Origin: Terracidiphilus sp.
GTDB taxonomy: Bacteria > Acidobacteriota > Terriglobia > Terriglobales > Acidobacteriaceae
Direction of reading: 5' to 3'
DNA length: 64,000 bases
Assembly (NCBI GenBank): GCA_052326045.1
Contig: JBKQRH010000013.1
Location: 77-64,076, forward strand
The notes under the pieces are model-generated. The model made no database searches and was not told the DNA's origin. It saw nothing but the letters and a program-made list of their open reading frames with translations. Below, piece by piece: positions 1 to 64,000 of the stretch (position 1 is the first letter of the stretch; every line of letters begins with the position of its first letter). A program made the position numbers and the translations under genes.

Positions 1-12
1 AAAGGAGAAACC

Positions 13-3000
13 ATGTCTCAGCAGTTCAATCCCCCTTGCGGGCGGGCTCGCGCTCGCCGGCTGAGCGGGTACCTTGGGGTACTCGCGGTTCTACTACTAA
101 CGATTATTACGCCGGGCGCTTTCGCTCAGGTAACTCACGTCGCCAATCCTTACGCCGGCGCAACGGTGTACGCCAGCCCGGACTACACAACTGAAGTCGC
201 CACCGCGGTTGCGACCGAACCTGCCGGCTCCGCGCTCGCGAATCAGATGACTGTAGTGGGAAAAACTCCGACATTCGTCTGGCTTGACCGCATCGCAGCC
301 ATTGCGGGCGGCTCGGTGAACAACGGCCGCCTTGGCCTCCAGGGACATATCACTGCCGCGCTTGCCCAGCAGAGCGGCTCCACGCCGATTGTTGTTCAGC
401 TCGTCATTTACGATCTGCCCGACCGCGACTGCGCTGCGTTGGCTTCAAACGGCGAACTCAGCATTGCCGGCGGCGACACCCCTAGGGGCTACACCACGCC
501 GCTGACGGGCACGGGCATTCAGGAGTATGAGAATGATTACATCACTCCCATCTACAACATCCTGGCTGCCTACAAGACCAACGCGAATATCCGCTTTGTG
601 CTGGTGATCGAAGACGATTCGCTGCCCAATATCGTTACCAACACCGGCTATAGCTATTCGATCGCCAACTGCATCGCGGCCAACGGCGGCGCAAGCTATC
701 CGACCTACTCGACGAGCGGCGTGTATGTGCAGGGAATTCAGTACGCGCTCAACCAATTCCATTCGCTCCCGAATGCATACAACTACCTCGACATCGGCCA
801 CCATGGATGGCTCGGATGGACTGAGGGCGCCGGCCTTGCCTTCCCCTTCTACGCCACTGTGGCAAAGGGAACGACGGCCGGCTTCGCCAGCATTGATGGA
901 ATTATCACCAATACCGCCAACTACGGCCCGACCAAAGAGCCGTACATGACCGCGACGGAATCGATCGGCGGCAACCCAGTCGATTCCGCGACCTTCTATT
1001 CCTACGACCCCGAAATCGATGAGCTAGACTACGCCCAGGAATTTTATACGGGCCTGACAGGCCAAGGTTTCCCCTCCACGCTCGGGTTCCTGATCGACAC
1101 CTCGCGCAATGGCTGGGGCGGACCGCTTCGTCCGACCGGTCCAAGCACCAGCGCCGTGCTGAACACCTTCGTCAATGCAACCAAAATCGACGAGCGCGAC
1201 GACATGGGCCAATGGTGCAACCAGGAGAATCAGGGAATCGGCGCTCTTCCGACGGTGAACCCTGGAGGTTTCGCCAATCTGCAAGCCTACGTCTGGGTCA
1301 AGCCTCCGGGAGAATCCGACGGCACTTATCCTGGAGCCGTATACAACGGCGTAACAGAAACGGGCGGCGATCCGAACTGCAATCCCACTAATACAAACCC
1401 GCTGGCCAACGGTATGGTGATCAACTCGATACCCAACGCGCCCCCGGCCGGCACCTTCTGGCTCACCGAGTTCCTTCAGGACGTACAGAACGCGTATCCC
1501 GCGCTTCCAACTTCAACGTCTCCCGGCTTCTCCGTATCTGCTACCGCAACGACTGTCATGCAGGGAACGAGCGTGGGGAGCAGCGTCACCATTGCCGCAT
1601 TCAACGGCTTCGACAGCGCGGTTACTTTGACGGTCAGCGGCCTTCCGGCTGGAGTAACTGCCAGCTTCTCCCCCACCTCAGTCACCGGCTCCGGGGGCAG
1701 CACGCTAACATTTACAGCCACTACCACGGCCACTGTAGGCGCAGCCACTGTAACAGTAACCGGGACCAGCGGCTCTACTGTCGAAACGGCCAAAGTGACC
1801 CTCACCGTGACCGCGAGGCCAGAGTTTACCATTACGGTATCTCCCACGACGCTTTCGTTGCCGCCGAATACCAACCCCACAGTGACTCTCACAGTCACCT
1901 ATGTTGGTAATCTCACGGGCAGCGTATCTCTCAGCGCCAGCGGCCTGCCCTCGGGCGTCCAGGCTAACTTCTCTCCCTCTTCGCTCAACGCCAGCGGCAC
2001 CGTCACGGTGAATTTTACTTCGCAAGCCAGCACTCCGGCTGGAACATACAGCGTCTTGCTGACCGGAACCGACGGATCGCTTGTCAATTCCGCAACCCTC
2101 GCTCTCACCATTCCGGGAACCAGCTTCACGCTTGCGCCTTCAGTATCGCCATTGGCCATTACCCAGGGAAAGACCGCAACCGATACCATCACGGTGACGG
2201 ACCTTAGCGGGTTTACTGGCAGCGTAACTCTTGCCGCATCCAACTTGCCTAGCGGAGTCACTGGCGCTTGGGGAACCAATCCGACCACCGGAAGCAGCTT
2301 GCTCACGCTGACGGCTACCAGCACGGCCACCACCGGCGCGTTTACGGTGACCATCACCGGAACCTCGGGCAGCACGACGGCGACCACCACCTTCACACTC
2401 GATGTCAGCTCCGCGTCCGGCTTCACGCTTGCGCCTTCGGCTGGCACTCTGTCAATCACACAGGGCAAGACCGCAACCGACACCATCACGGTAACGGACG
2501 TGGGCGGATTCACCGGCAGCGTCACTCTTGCGGCCACTGGCCTGCCTAGCGGCGTAACTGTTGCCTACGGCACCAACCCCACCACCTCCACCAGCGTGCT
2601 GACCTTCACAGCCACCAGCACAGCCACCGCCGGGCTGGCTACGGTCACCATCACCGGCACCTCCGGGAGCACGACCGCAAAGACCACCATAGCCCTCACC
2701 GTTGTCTCCTCGACGCCGAGCTTCACGCTGGCGCCTTCGACGAGCACTTTGTCGGTTACTCAGGGCAAGACCGCAACTGACACGATCACGGTAACAGACG
2801 TGAACGGATTCACGGGCAGCGTAACTCTTGCCGCCACCGGCCTGCCCGGCGGAGTCACTGTTGCCTACGGCACCAACCCGACTACCTCGACCAGCGTGCT
2901 GACGTTCACAGCCAGCGCCACAGCCACGGTTGGAACCTCCATGGTGACCATCACAGGAACCTCGGGCAGCACGACCGCGACCACCACCATTACACTCACC

Positions 3001-3351
3001 GTCAGTTCGGGTAGCGGCGGCGCATGCGAGGTCGACTATACGATTTCACCGCAAAACTCCAGCCAGTTCGGAGCGGCCATCACCATCAAGAATGGCGGAA
3101 GCACCACTCTCAGCGGCTGGTCGCTTACCTGGAGCTTTGCCAACGGCCAGACCATCAGCGGTTCCTGGAATGGAACCGTATCGCAGAGCGGCGCCAATGT
3201 CACGGTGAGCGAACAGTCCGGCCAAAGTTGGGAGAACATTCCGGCCGGCGGAAGCTACTCCGGATTCGGCTTCAACGGCACCTGGAACGGCACCACCAAC
3301 GCGATACCCAAGGCCTTCTCGCTCAACGGAACGGCCTGCACCGTCAACTAG
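13..3351 (+). CDS. Secreted GH6 cellobiohydrolase + 5 Thr-rich Ig-like repeats + C-terminal CBM2
   Basis: RBS AAAGGAG; signal peptide (AFA-Q); GH6 motifs YDLPDRDCAALASNGE, IEDDSLPN, FLIDTSRNG, WVKPPGESDG; five ~95-aa repeats; CBM2 (C...WSLTWSF...WNG...FGFNG...LNGTAC). Confidence 0.95.
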   Translation: MSQQFNPPCGRARARRLSGYLGVLAVLLLTIITPGAFAQVTHVANPYAGATVYASPDYTTEVATAVATEPAGSALANQMTVVGKTPTFVWLDRIAAIAGGSVNNGRLGLQGHITAALAQQSGSTPIVVQLVIYDLPDRDCAALASNGELSIAGGDTPRGYTTPLTGTGIQEYENDYITPIYNILAAYKTNANIRFVLVIEDDSLPNIVTNTGYSYSIANCIAANGGASYPTYSTSGVYVQGIQYALNQFHSLPNAYNYLDIGHHGWLGWTEGAGLAFPFYATVAKGTTAGFASIDGIITNTANYGPTKEPYMTATESIGGNPVDSATFYSYDPEIDELDYAQEFYTGLTGQGFPSTLGFLIDTSRNGWGGPLRPTGPSTSAVLNTFVNATKIDERDDMGQWCNQENQGIGALPTVNPGGFANLQAYVWVKPPGESDGTYPGAVYNGVTETGGDPNCNPTNTNPLANGMVINSIPNAPPAGTFWLTEFLQDVQNAYPALPTSTSPGFSVSATATTVMQGTSVGSSVTIAAFNGFDSAVTLTVSGLPAGVTASFSPTSVTGSGGSTLTFTATTTATVGAATVTVTGTSGSTVETAKVTLTVTARPEFTITVSPTTLSLPPNTNPTVTLTVTYVGNLTGSVSLSASGLPSGVQANFSPSSLNASGTVTVNFTSQASTPAGTYSVLLTGTDGSLVNSATLALTIPGTSFTLAPSVSPLAITQGKTATDTITVTDLSGFTGSVTLAASNLPSGVTGAWGTNPTTGSSLLTLTATSTATTGAFTVTITGTSGSTTATTTFTLDVSSASGFTLAPSAGTLSITQGKTATDTITVTDVGGFTGSVTLAATGLPSGVTVAYGTNPTTSTSVLTFTATSTATAGLATVTITGTSGSTTAKTTIALTVVSSTPSFTLAPSTSTLSVTQGKTATDTITVTDVNGFTGSVTLAATGLPGGVTVAYGTNPTTSTSVLTFTASATATVGTSMVTITGTSGSTTATTTITLTVSSGSGGACEVDYTISPQNSSQFGAAITIKNGGSTTLSGWSLTWSFANGQTISGSWNGTVSQSGANVTVSEQSGQSWENIPAGGSYSGFGFNGTWNGTTNAIPKAFSLNGTACTVN
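1528..3006 (+). repeat. Five tandem ~290-bp coding repeats (Ig-like, FTLAPS...GFTGSVTL...GLPSGV...TITGTSG); two more copies each at ~4930-5530, ~7290-7885, ~9030-9625
   Basis: Direct DNA and protein repetition; 11 copies across the four genes. Confidence 0.9.
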
Positions 3352-3372
3352 CAGCTACAGCAATGCTGTAGA

Positions 3373-3420
3373 TGCCACAACAGGAACGCGTGCAAAGCGG
3401 GTCTTTTGATCCGCTTCGCA
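3373..3420 (+). promoter_or_regulatory. Conserved intergenic motif copy 1 (CACAACAGGA + GC-rich hairpin)
   Basis: tgccacaacaggaacgcg then tgcaaagcgggtc-tttt-gatccgcttcgca; homologous to 5892-5938 and 8287-8329; function unknown. Confidence 0.6.
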
Positions 3421-3695
3421 CCGTGAAAGAAGGTTTCGCCGCGATAATGGTTGTTTTTCGAGGATACTGTCGAGCGCGGCAATTACGGCCACTCCACGGA
3501 AAGCGGTGCAAGCCCAATCGAGATCCGTAAGTGGAGGAACCATCGTGAATTCCGCATTCACTTCGTCGCGCCGATGGGGAGAAGCAGGCAGCTTGGCGGC
3601 GACACATCACGTGCTCGAATTGCGCACAAGAATAGCCATGTGTGCAGTTCGGCTTCACTCCCCCCACCTGTAGCCAACCAAGGAGAAAATTTAAC

Positions 3696-5870
3696 ATGAA
3701 ATTGCGAATGATTTGCACAGCAGTATCGGCGATTCTGCTCGCGGCCGCCACGGCCAATGCGCAAACCGTGGACGACATCAATTTTGGAACAACCTACCAA
3801 ACGATCCGTGGATTCGGCACCTCGACGGCCTGGCAGCCGGTACTGAACTCGACTCAGGCCAACAACCTGTTTGGCGTCGGCGCGGGCCAAGTCGGCTTCA
3901 CCATCCTGCGGTCGCGCATCGATCCCAGTTCCACCACCGGCGGCTCCAACTGGGCTACCGAACGGTCCAATGCGCAACAGGCGCAGTCCATCAATTCACA
4001 GGTCATCGTCTTTGCCACGCCCTGGACACCGCCTGCGGTCTGGAAGACCAATAACAGCGTCGACGACGGTTCGCTGAATACCGCTGACTACGACAACTTC
4101 GCCAACTATCTGAATGCGTTCATCGCTTATGAGAAGGCTGGCGGCGTGAATCTCTATGCCATCTCCGTGCAAAACGAGCCGAACTTTCTTCCCAGCTACG
4201 AGTCCTGCGGGTACACCGGCGCGCAGATGGATGCCTGGGTTGCGCAGGAAGGCGGCAAGATCAACACCAAGCTGATGATGCCGGAGGCGGACAGCTTCAA
4301 TACCGATATGTCCGATCCGACGCTGAACGATTCCAATGCGGTGGGCCACGTTTCGATCGTCGCCGGTCACACGTACGGAGTGGCGCCGTTCTACTACACC
4401 AATGCCAAAAACAAGGGCAAAGATGTGTGGATGACCGAAACCACCTATACGCCAGCGGCTGGATCCTCCGCCCAGCCGACCATCAGCGATGCCATCGCGG
4501 CTGCCGAGCTCTATCACCAGTCGATGGCGGTGGCGCAGTACAACGCCTATGTCTATTGGTGGACGCCACTGTTGTTGAACGGAAATAGCCCGAATTACTA
4601 TGCCTATGCCCTGGGCCAGTACTCGAAGTTTGTGAGACCGGGCTACGTGATGACCGGAGCCAACAACAACCCCACCGGCGGCGTCTACGTCACGTCTTAC
4701 AAGGGGAATAACAACTATGTGATTGTGGCCGTTAACGCCAATAGCGGCTCCTCAAGCATCGACTTTAACATCTCTGGCGCGACTCTGACCTCGGTTACGC
4801 CTTACCAGACCTCGGCTTCCAACCAGTTGGCGGAGCTCAGCGCAGTCAGCGTGTCAAACGACTCATTTACATATTCGTTGCCGGGGCAGAGCATCACAAC
4901 CTTCGTTGGGACAGGTTCCACCGGCACACCCACCTTCACGCTTGCGCCTTCTGCTTCGACGCTCTCCGTGACGCAAGGCAGCAGCGCCACCGACACCATC
5001 ACGGTGACGGACGAGAACGGATTTACCGGCAGCGTCACGTTTACTGCAAGCGGAATGCCCAGCGGCGTGACGGCTGCTTTCAGTCCAACCTCTTCCACCA
5101 GCTCCAGCGTGCTCACGCTGACGGCCAGCAGCACGGCTACTACCGGCGGGCCGGTCACAGTGACTGTCACCGGAACCTCTGGGAGCACGACGGCCACCAC
5201 CACCATCGCTCTTACCGTCAAGGCCAAGGTGACGACGGGCTTTACTCTGTCTCCATCGGCATCCTCACTGACCGTCAAACAGGGCAGCAGCGGCACCAAC
5301 ACCATCACTGTGACGGACATCGGCGGATTCACCGGCAGCGTAGCGTTTACTGCAGCTGGTATGCCCAGTGGCGTGACGGCTGCGTTCAGCCCAACCTCCT
5401 CCACCAGCTCTAGCGCGCTCACGCTGACGGCTAGCAGCACGGCCACCACAGGCGCCTTCACCATCACCGTCACCGGAACCTCCGGCAGCACCACGGCCAC
5501 CACCACCTTTACTCTCTCCGTCACCTCCGGCGGCGGCAGCGCATGCGAGGTCGACTATACGATCTCTCCGCAAAACTCCAGCCAGTTCGGCGCGGCCATC
5601 ACCATCAAGAATGGCGGAAGCACTACTCTGAGCGGCTGGTCGCTTACCTGGAGCTTCGCCAACGGCCAGACCATCGCCAGCTCCTGGAACGGAACCGTAT
5701 CGCAGAGCGGCGCCAACGTGACGGTGAGCGAACAGTCCGGCCAAAGCTGGGAGAACATTCCCGCCGGCGGAAGCTACTCCGGATTCGGCTTCAACGGCAC
5801 CTGGAACGGAACCACCAACGCAATACCGACAAACTTTGCGCTCAACGGAACGGCCTGCACGATCAACTAG
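3696..5870 (+). CDS. Secreted GH30 xylanase-like enzyme + 2 Ig-like repeats + CBM2
   Basis: AGGAG RBS before ATG 3696; signal peptide (ANA-Q); QTIRGFG, ATPWTPP, acid/base QNEP, nucleophile WMTE, SKFVRPGY; CBM2 nearly identical to that of the GH6. Confidence 0.92.
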   Translation: MKLRMICTAVSAILLAAATANAQTVDDINFGTTYQTIRGFGTSTAWQPVLNSTQANNLFGVGAGQVGFTILRSRIDPSSTTGGSNWATERSNAQQAQSINSQVIVFATPWTPPAVWKTNNSVDDGSLNTADYDNFANYLNAFIAYEKAGGVNLYAISVQNEPNFLPSYESCGYTGAQMDAWVAQEGGKINTKLMMPEADSFNTDMSDPTLNDSNAVGHVSIVAGHTYGVAPFYYTNAKNKGKDVWMTETTYTPAAGSSAQPTISDAIAAAELYHQSMAVAQYNAYVYWWTPLLLNGNSPNYYAYALGQYSKFVRPGYVMTGANNNPTGGVYVTSYKGNNNYVIVAVNANSGSSSIDFNISGATLTSVTPYQTSASNQLAELSAVSVSNDSFTYSLPGQSITTFVGTGSTGTPTFTLAPSASTLSVTQGSSATDTITVTDENGFTGSVTFTASGMPSGVTAAFSPTSSTSSSVLTLTASSTATTGGPVTVTVTGTSGSTTATTTIALTVKAKVTTGFTLSPSASSLTVKQGSSGTNTITVTDIGGFTGSVAFTAAGMPSGVTAAFSPTSSTSSSALTLTASSTATTGAFTITVTGTSGSTTATTTFTLSVTSGGGSACEVDYTISPQNSSQFGAAITIKNGGSTTLSGWSLTWSFANGQTIASSWNGTVSQSGANVTVSEQSGQSWENIPAGGSYSGFGFNGTWNGTTNAIPTNFALNGTACTIN

Positions 5871-5891
5871 CAAGTTAGCGCAACATATCGT

Positions 5892-5938
5892 TGCCACAAC
5901 AGGAGCGTTGCGGAGCGGGTCTCATAACCTGCTCCGCA
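5892..5938 (+). promoter_or_regulatory. Conserved intergenic motif copy 2
   Basis: tgccacaacaggagcgt then tgcggagcgggt-ctcata-acctgctccgca. Confidence 0.6.
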
Positions 5939-5991
5939 CGCAACCAAGTTTGATTCAACCCGAATTGAAATTCACACAGGGAGGATGATCG

Positions 5992-8214
5992 ATGCATCAT
6001 GCATTTGGAAAGTCGCACAAACAGGCACTCATCCGTCAGCGGATCGTGCATGGAGTATTTGTACTGACGGCTCTTGCGATGGCTCTCGTTTCTCCCAGCG
6101 CATGGGCTCAGGGCGTGGGTTACTGGCATACCAGCGGGAACAAGATCGTCGACGCGAACGGAGACACCGTGCGCATGGCGGGAATCAATTGGTACGGTTT
6201 CGAGACCCCAGACTACCTGGTTCACGGGCTATGGGCACAGGACTACCACACGGTATTGAACACCATCAAGAGCCTGGGCTACAACGTGATTCGCATCCCG
6301 TTCTCGAACCAGATGGTGGAGAGCGACCCGGTTCCCACTAACTACACTTCCTACGCCGATGGCGGTGTTGTCAACTCCCAGCTGGTTGGGCAGACGGCGC
6401 TCCAGGATCTAGACACGATTGTCGCGTATGCCGGTTCGATTGGCTTGCGCGTGATCCTCGACAACCACCGCTCCGAAGCCGGATCCAGCAACGAAGCCAG
6501 CGGCCTCTGGTATACCAGCGCGTATCCCCAGGCAAACTGGATCGCCGACTGGAAGACGTTGGCCACACGCTATAGCGCCAGCACATTCACCTTCAACGGC
6601 AATCCCACGGTGATTGGCATGGACCTGCGTAATGAGCCTCACCTGAGCGGAAGCGGCGCCACCACCGGTTCCTGCTGGACGGGGGACACTGCAACCAACG
6701 GTTGCCCAACCAGTCTCACCGCGCAAAACTGGCCTGTGGCGGCCGAAGCCGCGGGCAACGCCATCCTGGCCATCAATCCAAAACTCCTCATCTTTGTCGA
6801 AGGCAACGACTGCTACAGCGGTGTTTGCGGATGGCAAGGCGGGAATCTGATTGGCGTCGCGAATTATCCGGTCACGCTGAGCGTCGCCGACCAACTGGTC
6901 TACTCCGCGCACGACTACGGGCCGAACCTGTATCAGCAAGCCTGGTTCAACAACAGCACGACCCCCGCCAGCCTGGACGCCATCTGGAACAAGTATTGGG
7001 GATATATCAGCGCCGCCGGCACCGCCCCGGTTTGGTTGGGTGAATTCGGCACCGACAATACCAGCACCGACATCGAAAATTCAGCCGCGGGCAGCCAGGG
7101 ACAGTGGTTCGAGAGCCTAGTTAGTTTCCTGCAGAACAACCCTTCGATCAACTGGACCTACTGGGCGTTGAACGGCGAAGACAGCTATGCGCTGCTGGAC
7201 AGCAACTACGATGCGACGCCGGTCAGCTCCTTGAAGCAATCCGAACTGACCAGCATCCAGTTCCCCTTGAGTGGCGGGTCAACCACGCCGGGCTTCACGC
7301 TGGCTCCTTCGGCGAGCACTTTGTCCCTAACTCAGGGCAAGACCGCAACTGACACCATCACGGTGACGGACGTGGATGGATTCACCGGCAGCGTAACGCT
7401 TGCCGCCACCGGCCTGCCTAGCGGCGTAACGGTTGCCTACAGCACCAATCCCACCACCTCGACCAGCGTGCTGACATTCACGGCCAGCAATACAGCCACC
7501 GCCGGGCCGGCTACGGTCACCATCACCGGAACCTCTGGTAGCGTGACAGCAACCACCACCATAGCCTTTACCGTGAGCGCCTCATCCAGCTTTACGCTGG
7601 CGCCGTCGGCAGCCAACCTATCCGTGACTCAGGGAAAAACCGCAACCGACACCATCACAGTAACTGACGTAGGCGGATTCACCGGCAGCGTAACGCTGTC
7701 CGCGACCGGCCTGCCCAGCGGAGTCACTGTTGCCTACGGCACCAATCCCACTACCTCCACCAGCGTGCTGACGTTCACGGCCACCAGCACGGCCAGCACC
7801 GGCGCGGCCACGGTCACCATCACCGGAACCTCGGGCAGCACGAAGGCAACCACCACGATTACTCTCTCCGTCACCTCCTCTGGTAGCGGCAGCACATGCA
7901 CCGTCGACTACGTGATCTCGCCGCAAAACTCCAGCCAGTTCGGAGCGGCCATCACCATCAAGAACGGATCGGCCGCGATCACCAGTTGGACGCTAACCTG
8001 GAGCTTTGCAAACGGCCAGAAAGTTTCACAGCTTTGGAACGGCATTGAAACCCAGAGCGGCGCCAACGTAACGGTGAAGAACGAGCCCTATAACGGCAGC
8101 ATCGCCGCCGGCGGTACCCTCACCGGCATTGGATTCAACGGAACCTGGAACGGAACCACCAACGCGATACCCACGGCCTTCTCGATCAACGGAACGGCCT
8201 GCACCGTCAACTAG
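5992..8214 (+). CDS. Secreted GH5 subfamily 1-like endoglucanase + 2 Ig-like repeats + CBM2
   Basis: GGAGG RBS; signal (AWA-Q); [42 protein letters not shown], resembling Acidothermus E1-type Cel5. Confidence 0.95.
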
Positions 8215-8230
8215 CCGTGCAGACTCGGCT

Positions 8231-8272
8231 GGGTGCCCATCCTTGCGACTTGTTTCTGTCGCAAGGGTGGGA
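8231..8272 (+). repeat. REP-like palindrome
   Basis: GGGTG-CCCATCCTTGCGAC-ttgtttct-GTCGCAAGGGTGGG-A; GGTG foot plus stem-loop. Confidence 0.75.
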
Positions 8273-8286
8273 CGCCACGAAGCCCG

Positions 8287-8329
8287 CACAACAGGAACGC
8301 GAACGAAGCGGGTCCCTTGACCTGCTCCG
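8287..8329 (+). promoter_or_regulatory. Conserved intergenic motif copy 3
   Basis: cacaacaggaacgcg then cgaagcgggtc-cctt-gacctgctccg. Confidence 0.6.
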
Positions 8330-8582
8330 CTCATCTCCCGTTTCTCCAAAGAAAAACTTATGGCCGGCGAAGTTTCCTTTAGCCGGCCAACCGCGAGCCT
8401 GATGACACAGATGGTCCGGCCGAAGCCGTTCCCCAGACGGCTAGCGGAGAAAAGTTCAGATCTCAGGCCGGTCGATCATCTGCCCAATTCGCAAGGTACG
8501 GCCCTTATACCGGCATCATGCAACGAAAAGCACTCAAGCATTGAGTGTTGTTAGCGGGGTTATGTGATGTAAAGGAGAAACC

Positions 8583-11500
8583 ATGTTTCATGAGTTCAAT
8601 CCCCCCTGTAGGCGGGCGCGCGCGCGCCGACTGAGCGGGTACCTTGCGGTACTCGCGGCTCTACTACTAACTCTTGTTGCGCCGAGCGCGTATGCCGCAA
8701 ATGCGTGCAACGTTGTTTACACAATTTCACCGCAAAACTCCAGCCAGTTCGGAGCGACCATCACCATTGAAAATACGGGAACGACCGCCTGGACCAGTTG
8801 GTCGCTTACCTGGACCTTCGCCAACGGACAGACCATCGCCAATTCCTGGAACGGAACCGTATCGCAGAGCGGCGCCAACGTCACGGTGAGTGAACAGTCC
8901 GGCCAGACTTGGGAGAACATTCCTGCCGGCGGAAGCTACTCCGGATTCGGCTTCAACGGCACCTGGAACGGCACCACCAACGCGGTACCCACGTCGTTCG
9001 CCGTCAACGGAACGACCTGCGGCGCGACGGGGAGCTTCACGCTTAAGCCATCGGCGTTCACTCTGTCGATAGCACAGGGCGCCAGCGGCACCGGCACAAT
9101 CACTATAACAGACGTGAGTCCGTTCACCGGCTCTGTAACTCTTGCCGCGACCGGCCTGCCAACCGGTGTAACTGCCGCGTTCGCCACCAACCCGGCTACC
9201 TCGACCAGCGTGCTGACGCTGACAGCCAGCGCCACGGCCACGGCGGGAACGTCTACGGTCACCATTACCGGGACCTCTCGCACATTGACCGCAACCACCA
9301 CCATCGCGCTAACCGTCACGGCCAAGGTGGGTTTCACGCTGGCGCCCTCAGCGCCCGCTCTTTCAGTTGCGCAAGGCAAGACCGCAACCGACACCATTAC
9401 GGTAACCGACGTGGGCGGATTCACCGGCAGCGTAACTCTGGCGGCAACGGGCCTGCCCAGCGGAGTTACTGTTGCGTACGGTACCAATCCCACCACCACG
9501 ACCAGCGTGCTCACATTCACGGCTACTGCCGCAGCCACGGTGGGAACGTACACGGTGACCATCACCGGAACCTCCGGCACGCTGACCGCGACCACAACGA
9601 TCACCCTCACGGTGACTACTGCCGGCTCCGGCTACGCTGCAACCGCGAAGGCGAACTTCCTCGCCATGTACGGCGACATGACGGCTGCAAACGGCTACTC
9701 AGCCCTCTGGGCATTCCCTATCACTCAGTCGAAACGATGATCATTGAAGCTCCCGACTACGGCCATGAGACAGTATCTGAGACTTACAGTTACTACCTCT
9801 GGCTGGAATCGATGTATGGCGCCGTCACCGGCACATGGACGCCTCTGCAGACGGCGTGGGACAGTTATCAGACCTACCAGATTCCGAGCGCGGCCGAACA
9901 GCCGACCAACAGCGGTTACAATCCCAGCTCTCCGGCTACCTACGCTCCGACTTGGGATACACCCGACGACTACCCCTCCACACTCACCTCTTCGGTACCG
10001 GTCGGCATCGATCCTCTGGTAACCGAGTTGGACACCACGTATGGCACCTGGAACATCTATGGCGCGCACTGGATCATCGACTCCTCTGACTGGTACGGCT
10101 ACGGCATCAATGAGAACGGAACTGGCGCTCCGTCCTGTATCAACACGTATCAGCGTGGGCCTATGGAGTCGGTATGGTTGACGGTTCCGCAACCCTGCTG
10201 GGACAACTTCGTGTACGGCAATACCAGCAGCGGTTATCTGAGCCTGTTCACATCAGGGCCGTGGACGCAGCAGTGGAAGTATACGGATGCACCAGACGCC
10301 GACGCGCGCGCCATCCAGGCCCTGTATTGGGCACAGCAGTACTCCGGCGGAAACTCGACCGTTGCTTCGTTGCTCCCGTTGGGCGCCGAACTTGGCGACT
10401 ATCTGCGCTACTCGTTCTTTGACAAGTACTTCAAGGAACAAGGATGCCAGAGCCTCTCTTGCGCGGTGGAAAACGGCACCAAGAACTCGTCGGCTTACCT
10501 GCTGTCCTGGTACTACGCATGGGGCGGCGCACTGCCGGCGGAAGGAAGCTGGGCTTGGCGCATTGGATCAAGCGACGTCCACTTCGGCTATCAGAACCCG
10601 TTGGCGGCCTATGCGCTGTCGATCGATACCGCTCTGACTCCCAAGTCACCCACCGCAAAGGCGGATTGGACCACCACTCTCTCGCGGATGATCCAATTTT
10701 ACCGTTGGCTGCAGTCGTCGCAAGGCGCCATCGCGGGCGGCGCGACCAACAGTTGGGGTGGCGGCAGCAACAATGCAGAAACCGCTTGGGGCGGCCAGTA
10801 CGCCGTTCCTCCCGCTGGCACCAGCACCTTCTACGGAATGTCCTACATCGCGGAGCCGTCTTATGACAATCCGCCTAGCAACCAGTGGTTCGGATTTCGG
10901 GCTTGGTCTATGGAGCGTGTTGCCGAGTACTACTACGTAACCGGCAATGCGGATGCCAAGATCGTCCTGGATCCCTGGATCGCCTGGGTCGAAGCCAATA
11001 CCACGGCGACCTCGACTAGCTACTCAATTCCGTCGAGCATGACGTGGACTGGACAACCATCTCTCAATTGGAATGCGACAACTCAGGATTGGACAGTGGG
11101 TGACCTTGGGGTTACTTACAACACAGGGTTGTCCGTGACCATTACGGCCACCGGCCAGGATGTTGGAGTGACAGGTTCGCTCTGCAAGGCCCTGCTCTAC
11201 TACAGCGCAGGCACTGCGAAATGGGCGACGGCGCAAGACATGCAGTCCTTCAATCTTGCCAAGCAGCTGCTGACCACTGTATGGGCGCTGGACCGCGACA
11301 GCATCGGCCTGTCGGCTTCTGAAACGGGCACCACCTACAATCAGATCACCACACCCATTTACATTCCCGCGGGTTGGACGGGAACCATGCCCAACGGCGA
11401 TCCGATCAACTCCGACTCGACGTTCCTCAGCATCCGGACCAAATACGAGACGGATCCGGAATACCCCGTGGTCGCGAAGTATGCCGCTGGCATCGGGCCG

Positions 11501-11590
11501 GCTCCAGTATTCAAATTTCACCGCTTCTGGGCTCAGACGGACATTGCCACGGCCTATGCGGTGTACTACCTGTTGTTCCCGAACGACTAA
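8583..11590 (+). pseudogene. CBM2 + 2 Ig-like repeats + GH48 cellobiohydrolase, split by a 1-nt frameshift near 9699 into ORFs 8583-9740 and 9737-11590 (real lesion or sequencing error)
   Basis: AAC GGC TAC TC AGC CCT CTG GGC ATT CCC TAT CAC: adding one T restores the GH48 motif [26 protein letters not shown]; catalytic motifs TVSETYSY, NTYQRGP, YTDAPDADARA, HRFWAQ intact. Confidence 0.85.
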
Positions 11591-12076
11591 GGGGAACGTT
11601 GGCTAGTTCGCTGGCCCGGATTACTCAACGGAATAGGTTCGCGGGTTTGCGATTGTAGTGGAAAAGGACCGTGGTTTCAGGCATCCATTCGTTACTGGAA
11701 CGAAGTCAATGCCACGAAACCACGGCCATCTCAGGACAGAGTGGAACCAGGAAGTTCCGCCGTTTTGCCCTCGTCTTGGCGCCGTGTGGCGGCCGGGTTC
11801 TCGGCCGACTTGTGCTTCAGCAGCATGTCTTCCTGGCGGGAAACGATTTTGCTTGCTGCTTGAAGCTTCGAATTCGATGACCTTGTCTGACGCGTTTTTC
11901 ACGCTGATCCGCGTCGCAGAATAGCGTTGCCAGATTCATCGCTGTAGTCGATCTTGTAACTGTCAAAGCACCACAGAACCGCAAGGGTCGACAGGGATCG
12001 GCACGCACCCGGTAAACAGTTCAATCAAAGGCAGTCATTTCCTCCAAGTTTCAACAGGATTCAATAAATCGTTTGA

Positions 12077-12126
12077 CCTGTGTTGGAAGCAGAGGGTCGG
12101 GGGTTCAAATCCCTCCGCCCCAACCA
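12077..12126 (+). other. Degenerate tRNA-Pro 3' half (att-like fragment)
   Basis: cctgt-gttggaa-gcaga gggtc ggggg TTCAAAT ccctc cgcccc aACCA; T-arm and CCA present, no 5' acceptor strand or D-arm. Confidence 0.75.
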
Positions 12127-12364
12127 GCATAAGCTATTGAAAATACAAGCGATATTTCACTTTTTCAGCGCGCATCTGCTTATTACCGTTACATCACTGT
12201 TGTCGAATTTATAGCTGGCCTGCCCAGGCAGCTTACGGCAAGCTACACGAGACAGCAAATAAGACGTTTATTATCTTTATCATGGCATGACGCCACGGGG
12301 CAGCCCAGAGACTCAGTTCGTCTCACGAGAAACAGTCGAAACGGTCACGGCGTGAGACAATCGA

Positions 12365-14458
12365 TCACTGGATGAGATCTGCTTCCATTGGACCGAGGAC
12401 CACAGTCCTCTCAAACACGCGATTGCTGATGATTCCTTTCTTGACGCCGGTGACGGGGATCCTCTTCTCTTCCCCGATCGTGTTTACATAAAGAGTCCGG
12501 CCATCGACAACCCTTGCGTAAACTCCCTCGGGAGCCTTGGGGCCCGGTTGAATGCCCGCAACCGTGTAGAGATAGTTCATCAGCGGACCGATTGCGGAAG
12601 GATTCGATTCCGTCGCCAGATAGATCGCATTTCCTTTGCCGAACTTGTTGATCGTGACAGCGGGAGAATGGTCTGCGGTATTCGTGAATCGCGCGACGAC
12701 CGTGGCCGTAGACGGCTCAAGCACCTCATAGTGATGGACGCTGGTCTCGATCGAATCACCACCCAACTGGAAACTCAGTGCTGCCGGAATGTCGTAAAAC
12801 GCGTTTGTCTTCAGTCCAAAGACATCGCTCAAGCGGCCGGGCAGCGGCATATCGAACCATTGCCCGTGCTCGTCAACTTTGGCCGAAAACGCGGTCATCA
12901 AAACGGCGCCGCCTCCACTTACGTAGTCCCGAAGGGCCTTCGCGCTTGCGGCATCCATCACGTAATCGGCCGGCACGATGACCAGCTTGTAGGGCGAAAG
13001 GCTGTCGTGTCCGATGTTGATGATCGCCGTGTCGATGTTGGCGCGGAAGAGGGGATCAAAGGCTCCTTGCACCTGCTCCGTATAGGAAGGCTTGAAGAAT
13101 TGACGCGTCGTGCTGGAGGGACCGTTCGGGTCCGAATCAACGAAGGAATCGAAGGAATATGCGATGGCCACCTCCGGATGAGTGTAGCGTGGGAACCCGA
13201 AGTTTGAAAGCTGCTTGAATTCGGAAGCGATCCGCGCGAACTCGTCCACTTTCCAGGAAGGAGTGCCATCGTGGTCGACCAGCCCGAAGAGCGCCTGCTC
13301 CTCTCCTCCAATATGACTGTTGAACGTCCATGCGAGGATTCCTTGCGCGCCTATCATCAGTCCGAGATACGCATACATCCGGCTTCGGCCCGGCGTTCCA
13401 TAGTAACCTCCGCCGCCCGCGGTAAATTCGTTGAACCAGATGGGTGTGGCCAGATCGCCTTTCGTCATCAGTGCGCCAAACGCACCACTGACCGGGTCAC
13501 CCGGGTACAAGCCCTCGGCACCGAAAGACACGTAGGACTTGTACGTGGCGAGATAATCGAAGCCTCGCCTCCATGCGGTATCCCATAGATTGGAGATCGA
13601 CGGAATCTCCGGCATATTGCGGCGGCGAACCACATCGAGTTCATCGAGCCGGGCCACCGAAACATCGGACCAATAACGGTGGAGATCCAGATAGCGCTCG
13701 GGCGGTCCAGGCCCGTCCGCGAGTGGCAAATCAACGTCCTCGAAGCTGTTCAACCGGCGTGACCATCGCTGTGTGGCCCAGGCCTGGTTGAGTTCTTCGA
13801 TGGTTCCGTACTTTTTTTTGAGCCATGTGATGAACCGCTGCCGGTCGGCTTCTGAATACGACATGAAACCGTTTCCGATTTCGTTGTTGTAGCCGACAGC
13901 GATCACCGCTGGGTAATGGGCATAGCGTTTCGTCAGCGCGTCCGCTAAGATTCCCAATTCGCGCACGTAACCCGGATCGCTGATGTCGTCCATATAGCGC
14001 TCCGCGGGGGGAAGGCGCGTGCCGTTCTGGCTAATGATATCGACGTCCGGGTACGCACGATGCAGCCAGATGGGCGCCGGCGAGCCCGGAATATCCAGGA
14101 TCACCCTGATCCCGCTGGCCTGCATCTTGTCCATCACCTTGTCGAACCACTCGAACTCAAATTTGCCTTGCGAGGGTTCAAACGAGTCCCACGACAGGTC
14201 TCCCATGCGCACGACGTTGAATCCCGCGTGCTTCATGATCGCAATGTCACGATCAATCTCCTCGGGTGTGCGATCGATGGGCTGATAACAAGTCCCCACG
14301 AAGAGCTGCCCAGGACCCGGCCAATTGGGATGTACGGAAATATTCTGAGCGGCAGAAAATGCGCTTAGCGCCAATCCGACAACCAGAGAAAGCGCAAGCC
14401 GCTTTACTGAGGCACCCGGGCATTGACGATAACGCGACAACCGAATCCGTTTTCTCAC
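12365..14458 (-). CDS. Secreted GH42 beta-galactosidase
   Basis: GTCYQP, MKHAGFNVVRMG, SWDSFEP, YNNE, WFNE, C-terminal trimerisation domain; GTG start at 14458 after AGGAGG (ORF open to 14506). Confidence 0.9.
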   Translation of the reverse strand: MRKRIRLSRYRQCPGASVKRLALSLVVGLALSAFSAAQNISVHPNWPGPGQLFVGTCYQPIDRTPEEIDRDIAIMKHAGFNVVRMGDLSWDSFEPSQGKFEFEWFDKVMDKMQASGIRVILDIPGSPAPIWLHRAYPDVDIISQNGTRLPPAERYMDDISDPGYVRELGILADALTKRYAHYPAVIAVGYNNEIGNGFMSYSEADRQRFITWLKKKYGTIEELNQAWATQRWSRRLNSFEDVDLPLADGPGPPERYLDLHRYWSDVSVARLDELDVVRRRNMPEIPSISNLWDTAWRRGFDYLATYKSYVSFGAEGLYPGDPVSGAFGALMTKGDLATPIWFNEFTAGGGGYYGTPGRSRMYAYLGLMIGAQGILAWTFNSHIGGEEQALFGLVDHDGTPSWKVDEFARIASEFKQLSNFGFPRYTHPEVAIAYSFDSFVDSDPNGPSSTTRQFFKPSYTEQVQGAFDPLFRANIDTAIINIGHDSLSPYKLVIVPADYVMDAASAKALRDYVSGGGAVLMTAFSAKVDEHGQWFDMPLPGRLSDVFGLKTNAFYDIPAALSFQLGGDSIETSVHHYEVLEPSTATVVARFTNTADHSPAVTINKFGKGNAIYLATESNPSAIGPLMNYLYTVAGIQPGPKAPEGVYARVVDGRTLYVNTIGEEKRIPVTGVKKGIISNRVFERTVVLGPMEADLIQ

Positions 14459-14578
14459 AAAGCCCTCCTGCGTGAAGAAGTGACTGAACGTTTGATGTTT
14501 CTTCAAGACTACCTAAAGCTGATCAACACCTCCATGGCGCGATGACCGCCAGGAAGGGATAGGTAGGCCGGTGTTGGA

Positions 14579-17533
14579 TTAGTTGGCGGTTTCAGTAAAA
14601 GTGACTGAAGCGCCGCCCAGGGCGAACTGGTCCTGGGCCTTGACGGTCACCGTGCCTGCGGTGGACGGCAGGGTGAGGGTCACGGAGGCTATGCCCGACG
14701 AACTGGTTGTGGCAATCACGCTCGTACCCGACGTGGTTCCATTCGACAGAGTGCCGGCCGAGGTGGTGAACAGGATGCCGGCTCCCGTAGCGCTTCCGCC
14801 GGATTGGCCCGGCGCGAGGGTGACGGTGAGGGTATTCGAGAGGGCCGTGCCTGCCGTGCCGGTCTGGTCGTTGCCGCCGGTGACGGTGAGGGTGGCCGGC
14901 GTATTGCCCACAACGATCCAGCCGCCCTGTGTCTGAGTAGCCGTGCCGTCGGAGCCGGTCACGGTGAAGTGGCAGAAGCCGGGCGTGCTGACCGCGTTCA
15001 CGGTGATGGTTGCGGTCTGGGTCGCGGTAATGGTGGAGTTGGTGAGCGCCAGAGAGCCGCTGCAGGCGGGGGCGCCCTGGTAAGCGTCGAAGACAGCCGA
15101 TGAGAGTGTCACTGTGGCGCTGCCGCTGCTGATCGCCGGATGCAGGGTCGCGGCGCCCGAGGCAGGAATCATCAGGTCGTCGGGGTTGAGGTGCCACTCC
15201 GATGCGGGTGTGGAGGCTTCGCTTCCGTTGACCACCAGCAGAGTGATGCTGTAGGGAGCGAAGGTCTGCGTCGCACTCCAGGCTGCGGAACTGGAAGCCG
15301 AAATTGCGCTGGAAGCGGTCGAGGCCAGCGTGTAAGCCACGTAGCTGGACGCGCTGAATCCGGACAGATTGAATGTTACCTGCGCCGTGTTCTGGGAATC
15401 CTTGTTAAGGACCATGATGGTCATCGTCGTGCCGGTTGAGTTGAGCGAGGCGTAGCTGCTGAACAGATCAGAATTGCCGTTGTTGGCAGCAGAGATCGAC
15501 AGCGGCTCGAACATATGATGTGCGCCGTCGTAGTTGGTGTACATCTTCCAGGCCAGGTATTCAGCAGTGCCTGGCGAGGGCCCGCCCCAGCGCGAGGCAA
15601 AGCTAAGTCCCTCGCGTCCAAAGACGCCTAAGGTGTCCGCGTCGGCTATCGCCGTGGAAAAGTCCGATCCGCTGTTCTGGGCCAGGCCAGCGCCCCACTC
15701 GGTATAGGACAGGGGCGTTCCGGGGTAGATGGCGTTGACCATGGCCTTGAAGCGCGGAATGTGGAAGGGGATGCCAGGATTTGGCTCCTCATTGGTCGTC
15801 CAGGTGTTGTCCGTATCCAGGTTCACAGTGGCCGGATCCCAGTAATACCCAGCGCACTTAACCGTAGCAGCCTGAAGCTGTGCGTTGGTGAAATTGGTGG
15901 TAGGGCCGCAGTCTGCATACGCATGAATATCGAAGACGTCAAGCGTGCGCGCGCCGTTGATCAGATCGAACCAGTAGATCTGATTCAGCCACCAGGGCAG
16001 GAAGTCAACGCCGCCGTGAGCGGCCTTGTCATTGCCGTTGGCGCCGTTCCAGTAGAACCACCAGCAGCAGAAGACCGGACCAAAGCGTACTGCTGCCGCA
16101 TCCCACGTCTTGAGATTCGTCGCTTCTGCCTCATAGAGACTGGCGATCTCGTCGTAGCCCGTCGGGGCCGGGTGAACGTCGCGGTGTGTGCCATTCCAGA
16201 TGTCGGGTTCGTTGTCCATGTCGTAGAAGTGGCAGGAGGTGATCGTCGAATACGGCACGGAGCACGTTCCGCTTCCGAAGGCGGTGGCCAGCGCCTTCGC
16301 CCAGGTTTCGCGGTCGATGCAGGTTGTCTCCGAGGTAGTTCCTGCCGGGCAGTTTTGTGCGCTGTCAACCAGCGGATAGTAGGCCGTGGTGACGGCGTTG
16401 GTGGTCACCGGTGTCTTGCAGTCGGTTTCAAGTCCGTCGCCGGCGTCGCTGTTGTAGGGATCGACGGAGCACTGCGATCCGAACTTCGCGACGGAAAAGC
16501 TCCAGTTGCGATTTGTGCTGTTCTCGGCTTCCCCGGCCACCCAGTCCATCATGGCCATCGTCGTCAGAGCATGGCTGCCGGCATTTTGGGTATTGGTAAT
16601 AAGTTGGACCTGGTCGCCCGCGCCTCCGTAGTCTTCGAAGTAATAGTCTGCGGCGGAATTGCGGGTTTGCAACTGCCAATTGTAGTTCGACGCGTCATTG
16701 CCGCCCCATCGCGAAAAGGTGTAGCCCACGTCGGATATGTCCGAAATCGTCTGGTCATTATTCCCGTAAACGAACGGGCTGATCTGATGGCGATTGGCCA
16801 GAACGTCGATGTTGACCGTAACGGCCGTGACGCTGCCTGCGGTGACGGTGACCGAGGCGGTTCCCGAGGCGCTGTTGTAGGTTGCGGAGCTGCCGCTGTC
16901 CGGGGTGTACGTGGCGGTCAGCGTATAGCTGCCTGTTGCCAGCGAACCGGCCTGAATCGTGATCGTTGCCGAGCCGGAACTGAGCGTAGTGGCGGATGAA
17001 GTGTAGCTGCCGCCGGATAGAACCACCGAGCCAGTTGGCGTGCCACCCGATCCGGAGACCGCAATGGTGACTGAGAGCGATTGCGCCGTGGTAATACTGC
17101 TGGATGCCGGTGTCACGGTAACAGTGGGCGTAATCGCAGGCTGCGTGACGGTGATTGAGGCGGTTCCGGAAGCGCTGTAGTACGCCGCCGAGCTGCCGCT
17201 GTCCGGAGTGTACTTCGCGGTCAACGTATCGGAGCCTCCGGCGAGCGATCCTGCCGGAATGGTAATGGTTGCCGAGCCGGAGCTGAGCGTCGCGGCGGAG
17301 GAGGTATAGCTGCCGCTGGAAAGGACCACCGATCCGGTAGGCGTGCCATTGGCGCCGGAAACGGCGACCGTCACGCTGAGGCTCTGGGCAGAGCGAATGC
17401 TGCTGGATGCGGGGGTGACCGTGACCGTAGGCGTAACCGGACCCGATGATGAATTATTGCCGCCGCCGCCACAGCCGTTAGGCAGGAAAACAACGCAGAT
17501 ACATCCCATCAAAAACAGTAAAAGAGACTTCAT
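14579..17533 (-). CDS. Probable lipoprotein: 2 Ig-like (Big_3-type) domains + GH44 endoglucanase/xyloglucanase + C-terminal Ig-like domains
   Basis: Hydrophobic N-terminus ending GC-GGGG; RWGGN..SNYNW, MDNEPDIW..THRDVHP, DVFDIHAY, SYTEWG, GVFGREG, YTNYDG. Confidence 0.88.
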   Translation of the reverse strand: MKSLLLFLMGCICVVFLPNGCGGGGNNSSSGPVTPTVTVTPASSSIRSAQSLSVTVAVSGANGTPTGSVVLSSGSYTSSAATLSSGSATITIPAGSLAGGSDTLTAKYTPDSGSSAAYYSASGTASITVTQPAITPTVTVTPASSSITTAQSLSVTIAVSGSGGTPTGSVVLSGGSYTSSATTLSSGSATITIQAGSLATGSYTLTATYTPDSGSSATYNSASGTASVTVTAGSVTAVTVNIDVLANRHQISPFVYGNNDQTISDISDVGYTFSRWGGNDASNYNWQLQTRNSAADYYFEDYGGAGDQVQLITNTQNAGSHALTTMAMMDWVAGEAENSTNRNWSFSVAKFGSQCSVDPYNSDAGDGLETDCKTPVTTNAVTTAYYPLVDSAQNCPAGTTSETTCIDRETWAKALATAFGSGTCSVPYSTITSCHFYDMDNEPDIWNGTHRDVHPAPTGYDEIASLYEAEATNLKTWDAAAVRFGPVFCCWWFYWNGANGNDKAAHGGVDFLPWWLNQIYWFDLINGARTLDVFDIHAYADCGPTTNFTNAQLQAATVKCAGYYWDPATVNLDTDNTWTTNEEPNPGIPFHIPRFKAMVNAIYPGTPLSYTEWGAGLAQNSGSDFSTAIADADTLGVFGREGLSFASRWGGPSPGTAEYLAWKMYTNYDGAHHMFEPLSISAANNGNSDLFSSYASLNSTGTTMTIMVLNKDSQNTAQVTFNLSGFSASSYVAYTLASTASSAISASSSAAWSATQTFAPYSITLLVVNGSEASTPASEWHLNPDDLMIPASGAATLHPAISSGSATVTLSSAVFDAYQGAPACSGSLALTNSTITATQTATITVNAVSTPGFCHFTVTGSDGTATQTQGGWIVVGNTPATLTVTGGNDQTGTAGTALSNTLTVTLAPGQSGGSATGAGILFTTSAGTLSNGTTSGTSVIATTSSSGIASVTLTLPSTAGTVTVKAQDQFALGGASVTFTETAN

Positions 17534-17719
17534 ATAGAGAATGCTCCTGGCTGTGCGGACCCTTCATGGTCACAGCGAATGGAATCAGCGGACTGCGTCA
17601 TTTCCCGCCGTACCTGGCAAACGGACGGCTAGGAGGGGAGAGCAGCCGCGGGTAGATACACTCGGACGGCGCGCCCGAGCAGCATATGCCGCCCGGGCCG
17701 AGTGCCGGTTTGCAACAAC

Positions 17720-20700
17720 TCACTGCACTGTGAGCGCGATCTGGAAGGTCGGTTGCGTGCAGGGAGCCAGCGTTGGGCTTCCAGTTGGAGGGTTACTCCC
17801 CGGAATAATACCGCAGGGCTGTGTTTGTCCCGTGTTCACAGAGCCGTTCGTGTTCAATGCATACGGGTCAGAGGAGGCAACCACGGTAATCGTGCTCGAG
17901 CCGGGCGGGGTGGAGAATTGAATCCCGTTGTTGCAGGCCATGAGTCCACTTGCCGAAACCGCAAGCAGAACCATCCCGATCAGCATGGTGACCGTACTCC
18001 AGGCTCCGCGCACCAACCGGCGCCGCGTCCAGAACAGGAACAACCCGGTGAGACCGCCCAGCCACCACAGCATTGAACTCTGCAACGGAGAGTTGGGTGG
18101 ATTGTTCACCACAACCTGCAGGTTTGTTGTGGCAGGAGGATATGAAACGGTGGCTGTGTTGGCCATGACCGTAACCTGCCCAGGCGAAAACACGCAGATT
18201 GAGTTGGCCGGCAGCGAAGAAGCCAGGCATTGATAGCCTACGACGCCCTGCCAGCCGCCGTAACTGGTGTTGGTAAAGGTGATGGAGCTATTGTTGTTGT
18301 TGCTGCCGCTGCTGGTAAGGCTTGTACCGCTTGGAGTGATAACGACAGAACCGATTGCGGGGCCAACATTGAACGATGCGCTTGCCGATTTCGATCCGGT
18401 GAAGTCTATATCGCCGCTATAGGTAGCGACAACGGAGACCACATCATAACTGCTCGAAATTGGAGTGCTTGGCGTATAGGAGGTTGAGACCACGCCATTG
18501 TCCGCTGCTATAAGGGTGAGCGGTATTGTGACGGGGGTGCCACCGGATGCGTCAGTAAAGACAAGCGTGACGGTTCCTGTCAGACTGCCCGCGAAGGTCG
18601 AACTCACGGTTGCGGTGAAAGTGAGCGCCGTACCCGCCGGCTGGCTGGCTGGATTGTTATAGAGCGTCGTAAACGAAAGCGTAGTCGAAGTAGCGACCGT
18701 CTGCACCGTGGGGTTGAGCGCATTGGAAGAACTCTGCGAGTAAGCAATAAAAGCCGTTTTTGCTCCCAGGTAAGTCGCCGACAACGTATGACTGCCTCCA
18801 GAGAGACTCCCGCCAGCGATCGTATAGCTCGCCACGCCATTGCCGTATAACGCGACAGTTTGCTCGACGATGCCATCCACGAGGAATTGCACATTGCCAG
18901 AAGGCGTGCCGTTGGAAGAGTCCACTGAAGCTACTGAAGCTTGAAGCGTCACAGGCTGGTCATAGGAGATGGCGCCCGTTGGCGAGGTGATCGCCAATGT
19001 TGTCGTCGTCGCTGCCGTAATAAAGCCCGTACCGGTGAATGTAACCTGTTGACCGCTCGCGTTGGCGGCTGTGCTGCTCAGCGCGTAGGTCTCGGAATAC
19101 GATGCAAGCGCGGCAGGCGTAAAGGTTGCTTCCAGGTTGCAACTTGATCCGGAGGCCACCGACGCGCCGCTGGCGCAGGCATTTGTCTCCGAGGAAAGAG
19201 CGGTGAAGTCAGCCGTATCTCCGGTAAGCGCATAGAAGGGGCTAGCGAGTGTCAACGCCTGGTTTCCGGAGTTCTCCAGGTAGTAGGCCAGAGATGAACT
19301 TGTTGAACCAGGATTCCAGAAACCGAACGACTGTGTGCCCTCAATGCGATTGACCGTGTAAGCAGCGGCGTTTACGTTGTCGCTTACATAGATATTGCCG
19401 ATAGGGTCGATTGCGACGCCGTAGGGAGCCTTGACAATCGCTGTTCCGGTCAAATCGAGTTGGCCGACGACATTGATGGCCTGGGTGGGAGCCAAAGAAC
19501 CAGAGATGTTGGGCACGCGCCAGATCTTTGCATTGCCCTGATCGACGATGAAGAGCGCGCCCGATGCGTCTACAGCCAAGCCCGATGGCGTGCTGTAACC
19601 CGAGGCCACTGTCACCTGCACGCCCTCGCTCAGCGGAGCGGTCACTTCGTAGACGTCGCCATTGCCCGCGTCGGCAACATAAACGTTCCCGGAAGCATCC
19701 ACGGTGATCGCCGAGGGACTGCTCATGCCGGAGCCGAGGGTCTGCGCAAAAGAGACATTCCAACTGCCAACATAGGGCACGTAGACAACTCGCTTGTTGC
19801 CTGAATCGGCAATATAGAGATTGCCCAGGCTATCGACGGCGATTCCGGCAGGTTTCTTCAATGCGGAGCCGGCCAGGGTGGCGCTGGAGGAGATGACGGT
19901 GACCTGGGCGGAGGTGCTTAGCGCTCCATTGACCACCGGGATCTCAACGATCTGATTGTTGCCGGTATCGGCGACAAACAAGTTGCCTGCGCCATCAACA
20001 GCAACGCCGGTAGGACCGCTAAGGCCGCTGCCCAGCGCAACCGCCGCAGTCTTGCCGGCCGGGATTTCCAGCACTGCGTTTTGACTGGAGTCGGCAAAGA
20101 AGAGATTGCCTAGGTTGTCGATCGCCTCGCCAGTTGGCGCCGTGTAGCCGGTGCCGAAGGTAGAGACCACGCCAAGATCGACGGTAAGTCCGGCACCTGC
20201 ACCGGTACCGGAGATGTCGGCCGTCGCCAGTACGTTGTCGCTGGCATCCGTGAGCACGACTGCTCCGTAGGCCACGCCGGGTGTGGCGGGCGCAAAGTTC
20301 AGATTCACGGTGCAGCTATTGCCTGGCGTGTAAGAAGTCGCTGAACAGCTTCCTGTTCCCGCGTTGGAGAAGATTCCCGCGCCGGTAACCAAGGAGTAGG
20401 CGGCCGGCGTCTCGTCCGCGTTGAAGACCACGTTCAGGGTGCCTGTTCCGTTGGCGCCCACGGCCGCCGATCCCAAATTCGCGCTGCCCTGCGTGACCTT
20501 ATAGACCGACGAACCGCCGTTGGAGTAGTAGAGATTTCCAAACGCGTCGATGGCCACGGCGCTGGACAGAGTGAGGGGATAGGTGGTGCCCGAGCCTGCG
20601 GTAATGATGTACTGATCCGCCGGGTTCAACACCCCGCCTTCATTGGGAATCACATAGAGGATCGAGGACAAGTACAGCGGCGGCCACCAGCCGTTGATGG

Positions 20701-21565
20701 CATATTGCGCGCTCGTCCCCTGGTCGGCAACATAGAGGTTCCCCGCCGCGTCAAGGCTGACTCCCACCACGCTGGTGTATCCGCTTCCGAAGGCTACGGG
20801 AGTAGCGCTGTATACGCCTAGAGTTGAGCTTGTGCCCACAGTGGTCACCGGCAACTCATAGAGCCCGCCGCCGGAGGCGTAATAGATGTTATTGTTCGCA
20901 TCGACGGTCATCGAAACGATGGGCGACGATAGCGAGGCAATCAACGTTGCGCCACTGCCCGAGTATGCATTCTCTTCGAGCAATTCGTTTGCAGACGTGC
21001 AGCAAGCGTTGTTCGTCGCAATGAAGATATTGCCGGAAGAGTCGGCAGCAACGGCGGAGGGTGTATACCACCAGCTGATCGCTCCCAGGTTTCCGATGCT
21101 GATCGTATACGCGCCACTGGCATTCAGAGCGCAATTGACAATCGGGATGCGGAGTTGATTGTATTCCCCATCGGCGATATAGATGTTGCTCTTCGACGCA
21201 TCGATCCATATCTCACGGGTCGCCCAATTATCATTTTGTGCGGCGAATACGATTGTGGGCGCTCCTCCGCCAGCGGGGATTTCGGTGATCTGGCCGCCAT
21301 TTTCTGTGTTTCCGGATGAGATACCCGAGGCAAGCGCATAGATGTTACCACAGGCATCGAGAACGACGCCCGCTTCTTGAGCAGCTTGACCATCAGCATA
21401 GGTTAATCCTGTCGCCGCTGTGGATTCGCTGGAAACCACCACTTGATGCGCATTGGCGGCAGCGTGCCCCGTTCCAGTCAAGACGATCCCAATCAAGCCC
21501 AGAATGAGCATCGTCAGCCACGCGTTCCGCCGGGTCCAACCGTTCATCCAATCATTGCTCGACAT
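17720..21565 (-). CDS. Large secreted NHL-repeat beta-propeller / Ig-like repeat protein with C-terminal TM hairpin and internal lipobox
   Basis: Signal peptide; many P.GVAVD..GNLYVAD repeats; Big_3-like domains (A.YSGD..F..S.S); near the C-terminus TM-RRR-TM-GLMAC. Confidence 0.88.
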   Translation of the reverse strand: MSSNDWMNGWTRRNAWLTMLILGLIGIVLTGTGHAAANAHQVVVSSESTAATGLTYADGQAAQEAGVVLDACGNIYALASGISSGNTENGGQITEIPAGGGAPTIVFAAQNDNWATREIWIDASKSNIYIADGEYNQLRIPIVNCALNASGAYTISIGNLGAISWWYTPSAVAADSSGNIFIATNNACCTSANELLEENAYSGSGATLIASLSSPIVSMTVDANNNIYYASGGGLYELPVTTVGTSSTLGVYSATPVAFGSGYTSVVGVSLDAAGNLYVADQGTSAQYAINGWWPPLYLSSILYVIPNEGGVLNPADQYIITAGSGTTYPLTLSSAVAIDAFGNLYYSNGGSSVYKVTQGSANLGSAAVGANGTGTLNVVFNADETPAAYSLVTGAGIFSNAGTGSCSATSYTPGNSCTVNLNFAPATPGVAYGAVVLTDASDNVLATADISGTGAGAGLTVDLGVVSTFGTGYTAPTGEAIDNLGNLFFADSSQNAVLEIPAGKTAAVALGSGLSGPTGVAVDGAGNLFVADTGNNQIVEIPVVNGALSTSAQVTVISSSATLAGSALKKPAGIAVDSLGNLYIADSGNKRVVYVPYVGSWNVSFAQTLGSGMSSPSAITVDASGNVYVADAGNGDVYEVTAPLSEGVQVTVASGYSTPSGLAVDASGALFIVDQGNAKIWRVPNISGSLAPTQAINVVGQLDLTGTAIVKAPYGVAIDPIGNIYVSDNVNAAAYTVNRIEGTQSFGFWNPGSTSSSLAYYLENSGNQALTLASPFYALTGDTADFTALSSETNACASGASVASGSSCNLEATFTPAALASYSETYALSSTAANASGQQVTFTGTGFITAATTTTLAITSPTGAISYDQPVTLQASVASVDSSNGTPSGNVQFLVDGIVEQTVALYGNGVASYTIAGGSLSGGSHTLSATYLGAKTAFIAYSQSSSNALNPTVQTVATSTTLSFTTLYNNPASQPAGTALTFTATVSSTFAGSLTGTVTLVFTDASGGTPVTIPLTLIAADNGVVSTSYTPSTPISSSYDVVSVVATYSGDIDFTGSKSASASFNVGPAIGSVVITPSGTSLTSSGSNNNNSSITFTNTSYGGWQGVVGYQCLASSLPANSICVFSPGQVTVMANTATVSYPPATTNLQVVVNNPPNSPLQSSMLWWLGGLTGLFLFWTRRRLVRGAWSTVTMLIGMVLLAVSASGLMACNNGIQFSTPPGSSTITVVASSDPYALNTNGSVNTGQTQPCGIIPGSNPPTGSPTLAPCTQPTFQIALTVQ

Positions 21566-21672
21566 TTCAAGCCTCCAAAAATACTGCGGTTTGCCGCATG
21601 TTACTTAGTTCCTTGTTCCGGCTTCCGGATTCTTCTTCGCCGTTGCCGCCATCGCGCCTTCATGAAGTACGC

Positions 21673-21701
21673 GGGAGGGGAGCCGAAGGGCCGCCCCTCC
21701 C
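21673..21701 (-). other. GC-rich intergenic hairpin immediately after the TBDR stop
   Basis: gggagggg...cccctccc; no U tract, so a stabilising hairpin is more likely than a terminator. Confidence 0.45.
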
Positions 21702-21707
21702 TGGTGC

Positions 21708-24700
21708 TTAGAAGTTGTACTTCAAGGCAAACTCAACATAGCGCAAGCCGAACTTATACGGCGTGTATCCGAAACCTGGATTGTTCATATACAGGCTGGA
21801 AAATGCAGCCTGTTGCGAGTAAAGGCACCCTGCGCCGGTTGTTGTGTTGCATGCGGGGTCCGCAAAGGTCAGGTTCAACGCCTGGGTATTGCCGATGAAA
21901 GACGAGAGGGGGTGGTTAAGGAAGTTGAAGGCCGACATGCGGAACTGAAGGTTTTCCCGGTCGTTTAACGGAATGTCCTTATAGAGCGAGAGATCGGAGT
22001 CGAAGTAGGCAGGTCCACGCACGTCGGGAAGATTCCACCACCCCTGCGTTCCCAGTGCCGGAAGGGCGAAGCAGTTTCCATTGACATACTGTTTCGACAC
22101 TTGGTTTCCGGTCAGAAGTTTCGAATGAAGGTTGGCCCGCGGATCGCAGGTTACCGTCGGTTGCAGGTTGTAGTCCGAACTGCCCAGCCATTGAGACGCG
22201 CCAATGGGAATGCCGATCGTGGTCAGCGAAGGGGCTGTGCCCGTGACGTAACCTGCGGATGCGGAGAAGCCGAAGTTCGTCCCGCTGGTGATGGCGAAGT
22301 CCGGGCCGCTCGTCAGTCTCGTGATGCCCGAAAGCTCCCAGGTGTTCAACAGCCAGCCCAACTCGCGGTTGCCCTTGAACTTCTTGCCCTCCTGGTAGGA
22401 GAAGGAAAAGTTGAAGACTTGCGGGCGGTCGTAGGAGACAATGCCGTAATCGTGTTGTGGATTCAGCGGATCCCCAGTGCCGCCCGTATCCCAGTTGCCG
22501 CGAACCGCCATGGCCTTGGACCACGTGTAGTTGATTCCCAGGACGAGAGAACCGCTCTGCTTGTTCAGGGAGACTTGCATGGCGTTGTAATTTGCCCAGT
22601 TGGTGTGCTCGGGAACGTTTACCTGCTGATAATTGGGATACGGACGATAGTCGTTCGCGATGCTGCTGGTGATGTTCGAAGTAGGGTTGGTTTGCCCGGT
22701 AAGAGGGTCGGGACCGAAGAAAGCGCCCAGGGGTATCACGTTATGGTTCTGCAGACTGGCCATCGTGGCAAGATTCGTGCTCTGGTTTCCGACATAGGCA
22801 ATTTCAAACACGGCGCCGTAAGGCAATTGCTGATCAAGCGTGAAATTGTAGTTGTAGGTAACCGGCTGCTCGTTGTCCTTCGGATCATCCGCGGTGATGC
22901 TTCCGACCGCTCCCGTTGTCGTGAATTTCTGAGGGCTGGTCACAAACGCCGGACTCCCGGTATAGAATCCGCAGGTGAGAACCTGCGAGCCTGTAGGCGT
23001 GGTGCCGATGGGGGCCGAGTTGAACAGTTGGTCCAGCGTGCAACTGTTCTGGAAGCTGGTGGCTATGGTGTAATGGATCAGATTTTGGGCCGTCCCCACC
23101 GCTCCGCCGGTCACATTGGCCGAGTCGCGCGACCGGTAGACACCGAAGCCGCCACGGAAAACGCTTTTTCCATTTCCATAGAGGTCGTAAGCGAGGCCAA
23201 CACGCGGCTGGTAGAAGAGAGCGCGGGTTCCCACACCGGCAACGGGAATGCTGGAGTCCAACTGATGCCACTTGATGCCTGGCCACGTCCTGGCGTCCTG
23301 AGTCATATTCGCATCCCACACGCCGGGCTGAATCGGATTGTACTCGGTGGGATCCCAGACCGCAGCGCCGATGCCGTGGGTATCGGACCACGGGGGAAGA
23401 TGAGAGAGCCGGATGCCGAAGGTGAGCGTCAGCTTTGAATTCACCTTCCACTCATCTGTTGCGTAAAACTCAAGGGTGTCGAAGTGCATAGTGCCGGCGG
23501 GATCGGAGGAGTCCTGCGTGTAACCGCCGGTGCAGCCGGCCAGAAAGTTGGCGGTGGTGTTTCCAAGGCCCGTAGTTGGCGGCGTAACCAGCGTACCTGT
23601 CGAAGTTGTGGAAGGCGTGGTTTGATTGGGGATGCACCCTTCGTAGCGATCGAAGAGAATATTGCCGTTCGCCTGGCTTCCGAGCACTACATTGCCGTTC
23701 CTCATCTGCTCCGCGTAAACGCCGGCCTTGATGGCGTGCGTGCGGTAGATTTTGGTGAAATTGTCGCCTACACTCCATGACGCTTTCCGCAAATATTCGC
23801 TGCTTGCAGGCACATACCCGAAGGAAAAGTTGGGGACGCCGATATTCTCCCAGGAGTAAATCCGCGGCAACTGGTTAATACCGTTCTTCAGGGCTCCGCC
23901 CTCGTATCCGGCTGCCGCCCACGGCGTTCCGGTATCCAATGCCAATGAACGATTCGCGAATTGCTGCGGTTCATTGAAATACAGTCCCGCGGCAACAATC
24001 TCGTTGGTCATGGTGCTGCTTATGATCTTTGTAAGGTTGAGAGATGCGTAGTCCGAGTACGTATACGAATCGAGCGGCGTGGGGTAGGGGATGGTATCGG
24101 GGGGATTATAGTAAATGTTGTTCAGCGGTTGTTCGGTGTTCACCTTCTCCCAGTTATAAGTCCCATATAACTTGAGGCTGTCCGAGAAGTTCTCATCCAC
24201 GCGGCCGTGAAACTGGTAGCCGTTATAGGTCGCCATGACGTTCTCGGCCCAGTTGTAGCCATCCGACGCGTAGCCGTTTGCGGGTTGGGGAACGCGGTTG
24301 ATTGCCGGATAGTATTTGGTGAAGGCGGCCGTTGCAGGATTGATGCTGTTCAGTTGCCCTGAAGCGGGAATCTTGTTCCCATTCTGATCGATCCCACCCG
24401 CGGGCGAGAAGCAATCGCCCCCGATGTTTGAATAGGCGGGCGTCTGGCTCCAGTCCTGGGGGCAACCCGCGGCCAGGTCGGTGGCGGACACATTGAAGGC
24501 GCTGGCGAGCGAGGCTTCGGAAAAGTCCCCGCTCAACATGGCCGGGGTCGGAATGAATCCGTACATCGGCCCCCCGAATGTTCCGTTTGCATTATTCTTT
24601 TGGCCGTAATACTCATACCCCACCCAGAAGGTGAGGCGTTTGCTGTCATTGAAGTGGGTGCCGGGGATTTTGACCGGCCCGCCCAGTGTGCCTCCGGGAT

Positions 24701-25688
24701 AGAAATACCTCATTGGAGCCTTGGCGACTACGGGGGTTTGGTTGTTCGACAGCCAGTCGTTGGAGTTGAAGATGTGATTCCGGACGTAGCCGTAAAGAGA
24801 ACCGTGATACTCAGCCCCGCCCGACTTGCCCACCGCGGAAATGACGATCGGCCCCTTGGCCTCATCGGCGCCGAAGTCCGAGGTTTGCACCTTGACTTCC
24901 TGCACCTGGTCCATGTTGATGTTGGCGGTTGTCGCTCCCATATCGCCGGGATCGATCACCTGGGCTCCATCGGCGGAGATGTTGACAAGCCCTGACTGCG
25001 GGGCCGCGCCGTTGGCTCCGTAACTGCCAAGATTCGCCGATCCAAAACTGGTGGTGTTGTAGTCGGCGCCCGTGTTGTTCAGGCCTGTGCCCGCGTTGAG
25101 GGTAAAGCCGGGCAGCATGCTCACCAATTCCAGGGCATCGCGGCCGGTGGTGGAAAGACGGGCGATATCGGCGGAGGTGATCAGTGTGCTGTGTTCGCCG
25201 GAGTTGAGGGTTACGCCCGCTTTCTCAGCCGTAACCACCACCGATACCACAACCTGGCCGATCTTCAGCTTAATTTTTGGCACGGTCAGGCTGTCGCCAG
25301 GATGGACCTCAATGCCCGTCACCTTCCAGGACTCGAAGCCGGTCATGGTCACCTGGATGCTGTAGGTGGCGCCCGGTTGCACGGCAAGAAAGTTGAAGAA
25401 ACCCTCGCCATTGCTGGTGGTGTTACGGGTCGCCTTGCTGGCTTCGTTGATGAGCGTGACCTTGGCGCCGGGAATCACCGCGTTAGAGGCATCGCGAACA
25501 GTGCCGGAGACGGATGAGGTTGTCTGCGCGTGGGCCGCGGCTACCAGGAAGAGCAGGGCCGCAACCCCGAGTACCCAGTACGGAAACGTTTTCAGCGATC
25601 GCATCGACGATGCACAAAAAGACAGGTTCGTAGATATTGACAAGATGTGCCTCCAAATCTGTGGTGCCCGGTTGCCCGGTTCCTCCAA
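21708..25688 (-). CDS. TonB-dependent receptor (acidobacterial Oar-like, N-terminal carboxypeptidase-regulatory-like domain); true start probably further in (TTG ~25643 or ATG ~25604)
   Basis: AHA-Q signal; SGTVRD.SNAVIPGA.VTL; VQEVKVQTS.FGA; PRVGLAYD; C-terminal FALKYNF beta-signal. Confidence 0.93.
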   Translation of the reverse strand: MEEPGNRAPQIWRHILSISTNLSFCASSMRSLKTFPYWVLGVAALLFLVAAAHAQTTSSVSGTVRDASNAVIPGAKVTLINEASKATRNTTSNGEGFFNFLAVQPGATYSIQVTMTGFESWKVTGIEVHPGDSLTVPKIKLKIGQVVVSVVVTAEKAGVTLNSGEHSTLITSADIARLSTTGRDALELVSMLPGFTLNAGTGLNNTGADYNTTSFGSANLGSYGANGAAPQSGLVNISADGAQVIDPGDMGATTANINMDQVQEVKVQTSDFGADEAKGPIVISAVGKSGGAEYHGSLYGYVRNHIFNSNDWLSNNQTPVVAKAPMRYFYPGGTLGGPVKIPGTHFNDSKRLTFWVGYEYYGQKNNANGTFGGPMYGFIPTPAMLSGDFSEASLASAFNVSATDLAAGCPQDWSQTPAYSNIGGDCFSPAGGIDQNGNKIPASGQLNSINPATAAFTKYYPAINRVPQPANGYASDGYNWAENVMATYNGYQFHGRVDENFSDSLKLYGTYNWEKVNTEQPLNNIYYNPPDTIPYPTPLDSYTYSDYASLNLTKIISSTMTNEIVAAGLYFNEPQQFANRSLALDTGTPWAAAGYEGGALKNGINQLPRIYSWENIGVPNFSFGYVPASSEYLRKASWSVGDNFTKIYRTHAIKAGVYAEQMRNGNVVLGSQANGNILFDRYEGCIPNQTTPSTTSTGTLVTPPTTGLGNTTANFLAGCTGGYTQDSSDPAGTMHFDTLEFYATDEWKVNSKLTLTFGIRLSHLPPWSDTHGIGAAVWDPTEYNPIQPGVWDANMTQDARTWPGIKWHQLDSSIPVAGVGTRALFYQPRVGLAYDLYGNGKSVFRGGFGVYRSRDSANVTGGAVGTAQNLIHYTIATSFQNSCTLDQLFNSAPIGTTPTGSQVLTCGFYTGSPAFVTSPQKFTTTGAVGSITADDPKDNEQPVTYNYNFTLDQQLPYGAVFEIAYVGNQSTNLATMASLQNHNVIPLGAFFGPDPLTGQTNPTSNITSSIANDYRPYPNYQQVNVPEHTNWANYNAMQVSLNKQSGSLVLGINYTWSKAMAVRGNWDTGGTGDPLNPQHDYGIVSYDRPQVFNFSFSYQEGKKFKGNRELGWLLNTWELSGITRLTSGPDFAITSGTNFGFSASAGYVTGTAPSLTTIGIPIGASQWLGSSDYNLQPTVTCDPRANLHSKLLTGNQVSKQYVNGNCFALPALGTQGWWNLPDVRGPAYFDSDLSLYKDIPLNDRENLQFRMSAFNFLNHPLSSFIGNTQALNLTFADPACNTTTGAGCLYSQQAAFSSLYMNNPGFGYTPYKFGLRYVEFALKYNF

Positions 25689-26070
25689 TAAATCATTGGC
25701 TTACCCGCAGGCTTTGGAAAATTCCCGCCTCGGGTTCCGTATGTGCATTGCTATCCTTTGCCGCTCACTCCGTCCTCCGGTGGCTGCAAGCCGGTTCACC
25801 GCAGCAGCGCTACAACCGGCATCTAGCGCAACCCAAGAGCACAACTTCGCACGTGCCGGCGACATCTTCCGCCGGTGCTTGTTGATCGTGAGTCATGTGC
25901 GCAGACTGAAACGTTGCGCCTGCGCAAATCGAACCTCCGAGCAATCCCCAGTACCCTGATTCCGGACGCCTCGACCTGGACTTGCGTTCGCTCGGCAAGC
26001 GAAAATTTGAAGTCACGAGCAGGGTTAAGCCCTGCTGCAACGGAGGTCAAGGTTAAACCTGAACATTCGT

Positions 26071-26108
26071 GTACAGGCACGTACACCGAACCGTTACACG
26101 GTGTGTAT
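26071..26108. promoter_or_regulatory. Candidate operator in the divergent promoter region (GTACA/GTTACA repeats; GAACCGTTAC)
   Basis: GTACA at 26071 and 26081, GTTACA at 26093; GAACCGTTAC at 26088 recurs at 27808. Confidence 0.35.
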
Positions 26109-26214
26109 ATTTATGAAACTTAATGGGATAGACCAAATTCACGGGATGGCTCCGCGGCGCTGTTGCAATTGCGTACTTGGGACAGCTATGATCACACCAC
26201 ACAGGAGATGGTCG

Positions 26215-27738
26215 GTGTCTAACACCACCCAGGCCGTATCGAATCGCCCTCCATCCGCCTCGATGGAGGACGAGCGCCGGGAACTGGAGGTTGTATCCGC
26301 GGCGTTAGCGAATTCTACCCGGCTGTTTCGGCTAATCACCTATATCGGGGAAAAGCATTTCCAGGGTGAAACGGACAAGCTGCACGAGTACGGCATCGCA
26401 ACCGAAGTCTTCGGACGCTCAAAGGACACATTCAATGCAGGCGAGGACGCGATTGTGCGGGTAGAAGCCCACCGCCTGCGAAAACGACTGAAGGAGTATT
26501 ACGCGGGCGATGGGAAAGATCACCCAATCCATCTGTCGATTCCACCGGGAACCTACGTCCCTGTTTTCACGCGCCAGTCTTCTGGCGCAGCAAAGCTCGA
26601 GAGCGAAACAGTCCTCGCACAGCCGGACACACGGCCTTGGTATTATTCTTGGCATTATGTAGTCGCGATCGCGGCATTCGCCTTGACGATTCTCGGCGGA
26701 TACCTGTTCTTCCGGGCTTACGGCGCAAAGAAAGACAACGTTGGCACCGCGGCTTCCAATGCACAGCAAGCCGCTCCCTCGAACGCCGCACCCTACGCAC
26801 AGGTACCCCTGCGAATTCTCGCTGGCTACGACGGAAAGCCGCGGATCGACAGCGCCGGAAACGTCTGGCAGCCCGACCAGTATGTTTCTTTTGGCGGGAG
26901 GTGGGAACGTCTGGACAGCGTCGTAGCGCGAACGAGCAATCCGATGTTGTTCGAGCATTGGCGCAACGGAGGCTTCTACTACGACATTCCACTGCGGCCT
27001 GGCGTATACGAACTACACCTCTACTTCTTCTCCGTAGAGCCGGACTCCAGAGGCCCGTCCTCATTTTCCGTCTCGCTAAACGGGCAACCGCTCCTGCCCG
27101 GCTTCGATGTCAACATAGATGCCCAGGGGCCGAACATCGCCGACGAGCGCGTCTTCCGCGACATCAGCCCAGGAAGTGACGGATTCCTGCGCCTTGGCTT
27201 TACCGCCGAGCGCGCCTTGGCGACGCTGAGTGCGATTGAGATTCTGCCCGGGACACCCAACCTGCAGCTTCCCATCCGCCTGGTTACGCAGCCGATTTCC
27301 TATACTGACCACAGCGGCCAGTTCTGGCGTCCTGACGACTACTACATGGACGGATACACTGAGACGAAGCGAACGAAAATCGCGGGGACACCCGATCCCG
27401 ACCTTTTCGCAGCGGAGCGGTATGGGCACTTCACATACGCCATTCCGGTTGACACGCGTGATCGCTACACCCTGATCCTTCACTTTGCCGAGTTTTACTT
27501 CGGGCCCAGCGCGTCGGGAATCGGAGGCGTGGGAAGCCGCGTGTTTCGCGTCCTGTGCAACGGAAACACTCTACTCGATGACTTCGACATCTACAAGGAA
27601 GCGGGCGGTCTTCATGCCCTGACAAAAACCTTTTACCACCTGAGACCCACAGGGCAAGGCAAGCTCAACATTACCTTTGAGCCGATTGTGAACAACGCCA
27701 CGGTCTCGGGTATCGAAGTCCTCGACGAATCGCAATAA
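26215..27738 (+). CDS. Membrane-spanning putative regulator: N-terminal wHTH-like domain, one TM helix, two malectin domains
   Basis: AGGAG then GTG 26215; EYGIATEVFGR...DAIVRVEAHRLRKRLKEYY...IPPGTYVPVF; TM VVAIAAFALTILGGYLFF; malectin motifs DSAGNVWQPD, YELHLYF, DHSGQFWRPD, LILHFAEFYF..RVF, VSGIEV. Confidence 0.85.
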   Translation: MSNTTQAVSNRPPSASMEDERRELEVVSAALANSTRLFRLITYIGEKHFQGETDKLHEYGIATEVFGRSKDTFNAGEDAIVRVEAHRLRKRLKEYYAGDGKDHPIHLSIPPGTYVPVFTRQSSGAAKLESETVLAQPDTRPWYYSWHYVVAIAAFALTILGGYLFFRAYGAKKDNVGTAASNAQQAAPSNAAPYAQVPLRILAGYDGKPRIDSAGNVWQPDQYVSFGGRWERLDSVVARTSNPMLFEHWRNGGFYYDIPLRPGVYELHLYFFSVEPDSRGPSSFSVSLNGQPLLPGFDVNIDAQGPNIADERVFRDISPGSDGFLRLGFTAERALATLSAIEILPGTPNLQLPIRLVTQPISYTDHSGQFWRPDDYYMDGYTETKRTKIAGTPDPDLFAAERYGHFTYAIPVDTRDRYTLILHFAEFYFGPSASGIGGVGSRVFRVLCNGNTLLDDFDIYKEAGGLHALTKTFYHLRPTGQGKLNITFEPIVNNATVSGIEVLDESQ

Positions 27739-27905
27739 GTCGCGATCCTGAAGCGGCAGCGCGCACCTATTTCCCCGGGATGAGCAAGATACTTTCGGAG
27801 GTTGCCGGAACCGTTACCGCGGAATTGTTTCCCAGGCCGTCAAGTTTGGCCGGCGTTGGGCCGGAAGCCGGCCAGGGGCTCTGCAAGCTGAAGTTGGCGC
27901 GTCGT

Positions 27906-27938
27906 TAAGGTTTTCGTGGACCAGTGATAGAGATCCGC
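27906..27938 (-). repeat. Inverted copy of part of the downstream CDS (23-bp perfect match, 27916-27938 vs 28453-28475)
   Basis: Reverse complement gcggatctctatcactggtccac is identical to 28453-28475; both read ADLYHWSTKT. Confidence 0.85.
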
Positions 27939-28191
27939 GCCCGGAACGATCGCAAGCCGGGGCACGGGTTTGATCCGCATCTCAAGAGCAAATCGGCCCC
28001 GGTCCGGCGGACGAATTGAACTCGCACGCTCCGCAAACGCGCATTGAAGACTACCGATAATCTCGCATTCAAGCGCATGAACTGCCAGTGCAATTCCATC
28101 TTTGGTATGCTTTTCAGTTAGCCCGACGGCCGATTCCGGCGGGCTTTCGAGAGGAACGGTGCCAATCATGATTCACAACCAGAGGAGACAA

Positions 28192-29871
28192 TTGAGTGAA
28201 CGGTCGGGGAAGCGCTACTGGAGCTTTCCTGCGCGGTTAAGCATTCTCTGCATGCTGCTCAATATTTCGGCATTCGGACAAAACCGCGCGAATGTATCCA
28301 TTGATCTCGGCAAGGCCGTGAACCCCCTTACCGACACGTCCCTTGGAGTTCCCGCGCCCACCTCCGATGGCAACTCCTTCAACCCGGCTGGGGCGCCCTA
28401 CCTGCACGCGGCAGGCATTTCCGCGGTGCGTTATCCGGGCAATCACGGAGTGGCGGATCTCTATCACTGGTCCACCAAGACCACGACACGGTATAAGGGC
28501 GCAGAGGCGGGCTACTTTGCCCCGGAGAGCAACTTCGGCAGCTTTGCGCTGTTTGCCGAGAAGCTCGGCCAGGCCGTGATTATCGTCAATTACGGAGCGA
28601 ACTCAGACGGGACCGGGGGCGGAGAGCCGGCCGAGGCGGCGGCATGGGTGGCCTACGCCAATGGAGATGCGGCCGACACACACGCCCTGGGCAAAGACTC
28701 GACCGGCGAGGATTGGCATACGGTCGGCTATTGGGCCTCGCTGCGCGGCCAGGCTCCGCTGGCCAGCGACGATGGCCTTAACTTCCTCCGCATACAGCAT
28801 CCAAAGCCCTTCGGTTTCAAGCTCTGGCAGATCGGCGACGAGGTTTATAACAACGGCTACTACGGTGGAGACCACACCGGCAATCCCGATCTCCATGCCG
28901 CCGCACCAACCGGCCCCAAGGATTTTGGCAAGCTGAAGAACGACCCCAAACTCTCTCCATCGTCCTATGTCGGGAATCTGAAGACATTCGCCCAGGCCAT
29001 GAAGGCGGTAGATCCCTCCATCCAAATTGGCGCCGCGTTCACCACCCCTCCGGATCCCAGCCTCAGAACAAAAACCTATTGGGACTCCACCGGCGAACAC
29101 GCGGACCCTACAGCGTGGGCGGCAGCAATGTGGGGGATTGAGTGGAACAAGCAGGTCTTGACGGGCGCCTGCCAGAGCCTGGACTTTATCACCCTCGAAT
29201 GGACCTCGGGCCCGCTGCTTCCACCCGACTGGAAGACCTTGGATGAAGCCGGCCTGCTCACCAATACGAAGTCCAACTTCTCCAACATCATCGGCTCCAT
29301 GCTTGACGACTACGGCAAGTATTGCCCCCAGGATCATCATCCCAAGCTAGCCTTTGCGCCGGCAGGAATCGCAACCTGGGTGAAGGTCGAGCATCCGGAG
29401 GTCAGGGCGCTATGGATCGCTGACACCTACGCGATGCTGATCGAATCCGGTACGGTGAACATTGGCTGGAGCGAGATGTATGGCGATACCATGCTGTCTG
29501 CGGACCGCAAGAAATTCGGTTCCGCCTTCTACGGCTTGCAGATGCTCCACATCGTGGCGCACACCCCCGGCGACGCGCTGCTCGATGTCAGCTCCAGCAA
29601 TGGAATGGTCGGCGCTCACGCCACCTATCGCCGCGACGGCTACATCGGGCTCATGCTGGTCAACAAGGACCCGAAGGCGCCTGTGGAGGTGAAGGTAATA
29701 TTCAAAAACGGATCCGTCGGCGCATCCGGGAAGCGCTTCGATTATGGCAGCACGCAATTCAGCGCGGGGGCCCCGCTGGCGCCGGCTCCGTTTACAGCAA
29801 CGGGCAATGAGTTCACCGTCACGGTTCCGCCATACACGGTGACGGATATTGTGCTGCCTAGGCAGAACTGA
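28192..29871 (+). CDS. Secreted clan GH-A TIM-barrel protein (GH51/GH44/GH79-like), possibly catalytically degenerate
   Basis: GAGGAG then TTG 28192; signal (AFG-Q); VRYPG..ADLYHW, EAAAWVAYAN, WQIGDEVY, AMKAVDPSIQIG, LMLVNKDP, TVPPYTVT. Confidence 0.8.
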   Translation: MSERSGKRYWSFPARLSILCMLLNISAFGQNRANVSIDLGKAVNPLTDTSLGVPAPTSDGNSFNPAGAPYLHAAGISAVRYPGNHGVADLYHWSTKTTTRYKGAEAGYFAPESNFGSFALFAEKLGQAVIIVNYGANSDGTGGGEPAEAAAWVAYANGDAADTHALGKDSTGEDWHTVGYWASLRGQAPLASDDGLNFLRIQHPKPFGFKLWQIGDEVYNNGYYGGDHTGNPDLHAAAPTGPKDFGKLKNDPKLSPSSYVGNLKTFAQAMKAVDPSIQIGAAFTTPPDPSLRTKTYWDSTGEHADPTAWAAAMWGIEWNKQVLTGACQSLDFITLEWTSGPLLPPDWKTLDEAGLLTNTKSNFSNIIGSMLDDYGKYCPQDHHPKLAFAPAGIATWVKVEHPEVRALWIADTYAMLIESGTVNIGWSEMYGDTMLSADRKKFGSAFYGLQMLHIVAHTPGDALLDVSSSNGMVGAHATYRRDGYIGLMLVNKDPKAPVEVKVIFKNGSVGASGKRFDYGSTQFSAGAPLAPAPFTATGNEFTVTVPPYTVTDIVLPRQN

Positions 29872-29880
29872 CGAATTTGT

Positions 29881-31935
29881 CTATTTCGTCACCGCACCCG
29901 GCTCCGCTGACATTGCAGGAACGGTGGCCTCAGCCTCTTGGCTGGGCGGCAACGGCAACGCTACTTCCAACGAACCGGCCTGATGGTTCCCTGGGTCAAG
30001 AATCGCAAGCCGCAGGCTCGCCGCCTCCACCGGCAACTCGACGCGCAGGTTGTGGAACATTCCGTTCTGAATAGCCTGCGCGTAGACCGCGGGCGGCATC
30101 GCTGCTTCCAGTTTCTGGGTTGTTCCGCCCAGCTTTTGCCCATCCGCCGCATACGCGTAGACGGCGATCTCCAGTGCCGCATGGCGCCGCCCATCGGGCA
30201 TTGCGGTCAGTTGCAGTTGTTGGGCCAGGATCGCCAGGCGAATGTGGTACGGCTGCACCATGCCGGAGAGGTGCTGCGGCTTCCTGGATTTCCTAGTCCC
30301 GTTGATGGCCGCCTTGACCGCCAGTGGCGAGTCTGGAGCCGCCATCGCCGGCGCTCCGTCCGGATCGATCTGCGCCTTAAACAGCAAACCCTGCGCCTCC
30401 GGCCCTCCATGCACCATGGCCGCCGCCAGGCTGTTGTTCTGGACCGCATCGGGCGTCACCGTCGCCGGGTCCACTGCGTAGTACGCGCTGCGATAGGCCA
30501 GGTTGCAGCCCGGTTTATCCAGAGCCACATGAATCGCGCGCAGCCCACCGTCAAAGTTCAGATTGGAGGGCGCGTAGACCAGCGTGTAGTAGGCTGCGCC
30601 GTCGTTGACCGCCTGGCCGGCGGCCGCGGCAATCCCATTGCTATTCACAAATGCGTGTCCGCCAGTCGCCTCGGCAATCTCCATCATCGTGGCATGCGCG
30701 CCGTTGAGCGATTGCATGAAATCGCTATGGCTTTGCACTGCCGCCGGAGCGCTGCCGGGCGCGGCCGGCATCCCCGGCGTACCCGTAATTCCTCTTGGAT
30801 TCGCCGTCAACGGTGACCCGCCTGCCGCAGCCGCTGACAATCCCGGATCGACCGCCAGCCCACGCACATCGATCGGATACACCGCCGTCTGGCTGACCGC
30901 CAGCGCCGTGGCCACCTTGCGCATCTGTTCCCCCAGCACCGTCATGTCGCCGATTCCTTGGCTGAACCCGGACGCCGACGCCTCCGAACCGGCCGCCATG
31001 GCCGGGGACGAAATCAGGTTTGCCGAGGTCACCACCGGCCCCGGCCCTGGACTCGGGCTGCCTGTTGAAGACTCGACGAACATCGCCCCCTCTTCCACAT
31101 TCCGCGCGTCGGGCAGAACCAGCATGTTAAAGGATTCAGAAAACCACAGCAGGTTCTTGCGGCCCTCCAAGGTGGTCAGGAATCGTCCCATGTCCAGAAA
31201 TGCATCCAGCGTGGTTTGAGCTTTCAGCACCTGTTCGCTGGCCGAGGTCATGCGCGGCCCCGCCGCCTTCGAGCGCATTGCGGCCAACAGCCTACTCGTA
31301 TCCGTGGTAAAGCCCTGCAACAAGCTCAGGTTGTCGCCCAGCGCAAAGATCGCCACCTCCATCGAGGCCGGCTTCCGCTCCAGAAAATGCACGATCTGTT
31401 CGTGGGCATACGCCTGATCCGTAACCGGCGTATTCAGGTAGTCCAGCAGCAGCACCACCGGCGGTCCGCTGGCTGGCGTCTGCTCCAGGTTCACAAAAGT
31501 ATGGCTAGGCAACTGGGGCGGGGCAGGCGGCAACAGGCTGCGGTCTTCCTCCGGGGTGTGAACCTCAAAGGCGCGCACCGATTGCGGCTTCCGGTCCTCG
31601 AACACCGTGAAATCCTGCTCCGTCAGGCCTGGAACAGGCTTCCCATCCGGCCCCGTCACCACCACATCCACCACCACACGCCGCGTGGTGGTGCGGATCA
31701 CCACCGCCGGTTCCTCGTCCTCCTGTGTCCCCGGTTGCACCGTGAACGATTGCGGCCCCTCATCCTGTTGAGCGGCGGCAACAACTGGTTCTTTCGCAGG
31801 TTGCGCGGGTTCGGGCTTCGCCGGCCCGGTCGTGGCTGGAGCCGGACTCTGCTGGGCCATCGCACCGGCCCCCGCCAACGCACAGACTCCCAGCACAAGA
31901 ATCAAATGCAAGCGGAAACCAACCAGCAACTTCAT
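29881..31935 (-). CDS. Acidobacterial VWA-domain protein
   Basis: Signal peptide; VVVDVVVT..DGKPV.GL...DF.V.ED; LLLDYLNT; GRKNLLWFS; IAEATGG; YYTLVY.P. Confidence 0.9.
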   Translation of the reverse strand: MKLLVGFRLHLILVLGVCALAGAGAMAQQSPAPATTGPAKPEPAQPAKEPVVAAAQQDEGPQSFTVQPGTQEDEEPAVVIRTTTRRVVVDVVVTGPDGKPVPGLTEQDFTVFEDRKPQSVRAFEVHTPEEDRSLLPPAPPQLPSHTFVNLEQTPASGPPVVLLLDYLNTPVTDQAYAHEQIVHFLERKPASMEVAIFALGDNLSLLQGFTTDTSRLLAAMRSKAAGPRMTSASEQVLKAQTTLDAFLDMGRFLTTLEGRKNLLWFSESFNMLVLPDARNVEEGAMFVESSTGSPSPGPGPVVTSANLISSPAMAAGSEASASGFSQGIGDMTVLGEQMRKVATALAVSQTAVYPIDVRGLAVDPGLSAAAAGGSPLTANPRGITGTPGMPAAPGSAPAAVQSHSDFMQSLNGAHATMMEIAEATGGHAFVNSNGIAAAAGQAVNDGAAYYTLVYAPSNLNFDGGLRAIHVALDKPGCNLAYRSAYYAVDPATVTPDAVQNNSLAAAMVHGGPEAQGLLFKAQIDPDGAPAMAAPDSPLAVKAAINGTRKSRKPQHLSGMVQPYHIRLAILAQQLQLTAMPDGRRHAALEIAVYAYAADGQKLGGTTQKLEAAMPPAVYAQAIQNGMFHNLRVELPVEAASLRLAILDPGNHQAGSLEVALPLPPSQEAEATVPAMSAEPGAVTK

Positions 31936-32251
31936 CAGCACCTTCCGCGGTAAAAATTCTGCCACGCTTGCCTTCCCAGGCAGCCTTTCTCATCATCATA
32001 CGACCAGATGAGCAGAAGACGGTCAGGGCTCAAGGTTCTGGCCGTGCCTCGCCAAAATTCCATCCGGATGTGACAAGGGCCTGATTCGTAAACCTGGAGG
32101 AAGTTTTGTAAGGGATTTTCGACTCGGAAGAGGGTATTCAGTGATTACGGATCGTCATGAGGACAGCATCGAGTGGACAGTGAAAGGTCGGGTGGTACAC
32201 CTCTCCTGCAGTTCATCTTCAACTTTCACGTGAGTTGTTCGCACCAGCAGA

Positions 32252-32466
32252 TCAGGCAACTAGATCATAGCGATGATGCAAGTCGCCAAGCTTCGGCATC
32301 GTGATAATCCTGTTACCAACACCGGGGTTGCTCACAGCTTCACGACAGGCAGGCGTTCCCTTCGCCAAAGCAAGATGAGTCCGGTCCTCGCGATAGTACC
32401 GAACATATTCATTCATCAGGCGTTTCAGATGCTGCTCATTGAGAACGATCACGTGGTCGAGCAGAT
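32252..32466 (-). pseudogene. Integrase-core (rve-type) transposase C-terminal remnant
   Basis: LDHVIVLNEQHLKRLMNEYVRYY.EDRTHL.LAK.TP...LGDLHHRY; N-terminal part absent. Confidence 0.8.
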
Positions 32467-32501
32467 CGGCAGGTGGCCCATGTCTGATCAGTAACAAATA
32501 A

Positions 32502-32534
32502 GGGTGCTCCAGGTCTCGCATTTGAGACCTGGGA
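32502..32534 (+). repeat. REP-like palindrome (same family as the copies in era)
   Basis: GGGTG-CTCCAGGTCTC-gcattt-GAGACCTGGGA. Confidence 0.8.
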
Positions 32535-32654
32535 GTGTAGGATGCTGGGATAACGAAGGGGCTTGTTCGTTATCAGCAATGCGGCTGTTTTCACTTCCTT
32601 ACTTTCAGTTGTCATCGCCAGCTTCCGCACCTTGGGACGGCAGCGTTCCCATCT

Positions 32655-32948
32655 CGGGCGCATCATTGCTGATCGAGGCTATGACTCCGATGCTCTGCGA
32701 ATGAGGCTGAAACGCCGGGGCACGGAGTTGATCGTCCCCTACCGCAAGAAGGTGCGAAATCGACGATTCGAGGACCAACGCAAAGCTGCGCCGATACCGT
32801 AAACACTGGAAAATCGAACCGACCAACGCCTGGCGGCAAAACTTCCGCCGTGTTCAGGCACGCTACGACCGCATTCTGACCGTCCTTCAGGGATTCTTCC
32901 ACTTCGCCTGCCTCCTCATCACCTTGAAGCGTTTATGCAACTAGCTCT
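32655..32948 (+). mobile_element. IS5-family transposase 3' remnant (frameshifted) with putative right end
   Basis: IIADRGYDSDALR..LKRRG.ELIVP, then shifted frame RRYRKHWKIE.TNAW.QNFRR...RYDR; ends TTATGCAACTAGCTCT. Confidence 0.8.
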
Positions 32949-33107
32949 GGGCGTTGGGAGTGCAAATCCCTTTTTCGGCACCAACGATCCAGGTTCTACA
33001 GCCCGGGATCGGATCGATCGATACAATCCGCGTCTCACCCTGCTCCACCGATTCTCCTTGAGTTCGTAACGTCCACGCTCCAGCAGCCGGTGCGCTACGA
33101 TTGCTGC

Positions 33108-33986
33108 ATGGGCGCTCTGCTCGATATTCGCTGCTTGCAGATTCGCTTTGGAGCCGCGGAGGCCGTGCGCGGCGTCAGCCTGCAAATCGATGAGGGTGAG
33201 GTGCTGGGGCTGGTGGGCGAGTCGGGGTCGGGCAAGAGCGTTACGGCTCTTGCGATCCTGGGCCTGCTGGGGCCGGCGGCGCAGGTTGCAGGGCAGATTC
33301 TGTGGCGGAGCGCAGGGACCGGCGGCTTCGATAAGGCATCCGGAGATATGAGGGATAAGAGCGCCCACGGCGGCGGCTTGATTGACCTGTTGCGGCAGCC
33401 GACTGCGGCTCTGCGGCGGCTGCGCGGCCGCGAGATCGCCATCATCTTCCAGGAGCCGATGACGGCGCTCAATCCGGTCATGCAAATCGGCCGGCAAGTG
33501 GCGGAAAGCGCTGCGGCGCATTCCCCTTCATGGACCGGACGCGAGGCAAAACGAAGAGCTATCGCCGCGCTGGAGGCGGTCCGGATTCCCGAGGCAGCGC
33601 GCCGCTACGGCGACTATCCGCACCAGTTCTCGGGTGGGCAGCGGCAGCGCATTCTCATCGCCATGGCGCTCATCAACCGGCCCCGTCTGTTGATCGCCGA
33701 CGAGCCCACCACCGCCTTGGACGTGACCGTGCAGGCGCAGGTGCTGGATCTGCTCAAGGACCTGCGGCGGCAGCATGGGCTGGCCATGCTGTTTATCTCC
33801 CACGACCTGGCCGTGGTGGGCCAGGCAGCCAGCCGCGTAGCAGTCGTGCGCGCCGGTCAGATTGTGGAGACGGGACCCTGCGCGCGCCTGCTCACCGCGC
33901 CGGAGCACCCTTACACGCGCAGCCTGCTGGCCGCCGTGCCCACCCTGCGCACCGACCGGAACCGGCCGCTGGCGATGGTGGGGTAA
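33108..33986 (+). CDS. Peptide/nickel ABC transporter ATP-binding protein (DppD/OppD-like), orphan in this window
   Basis: GLVGESGSGKS, IFQEPMTALNP, FSGGQRQR, LIADEPTTALD, ISHDL, HPYT. Confidence 0.93.
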   Translation: MGALLDIRCLQIRFGAAEAVRGVSLQIDEGEVLGLVGESGSGKSVTALAILGLLGPAAQVAGQILWRSAGTGGFDKASGDMRDKSAHGGGLIDLLRQPTAALRRLRGREIAIIFQEPMTALNPVMQIGRQVAESAAAHSPSWTGREAKRRAIAALEAVRIPEAARRYGDYPHQFSGGQRQRILIAMALINRPRLLIADEPTTALDVTVQAQVLDLLKDLRRQHGLAMLFISHDLAVVGQAASRVAVVRAGQIVETGPCARLLTAPEHPYTRSLLAAVPTLRTDRNRPLAMVG

Positions 33987-34100
33987 CTTGCCGGAAACGC
34001 CCGCCGCCCCTACCGTCCTACGCGCCAACTCCCGGCCGATCGTCGCGGCGCTCCGCTTCAAGGCGGCGGCAATTGCCGCTGCCTGCTCTACAATCATCAC

Positions 34101-34880
34101 TTGCTCCCTGAAGACCAACGCGACCGCCTGGAGGTGGTGCTCGTCTCGCCGCGCAACCCGCTCAATATAGGAGCGGTGGCGCGAGCCATGGCCAACTTCG
34201 GCTTCTCGCGGCTAACGGTTGTGGCGCCCTACGCGCCGCACTGGCGCGAGGCGCGATCGGCTGTCGGCGCCCCAGAGCTACTCCAAGACGCAAAGGAGAG
34301 CGCGTCTCTGGCCGAAGCTGTGGCTGATGGCACACTGGTGGCGGGCACGGGAACCCTGACCTATCGCAAGCCGGAGCAGCCGGTGGTTTCGCTGCCCGGC
34401 TTGGCTTCGGCCGTGCGGCGGGAACTGGTGCGCGGAGGACGAGTGGTCCTGGTCTTCGGGCCGGAGAAACACGGACTAACGCGGGAAGACCTTTCCTATT
34501 GCCATTTATTGATCGAGATCCCGACTGATCCGCGCCAACCCTCGATGAACCTGGGCCAGGCCGTGGCCGTTTGCCTCTATGAACTGGCGTCCCGAGCCTT
34601 CGGGCCTCAGGCATCCGCGCCCGAGATGGGGACTGCGCAGGCTGCGGACAAGGATGAAGAGCGCAACCCTGCCGGCCCCGCCGCCTCAGCCGGCGACCTG
34701 GAACTACTGGCCGGGGTGGTGGAAGAGGCCATGCTGGCCGCAGATTACTCCCCGCCCTCGATCCGGGCGGCAAACCGGCGCGACGTGCGGCTACTGCTGC
34801 GCAGGCTGGCTCCCACAAAGCGGGATATACGGCGCATTCTGGGACTGTTCCGGCGAATTCTGTGGCGATTGAAGCATTGA
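34101..34880 (+). CDS. SPOUT RNA methyltransferase, TrmJ/LasT family
   Basis: VVLV.PRNPLNIGAVARAMANFG, VFGPEKHGL, SMNLGQAV. Confidence 0.9.
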   Translation: MLPEDQRDRLEVVLVSPRNPLNIGAVARAMANFGFSRLTVVAPYAPHWREARSAVGAPELLQDAKESASLAEAVADGTLVAGTGTLTYRKPEQPVVSLPGLASAVRRELVRGGRVVLVFGPEKHGLTREDLSYCHLLIEIPTDPRQPSMNLGQAVAVCLYELASRAFGPQASAPEMGTAQAADKDEERNPAGPAASAGDLELLAGVVEEAMLAADYSPPSIRAANRRDVRLLLRRLAPTKRDIRRILGLFRRILWRLKH

Positions 34881-34996
34881 ACCGGGCCAGAAAGGAGACG
34901 GAGCGGGCGTCGAAGCCGCAGGTGGGGGGCGCAAACACGATTCTTTTTGCTACTCTGGAACATAATCCTGTTAGAGTGGCGCTCAAAGGTTCCCCG

Positions 34997-36511
34997 ATGT
35001 TATTTCGTATGGTTTGCCCACACAAGACGTCCTCCGTTGCGGCAACGGCCCGGTCTGGCGCCATGGTTTTTTGGGGCGCGCTGGGCCTGGCATGGAGTCT
35101 GACTGTATTCGCGCAACAGCCGCCGCCCGCGCAGCAGCCCAGCACGGCCCAACAGCCTGACGCAACCCCGCCGCCAGCGGCCCCGGCTGCAACACCGGCG
35201 CCCAATCCCGCTCCCGATGCGGCTCAGAAACCGGCTCAGCAACCGGCCGCGGCTCCCTCAACGGAGAGCCAGCCGGCTCAGCAACCGGCCGCGCCGGAGA
35301 CGCAGGCCCCCGCAGGCGCACCCGCTCCAGCCGCCATGCCTGCGGCATCGCCAGGCTCCAAATCCGCATCCGGGCCAGAGCCCTCCTCCCAAGAGGCCGG
35401 CATCACGGAGGAGGAGTTAAAGCAAATGCTGGTGGGCAAGGCGCTTTACCTGCGCGGCGGGTACCTGGACAATACCCTCGCCTTCGGCGAGCACGGCGCG
35501 CTGATCGGCCACACGCCGCAGGGCTCGTACACGCTCAGCGCCATCCAGATCGACAAAGTGCACCTGACCAAGCACAAGGTGGAGCTGGAAGGGGCGCGCT
35601 ACGGTTTGCACTTTCTGGGCGCTCTGCCCTATGAGGATCCAACCAAGGCCCTGGACCGGGTGAAAATCACGCCTAAGAAGAAGGTGGTCAGAATCACCAT
35701 CGACCGCGAACTGGTGGTGACGCCTAAGAAGAAGAAAGAACCCAAGGCCGACAAGGATAAGAAAGCCAAGCCCGCGGCCCCGGCAGCACCAGGAACTCCG
35801 GCTGCACAGGAAGCCGCGGCGCCAAACTCCGCGGGGCCAGCCGCAACGGCAGCCCAACCGGCGCCCGAGGCTGCCCCCGAGGCGAAGGAACTAAGCGAGG
35901 CCGACCAGGTCAAGGCGGAGATTGCCGCCGCACCACCCGAAGAGCGCCCGGCCGACCCCAAGAGCATAACCACCACCACCTCGCCGGCGCACGCGACAAA
36001 ACTCCTCAAGGATGCGCTCGATCAGATCTTCGCCCAGGGACTGGACGAACGCATGATCGCCGCCATGCCCGACTTCTGGAAGCTCTACTACCAGGCGGCG
36101 GCGGCCAAAACCGATTACCGGCCCAAGGATCCTGCCGTGCTGCGCCAAAACACCGTGGACAAGAAAGCCGTGCTGGTGTCGAAGTTCGAGCCGGAGTCGA
36201 ACGAATGGGCGCAGGCCAATGCCGTGGCCGGCATGGCCCTCTATCACACAGTGATCGGCGCCGACGGCAAGGCAGCGGAGATCGCAGTGGCCCGGCCCAT
36301 CGGTTTCGGGCTGGACGAGAACGCCGTGGAGGCAATTCGCAAGGCCACCTTCGAGCCGGCCCTCCTGGACGGCAAGCCGGTCCCGGTTCTGCTGGACCTG
36401 GTCGTGCAGTTTCGCATTTACTCGAAGCGAACCAACGTCCACACCGCCCCGGAGATGGCAGACAAGCCGGCCGAACCGCAATTGCCCGGACCCTACAGCG
36501 TGCAGCATTAG
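34997..36511 (+). CDS. Pro/Ala-rich protein with C-terminal TonB_C domain
   Basis: Signal-like N-terminus (VFA-QQ); IGADGK..EIAVARPIGFGLDENAVEAIRKATFEPA..DGKPVPV; start codon uncertain. Confidence 0.8.
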   Translation: MLFRMVCPHKTSSVAATARSGAMVFWGALGLAWSLTVFAQQPPPAQQPSTAQQPDATPPPAAPAATPAPNPAPDAAQKPAQQPAAAPSTESQPAQQPAAPETQAPAGAPAPAAMPAASPGSKSASGPEPSSQEAGITEEELKQMLVGKALYLRGGYLDNTLAFGEHGALIGHTPQGSYTLSAIQIDKVHLTKHKVELEGARYGLHFLGALPYEDPTKALDRVKITPKKKVVRITIDRELVVTPKKKKEPKADKDKKAKPAAPAAPGTPAAQEAAAPNSAGPAATAAQPAPEAAPEAKELSEADQVKAEIAAAPPEERPADPKSITTTTSPAHATKLLKDALDQIFAQGLDERMIAAMPDFWKLYYQAAAAKTDYRPKDPAVLRQNTVDKKAVLVSKFEPESNEWAQANAVAGMALYHTVIGADGKAAEIAVARPIGFGLDENAVEAIRKATFEPALLDGKPVPVLLDLVVQFRIYSKRTNVHTAPEMADKPAEPQLPGPYSVQH

Positions 36512-36563
36512 TAGAAGCAAAATCAGAGTCAACGCGCCCCACGGTCCGGGGCCTTCGCCGGAG

Positions 36564-36734
36564 CTATTCCTCCTGCCTGATGATCTCTTCGAGCTTGGGC
36601 TTGTGCTTGACCTCGCGGCCGGTGCGAGGCCCGGTGGAGATCACGCGCGCGGGCCGGGGCTGGCCTACTCGCTGACGAGCGTTGGCCTTGACGGCCTTGG
36701 CGGCCGAAAACCGGGCTGGCTTGCGTTTCGTCAT
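36564..36734 (-). CDS. Small basic hypothetical protein (56 aa)
   Basis: MTKRKPARFSAAKAVKANARQRVGQP...KHKPKL; compact K/R-rich ORF filling the intergenic space. Confidence 0.55.
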   Translation of the reverse strand: MTKRKPARFSAAKAVKANARQRVGQPRPARVISTGPRTGREVKHKPKLEEIIRQEE

Positions 36735-36872
36735 GACAAGGATGAGTATGGAATAAATTCCGCCGGAGCGGAAGAGCCCAGGGTCCCGGGCGATGCCCCG
36801 ACCCTGGAGGGTATCCCGGCGCTCACTTCGCCGCTGGGATGCAGAGCCGGAGGGCTGGAGGGCCGGAGAGCG

Positions 36873-37151
36873 ATGGAAGAGCGAGATTTTTTCAACGAGA
36901 GGACGGAACAGCGGACGCATACCCTCACCTGCCCCAAGTGCGGGCAGGCGGGCGAGTACAAGGTCACCTGGGTGATGCGGCGGAAACGGGCGCAACTGCC
37001 CCGCAACGCCGACGAGCGGGACCGCGCCCGCTTCGCCAAGGCGCAGTCGTACATGGTGCGCCTCGACGACAAGCTGGCCTGTGCTAACATCCGCTGCCGC
37101 AAGCCCTTCGAGATCACGCAACTGCAAACGCTGGCGTTTTTGTCGGAGTGA
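36873..37151 (+). CDS. Small putative zinc-ribbon protein (92 aa)
   Basis: GGAGAG RBS; CPKC ... CANIRC; stop 10 nt before the next start. Confidence 0.75.
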   Translation: MEERDFFNERTEQRTHTLTCPKCGQAGEYKVTWVMRRKRAQLPRNADERDRARFAKAQSYMVRLDDKLACANIRCRKPFEITQLQTLAFLSE

Positions 37152-37160
37152 GGATCGCAG

Positions 37161-38183
37161 ATGAAGAGAGCCATGTGGAGTATCGCCGGGCTCGCTTTGG
37201 CGGCTCTGGGAATGGTGTTCTATCTATGGTTCACCCCCGGGCGCACGCCCGCCATCCACGAGCCCAACAGTATCGCATCGCTGGAACGCATCCGCATCGG
37301 CGGCGTAGATCAATACATTCTCATTCGCGGAAACGATTCTTCGCTCCCGGTTTTGCTCTTCCTGCACGGTGGTCCCGGGATGCCCGCCATGTATCTGGTT
37401 CACGCCTTTCAGCGTGAACTTGAAAAAGAATTCGTGGTAGTCCAGTGGGATCGCCGGGCTGCCGGCAAGTCCTATCGCGAAGACATTAACGGCACACTCA
37501 CGACGGAACAACTTGTCGCGGACACGGTTGAATTGACCAATGTACTTCGCGCCCGGTTCCATCAGGACAAGATTTATCTTGTAGGACACTCCTGGGGAAG
37601 TTATCTGGGAATGCTGGTCATTGCGCGACATCCAGAGCTTTACCGCGCCTATGTCGGGATAGGGCAGCTCGCTCGCAATGCCCCTATCAACGGAATTCAG
37701 GATGAATATATTCGCCAGAATGCAAGACGCATGGGGGATCGGAACGCGATCAAGGAACTGGACGAGAAGGGCGCGAGCGTCCGGGAAATGCTGCTCTTCA
37801 AATTTGGGGGTGAGATTCATCATGCAAAGTCGTTTACACCGCTATTGCTGACCGGGCTGGCGGCTCCCGAGTATAGCCTTCGCGATGCACGCAACGTCCC
37901 GAAGGGCGTGTCGCTGTATTCGAAACATCTCGTTTACAACTCAATTTCGGGCGAACTGATGGATGCCATTACACACGTCGAGATTCCCATCTATTTCTTT
38001 ACCGGTCGCTATGATTACTGCGACCCATTTAGTCTTACGGAAGAGTACTTCTCCAAGATTGATGCGCCGGAGAAGCACATTGTATGGTTTGAAGAGTCTG
38101 CACATTTTCCATTCTATGAGGAGCCAGAAGCCTTCGCACGGCAGATGCAAAGAGTGCTCGACGCAACCCGTCACACGAGGTGA
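37161..38183 (+). CDS. Alpha/beta hydrolase (prolyl aminopeptidase-like), N-terminal membrane anchor
   Basis: FLHGGPG, WDRR.AGKS, GHSWG, GRYD, ESAHFPF.EEP. Confidence 0.92.
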   Translation: MKRAMWSIAGLALAALGMVFYLWFTPGRTPAIHEPNSIASLERIRIGGVDQYILIRGNDSSLPVLLFLHGGPGMPAMYLVHAFQRELEKEFVVVQWDRRAAGKSYREDINGTLTTEQLVADTVELTNVLRARFHQDKIYLVGHSWGSYLGMLVIARHPELYRAYVGIGQLARNAPINGIQDEYIRQNARRMGDRNAIKELDEKGASVREMLLFKFGGEIHHAKSFTPLLLTGLAAPEYSLRDARNVPKGVSLYSKHLVYNSISGELMDAITHVEIPIYFFTGRYDYCDPFSLTEEYFSKIDAPEKHIVWFEESAHFPFYEEPEAFARQMQRVLDATRHTR

Positions 38184-38343
38184 CTGACCGTGTAACCGTT
38201 ACCGGGAGCACACGGTGGGCCGCGTGGGTGGCACGTCTGGATTCGCCCTTTTGTTTGACAGAGTGGAATCGCCGTATCCCCTTCCCCAGTTCCGCACACC
38301 TTCGGAGGCAGGCGTGCCCAGCCGCATCCTTCGAGGAGGAACC

Positions 38344-39033
38344 ATGCACATCCCAGCTCGTTTCGCTCTCACGCGGCCTGCCGCCCTGCTTGCACTCATC
38401 ACCCTGGCGTGGGGCGCGCAGCTTGTGGCCTGTCACTCTCCGGGCGCCACGTCCGTCCTGGCTGGGGAGTTGCAGCCCATCCAGTTGCCCCAGCCGCAGA
38501 TCGCCGCCGGCATGCCGCTGATGCAGGCCCTGGCCAAGCGCCAAACCACGCGCGCCTTCCTGGACCAGCCGCTCCCTGTGCAAACGCTCTCTAACCTGCT
38601 GTGGGCGGCCTTTGGCGTCAACCGGCCGCGCGACGTGAAGCCGGGGCTGGGTCGAACCGCGCCCTCGGCCATGAACAGCCAGGACATCGAACTGGACGTG
38701 GTTCTCGCCAGCGGAGTCTACGTCTACGAGGCGGAGGCAAACCGGCTGCGCCCGGTTCTGGCGGGAGACATTCGCGCCAAGATCGGCGCGCCGCCCGCAG
38801 ACCACGCGGCCGTGACCATTGTTTACGTGGCCGCCGCCAAGGACGGCTGGGCCCAGGTCGACACGGGCTTCATCGGCCAGAACGTGTATCTGTTTGCGGC
38901 CTCCGAGGGGCTGAACGCCTGGTTCTACTCCTTCCACGGCCCGCAGGAGACAATAGCCGTGGCCGCGGCTTTGAAACTGCCCGAAGGACGGCAGCCCCTG
39001 TACGCGCAATCGGTCGGCTACCCGCCCAAGTAG
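38344..39033 (+). CDS. Nitroreductase-family (SagB/ThcOx-like) protein, possible lipoprotein
   Basis: GAGGAGG RBS; LVAC; LAKRQTTRAF, LSNLLWAAFG, RTAPSA.N.Q, QNVYLFAASEGL. Confidence 0.88.
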   Translation: MHIPARFALTRPAALLALITLAWGAQLVACHSPGATSVLAGELQPIQLPQPQIAAGMPLMQALAKRQTTRAFLDQPLPVQTLSNLLWAAFGVNRPRDVKPGLGRTAPSAMNSQDIELDVVLASGVYVYEAEANRLRPVLAGDIRAKIGAPPADHAAVTIVYVAAAKDGWAQVDTGFIGQNVYLFAASEGLNAWFYSFHGPQETIAVAAALKLPEGRQPLYAQSVGYPPK

Positions 39034-39175
39034 CGCGATTTTCGGTGCTGGGTCAGTTTCCGGATGGCCGGCAATCCAAGAGTTACCTCATTCCCGGACC
39101 CTGGGGCGAGGCGCCCCGCCCGGGATAGAAAAGCGCTTTACTCCGGTAGGAGCGCGAAGATAGACTTGTCCCGCA

Positions 39176-40708
39176 ATGATCACACGCCGCCGTTTTGTCT
39201 GGAATGCTTCTGTCGTCTCCGCTGCTTTGACTGTTGTTCCTAAAACCCATCTGGCCTTGGCTCAGGCCGTCACGGACATGTACCACAACCCGATCATGGG
39301 CGGAGACCACCCCGACGGCAGTCCCATCCGCGCCGGCGACGACTTCTATCTCACTCACTCGAGCTTCGACTACGTGCCCGGCCTGCTGATTTGGCACTCG
39401 CGAGACCTGATTAACTGGCGCCCCGCAGCCGCCGCCCTTCACGGCTATTACGGCGTCGTGTGGGCTCCTTACCTGTGCGAGTATGAAGGGCATTTCTACA
39501 TCTATTTCCCGGCCGCCGGACGAATCCAGGTAGTCCACGCCGATCATCCCTCAGGCCCGTGGAGCGAGCCCATCGACCTCGGGATCATTGCAATTGACCC
39601 CGCGCACATAGCCGAGAATGGCCGCCGCTTTCTTTACCTTGTCGGCGGCCAGATGGCAGAGCTGACCGCGGACGGCCTCGCCGTCAAATCACCGCCGCGG
39701 ACGGTGTTCAAACCCTGGCCGGTTCCGGCCACTACGCGGATGGAATGCACCTGCCTGGAAGGTCCGAAGCTGCTCCAGCACAATGGCTACTATTACCTGA
39801 ACGTTGCCGAAGGCGGCACAGCGGGGCCAGCCACCAGCCACTCCGTGATCAGCGCTCGCAGCCGCCACGCTGAAGGTCCCTGGGAGCTTTCTCCGTACAA
39901 CCCTGTGGTGCATACCGCGTCACGCGAAGATCGCTGGTTGAGCCTTGGCCACGGCCGCCTGGTCGACACTCCTGACGGCAAGTGGTACATGACTGTGCAT
40001 GCGTATGAAAGCGGCTACCGCGCTCTGGGCCGCCAGTTGTTATTGCTGCCGGTTGAGTGGACCGCCGACGGCTGGTTCCGCGTGCCGGCGGGCATTACAG
40101 CGGATTCAGCCATTCCAATGCCCATCCCGGGCGCCAGCCAACAGCCGTTCGTTGATCCCTCCGACGACTTCACCAGCCCGGAACTCGGCCTGCAATGGGG
40201 CTTCTGGCACGAGTACGATCCGACGCGCTTCACCACTGGAAAGGGCTCACTCATGCTCATGGCCCGCGGCAAATCTCTTACGGATGCATCGATCCTGACC
40301 ACGGCAGTTGGCGGCCACTCCTACACTGTGGAAGTAGATGTCGAAGTCGAGCCGGGATGCGAGTCAGGGCTGATGCTCTTTTACAACCCGGAGCATGCCA
40401 CCGGGATTACGTTGGGCCCTGAGGGCATCAATGCGCGGCTCGCCAATAACTCGGTGCAGACATACCAGGAGAAGGGCGCGACGCGCGCAACACTGCGCAT
40501 CGTCAACGACCGCCAGGAAGTGGATTTCTACTTTTGTATACCCGGCAAGCCCTGGCAGCGCGTGCCGGAATCCGCCGAGATATCGGGAATGCACCACAAC
40601 GTGCTGGGCGGCTTTCTTGATGTGCGGCCCGCCGTCTACGCTTGCGGCTCCGGCAAAGCCACGTTGCGCAATTTTCGGTATTGGCCGGAGGTCAATGTGC
40701 CAGTGTAG
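39176..40708 (+). CDS. GH43 beta-xylosidase/arabinofuranosidase with Tat signal
   Basis: TRRRFV; NPIMGGDHPD, WHSRDLINW, WAP, IDP, LEGP, GHG.LV; C-terminal beta-sandwich. Confidence 0.93.
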   Translation: MITRRRFVWNASVVSAALTVVPKTHLALAQAVTDMYHNPIMGGDHPDGSPIRAGDDFYLTHSSFDYVPGLLIWHSRDLINWRPAAAALHGYYGVVWAPYLCEYEGHFYIYFPAAGRIQVVHADHPSGPWSEPIDLGIIAIDPAHIAENGRRFLYLVGGQMAELTADGLAVKSPPRTVFKPWPVPATTRMECTCLEGPKLLQHNGYYYLNVAEGGTAGPATSHSVISARSRHAEGPWELSPYNPVVHTASREDRWLSLGHGRLVDTPDGKWYMTVHAYESGYRALGRQLLLLPVEWTADGWFRVPAGITADSAIPMPIPGASQQPFVDPSDDFTSPELGLQWGFWHEYDPTRFTTGKGSLMLMARGKSLTDASILTTAVGGHSYTVEVDVEVEPGCESGLMLFYNPEHATGITLGPEGINARLANNSVQTYQEKGATRATLRIVNDRQEVDFYFCIPGKPWQRVPESAEISGMHHNVLGGFLDVRPAVYACGSGKATLRNFRYWPEVNVPV

Positions 40709-40863
40709 GAAACGCACTAAGCGGCAGAAGCGGCGGAGCGTGCTCCCGCGCCATTCGACTGGCACGGCCCGCGCGAGTTGTGATTGAATCGAATGTGTGA
40801 GCGGCTGAGCCAGGAGGCCATCAAAAATCTGGCGCGGCACGCCCGATGAACTGGAGAGACGAG

Positions 40864-41142
40864 ATGGCAAATTCCCTGCTTCCGCCCGAAGAGCGCGACC
40901 TGACCCCCGACCAGGTGGAGGCGCTGGACAAGCGGCGCGACCTGGGTCACACCTTCCTGGTCATCGCCGGGCAGTTTGCGGTGATCGCCGTCATTCTGCT
41001 GCTCTGGATTGGCCAGGACCTGACTTACTCGCCGGGATGGGCGCATCCCATCGCCTATTACTTCGCCATCGTGCTGGCGATCATCGCGGTCTTCGGCGTC
41101 GCCGGCATCCTGCTGCGCAGGGGGACGCCGCGGATCGACTGA
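40864..41142 (+). CDS. Small two-TM membrane protein
   Basis: Two hydrophobic helices; GC3-rich codons; GGAGAG upstream. Confidence 0.7.
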   Translation: MANSLLPPEERDLTPDQVEALDKRRDLGHTFLVIAGQFAVIAVILLLWIGQDLTYSPGWAHPIAYYFAIVLAIIAVFGVAGILLRRGTPRID

Positions 41143-41366
41143 GCCCGTTCCAGGGCCTGTTGCGGACCACGCCCCGCACAGGCCACGCACATTCGCTCAA
41201 GAACGGCATAGGGCATCCCGAACCGGGAGGCCGGGGCCGCAGCGCGGAGCTTCGCGCGCAAATTCCGGCGCGCCGTGGATCGACCCGGCCCTGCGCGCCG
41301 ATACCCTATCGAGGTTTAAGCTGGGTGTGACAGAATGCTCTTGAGACTTTCCCGATAGGCTCACGG

Positions 41367-42407
41367 ATGACCAACGAGGCGGTAAACCGCATCCCGCTCA
41401 AAGACTTGCTCGTCTTTCACCAGTTGGCGCGCTCGCTCACATCGAGCTTCGACCTGGACACCATCCTGCGCACAATTCTCGAGCACATGGAGCGGTTTAT
41501 CGAGGCGGAGTTGTGGACGCTGCTGATGCTCGACGACGCCAGCCAGGAGCTTTACTACGCGCTCGCCGCCGGCGGAGAACAGGAGGCGCTCCGCGACCTG
41601 CGCGTGAAGGTCGGCGAGGGCGTGGCCGGATGGGTGGCGCAGCACGGCGAGACGCTGATCGTTCCCGAGTCGGAGGACGATCCGCGGCTGAAAAGGGAGC
41701 AGGCCGTCAAGCCGCACCCCGATAAAACGAGTGCGGTGCGCTCGGTGATTGCCATGCCGTTGCGGGGACGCAAAGGCACGCACGGCGTGATCGAGATATT
41801 CAATCCGCGCGCCGACCAGATGACCGACTACACCATCGCGTTTCTGCACATTCTGGCCGACCACGCGGCCATCGCCATCGAGAACGCGCGCGACGTGGCC
41901 CGCATCCAGCAGTTGAGCATCACCGACGACTGCACCGGCCTTTACAACGCGCGCCATCTCTACGATGTGCTGGGCCGGGAGCTGGAACGCTGCGGCCGCC
42001 TGGGGCTGCCGGTGAGCCTGGCCTTTCTTGACCTGGACCAGTTCAAGCTGGTGAACGACGCCCACGGCCACCTGGTGGGCAGCGAGCTGCTGGCCCGCAC
42101 CGGGCAGCGCCTCCGGGAGTTGAGCCGCAAGCAGGACTGTTGCTACCGCTACGGCGGCGACGAGTTCGTGGTCCTGATGCCGGAGACCGGTCAGCAGGCC
42201 GCGCTGGCCCAGGCCACGGAACTGAACCGGGCGCTGATGGAGACCAGGTTCCGGATGAGGAATCGAATTGAGCTGCGCGTCAGCGCCAGCGTGGGAGTGG
42301 CCACGAGTCCCGCCGACGGCGCCACCGTCCACGCCATCATCGGAGTGGCCGACACGCGTATGTACGCGGTGAAGAGCGATGGCCCCGGCCAGGTGCGCGG
42401 AGCGTAG
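41367..42407 (+). CDS. GAF + GGDEF diguanylate cyclase
   Basis: GEGVAGWV (GAF); TDDCTGLYN, DLDQFK.VND.HGH, RKQD I-site, RYGGDEF. Confidence 0.95.
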   Translation: MTNEAVNRIPLKDLLVFHQLARSLTSSFDLDTILRTILEHMERFIEAELWTLLMLDDASQELYYALAAGGEQEALRDLRVKVGEGVAGWVAQHGETLIVPESEDDPRLKREQAVKPHPDKTSAVRSVIAMPLRGRKGTHGVIEIFNPRADQMTDYTIAFLHILADHAAIAIENARDVARIQQLSITDDCTGLYNARHLYDVLGRELERCGRLGLPVSLAFLDLDQFKLVNDAHGHLVGSELLARTGQRLRELSRKQDCCYRYGGDEFVVLMPETGQQAALAQATELNRALMETRFRMRNRIELRVSASVGVATSPADGATVHAIIGVADTRMYAVKSDGPGQVRGA

Positions 42408-42549
42408 ACTCTTTCGTCCGCCCCGCGAAGCACATTCAGCGCCAAACCCTGTAAACGATCTAAAAATTGAGCAAATTGTTACATTCTGTTGCAGAGCGAG
42501 CCGGTAGACTGGCTTTCGTGGCTTCCCAGGAAGTTCCGGAGCGTCCCCC

Positions 42550-44193
42550 ATGAACACGACGGCCAACCCACTCAAACACTTCTGCGTACGGCCGATGACC
42601 CTCGACGATATCCCAGCGGTCATCGATCTGCAGGTACGCGCCTTTCCCGGCAAGCCGCCTTGGGGGTCCGAGCAGTTGGCGCATCATATCGAGATCTTCC
42701 CCGAGGGCCAACTTGTAGCCGTGGACGAGACGGGCCTCGTCCTGGGTTCAGCCAGCTCACTGATTATCGACTGGGACGATTACGCCGAGTCCGCCAACTG
42801 GTCGGTCATCACAGGGCATGGCAACTTCGATACCCACAACCCTCTTGGCAAGACCCTTTATGGCGCCGATATGGGCGTCGCCCCCGAGGCGCGCAAACAG
42901 GGCATCGGCGCGCTCCTCTACGAGGCGCGCAAGGACCTGATCCGGGAGCGTGGACTCAAGCGGCTGCTCACCGGCGGCCGCATCGCAGGGTACGACGAAG
43001 TCGGTGAACAATTGACGCCGAAGGAATTCGTGGCCGAGGTGGTCGCCGGCAAACGATGGGACCCAGCGCTCACCTTCCAGCTCGAAAACGGACTGGTGGT
43101 CCTGGATGTGGTTCCGGAATACATGCACGACATCGAATCGCGCGGCTTCGCCACCGTGCTCGAATGGCTGAACCCGGAGTACACCTCTTCGGTCAGCCTG
43201 CAGGCGAGCCTGCAGCACGCAGCCCTGGAACAGGCCGCCGCCGAAGCCATGCGCGGTACTCCGCGCCCACGCCGCGTTCGCATCGCCGCCGTCCAGTACC
43301 TGCTCCGGCCCATCGCCAGCATTGAAGACTTCGTTCACCAGGTTGAGTTTTTTGTTCACAGCGCCAAGGACTACTACGCCCACTTCGTCCTGTTTCCCGA
43401 GTACTTCACCATGCAGCTTCTCAGCTACATCAATGAGCCCGCCCCGGCCCTGGCCGTGCGCCGCCTGGCCCGCCTGACGCCCGAATACGAGGCGCTGTTT
43501 ATGCGCCTGGCCAAAGAAACGGGCATCTATATCATCGGTGGAACCCATCCCGTCTTTCAGAGGGGCAAGGTCTTCAACGCCGCGCATCTGTTCACGCCCA
43601 ATGGGCAGGTCTTCCGCCAGAAAAAAGTCCACCTGACCTCCACCGAGAGCGGCCCCTATCAGCTCAGCCGCGGCCACGGCCTCTACCTGTACCACACCGA
43701 CTTCGGCAACATCGCCATCCTCATCTGCTACGACATCGAGTTTCCCGAGGTGGCCAGGGTGATGGCTGAGGCCGGCGCCGAGATTCTGTTCGTTCCCTCC
43801 TGCACCGACGGCCGCGAGGGCTTCTGCCGCGTCCGCTACTGCGCCCAGGCCCGCGCCATCGAGAACCAGATCTACGTCGCCATGACCGGAACCGTGGGCA
43901 ATCTTCCCCTGGTGCCCTACATGGCCACCAACTACGGCCAGGCCGCTATTCTCACTCCCTCGGACTACTTCTTCGCTAGGGATGGTATCGCCGCCGAGGG
44001 CACCATCAACCAGGAACAACTGGTGGTCGCCGACGTCGATCTCGATCTGCTGGACGAACAGCGGGTCAACGGCAGCGTCATTCCGCTGCAGGACCTGATT
44101 AAAGACGCCTACGACAGCGTGGTCCACTACTCCGACTACAAAGGCCAAAAGCCGGTCGAGCCAGAGCTGCACGAGATTGTGCTTAGCAAATGA
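42550..44193 (+). CDS. GNAT acetyltransferase / carbon-nitrogen hydrolase fusion
   Basis: V.PEARKQGIG (GNAT); nitrilase triad FPEY, KKVH, ICYDIEFPE; ARAIENQ. Confidence 0.93.
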   Translation: MNTTANPLKHFCVRPMTLDDIPAVIDLQVRAFPGKPPWGSEQLAHHIEIFPEGQLVAVDETGLVLGSASSLIIDWDDYAESANWSVITGHGNFDTHNPLGKTLYGADMGVAPEARKQGIGALLYEARKDLIRERGLKRLLTGGRIAGYDEVGEQLTPKEFVAEVVAGKRWDPALTFQLENGLVVLDVVPEYMHDIESRGFATVLEWLNPEYTSSVSLQASLQHAALEQAAAEAMRGTPRPRRVRIAAVQYLLRPIASIEDFVHQVEFFVHSAKDYYAHFVLFPEYFTMQLLSYINEPAPALAVRRLARLTPEYEALFMRLAKETGIYIIGGTHPVFQRGKVFNAAHLFTPNGQVFRQKKVHLTSTESGPYQLSRGHGLYLYHTDFGNIAILICYDIEFPEVARVMAEAGAEILFVPSCTDGREGFCRVRYCAQARAIENQIYVAMTGTVGNLPLVPYMATNYGQAAILTPSDYFFARDGIAAEGTINQEQLVVADVDLDLLDEQRVNGSVIPLQDLIKDAYDSVVHYSDYKGQKPVEPELHEIVLSK

Positions 44194-44329
44194 CGGCGGC
44201 TGTTGAGAGGAAAAAGCGGAACCGCGGGCCTTTGTTGCACGTGCAGCTTGCCAACCGAGCACGAGCGCACTATTCATCTGCGTCTGAAGATTTTTCCGTG
44301 ATCTGATCCCCGGCCAGTCACCCCAGCGA

Positions 44330-45481
44330 CTAAGACCTGTCGCTGGGGATCCCGGCCAGCCGCTGCAACTGGTTGCGCCAGTCCAGAGATTCGACGAAGC
44401 TGCGCGATTCGCGCCAATTGGGCTCGACGATGATATGCAGCTCCAGATAAACGCGGGTGCCGAGCAGGGACTCGATCTTCCGCCGCGCGCCGGTGCCGAT
44501 CTCCTTCAATTTTGCGCCGCCTTTGCCGATCAGGATCGCCTTCTGGCCCTCGCGTTCACAGTAGATGGCCGCGGCGATGCGGGTGAGCGGTTTTCTGCTC
44601 GTTTTGGACGAGAGCATCGGTTCGGGTTCCTCGAATTGCTCGATGACCACCGCCGAGGCGTAGGGAACTTCTTCGCCGGTTTCGGCCAGGATGCTCTCGC
44701 GAATCAGCTCGGCGGCCATGAAGCGCTGGGACTGGTCGGTGTACTGATCCTGGGGGTAGTAGCGCTCGCCAGTGGGCAGGACTTCGACGATTTTGCGCAC
44801 CAGCAGATCGAGGCCGTCGCGCTTACGGGCGCTGACGGGAATGACCTGGGCGAATTTGAACTGGCGGGTCAGCGTATCGATCAGCGGCAGCAGATGGTCT
44901 TTGGGAACCAAGTCGATCTTGGTGGGCACCAGGAAGACCGGGCAGTCCAACTTGCGGATGAGGCCGAAGAGAAACTCGTCCTCGCTGGCCCAATTGGTGC
45001 GTTCGCGCTTGGGGTTTGAAGCGGGCGGGTCTGAAATCCCAGGTCTCAAGGACGAGACCTGGGGCACCCGTGCGGTCGTGGAATCCCAGGTCTCTCCGCT
45101 GCGGCGGACGAGACCTGGGGCACCCAGTTCTTTGGCGGGTTCCGCCGCCGCTTCCAGTTGCACGCGGCGGGTGGCGTCCATCAGCACCAGCACCAGGTCG
45201 CGGGTCTCCAAGGCCGCGTAGACCTCCTGCAACATGCGGCGGTCCAACTGCGAGCCGGGCTTGTGGACGCCGGGCGTATCGACAAAAACGATCTGCGCCG
45301 CCGGGTGCGAATCTCGCCGCGCGCCCTTGCGCGCCGCAACCTCGACCACCCCGGCGATGCGGTTGCGCGTGGTCTGCGGCTTGGCGGAGACGATGGCCAC
45401 CTTTTCGCCAATCAGGGCGTTCAGCAGCGTGCTTTTGCCGGAGTTCGGCCGGCCGAGAATAGCGACAAATCCGGATTTCAA
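44330..45481 (-). CDS. era: GTPase Era, carrying a ~55-aa REP-containing insertion
   Basis: GRPNSGKST, KPQTTR, DTPG, TKID, PVSA, EEVPY, KH domain ILIGKGG, WR. Confidence 0.96.
   Translation of the reverse strand: MKSGFVAILGRPNSGKSTLLNALIGEKVAIVSAKPQTTRNRIAGVVEVAARKGARRDSHPAAQIVFVDTPGVHKPGSQLDRRMLQEVYAALETRDLVLVLMDATRRVQLEAAAEPAKELGAPGLVRRSGETWDSTTARVPQVSSLRPGISDPPASNPKRERTNWASEDEFLFGLIRKLDCPVFLVPTKIDLVPKDHLLPLIDTLTRQFKFAQVIPVSARKRDGLDLLVRKIVEVLPTGERYYPQDQYTDQSQRFMAAELIRESILAETGEEVPYASAVVIEQFEEPEPMLSSKTSRKPLTRIAAAIYCEREGQKAILIGKGGAKLKEIGTGARRKIESLLGTRVYLELHIIVEPNWRESRSFVESLDWRNQLQRLAGIPSDRS
45035..45125 (-). repeat. Two tandem REP-like palindromes inside era (45035-45069, 45082-45125)
   Basis: aatCCCAGGTCTC-loop-GAGACCTGGGgcaccc twice; same family as 32502-32534. 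Confidence 0.9.
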
Positions 45482-45548
45482 AGGGGGTGTGCGCTCCTAT
45501 CTAGCTATTATCGCGGATTCGCCGCTCAGGCGTTGATATCATCGGCCT

Positions 45549-46100
45549 ATGACCCCTGAAGGCACGACCGAAAGCCTCATCCTGCGCCCGCTGGAAATCG
45601 CCGACGCGGCCGAGATTCAGGAGCTGTTTCTGCACTGGGAGATTGTGCGCTATCTGCCGAATCAAGTGCCATGGCCCTATCCGCCCGACGGCGCGCTCCA
45701 CTTCTGCCGCGAGATTGCTCTGCCCAAGATGGAACGAGACGAGGAGTGGCACTGGACGCTTCGTCTGCGCGGCGAACCGGCGCAACTGATAGGGCACCTC
45801 AACCTGATGAAGGGCGAGGAAGACAATCGCGGCTTCTGGCTGTGCGCGCCGTGGCAAGGCCGGAGGCTGATGAGTGAAGCATGCGCCTGGGCCAACGACT
45901 TCTGGTTCGAGACACTCGGCTTCCCGGTTCTGCGAGTTATCAAAGCTGCCGCCAATATGTCTTCGCGGCGCATCTCCGAGCGGCAGGGAATGCGCCTGGT
46001 GGGCGTGATCGAGAAGGATTATGTCTCCGGCCGGCTGCCTTCCGAAGTTTGGGAGATCACGGCCGAGGAGTGGCAGGCGTGGAAGGGTGGTGGCAAATGA
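45549..46100 (+). CDS. GNAT N-acetyltransferase (RimJ/RimL-like)
   Basis: TESLILRPL, GFWL...WQGRRLMSEA, N..SRRI.ERQGM. Confidence 0.9.
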   Translation: MTPEGTTESLILRPLEIADAAEIQELFLHWEIVRYLPNQVPWPYPPDGALHFCREIALPKMERDEEWHWTLRLRGEPAQLIGHLNLMKGEEDNRGFWLCAPWQGRRLMSEACAWANDFWFETLGFPVLRVIKAAANMSSRRISERQGMRLVGVIEKDYVSGRLPSEVWEITAEEWQAWKGGGK

Positions 46101-46181
46101 AAGGTCTGTTGCGAAAGTATCCCACGAGATTTAGGCTCGCCTCGCCTTTCGCAATGAAGCCAGGGGCGGGGCGGTCGCTAT

Positions 46182-46745
46182 CTACCATTTCCAGTTACGA
46201 TGACCGTGGCGCAATAGCGAGAGGTATTCCCGCATGGTGAAGATTACGAGAAAAACAAACATCAGTCCCATAAGCAATCCAAATGCCTGCAATATCCACG
46301 AGTGAGCTTCCCAAAAGAAGAGAACAAGCCAGGACAGGTACGAAATCATATAAAGGGACAAGACAGCATTGGTGGCGTTAACGTGAGTCCACTTGATCTC
46401 AAATTGCTCTTCGCACTTCTCGATGGGAGAATCCTCTAGGCCAGAGGGGATCTTTTCCGTTTCCAATTCGAATGACTTCTTCTTTGCTCTGGCTCGATGG
46501 CCGAAGATGGAGGAACGCACCTCCATGATCCAAATCACGGCGCTAATCATCATCCCTAGCGAACCGATGGTCGAAGCCTTTGCAACTGCATTGGAGCTGT
46601 TGAGCGCGTTGAGGAGGAGCCCGTTCATCACAGCAAAAAGTGAAAGCTGTTTGAATCGCATATCCCCGAAGAAGCGGTGGTCATCGCATGCCTGTTTGTA
46701 TTGCTCCGCTTCCAATGGCGATTTCGCCCGAACTTGGTCACCCAC
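46182..46745 (-). CDS. Hypothetical ~4-TM membrane protein, lower GC
   Basis: GGGAGG upstream of GTG; four hydrophobic segments; AT-richer than flanks. Confidence 0.7.
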   Translation of the reverse strand: MGDQVRAKSPLEAEQYKQACDDHRFFGDMRFKQLSLFAVMNGLLLNALNSSNAVAKASTIGSLGMMISAVIWIMEVRSSIFGHRARAKKKSFELETEKIPSGLEDSPIEKCEEQFEIKWTHVNATNAVLSLYMISYLSWLVLFFWEAHSWILQAFGLLMGLMFVFLVIFTMREYLSLLRHGHRNWKW

Positions 46746-46782
46746 GGTACTGTACCTCCCTGCCTGCCATCTTCGATTCTAC

Positions 46783-48096
46783 TTAATTCGCTGAGGCTAA
46801 CTGTGGTCGTTGAATTGGCGGAAACACCCGCAGCCGCTCCACGCGGCGGTCGGTGGAGGCGACCACCTCCATGCGCAGGCCGATGGCTTCGAGCAGAATT
46901 ACCTCGCCGGGCAGAGGAATGCGGCCCTCGATCTCGCTTACAAGGCCGCCCAGCGTGGTGGCTTCATATGCATCGTCCAACTCAGCCAGACCGGCCTGCT
47001 CGCCGAAGAGGTCCGGCAACTGATCGACGGGAAAGTTTCCGGGAACCAGCCAGACGCCGTGCGGCTCGCGCTGCGGCTCTTCGATGGGTAAGTCTTCCTC
47101 GTGCTCGTCCTTGATGTTGCCCACGATCTGTTCGAGCAGGTCCTCGATGGTGACCAGGCCTGCAACGCCGCCGTACTCGTCGATGACGATGCGCATGTGC
47201 TGCTTTTCCCGCTGCATCTCGCGCAGCAGCTCGTATCCGCGCTTGGTCTCAGGCACAAAGACCGCCGCGTGCTGGATGCTGCCGACGGTGCGCGTGCGGG
47301 CCTCCTCGTCGGAGATTTGCAGCAGGTCGTGAGCAAAGGCGATGCCGGTTACGTTGTCCAACGATCCGGCGTAGACCGGCACGCGCGAGAAGTTATGCTC
47401 GCGCAGTTCGGTCAGAAACTCTTCCAGTGTGGTCGCATCGCTTACGGCAAAGACCTCCGGGCGCGGGGTCATCACCTCGCGCACCAGCTTGTCACCGAAC
47501 TCCACTGCAGAGCGAACCAGATCGATGTCGCTCTCTTCGAGAATGCCCTCCTCTTCGCCGGCTTCGAGCAGCGCTTCCACGTCCACGGCGGTTTCTTCCT
47601 CGGGAGTGGCCGGCTCCTCGGCCAGCGAGGCCACGGAGAAAAAGAAGCGCACGAAGACGGTGATGGGTGTCATGAGCCAGAGCAGCAGGCGGATGGGCCA
47701 GACCAGCCGCCTGACCCAGCGGCCGCGGGTGCGGTTGAAGAGCAGCGCGGGCAGAAGCTGGTTGCAGAAGACCACCACCAGCACCACGGCGAGAACGGCT
47801 TGCGCGATCTCGGCATAGGTGGGCCGGGCCAGGTGCGGGGCGCGATCGAAGAGCACCGCGCCGAACTCCAGCGCGATGATGCCCAGCGCCAGTTGCTGCA
47901 AAACGGCCGCGGAGATGGCGGCGTGCTCGCGGCTCAGGCCAAGCTGCGGCTCGATCAGCTCCTCCCAGGCGTCCAGGTTTTCCTGCACTTCGCGCGCGAG
48001 AATCTTGCCGAACTCGGCGTAGACGCGGCTGATGTAGGAGGCCAGCGTTTCCACCGCGACGAGGAAGACGATGAGGAGAATGACGGAAAGGGTCAT
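46783..48096 (-). CDS. Hemolysin/CorC (CNNM-CBS-CorC) family protein
   Basis: N-terminal TMs; VREVMTPR, FSRVPVY, IDEYGGVAGLVTIEDLLE, TLGG. Confidence 0.94.
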   Translation of the reverse strand: MTLSVILLIVFLVAVETLASYISRVYAEFGKILAREVQENLDAWEELIEPQLGLSREHAAISAAVLQQLALGIIALEFGAVLFDRAPHLARPTYAEIAQAVLAVVLVVVFCNQLLPALLFNRTRGRWVRRLVWPIRLLLWLMTPITVFVRFFFSVASLAEEPATPEEETAVDVEALLEAGEEEGILEESDIDLVRSAVEFGDKLVREVMTPRPEVFAVSDATTLEEFLTELREHNFSRVPVYAGSLDNVTGIAFAHDLLQISDEEARTRTVGSIQHAAVFVPETKRGYELLREMQREKQHMRIVIDEYGGVAGLVTIEDLLEQIVGNIKDEHEEDLPIEEPQREPHGVWLVPGNFPVDQLPDLFGEQAGLAELDDAYEATTLGGLVSEIEGRIPLPGEVILLEAIGLRMEVVASTDRRVERLRVFPPIQRPQLASAN

Positions 48097-48626
48097 GGCC
48101 GCGGACCCTTTACCGCGCGCTCGATCAATCCTTGCGGCAGGCCGAGGCGGGCGCGGAGTTGGCGTTCGCGGCGGGCCATTCGGCCGTTGTCGGCTTCGTG
48201 GTCGTGGCCGGCCAGGTGCAACAGACCATGCAGAATAAGCACTTTGATCTCAGTGGAGAGCGAATGGCCCTGCTTAATAGCCTGGCGGAGCGAGGTGGTC
48301 ACGCTGACGGCCAGGTCGCCGGCGATTCCCTCAGACGCTGGACCTTCGGCGGGAAACGAGAGCACGTCGGTGGGCTTGTTCTGGCCACGAAACTGGTGGT
48401 TGAGTTTGCGAATCGCCGCGTCGGTGGTGAGCAGGACGGTGACCTCGCCTTGGAGATGGACTGCGGCCTGCGCCTGGGCGAGAAACCGGGCCAGGGTGCG
48501 GGCGGAGGGCAGGCGAAGCTTGCGTGATCTTGCCGCTTTTGCCGACACACCCGTCCCCTTTGCCGAAGTTGCGTCGGGCGCGTCCGCCGCGGCGGAGGGG
48601 TCCAAATCTGGATCGATAAGGATCAT
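48093..48626 (-). CDS. ybeY: rRNA maturation endoribonuclease YbeY
   Basis: LN..FRG.NKPTDVLSFP, GD, HGLLHLAGHDH. Confidence 0.95.
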   Translation of the reverse strand: MILIDPDLDPSAAADAPDATSAKGTGVSAKAARSRKLRLPSARTLARFLAQAQAAVHLQGEVTVLLTTDAAIRKLNHQFRGQNKPTDVLSFPAEGPASEGIAGDLAVSVTTSLRQAIKQGHSLSTEIKVLILHGLLHLAGHDHEADNGRMARRERQLRARLGLPQGLIERAVKGPRP

Positions 48627-48717
48627 CGTGCTCGGAGGCGCAGCAACACGCTCCGTTAGCGATCATTCTACGCGATTCCAAGGCGCGAGGTTAGCAGCAG
48701 CGGTTCAGGCGGCCTGA

Positions 48718-48767
48718 TCTGTTTGGGGAGCAGAGGGTCGGGGGTTCAAATCCCTCCGCCCCGACCA
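48718..48767 (+). other. tRNA-Pro 3' half (att-like fragment)
   Basis: tctgt-ttgggga-gcaga gggtc ggggg TTCAAAT ccctc cgccccg ACCA; no CGGGGCG acceptor 5' strand upstream. Confidence 0.8.
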
Positions 48768-48907
48768 ATCGAATCGATAATCTATGAAAAATCGACCCAT
48801 TCCTGCTCACTGTTCCACCTTTGGGCACCCCTTCCGTCGCGCTCTCTTCGAGGCTTGGCCACAACCTGGAGGAACTTGATAGGATAAGTTCATCTCACGG
48901 CTTGAAA

Positions 48908-50431
48908 ATGGCGACGGCGAGACAGAGGGAGACGGCGCGGACCCTCAACTCAGCCCACCAGGAGGGCGCCATCAAAGAACGAATGCGATTGGGCGATCTG
49001 CTGATCCAGGCGAAGCTGGTCACTGCCGAAGATGTGGCAAAGGCAGTCGAACTTCAGGCCGATCTGGGCGGCCGCATGGGCGACCGATTGGTGGCCGCCG
49101 GCGCCATCACCCAGGAGGCCCTGAACGCCTTTATCCATCGCATGCCGTCAGAGCCCGCGGATATCGCGGCCACCAAGATCGACCCGATTGATCTCCTCAG
49201 CTTGTTGATGAAGCTGATCTACGTAGAACACCTGGAATCCATCCGTCAGTTCGTCGATGCCATCAAGCTCCCCTATAGCATCGTGCTCGACTTAGTCCGG
49301 ATGGCCATCGACCGTAAGCTGTTGCAGACCCTGGGAACGCGCACGTCCGACAGCCCGCTTGACATGAACTACACGTTCACAGACGAGGGCCGGCGTTGGA
49401 TGCTCGACGCCCTCAAACAATTGCGATATACGGGGCCCGCGCCCGTCACCATCGAAGAATTCTCCGACCAGATCAACCGGCAAAAGATTACCAACGAACG
49501 CGTCACATTCGATCGGATACGGAATGGCCTTGGCGACCTGATCTTCGAAGACAGCGTGGTCGAACATGTCGGACCGGCGTTGAACTCGGGCCGGGCCATC
49601 CTCCTCTATGGTCCGCCCGGCAACGGCAAGACCTCAGTCGCGCTCAGCTTTGCAGGCGTATTCACTGACGTGATCTACGTGCCTTACGCGGTCATCGTCG
49701 AGGGGCAGATCATGCGCGTCTACGACCCCAGCCTTCATACTCTGCCGAGTTCCGCCCCCTCCAGCGACGAAGGCGCGCTCTCCTTCGTCCGGCGCGAAGA
49801 ATATGACGCGCGCTGGGTCCCCTGCCGGAGGCCCTTTGTCCACACCGGTGGGGAGTTGACGCTGGAGATGCTCGATCTCAAATATGACGCCGCGACAAAT
49901 GACTACGAGGCTCCTCTCCATGTGAAGGCGCTGGGCGGCTGTTTTGTCATCGACGACTTCGGCCGCCAGTTGGTATCTCCCAAGAATCTGCTCAACCGTT
50001 GGATCACGCCGCTGGAGAACCGGTTCGACTACCTGAAGCTGCATACGGGCAAGAGCTTCACCGTCCCCTTCGAGGAGTTAGTGATCTTCTCCACCAACCT
50101 GGAGCCAGAAGACCTGATGGACGCTGCTTTTCTGCGCCGCCTTCCCTACAAGATCGAGGTAGGAGCACCCAGCATCGAACTTTACAAGCGCATATTCGAG
50201 AAGGAGTGCGAACAGCAAGGAATGACGCTTCCCGACAAATTATTCGACTCCATCGTGCACAGGATCACAAAAGAGAAGGGGCTCGAACTCGCCGCCTATC
50301 AGCCGAGGTTCATCGTCGATCAGGTCGTCGCAACCTGCCGGTTCATGGGGCAGGCGGCACATTTCGAGCCACGGTTTGTCGACTATGCGGTGGACAATCT
50401 GCGGGCGCGGCGTCACTCGCCGCCGGCATAG
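48908..50431 (+). CDS. AAA+ ATPase with N-terminal MshEN-like motifs (start may be 48983)
   Basis: RLGDLLIQAKLVT..DV..A...Q and RMGDRLVAAGAIT; Walker A GPPGNGKT; Walker B FVIDDFG; FSTN; AFLRR. Confidence 0.85.
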   Translation: MATARQRETARTLNSAHQEGAIKERMRLGDLLIQAKLVTAEDVAKAVELQADLGGRMGDRLVAAGAITQEALNAFIHRMPSEPADIAATKIDPIDLLSLLMKLIYVEHLESIRQFVDAIKLPYSIVLDLVRMAIDRKLLQTLGTRTSDSPLDMNYTFTDEGRRWMLDALKQLRYTGPAPVTIEEFSDQINRQKITNERVTFDRIRNGLGDLIFEDSVVEHVGPALNSGRAILLYGPPGNGKTSVALSFAGVFTDVIYVPYAVIVEGQIMRVYDPSLHTLPSSAPSSDEGALSFVRREEYDARWVPCRRPFVHTGGELTLEMLDLKYDAATNDYEAPLHVKALGGCFVIDDFGRQLVSPKNLLNRWITPLENRFDYLKLHTGKSFTVPFEELVIFSTNLEPEDLMDAAFLRRLPYKIEVGAPSIELYKRIFEKECEQQGMTLPDKLFDSIVHRITKEKGLELAAYQPRFIVDQVVATCRFMGQAAHFEPRFVDYAVDNLRARRHSPPA

Positions 50432-50469
50432 GCCCGCGTGTAGACCGGCCGGTCCGGCTCATACGTTCG

Positions 50470-52005
50470 CTAAGCCAGCTCCACCTTGAGCGTAATGCCG
50501 ACGTCGGAGATTTTCTCCTCCGGCATCTCCACCTTCAATCCGGCTTCGTCCTGTTTCCACTTGAGCTCACCTCTGTGTCCAAGCAGTTGAACATTGCGGA
50601 TTTTGCCCGGATTCTGCGGGCTGGCGAGGCCGAGAGCGTTGACCACTACAGCATTCTCCGGCCAGCCCATCACGAAGGCGTATAGCGTGCCGCTTTTACT
50701 GGTAAAGCGGACATCCTCCGCGGTCAAGTCCTTCTGTTTGTCCTCGTTGAAGTTGCCGGCTTCGATCTTGACCTTGGTGGATGGGCCTTCCCCGTGGATC
50801 TTCCACGGGCGCGAGGCATAGATGCCTTCACTGTTGACCGCCATCCACGCGGTGATGCCTTCCAGCACTGTCATCTCCTCGAAGTCCAGTTCGCCGGAGT
50901 TGGGCAGCGGGAAGTTGAGCAGCAGATTGCCGTTCTTGCTTACGATGTCGACCAGCAGATCGATGACTTTCTTGGCCGTCTTATATCGCTCGCCGCGGTT
51001 GTAATGCCACTGGCCGATGCAGGTGTCGGTCTGCCAGGGGTTGGCCGCGATGCCCTCGGAGACGCCGCGCTCGTGGTCGAGCAGGCAGGTGCCGATGGCA
51101 CAATCGGTGTCTTCCTTGCTGGTGTAGACCGCCTCGGTCCGGCCGCCGTGCAACTGCGCGCTCACGTTGTACAGGTGCGCGACCATCTTCAGCCCGTAAT
51201 CTTCGAAGGGCAGGTGGCCGTCGGTATAAAGCAAGTCAGGCTGATACTTGTCGATCAGGTCGGTCATGCGATCGAGGTAGTGGCGCTTCCACGATTCGGG
51301 AATGCCGTCATCGTTCCAATCGAGTTTGTCCATGAGCCGAGCGCAGTCGGCGTCATGATAGAGGTCTGCGTATTGCGGGTCGGCGCCGTCATAGGGAACG
51401 CCGGCCAGCGGCCCGGTCTTGTCGGCGCCATGGCTTACGGCAAACCACTTGTAACTGATCCAAAGATGCTCGCTGACGCCGAAGCGTAAACCTTGGTTCC
51501 GCGCCGCTTTCTGCCAGGTTCCGACTATGTCCCGCTTCGGACCCATGTTGGCTGCATTCCAGCGGGTGTACTTCGAGTCCCAAAGGTCGAAGTTATCGTG
51601 GTGCACGCCCATGCTGACGAAGTACATTGCTCCGGCCTTCTTATACAGGCCCATCAGATGATCCGGATCCCACTTGGCGGCGCGCCAGTTATTGACCAGG
51701 TCCTTGTAGCCGACCTTGGAGGGATGGCCGTAGGTTTCCACATGGTACAGGTATTGCCTCGACCCCTGCTGGTACATGGTCCGTGCATACCAATCTCCGT
51801 ATTCGATGGCCGACTGCGGACCCCAGTGCGACCAGATACCGAACTTGGCGTCGCGGTACCAGTCAGGAATCCGGTAGCCTTGTAGGGAAGAACGGGTAGC
51901 AAGGAAGTTGTTGCCCTGCGCCTGCCCCTTCATAAAACGAGAAAGAACCAGGGCGGAAGATGCGCCGCCCATCCATTGGAGTAACTCACGCCGATTCAAA
52001 GCCAT
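50470..52005 (-). CDS. GH29 alpha-L-fucosidase with Tat signal
   Basis: NRRELL; PDWYRDAKFGIWSHWG, HHDNF.LW, YQPDLLYTD, DIVSKNGNLLLN. Confidence 0.94.
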   Translation of the reverse strand: MALNRRELLQWMGGASSALVLSRFMKGQAQGNNFLATRSSLQGYRIPDWYRDAKFGIWSHWGPQSAIEYGDWYARTMYQQGSRQYLYHVETYGHPSKVGYKDLVNNWRAAKWDPDHLMGLYKKAGAMYFVSMGVHHDNFDLWDSKYTRWNAANMGPKRDIVGTWQKAARNQGLRFGVSEHLWISYKWFAVSHGADKTGPLAGVPYDGADPQYADLYHDADCARLMDKLDWNDDGIPESWKRHYLDRMTDLIDKYQPDLLYTDGHLPFEDYGLKMVAHLYNVSAQLHGGRTEAVYTSKEDTDCAIGTCLLDHERGVSEGIAANPWQTDTCIGQWHYNRGERYKTAKKVIDLLVDIVSKNGNLLLNFPLPNSGELDFEEMTVLEGITAWMAVNSEGIYASRPWKIHGEGPSTKVKIEAGNFNEDKQKDLTAEDVRFTSKSGTLYAFVMGWPENAVVVNALGLASPQNPGKIRNVQLLGHRGELKWKQDEAGLKVEMPEEKISDVGITLKVELA

Positions 52006-52148
52006 TTGCGTATCTTTCCTCTCACGGCATCGCCGTTGTCCTGAGCCCCGGTTGACGCCGCGCCCGCGGAACCCGCCAAACCATCAGCATATTAGAATGG
52101 CAGCATGGCCCATGGCAAATTAGCCGCATCCAGGAGCAGGAAGAGCGG

Positions 52149-53750
52149 ATGAGCGCCCAGAGCGCAGCGGCGCACGGCGAGCAGGCCGAACATTACGACT
52201 GGAAGCCCGAGGCGAACCCGTGGATGATCGCCGCGTCGGTGATGCTGGCGACGTTCATGGTGGTGCTCGACTCCTCGGTGGCCAACGTCGCTTTGCCGCA
52301 CATGGCCGGAAGCCTCTCGGCCTCGACCGATGAGTCCACCTGGGTTCTGACCAGCTACCTGGTCTCGAACGCCATCATGCTGCCGGCCGCCGGATGGATC
52401 TCGCGGCGCATCGGCCGCAAGCGCCTGTTGATCCTATCCATTCTCCTCTTCACGGCGGCCTCGTTGTTCTGCGGCGTGGCCATCAACATGCCCATGCTGA
52501 TTCTGGCGCGGGTGCTGCAAGGCATGGGCGGCGGCGGAATGCAGCCGCTGGCGCAGTCGATTCTGCTGGAGAGCTTTCCGCCCGAGAAGCACGGCACGGC
52601 CATGGCCGTCTACGGCGTCGGCGTGGTGGTGGCTCCGATCATCGGCCCCACTCTGGGCGGATGGATCACCGACAGCTACTCCTGGCGCTGGATCTTTTAC
52701 ATCAATCTTCCCATCGGCATCCTGGCGCTCTTCATGGTCAACCTCTACGTCGAAGATCCTCCGTACCTGCGCCACAAGTTCAAGGGCGCGATCGACTATC
52801 TCGGCTTCAGCCTGATGGCCCTCTGGCTGGGGACCTTGCAGTTGGTTCTGGACAAGGGCCAGGAGGCGGACTGGTTCGCCGCCACATGGGTTCGCTGGAC
52901 GGTTGCGGTCTCCACGCTAGCGCTGATTGGCTTCATCGTCCGCGAACTAACCGACCGCGAACCGATCGTGCAGTTGCGCGTGCTGGCCGACCGCAACTTC
53001 GCCGTGGGAATTCTGATTACCGCTATCTATGGATGCATTCTCTATGGCATCACGGCCATGCTGCCCTTGTTTCTGCAAACCGTGATGGGGTACTCGGCGC
53101 TGGAGAGCGGACTCACCGTGAGCCCGCGGGGCATCGGCGCCATGGCCTCCATGATGGCCGTGGGGGTGCTGGTCCGCCGCATCGATGGCCGCCTGCTGAT
53201 GGCCTTCGGCTTTGCCCTGCTCGGCTACTCGACCTGGATGCTGGGCCGCATCAATCTCGAGATCGGCATGGCTTCGGTGATCGTGCCGAATGTGATCAAC
53301 GGCTGCGCCATGGGCTTCGTCTTCATTCCGCTGACCACCATGACCCTGAGCCTGCTGCGCAAGCAGGAGATCGGCAATGCCACCGGCATCTTCAACCTGA
53401 TGCGCAACATCGGCGGCAGCTTCGGCATCGCCGGCGTCATCACGGCCCTGGTGCGCGGCGCGCAGGTTCATCAGACGTTTTTGTCGGCGGACGCGGCGGG
53501 ATCTCCCCTGGCCGGCGCGATGGTCCGCGGCCTCCAGGCCAGACTCTTCGCGCAGGGCGCGGACCCGGTCACCGCGCATCTGAAGGCCCTGGCAGCGATC
53601 TACCGCAGCGTCCAGCAGCAGGCAGCCGTCCTCGCTTATGCCGATAACTTCCGCCTGCTGGCCTTTCTCTGCTTCCTGTGTATTCCGCTGGCCTTGCTTT
53701 TCAAACGCGTACGCAAGCAATCGCGCTCTTCGGACATCATTGGCGAATGA
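52149..53750 (+). CDS. DHA2 (EmrB/QacA) MFS efflux permease
   Basis: LD.SVANVALP, WVLTSYL, ARVLQG.GGG, GP.LGGWI, WRWIFYINLP.G. Confidence 0.95.
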   Translation: MSAQSAAAHGEQAEHYDWKPEANPWMIAASVMLATFMVVLDSSVANVALPHMAGSLSASTDESTWVLTSYLVSNAIMLPAAGWISRRIGRKRLLILSILLFTAASLFCGVAINMPMLILARVLQGMGGGGMQPLAQSILLESFPPEKHGTAMAVYGVGVVVAPIIGPTLGGWITDSYSWRWIFYINLPIGILALFMVNLYVEDPPYLRHKFKGAIDYLGFSLMALWLGTLQLVLDKGQEADWFAATWVRWTVAVSTLALIGFIVRELTDREPIVQLRVLADRNFAVGILITAIYGCILYGITAMLPLFLQTVMGYSALESGLTVSPRGIGAMASMMAVGVLVRRIDGRLLMAFGFALLGYSTWMLGRINLEIGMASVIVPNVINGCAMGFVFIPLTTMTLSLLRKQEIGNATGIFNLMRNIGGSFGIAGVITALVRGAQVHQTFLSADAAGSPLAGAMVRGLQARLFAQGADPVTAHLKALAAIYRSVQQQAAVLAYADNFRLLAFLCFLCIPLALLFKRVRKQSRSSDIIGE

Positions 53751-53762
53751 GTATGCGCTCCG

Positions 53763-54503
53763 CTACTCCGCGCGCACCAGCAGGCAGGTGATGTTGTCAT
53801 GGCCGCCGGCTTTGTTGGCCGCGGCGACGAGGCGGGCGCAGAGGTCGTCGAGGGGGAAATCGACGCCCAGCAGCGATTCAATCAGGGTGTCGGAGAGTTC
53901 GCGGGTCAGGCCGTCGGAGCAGAGCAGAAAAAGGTCGCCGGGCTCGGCTTCCAGTTCGAAAACATCTGGAGTTACGCTGCTCTGGGTGCCCAGCGCCCTG
54001 GTGATGACGTTGCGGAGCGGCGAGCGCAGGGCCTCGGGGCGGGTCATGCGGCCCAGCCGGACCTGCTCCTCGACCAGCGAGTGGTCCAGGGTGATCTGCT
54101 GCAGGCGGCGGTTGCGCAGCCGGTAACAGCGGCTGTCGCCGACGTTGAGCACCCAGGCGCGGCGCTCCTCCACCGCCAGGCCCACCAGCGTGGTGCCCAT
54201 GCCGCTCAGTTTGTGGTTGCGCTGGGCGCGGGAAAAGATCGCCTCGTTGGCGGCGCAGATGGCTTCCTCGGCCAGCAGCGGCAGAGGCGTAGCGCCGCTC
54301 CCGGTGCGGCGATTGAGCAACCGCAATACCTCGTCCACGGCGAGGGAACTGGCGATCTCCCCGCCTGCGGCGCCGCCCATGCCGTCACAGACAAGATAGA
54401 CCCCGTGCTCGACGGAGAAACCGAATGCATCTTCGTTGCAAGTGCGCTTGCGGCCGCGGTCGGAAACCGCCGCAGCCGTGTAGTGGACGGCAGCAGTAGC
54501 CAA
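53763..54503 (-). CDS. PP2C/Stp1-family Ser/Thr phosphatase
   Basis: SDRGRKR..NED, VCDGMGG, MGTT, VGDSR, DHS, CSDGL, GGHDNIT. Confidence 0.95.
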   Translation of the reverse strand: MATAAVHYTAAAVSDRGRKRTCNEDAFGFSVEHGVYLVCDGMGGAAGGEIASSLAVDEVLRLLNRRTGSGATPLPLLAEEAICAANEAIFSRAQRNHKLSGMGTTLVGLAVEERRAWVLNVGDSRCYRLRNRRLQQITLDHSLVEEQVRLGRMTRPEALRSPLRNVITRALGTQSSVTPDVFELEAEPGDLFLLCSDGLTRELSDTLIESLLGVDFPLDDLCARLVAAANKAGGHDNITCLLVRAE

Positions 54504-54658
54504 GAAAAACTCCCCTGCTGCCCAGTTTACACGGGTTTGCGAAGGCCGGACCTGGTGAAGAGAATCGGGTAGTGTCCTATTTGTGCGTTGCCGGTAATGG
54601 GCGCGGAGTGTTCAGAATTGGTCATCTTTTGTTGGTCGAGCAGCGGTAAAAGAAGGAA

Positions 54659-54832
54659 ATGACCGATTTCTCCCTGGATTTTGTTTGCCCTGTTTGCGAA
54701 GCGCAGCCTCAAGAAAAGTGCACATTGAACACTGGCGCTCCCCGTTTTGAATCTCACATTGAACGCAAGTGGATCGCCCAGGATCACCACCGCAAACCTG
54801 CGCTCACAAACCCACCGCCAGAAGAACCGTAG
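54659..54832 (+). CDS. 57-aa putative CCCH zinc-finger protein (absent from the ORF track)
   Basis: AGAAGGAA then ATG; MTDFSLDFVCPVCEAQPQEKCTLNTGAPRFESHIERKW...; fills the gap between two minus-strand genes. Confidence 0.65.
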   Translation: MTDFSLDFVCPVCEAQPQEKCTLNTGAPRFESHIERKWIAQDHHRKPALTNPPPEEP

Positions 54833-54846
54833 CAGGACAGTACCGC

Positions 54847-56196
54847 TCAGCGCCCGTGCTGGTTTCCGGCGGCTACCGGCAGCGGAGGCGGCGCGGGCAG
54901 TTCGAAAACCTGGATGGCGCCGGCATTGAGCACCGCCACGCGCCGGCCGGAGGGCGAGATGGCCACGTTGCCGCCGGCATCGAGCGCCGGACTGGCTGGG
55001 GCCGCAAGCACAACCTCGCCGTTAGCCGCATCGAAAACTCTCACCAACTGCCCTTTCACGTCCTCTCTGTCGAGGGGCGAGTAGGCGTTGACCGGGTGGG
55101 TGACGGCCAGTGTCTCCCGCGCCAGCCGGGAGCCGTCCGGCGCCATCACCAGCAGCGGCCAGACCGCCGCTGCTGAAGTCGGATACTCCCAAAGGCGGCG
55201 GCCGCCGGTGGACATCGCCACCAGCTTGTCCGCGCCCGCGGGAACGCATGCGGTCACCAGCACCTCCTGCTGCGAGACAAAGTCGATGGTTGGCGAGCAG
55301 GACGAATCCACGCGCCCCAGAACCCTGCTCCCACCGCTGAAATAGTTCAGGTTCAGCAGCCACTGCCCGCCATTGGCGCGCAGGCTCTCCAGGTATCCGT
55401 CGGAGTTGATGGGCAGATGAACGGTGGAGCGGACGCGGCTGACCAGCATCACCTGGCCTGAATCCCGGCGCAGAATGCGCACCACCAGATCGGGCTGCCC
55501 GCCTGGCTTTTGCCCATCCACAACCATGTTGGTGGCGGCGGTGGACGGGCTGGGCACATCTCCCGGCTTGGTTGCGGCCGCCGCGGGCTCGCGGGAGTTG
55601 GTCACCAGGAACTGCTGCGAGGGATCAAGCTCGAGCCCGAGCAGCGGCCCCGGAAAATGCAGAAAAGGCTTCAACTCCAGCGTGGCGTCGCCCTCGAGGA
55701 GACTGTCCCTGTCGCGCAGCAGGAAGCGGCCGTCCCTGAGCATCCACAGGTAGCGCGACCGGCCGTGCACCGGCCACAGGGCCTCGGCCTGGACCGTCCC
55801 CGCCGGCAGCGCCAGCACCACGGCGCGGATCTGGCGTTCATCGCTGCTGGCGCTGTCTCCGGCCTCGCGTCGAATGAGTCCCGGCACGCGAAAGGTGAAC
55901 AGCAGGCGATTTTCGTCCAGAAAATCCAGTGAGGCAAAGCTGTCGCGCTGGCCCAGATAGATAGGGCCGGGCGCGGAGAAGCCCAGCGGCTCCGCGGGAA
56001 TGGTGAATGCGGGCGGAAGGGAGGGCTTGTCGGGAAGCCGGTCGTGAAGCGGGCGCTCTTTGCCAGCGCGGGATTGGTCCGCCGGGGACGCGGCGTTGGC
56101 CTGTGCCTGCGCGGCCGGCAAAGCGCACAGCGGCACCCCGGCGAGCGCCAGCCACAAGCCCGCGCGCAACCAGAGAGTTTGCAGTCGTTTCACCAT
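54847..56196 (-). CDS. Secreted hypothetical protein, probable beta-propeller
   Basis: Signal (AQA); repeats like ELDPSQQFL, MAPDGSRLA, AISPSGRRVA. Confidence 0.75.
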   Translation of the reverse strand: MVKRLQTLWLRAGLWLALAGVPLCALPAAQAQANAASPADQSRAGKERPLHDRLPDKPSLPPAFTIPAEPLGFSAPGPIYLGQRDSFASLDFLDENRLLFTFRVPGLIRREAGDSASSDERQIRAVVLALPAGTVQAEALWPVHGRSRYLWMLRDGRFLLRDRDSLLEGDATLELKPFLHFPGPLLGLELDPSQQFLVTNSREPAAAATKPGDVPSPSTAATNMVVDGQKPGGQPDLVVRILRRDSGQVMLVSRVRSTVHLPINSDGYLESLRANGGQWLLNLNYFSGGSRVLGRVDSSCSPTIDFVSQQEVLVTACVPAGADKLVAMSTGGRRLWEYPTSAAAVWPLLVMAPDGSRLARETLAVTHPVNAYSPLDREDVKGQLVRVFDAANGEVVLAAPASPALDAGGNVAISPSGRRVAVLNAGAIQVFELPAPPPLPVAAGNQHGR

Positions 56197-56274
56197 CGAA
56201 GAGTATTTTCGCCGATAGGACCGGTCTTGTGGAGTGATGCTACTCGCTCATGCGTGTGCGACAGTAAAAGAGGG

Positions 56275-57255
56275 GTGGCCAACGATTTGAAAACCGGCCG
56301 GTATATCACGTTGCTCGGCTACGGCGCCTGCGCGTTGGCCGGGTGCCTGTGGGGCACGGGCTTCTACTGGGGCAGGCTGGCGCTGAACGAGATGAGCGTG
56401 GAGCACATGGTGCTCTACCGCTTTCTGTTTGCCTCCCTGGGCATGTTGCCGGTGGCGCTGATCAATCGGAGCCGGTTTCGCCTTACCGGCGGCGAGCTGC
56501 GCCTGCTGCTCATCTGCGCAACCCTCGGCGTGCCCGTCCAGTTTCTGCTTCAGTTCCATGGCCTGGCCCTGACCACGGTAAGCCACGCCTCGCTGATGGT
56601 GGGCGCCATGCCGGTGTTGCTGGCCGCGGCCGCCGCGCTCTTTGCAAGTGAGCGGCTTGACTGGCTCGGCTGGCTGGCGCTGGCCGGTTCCACGGTGGGC
56701 GCGGCGCTCATCGTTCTGGGCGGCAGCCGGGGCCCGGCCGCGCAAGGAGAGCCTTCGCTGGCCGGCGATCTGCTGGTGGTCGCCTCGCTGGTCGCCGCAT
56801 TGGCCTGGATTCTGCTCAGCAAAAAGCTGATGCTGACACATAGCCCGCCGGTCGTGACGGCCTACACCATCCTCGCCGGAACCGTCATGCTGGCCATCCT
56901 GATCCTGGGCCCCTGGCTGCTGAACCCGCTGCTGAGTCCCTTCACCCACCACAATTTCCAGCCGCCGCCGTTCGCCCACGTGAGCCCCACCGCCTGGTTT
57001 GCGCTCGCCTTCAGCGGCCTGTTCTGCACGGCCACCACCACGCTGCTCTGGAACTGGGGCCTCCACCACGTGCCGGCCTCGCGCGCGGGCGTCTTCCTGA
57101 ACATCGAACCGGCGATGGGCTCCTGGCTGGGCGTTCAGTTGCTCGGCGAACACCTGGGCCCGTACGCCTGGGCGGGCGGCGCGCTCATCCTGACTGCGGC
57201 CGTGACCCTGACCACGCGCGGCCACGAGCCGGAACCCGCCATCATCCTGGAATAG
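56275..57255 (+). CDS. DMT/EamA family transporter
   Basis: LWG, YRF, ~10 TMs, GDLL, F.NIEP, LLGE; start approximate. Confidence 0.9.
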   Translation: MANDLKTGRYITLLGYGACALAGCLWGTGFYWGRLALNEMSVEHMVLYRFLFASLGMLPVALINRSRFRLTGGELRLLLICATLGVPVQFLLQFHGLALTTVSHASLMVGAMPVLLAAAAALFASERLDWLGWLALAGSTVGAALIVLGGSRGPAAQGEPSLAGDLLVVASLVAALAWILLSKKLMLTHSPPVVTAYTILAGTVMLAILILGPWLLNPLLSPFTHHNFQPPPFAHVSPTAWFALAFSGLFCTATTTLLWNWGLHHVPASRAGVFLNIEPAMGSWLGVQLLGEHLGPYAWAGGALILTAAVTLTTRGHEPEPAIILE

Positions 57256-57283
57256 CCGCAGCGGATTGCGTAACATTCTTTCT

Positions 57284-57997
57284 ATGGAAGACAGCGGGGC
57301 TTCAGGTTCCGGCAGGGAGAACTCCGTCGCCGCACGGAGCAAGCGGCGCGACTTGCTTGAGCTTGCTGTTGCCTATTCGCTGATTCTGCTCGTCGTCTGG
57401 ACGCCGCGCCCCTGGCAGCGACTGCTCTGGTGGGTTGCAGCCGCCTCGGTCGTGGCCATTACGTGCATCTCGTTCGACGGCTTGAAAGCGATGGGCCTGT
57501 GCAGGGCAAACTTCTTCCGTTCGCTCTGGGTGGCAGGTGCAGCCCTCGCGGTGGCCGCGGTGGCCGTCGCCGTGGCCGACAAGCTGCATACGCTGCACGC
57601 GCCGCGCGGCCCCGTCCTGTTCATCGAGACTTACTGGGCTTATGCGCTGTGGACGATTGTGCAGCAGTTCCTGTTGCAATGTTTCTTTCTGTTGCGGCTC
57701 AGGCGGCTGGCGCCGGGCGCAAACTCCGCGGCGGCCGTGGCCGCGGCCATCTTCGCGATCGCGCATCTGCCCAATCCCATCCTCGCCTCGGTCACCTTGA
57801 TCTGGGGCTTTGCCGCCTGCCTGCTCTTTCTCCGCTATCGCAACCTTTATCCGCTGGCCATGGCGCACGCCATCCTGGGCATCACCATCGCCATCACCAT
57901 TCCCGGACCGGTGGACCATAACATGCGGGTTGGCCTCGGCTACCTGACTTACAGGCACAGAATTCATCCAACGGCATATCCGTCACCGCAGCCATAG
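57284..57997 (+). CDS. CPBP/Abi intramembrane protease-like protein with degenerate motif 1
   Basis: QQFLLQ in place of EExxxR; FAIAH and HAILG motifs kept. Confidence 0.8.
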   Translation: MEDSGASGSGRENSVAARSKRRDLLELAVAYSLILLVVWTPRPWQRLLWWVAAASVVAITCISFDGLKAMGLCRANFFRSLWVAGAALAVAAVAVAVADKLHTLHAPRGPVLFIETYWAYALWTIVQQFLLQCFFLLRLRRLAPGANSAAAVAAAIFAIAHLPNPILASVTLIWGFAACLLFLRYRNLYPLAMAHAILGITIAITIPGPVDHNMRVGLGYLTYRHRIHPTAYPSPQP

Positions 57998-58873
57998 AGA
58001 CCAGATCGTGTCTACCGAGGCATGGGTGACGGCGGCTGCTCCCACCCGGCGCTCCTGCCGCCATGCCCGGCCATAGAAGACTCCCGCCACCGCGGCCAAC
58101 AACACGTATCGCCAGTTGAAAAGCGCCGTCCGCTTGTTGAAGTGGGACAGGCCAAAGAGGACCGCCGTCAGAAACAGCGCAGGAGTGCGTCCCATGCGCC
58201 GCTCCAGAAGATTCTGGAGCCATCCCCGAAAGAAGAGCTCTTCCGGAACGGCGATGAAGAAGAAGGTGAAGATCCACGCCCCGGCCATCGGCGCCAACCC
58301 CGGCCACAATGCGTGCGGATGCAGAAAACCCAACCCCAGGCCCAGCGCCAGTGCAATGGGCGTGTACCAGACCAGCTCCCGCAGTCCAATCGTGGCATCG
58401 CGCACGCGCAGGCGCAGGTCGAATCCAACTCCATCCAGTTGCCGTAACGCGATGAAGCCGTAGATGCCCGCGTCCAGCAGCAGTATTTTGTTGAAGATCG
58501 CCAGGTGGGCCGGCCACGCGCCCTCAAACCAGCGCAGGTCGACCGCCAGGCCCAGCGTGGCCAGAACCAGAAAATCCCGCCAGTTGCCGCGCTGGCCGAT
58601 GTCAATCCACCGGGCCTGCCAAAGCAGGCTTGCCACCGCGACGGGAAGCACGGCATACAACGTAAACCAGCCCCAGCGGAAGATCCCGGCAGCACACGTC
58701 ATCAGCACATAGGGCACGCTCAAGGCAGCGGGGCAGACGAGTTGCGCCCAGACAGGAAGCCTGCGCGCCCACCCGGCCGCGCCCTGCGGAAAGAATGCCG
58801 CTGCCAGAAACGGGATGAGCGTGAGCAAGGCAGCGATCGAATTCGCCGGAGTGATCATAAGGCTCAGCTCCAT
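57983..58873 (-). CDS. CPBP/Abi intramembrane metalloprotease
   Basis: PEELFFRG, FGLSH, HASVD. Confidence 0.9.
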   Translation of the reverse strand: MELSLMITPANSIAALLTLIPFLAAAFFPQGAAGWARRLPVWAQLVCPAALSVPYVLMTCAAGIFRWGWFTLYAVLPVAVASLLWQARWIDIGQRGNWRDFLVLATLGLAVDLRWFEGAWPAHLAIFNKILLLDAGIYGFIALRQLDGVGFDLRLRVRDATIGLRELVWYTPIALALGLGLGFLHPHALWPGLAPMAGAWIFTFFFIAVPEELFFRGWLQNLLERRMGRTPALFLTAVLFGLSHFNKRTALFNWRYVLLAAVAGVFYGRAWRQERRVGAAAVTHASVDTIWSLWLR

Positions 58874-59066
58874 TGTGCGCCTTCCTCCCGAAAATTCCTC
58901 GCGGGCCGCGACCCTTCGGCGAAGAACGAAATCGCCCCGTTGCGGCCGAGATTCTTCCCGCGCCAACCTCAGGGCGGCAAACCTTGGTCACTAGAACCGT
59001 GCAGATTACCGGTAACGCCCGGCCAGGCACGGTCGATATCTCCATGAGTGATTAGCGGAGGCTCAT

Positions 59067-59474
59067 GTGACCCTTTTAACCTTGAACGACACCTGTTCCA
59101 TCGGCGTAAGAGCCATGGACGATCAGCACGGCATCCTGATGGATACCATGAACGAGCTTCGCCAGGCGCTGGCGCGCGGTGCGGGCCGGGAACAGCTGCG
59201 CGAAGTGCTCGACCGGCTGATCGAGTTTACGCGCATGCACTTCTGGAGCGAGGAACAGCTGATGGAGCAGAGCGCATTTCCCGGTTTGGCCGAGCACCGC
59301 TCCGAACACCACGGCATGCTAGCGCAGATGATCCAGTCGGCCCATCGTGTGCAATACGGCGAAGGAGCGCGGATGCGGCAGCTGGTCGACTTCCTGTGCA
59401 ACTGGTTCGCCGAGCACATCGAGAGCCTCGACCGGCATTATGGCGTGTGGCTGAATGAGCGGGGCGTGCGGTAA
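59067..59474 (+). CDS. Bacteriohemerythrin
   Basis: IGV..MDDQH, HFWSEE, HRSEH, W..EHI...D; full di-iron ligand set. Confidence 0.93.
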   Translation: MTLLTLNDTCSIGVRAMDDQHGILMDTMNELRQALARGAGREQLREVLDRLIEFTRMHFWSEEQLMEQSAFPGLAEHRSEHHGMLAQMIQSAHRVQYGEGARMRQLVDFLCNWFAEHIESLDRHYGVWLNERGVR

Positions 59475-59504
59475 ACACGCCGCAGCGCAGCAGCGTGTTC
59501 TGGC

Positions 59505-60233
59505 TTACCAGATTCCTGGAAACAGACGATAGCGCGTGAGGGCCGCGTATTCTCGGTATCCCGCCAGTTCGCGGCGGAGGAAACGGTCTTCGTGCCCCGT
59601 GCGCCACACGATCAGAAGCACCATCAGCGCCGCGACCGCCATTGCCCACCCGGAACCGAACATGAGCGCCGTTGCCGGATACATCAGGATAGACCCCACG
59701 TACATGGGGTGGCGCACGATGCGATAGGGGCCCGCGCTGACCACTCGATGGCCGCGGTCCGACTGAATGCGAACCGTGGTCTCAGCGAAGGGGTTGACCA
59801 GGAAGGTCCAGGCAGTCAGCGCCATGGCGGCTAGGAATAGGGCAATGCCGGGAAATATTGTCCACTGCGGCATCGGCATCCAGCGGAAACGGACCGCATC
59901 CAGGCCCGCAACCGCAACCTGAATGAACGTAAGCGGGAAATAGATCGACACAAATATCTTGTCGAACCCTTTCGTATCCTTGCGCATGAATTTGCCGCGC
60001 GCTTCCAGCAGGCCAGGGTTGAACCGATGCACCAACGCGCCTGTAACGGTCATCGTAACTACATAGATAGCGGTGCATATCCAGCCGCGCACCCAATCGA
60101 ACCGTCTAGCGCCCGCAAAGACCGCAGCAATCCAAAGGAACATCATCGACATGCCCTTGGCGAGCTTCCAGAGGCGGCCAAGAAGGCTCAAGGAGATTCT
60201 CGTTTGCGATTCCGCCACGGATAGATCGGGCAT
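59505..60233 (-). CDS. Isoprenylcysteine carboxyl methyltransferase family protein
   Basis: NPF...VRIQ.DRGH.VV..GPY..VRHPMY, ED..L..EL.GY.EY. Confidence 0.9.
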   Translation of the reverse strand: MPDLSVAESQTRISLSLLGRLWKLAKGMSMMFLWIAAVFAGARRFDWVRGWICTAIYVVTMTVTGALVHRFNPGLLEARGKFMRKDTKGFDKIFVSIYFPLTFIQVAVAGLDAVRFRWMPMPQWTIFPGIALFLAAMALTAWTFLVNPFAETTVRIQSDRGHRVVSAGPYRIVRHPMYVGSILMYPATALMFGSGWAMAVAALMVLLIVWRTGHEDRFLRRELAGYREYAALTRYRLFPGIW

Positions 60234-60372
60234 CTTGCTCCCCTTTGCCTGGCTCCGCGCCACCGGAACCGAATGGATTATCCCTGCGACCAGGATTGTG
60301 GCCGTGGCGCGAGTTGTCCGTAAGTGATAGCCAACACTGGGAGTTGTGACGGCATTACTGCCCTGTAGCGCC

Positions 60373-61539
60373 TCACACTTCGAACGAAAGTTGGGCCGAG
60401 GCGAGGAGCGGCGAAGCGGGCTTCGGCTCGGAAGCCAGTTCGTAAACCAGCCGTTCCAGCACCAGCCGCTTGTCCGGCGGGGAAGAGCGTAATTCCAGGT
60501 CGGCGCGGGCAACCAGCCGCAGCGCCCGCGTCAGGTAGCGGCGGCTCTTGTAACGCCTTGCCTGGCGGATGAGATCGTCGGCGGCAAAGGGCGGCATGCG
60601 GAAGCCCTGCCACAACGCCTGCCAGATGGCGCGCGAGTCGCGCACGTTCTTCTCCAGAATCACCAGCATCTGCCGGAAGGTGCGGGCAAGCATGTAGAGA
60701 TGCCCAATCGCCGCGTCCTCGCCCGCGTCGGAGCTGTTCAGCAGCCCATGTAGCAGGGCCAGCGCGCGCACCCGGTCGCGGGCGCTGATGGCGTCGGTCA
60801 ACTCGTACAGCGAGCGCTGCTTGGCGGCCAGCACCATGGTCTCCACATCGCCCAGCGTGATGCGTCCCCGGCCCAGGGTATAGAGCAGCAGCTTCTCCAG
60901 CTCCGAGGAGACCAGCATCATGTCCGCGCCCAACGCATCCACCAGCTCGCGGGCCGCATCCGTGTCCACGCGCGCGCCGGCCTCGTTCGCGGTGGCCACG
61001 GTCCAGCGCATTGCGTCTTCTTCGCTCACGCGGGCCAGTTCCACCATTCCGCAGTGCTCGCCCAGAGTCTCGGTGAGCCGCTCGAAGCGGTTCTTGTCGT
61101 CCATCTCCATGCGCCGCGCGTCGGAGGGGATGCGCAGGAAGTCGGCCACAAAAATCAGCAGCGCCTGCGGGTTGGGCGAGCGGAAATAGCGGTCCAGAGC
61201 CGCAAATTCGTCCTTCTTGGCGCCGCGGGTGTAGAGCTGGCGCACGTTGCGCACAAAAATCACCTGAAACGGCGCCATCAGCGAGGGGGTCTGCGCGCGG
61301 TCCAGCACCTCGAAGACCGAAGTGTTGGCCAGATCCAGGTCGGAGAGGCAAAAATCTCTCAACTCCGGCGGCACGAAGGCCTTGAGCACGGCCGAGCGGC
61401 AGCGGTCCAATAAAAAGACTTCGTCGCCGGCCAGCACGTAACCGGCCTTGAGCGGCCCCTTGCCGGCGGCGGCAGCATCGATCTCCGCCACAAAGCGGCC
61501 CACGGCGGCAAACCCCGCGCCCCAGCGCCCGCCGCTCAC
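60373..61539 (-). CDS. holA: DNA polymerase III delta subunit
   Basis: YVLAGDE.FL, TPSLM, ELEKL.LY, LYELTDAI; downstream of lptE. Confidence 0.9.
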   Translation of the reverse strand: MSGGRWGAGFAAVGRFVAEIDAAAAGKGPLKAGYVLAGDEVFLLDRCRSAVLKAFVPPELRDFCLSDLDLANTSVFEVLDRAQTPSLMAPFQVIFVRNVRQLYTRGAKKDEFAALDRYFRSPNPQALLIFVADFLRIPSDARRMEMDDKNRFERLTETLGEHCGMVELARVSEEDAMRWTVATANEAGARVDTDAARELVDALGADMMLVSSELEKLLLYTLGRGRITLGDVETMVLAAKQRSLYELTDAISARDRVRALALLHGLLNSSDAGEDAAIGHLYMLARTFRQMLVILEKNVRDSRAIWQALWQGFRMPPFAADDLIRQARRYKSRRYLTRALRLVARADLELRSSPPDKRLVLERLVYELASEPKPASPLLASAQLSFEV

Positions 61540-61635
61540 CGGCTCACTCTCCTCGCAGCGCGGCCTATGAATGCGTCGATCATGTGGCTCCAGAATACCC
61601 TCACGGCAGTGTGCAAACCAAGAAAAATCAAAAAA

Positions 61636-61690
61636 CAGCTTCTAGCTGTTAGCTCTTAGCGAAAGACCCGGCGCTAAAAGCTAATAGCTG
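61636..61690. repeat. Hairpin built from TAGC-containing heptamers
   Basis: agctgttagctcttagcg ... cgctaaaagctaatagct. Confidence 0.6.
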
Positions 61691-61694
61691 CCTT

Positions 61695-62216
61695 TCAAAA
61701 CCCCTCCAGCACATCGGCCACCAACTGTCGCGCGAACTCCCGCGAGAGCCGCTCCATAGCCGCCGGATTCTCCTGAATGAAGGTCGGCAGGTCGGTGGTG
61801 GACTGGTACTGCTGGCGGTAGACGTAGTTCTTGTTCTCATAAAGAACTTTGCCGTCGCGTCCGGTAAGCGTGACCGAAGCCACAATGGTGATGAGGAAGC
61901 TGGACGACTCCTGCGTCGAGGCGTTGTAGGTCAGCGGCGCCACGGCCTCCTTGAGAATCGTCCCCTGCAGCACCGCGTCCGGATCTCCGCCTGTGTCAGG
62001 CGTCACCCGCAGACGGGTGCGGGTGGCAAATTCGCGAATCACCGCATTGGTCATCACCGTCTCGGTGTGATACGCCTCGGTGCGGGTGGCGAAGACCGGC
62101 ACGGAGAGCGTGCGCACATCGGGCGGCAGATGCGTAACCGCGCCCAGCGTGTGGTATCCGCAGCCGGAGAAGGCGACCAGGGCAAGAGTGATCGGGGCAA
62201 AAGCAAACTGGCGCAT
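61695..62216 (-). CDS. lptE: LPS assembly lipoprotein LptE
   Basis: Lipobox FSGC-GY; upstream of holA. Confidence 0.85.
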   Translation of the reverse strand: MRQFAFAPITLALVAFSGCGYHTLGAVTHLPPDVRTLSVPVFATRTEAYHTETVMTNAVIREFATRTRLRVTPDTGGDPDAVLQGTILKEAVAPLTYNASTQESSSFLITIVASVTLTGRDGKVLYENKNYVYRQQYQSTTDLPTFIQENPAAMERLSREFARQLVADVLEGF

Positions 62217-62323
62217 GACTCATCTTAGCGCGCTGCCCATCCCGGAGCGCACCTGATTCGGCCCCTAAAAGAATTGCATCGCCACAAGCTGCCACCCCGA
62301 TGATCCGCCATTCGGAGAGCGTT

Positions 62324-63391
62324 CTATTTAGAACGCTCATCTTTCCCACTGGTACCGTTGAGGATGTATTCCGCCATGGTGTCTGCAGCATCCCTTACCG
62401 GAGCATTTTCAATGTTAGAAAGCACCACAATGAACAAGTGTTGATCGGGATAGCGGGCTTCAAATGCCGCAAAACCAGGATCCCCGCCTTCGTGATAGAT
62501 TCTTCGCCGAGGGGCGCTGTCAACAAACCAGCCATATCCGTAATGACCAGGAGGATGAGCCTTGAACATCAGATCAAGGGAGTGGCGCGTGAGAAAGCCT
62601 GGCGAGTCAAGGGCTTTGTTCCAAAGTGCCAGGTCCCCGACGGTTGTGCTAATGCCTCCAGCGCCAATCTCAACAGACCGGTCAAAGTAGTCTCGATGCC
62701 GCAAACGCCCATCCTCGAACGTGTGTCCTTCAGCCGCATTGGGAATGATCGCAAGTGTGGAGGCATACCCGGAGTGGGTCATCTTGAGCGGCTGGAAGAT
62801 GTGATGGGCGAGGTAAGCGCCATAATCTTCGCCCGAAAGCTCTTCGATGATGTAGGCGAGCAGGCAGTATTCGGTGTTGGTATAAGCCCACTTTGTTCCG
62901 GGCGGAAAGGCCAAGGGCCTGTCCCGGAATGTTTGGATGAGTTCATCCGGCGTGTACGGCACAGCAATCCCTTTCGAATAATCTTTGATGTCGTTGTTAG
63001 GAACCCCAGAGGTGTGAGTTAGAAGCTCGTGAATCGTGATCGCCTTCCAGGATTCCGGCGCATTCTTGTAGTATTTCCCGATGGGATCGTCGAGCGAGAG
63101 TTTTCCTTGTTCGGCTAATTGCAGAATCGCTACTGCCGTGAATTGCTTGCTGACGGATGCGATCTCAAACCTGGTTTGAGCCGTGTTTGGAATCTTCCAG
63201 CCTTCGACGGCCAGGCCGTAACTCTTCTCCAGAATTGTGTGCCCATTGCGCTCGACGAGGATGTTTCCCTGAAATTGCCTTTCCGGTGGGAGCTTGCGCA
63301 CGAAGGCGTCCATCCGGTCGCCCAGGTCTCTTTGTTGAGCGTGAACACTGGTGGAAAGGAGCAAGACAAGCGGGATCAGGTATTGCTTCAT
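62324..63391 (-). CDS. Serine hydrolase, beta-lactamase (class C-like) family
   Basis: Signal; IASVSKQF (SxxK), LLTHTSG, YTN, HEG. Confidence 0.92.
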   Translation of the reverse strand: MKQYLIPLVLLLSTSVHAQQRDLGDRMDAFVRKLPPERQFQGNILVERNGHTILEKSYGLAVEGWKIPNTAQTRFEIASVSKQFTAVAILQLAEQGKLSLDDPIGKYYKNAPESWKAITIHELLTHTSGVPNNDIKDYSKGIAVPYTPDELIQTFRDRPLAFPPGTKWAYTNTEYCLLAYIIEELSGEDYGAYLAHHIFQPLKMTHSGYASTLAIIPNAAEGHTFEDGRLRHRDYFDRSVEIGAGGISTTVGDLALWNKALDSPGFLTRHSLDLMFKAHPPGHYGYGWFVDSAPRRRIYHEGGDPGFAAFEARYPDQHLFIVVLSNIENAPVRDAADTMAEYILNGTSGKDERSK

Positions 63392-63537
63392 AGTCCGAGG
63401 CTAGCAGGAGCTTGAGCGTACGGCAATTGGAAAAAGACAAGTCCAATGAGTGAAGCGGGCCGGAGACGAAGCAACTCATTCCTACCGTTTTCCTACGCAG
63501 ATAGAGTGGGAGGCGATTGCATTCCAAGGCTGCAAAA

Positions 63538-64000
63538 CTACACCCAGGCTGTCGCCAGCATTCCCAGCTTCACAGAAAAGAGTTTCAGGCCGTCGGCGCG
63601 CTCCTTGAAATAGAGTTCGTTGAGCCGGTCTGAATCCAACTGCTCGATGCGCCGGAATCCGGCGCGGCGCAGTTCCGCTTCCATTGTTTGCGGCGTGAAG
63701 AAAAGCTGGAACGGTTCCCCGGCGGCTGCGACGCGCCCGGCCAACCCGTCGAATGCTGCGTGGCCGGCCGGGCTGAGAGTCTCCGGCGCGAGGGCGTAAT
63801 CGAAGCCCACGGCGGTCCCGGCGGGCAGTTGCGCAATTGCCCCAAGCGTGGCCTGAAAGGCTTCCAGCGTCAGATAGGGCGCCACCCCCAGCCAGCCGAA
63901 GAACGCGGCTTTGTGGGCATCGAAGCCCGCCTCGGCCAGCCCTGCGGCCAAGGTCTTGTGTTCAAAGTCCAGAGGAACAAACGTGAGGCTGGCCGGCAGG
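63538..64000 (-). CDS. Class I SAM-dependent methyltransferase (LCM-like), partial; continues beyond the window
   Basis: FVPLDFE, L..AGFD, WLGVAPYL, FDY, GEPF. Confidence 0.85.
   Translation of the reverse strand, partial: LPASLTFVPLDFEHKTLAAGLAEAGFDAHKAAFFGWLGVAPYLTLEAFQATLGAIAQLPAGTAVGFDYALAPETLSPAGHAAFDGLAGRVAAAGEPFQLFFTPQTMEAELRRAGFRRIEQLDSDRLNELYFKERADGLKLFSVKLGMLATAWV

Follow-up and report, generated by a model that had tools for sequence, protein, structure and literature searches.

The window, by which we mean the whole 64,000-nucleotide stretch of Terracidiphilus sp. DNA analyzed here, carries a passenger gene that lies among GH5, GH6, GH30, GH42, GH44, and GH48 genes (identified by Pfam) and encodes a protein with an N-terminal signal peptide, NHL/beta-propeller repeats, ASH/choice-of-anchor-D-like and Big_3_5 Ig domains, and a split terminal Ig domain. 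Pfam matches in the passenger are to the NHL, propeller repeat, and Big_3_5 families, and no Pfam family was found for its last 220 residues, tail included. The features of the gene and its immediate neighbors are as follows (AF2, AlphaFold2).

17720..21565, minus strand: passenger gene, 1281 aa
21461..21565, minus strand: predicted Sec signal peptide, with a basic start, a hydrophobic core, and a GHA end
18107..18349, minus strand: N-terminal half of the last Ig-like domain (strands A-E, aa 1073-1153), strands as predicted by AF2
18080..18106, minus strand: short Pro-rich linker ahead of helix 1, a candidate release-cut site judging from sequence
18029..18079, minus strand: membrane helix 1, Gly-rich, predicted to run outside to inside (AF2 helix 102-123 of fragment P0001)
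18002..18028, minus strand: basic, putatively cytoplasmic loop (RRR), with Arg at 78-82% in three alignment columns
17936..18001, minus strand: membrane helix 2, predicted to run inside to outside (AF2 helix 128-151), resembling the h-region of a lipoprotein signal peptide
17933..17944, minus strand: internal lipobox LMA/C with Cys1211, an invariant alignment column
17723..17935, minus strand: tail of 71 aa, comprising a tether, strand F, a loop with a Cys pair, and strand G
About 17873-17902 and 17726-17749, minus strand: strands F and G, respectively, from AF2 and the alignment
Between strands F and G: tail loop, subfamily-specific, with its Cys pair at aa 1251 and 1269
21708..25688, minus strand: TonB-dependent-receptor-like outer-membrane barrel gene (PF25183, PF13620), directly upstream of the passenger
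14579..17533, minus strand: GH44 glycoside hydrolase with an ordinary N-terminal lipoprotein-like signal, the downstream neighbor

A sequence-only reading of this DNA had claimed an insert of two helices and a Cys inside the last Ig domain, and both translation and coordinates place it there, between strands E and F. The MLWW of helix 1 starts at 18073, the Cys codon occupies 17933-17935 and the stop codon 17720-17722 (minus strand), and the Cys is residue 1211 of 1281, with 70 residues after it. The N-terminal half of the domain holds a Cys pair of its own (aa 1113 and 1124), conserved at 98% and 97% in the alignment.

The receptor gene lies directly upstream in all six of the closest orthologous loci (46-90% identity), the nearest of which belong to Terracidiphilus MAGs (89-90% identity), and the GH44 neighbor is kept in only two of the six. 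The receptor pairing put forward in the sequence-only reading therefore stands for these close orthologues but not for the tail at large, given that only one of the eight tail genes in the genome has any of the 12 receptor-like ORFs on its contig; it is a trait of the subfamily. Judging from its neighbors, the passenger probably binds glycans as the receptor's partner, in a locus for cellulose/hemicellulose use. A gene for a malectin-domain membrane-spanning protein (26101-27738, plus strand) runs divergently from that of the receptor, is kept beside it in five orthologous loci (L071-L074 and L076), and is likely to encode a sugar sensor for the locus. Elsewhere in the window, positions 13-11590 (plus strand) hold a GH6, GH30, GH5, and GH48 cluster with near-identical Ig repeats and CBM2 modules, a pattern that suggests recent module shuffling. 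Within it an ORF with CBM2 and Ig repeats (8583-9740, plus strand) overlaps the GH48 ORF (9737-11590, plus strand), whose Pfam match starts at model position 33, and the two look like one exoglucanase gene split by a frameshift. GH48 together with GH6 is unusual for an acidobacterium.

A universal barrel downstream of tail genes was considered and rejected, as only 2 of 40 fetched loci (one of the 40 being just 450 bases long) and one paralogue of this genome have a small barrel gene after the tail gene. Where it occurs (G000:C103:10524-11192 on the plus strand, also L144 and L148 [PF13505]), this small outer-membrane beta-barrel gene comes directly after tail genes whose subtype is marked by a GG-aromatic motif immediately behind the Cys, and it is a possible partner of the tail protein.

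To trace the split domain by homology, we used an HMM of the family's N-terminal half only, built without the helices or the Cys. It matches 24 domains in the genome, 17 of which, including the cellulase repeats of the window, are intact and run straight into the last two strands; the other seven contain the helix-basic-helix-Cys insert, each with its Cys. Since all seven are the last repeat of their protein, the presence of the insert in the terminal domain is not chance, and in a paralogue on contig C101 intact and split repeats stand in tandem. A profile search gave 1,372 long proteins; in the best 120 of these, 91 proteins had matches to this HMM, amounting to 563 domains. A hydrophobic stretch follows 40 of these domains, and 34 were retained as split after six had been dropped by eye (five complete domains with an ordinary single C-terminal helix and one false call). 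All 34 split domains in this best-120 set, for which the Cys played no part in selection, have the Cys and are the last detected repeat. The likeness to the cellulase repeats of the window that the sequence-only reading had drawn by eye is real by way of the family, whose N-terminal-half profile finds those repeats at E 4.5e-5 to 1.8e-12, but weak on direct comparison: a three-repeat cellulase profile gives just a weak match to the N-terminal half (conditional E 0.006) and fails to recognize the tail as strands F-G, so the match holds only through the family.

AF2 modeling of the terminal fragment from a 94-row alignment returned a pLDDT of 87.1 and a pTM of 0.74, with strands within residues 12-92, helices at 102-123 and 128-151, and strands at 161-176 and 212-219. 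The single Ig fold across the insert anticipated from the letters is thus what the model predicts, with a pairing of the flanks that rests on an alignment built from these same proteins. In VIA-align, fragment residues 3-220 superpose on single Ig-like domains, best on Vpr (Z 10.2, rmsd 2.2, 106 residues aligned) and also on the VAP-A MSP (Z 9.2, rmsd 3.3, 119/126 aligned); for this predicted structure, such Z values denote a common fold and no specific relative. Foldseek against the PDB gave no match at E 0.001 or better, and the Atlas returned unnamed clusters only. When the two halves were modeled as separate chains they scored 0.53, against 0.00 for the best of three controls, with a partner pLDDT of at least 63 and runs agreeing in at least 90% of contacts; this mark is reached by 116 of 157 solved pairs and 2 of 215 mismatches, of which only 18 solved pairs and both mismatches lie at a score of 0.60 or under, and the two parts of a single domain are apt to score well because they resemble solved Ig folds. 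The two-chain prediction lends weak support to an association of the halves. That both flanks form one Ig-like beta sandwich is well supported by homology together with the predicted model.

The Cys itself was followed in 77 relatives from a phmmer search, six of which lack an intact helix 2 and appear frameshifted, chimeric, or partial. It is present in 69 of the 71 with an intact helix 2, the two exceptions looking broken, and it forms the sole invariant column of alignment A1 (94 curated rows, broken-looking rows having been left out before the count). Coupled with the split domains chosen without it, these figures make the Cys near-invariant, a property on which the sequence-only reading had staked its proposal. 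A further set of 111 non-redundant tails was picked for [GAS]C and so is no test of the Cys; in it, position -3 is L, M, I, or V in 87 tails (L or V in 60), -2 is S, T, A, V, or I in 90 (mostly Ser or Thr), and +2 is G in 74, A in 15, S in 9, T in 6, N in 6, Y in 1, and Asp in none. On average these tails have 4.8 Lys/Arg in the loop, as against 1.6 in the linker that precedes helix 1 and 0.2 beyond the Cys, a distribution consistent with an out-in-out hairpin that exposes the Cys to the periplasm. A signal-peptide-like character of the second helix is supported by the small residue at -1, the aliphatic residue at -3, and the Gly/Ser tether that follows. The earlier view of helix 2 and LMA/C as an internal lipoprotein signal agrees with these features but departs at one position from the textbook lipobox, [LV][ASTVI][GAS]C (PMC8689077), to which the window's LMAC conforms at -3, -1, and +1 and not at -2, where it has Met; as residue 1211 of 1281, the Cys also falls outside the definition of an N-terminal lipoprotein signal. 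Helix 1 is less hydrophobic than helix 2 (median 1.59 versus 1.88) and contains Pro in 72 of 114 cases, compared with 10 of 114 for helix 2, some of which may be helix caps. Across the 111 tails we found no fixed motif ahead of helix 1. A regex scan for the tail gave one false match, to an MFS-like transporter, and missed one paralogue.

Four relatives (P0115, P0120, L088:496-2667 on the minus strand, and L089:3-2639 on the plus strand) carry an insertion of one or two Ig-like domains that separates the Cys from the final strand pair, and in all four that pair still ends the protein. As read from these sequences, the last two tail strands are under selection, and the nested domains are placed as a stalk rising from a lipid anchor would need. 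In the model of L089, which shares its alignment with typical members and is not independent of them, residues 1-68 and 241-264 form one domain at pLDDT 92-98, with a best structural match at Z 11.7, rmsd 2.1, and 99 residues aligned; the nested part, at pLDDT 39-55, is uninformative on stalk geometry. An N-terminal half with its own Cys pair occurs in 12 of 14 split domains versus 38 of 88 intact repeats of the same proteins. At the other extreme of size, two proteins, each about 200 residues long, have nothing but a signal peptide and the split domain (L093:1431-2075, minus strand, and L094:1287-1946, plus strand); as passenger-free anchors, these minimal members are puzzling in function.

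The genome also has a free-standing ORF with only the loop, helix 2, the lipobox, and the last two strands (G000:C87:18827-19018, plus strand; L085), with an ATG and an upstream AAGGAG, that could be expressed as a tiny lipoprotein. We rejected it as a natural two-gene form, as it duplicates the 3' end of the C60 paralogue (84% identity over 203 bases) and its absence from the locus in 60 genomes of the genus makes it probably a recent remnant. No halves on separate genes were found elsewhere, the 10 short-ORF or partial matches being broken, at a contig end, or full-length.

The sequence-only reading had called this C-terminal system undescribed, and here it was overtaken by the catalogs: NCBIfam NF058595 invert_tail ("lipo-invert putative C-terminal anchoring domain", release 20.0) already models the motif and matches passenger residues 1145-1233, at the C terminus, with E 3.7e-7 over positions 8-101 of the 113-position model. 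The description stops at the model, for which we found no paper. Our literature search, with subscription journals mostly outside it, found none on the tail, and a term search of the available part of a preprint on Cys-bearing sorting signals (10.1101/2023.06.07.544157) returned no "invert", "Acidobact", or "hairpin"; the tail type is catalogued and apparently untested in print. The window copy scores 26.8-30.5 bits by hmmscan and 32.6 bits in the genome search, below the cut-off of 37, which seven full-length paralogues and one fragment in the same genome exceed, and 88 of the 94 aligned relatives match the model. We know NF058595 from its name and description line and read its architecture from its members. 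The window copy shares with those over the cut-off the helix, basic loop, helix, Cys, and terminal strands, and differs from them in its short Pro-rich linker, its lack of a poly-Gly tether, and its longer, Cys-paired loop between the last strands; it is a divergent, receptor-paired subtype below the catalog cut-off. The NF058595 model starts at strand E and so does not cover the N-terminal half of the split domain. The NF058595 cut-off can be passed by intact Ig repeats without a hairpin, as at locus L053 (genome G045), and the model misses true divergent tails such as that of the passenger.

NF058595 matches 52 of 121 genomes of the class. It reaches every genome sampled in four families (17/17, 16/16, 16/16, and 1/1), 1/16 in another, and 0/54 across eight more, and the tail is near-universal in the first four. 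Among 151 genomes of the phylum, a sample that includes one flagged as unpublished (G024, which enters only the phylum-range and lgt-related tallies), 16 match at E 1e-5, the four outside the class being partial matches only, and the sole over-cut-off match outside the class is an intact repeat. None of 14 control genomes passes the NF058595 cut-off. The phyletic range that the sequence-only reading left to be mapped is thus concentrated in four families of the class. As a feature, the tail is both real and widespread.

Core enzymes of the Lgt/Lsp route, assumed in that reading, are encoded in the genome, with two Lgt matches, one LspA, one Lnt over its cut-off, and two LolA-like proteins over theirs. 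The second Lgt-like gene (G000:C185:50178-51053, plus strand) lacks the Arg of the usual Lgt signature motif, and its product may be non-catalytic or altered. No enzyme dedicated to the tail was found in the genome. A dedicated Lgt was rejected because copy number does not track the tail (at least two lgt matches in 10 of 12 tail-bearing genomes and in 58 of 139 others, with two tail-bearing genomes having one) and because the lgt near one paralogue resembles the housekeeping copy. One CPBP/Rce1-like match stands between lgt and the tail gene on C60, about 1 kb from the paralogue, yet the 3.9-Mb assembly has 19 such matches, which makes proximity weak evidence for a dedicated protease; two others adjoin at about 57600-58300 (minus strand) of the window. 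The genome has five rhomboids, and no TIGR03902 rhombosortase match over cut-off was found in this 86% complete assembly (best 42.3 bits versus 84). Three T2SS secretin matches are all below the TIGR02517 cut-off.

In chaperone-usher and type V pili, a second chain donates the strand that an incomplete Ig-like fold lacks; here the donor would be the protein's own tail, would give two strands, and is predicted to anchor rather than polymerize. With the classical lipoproteins, as presented in PMC8689077, the tail has in common a basic patch, a hydrophobic helix, a lipobox Cys, and a flexible tether. It differs in that the signal is internal, near the C terminus, and preceded by another helix, and that the bulk of the protein precedes the Cys and could follow the lipid only non-covalently; the source describes N-terminal signals, and an internal lipobox is not the textbook LspA substrate. 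The MYXO-CTERM/myxosortase system (PMC11980579) likewise ends surface proteins in an anchor whose invariant Cys is predicted to receive a lipid, but there the Cys lies before a single helix, with no defined lipobox and inverted topology, and a CPBP protease cuts to leave the Cys on the passenger, whereas here it would end on a separate peptide. The passenger tail has its Cys after helix 2 with 70 residues beyond, in place of a Cys motif ahead of one helix and a terminal basic cluster, and no MYXO-CTERM match was found in NCBIfam. With GlyGly-CTERM/rhombosortase it shares helix 1 and a basic cluster of the same predicted topology, but the chain continues through a second helix and tail, in place of the GG/one-helix/basic-end architecture, and most tails have no GG motif before helix 1.

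We propose a model in which the passenger would enter the periplasm by Sec export, as its signal peptide indicates, whereupon helix 1 would stop transfer, leaving the basic loop inside, and helix 2 would re-enter to bring the Cys to the periplasm, as the charge pattern suggests. The tail would fold back and supply the last two strands of the Ig sandwich, a step for which there is homology and a predicted fold. Lgt, LspA, and Lnt would process the internal lipobox, and a general membrane protease, most plausibly a rhomboid, would cut at or before helix 1, with Lol carrying the complex out. A 71-residue lipopeptide, made by lipidation and cleavage at the hairpin Cys, would then hold a 1,150-residue passenger and, with helix 1 removed, take it to the outer membrane beside the receptor. 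We give this entire chain of events an even chance. Lipidation and cleavage of the tail are likely, and Lgt, LspA, and Lnt are quite probably the enzymes that would process the internal lipobox; removal of helix 1 followed by Lol transport is the weakest step and might equally well occur or not, which puts release to the outer membrane on a level balance.

The main alternatives turn on the fate of helix 1 and of the Cys. If helix 1 is kept, the passenger would be unable to leave the inner membrane, and Lgt/LspA cleavage with fold completion would leave it doubly tethered there, facing the periplasm. This outcome, which we think unlikely but take seriously, draws on the lack of a conserved cut motif before helix 1 and of a dedicated protease or over-cut-off rhombosortase in the genome, and on the finding that most paralogues have no outer-membrane partner gene; a periplasmic binding protein beneath the receptor is also plausible. 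The number of lgt copies, being uninformative, and the lack of a natural two-gene form likewise give removal no help, and the full model is further weakened by a receptor on the contig of just one in eight tail genes, by the scarcity of small barrels, and by the Met at -2 of the window copy. Removal of helix 1 is favored, on the other hand, because a retained helix would make a lipid anchor superfluous, whereas the Cys is near-invariant; because +2 is never Asp and spacer domains may be nested after the Cys; and because helix 1 is weaker than helix 2 and richer in helix breakers such as Pro. The +2 rule for sorting comes from E. coli and may not hold in Acidobacteriota. The five rhomboids also favor removal, with a precedent in the housekeeping rhomboid GlpG, which is reported to cut the loop before a C-terminal anchor helix (PMC11389362).

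Two further readings depart from the proposed model in what they make of the Cys or of the bond between the halves. One would leave the hairpin uncleaved as an anchor, the Cys being acylated without cleavage or merely structural and the whole protein staying in the inner membrane; AF2 folds the intact chain well, and neither an internal lipobox (by PMC8689077) nor Met at -2 is what LspA would be expected to see, but the small -1, aliphatic -3, and Gly/Ser tether recur across diverse tails as in a cleavable signal and not as around an arbitrary Cys, and we consider this reading improbable. The other makes the tail a shedding device, in which the passenger, after both cuts, is held until the strands exchange or unfold and is then released in soluble form. 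The link would indeed be non-covalent, and the usual Cys pair of the N-terminal half could stabilize it without the tail; yet the last two strands are kept in every tail examined, nested ones included, and, to go by donor-strand systems, an Ig domain would not be expected to be stable without two of its core strands, which leaves this reading very improbable.

The proposed model, in its broadest form, would add a third route to a surface-anchored protein in diderms: an internal C-terminal lipoprotein, two cuts, and a non-covalent ride to the outer membrane on the lipopeptide that completes the last Ig fold, serving anywhere from several to over a dozen proteins per genome in four Acidobacteriota families with no dedicated sortase, and here delivering a SusD-like partner to a TonB-dependent receptor. 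We hold this claim tentatively, at slightly short of even. The natural versions of about 200 residues offer cheap test substrates. If the model is true, Lgt and LspA act on an internal signal, something absent from textbook descriptions, and strand complementation serves as a membrane tether. It would explain the location of many large exported proteins in a group that is dominant among soil bacteria, and would hint at how TonB-dependent receptors are equipped there without a SusD.
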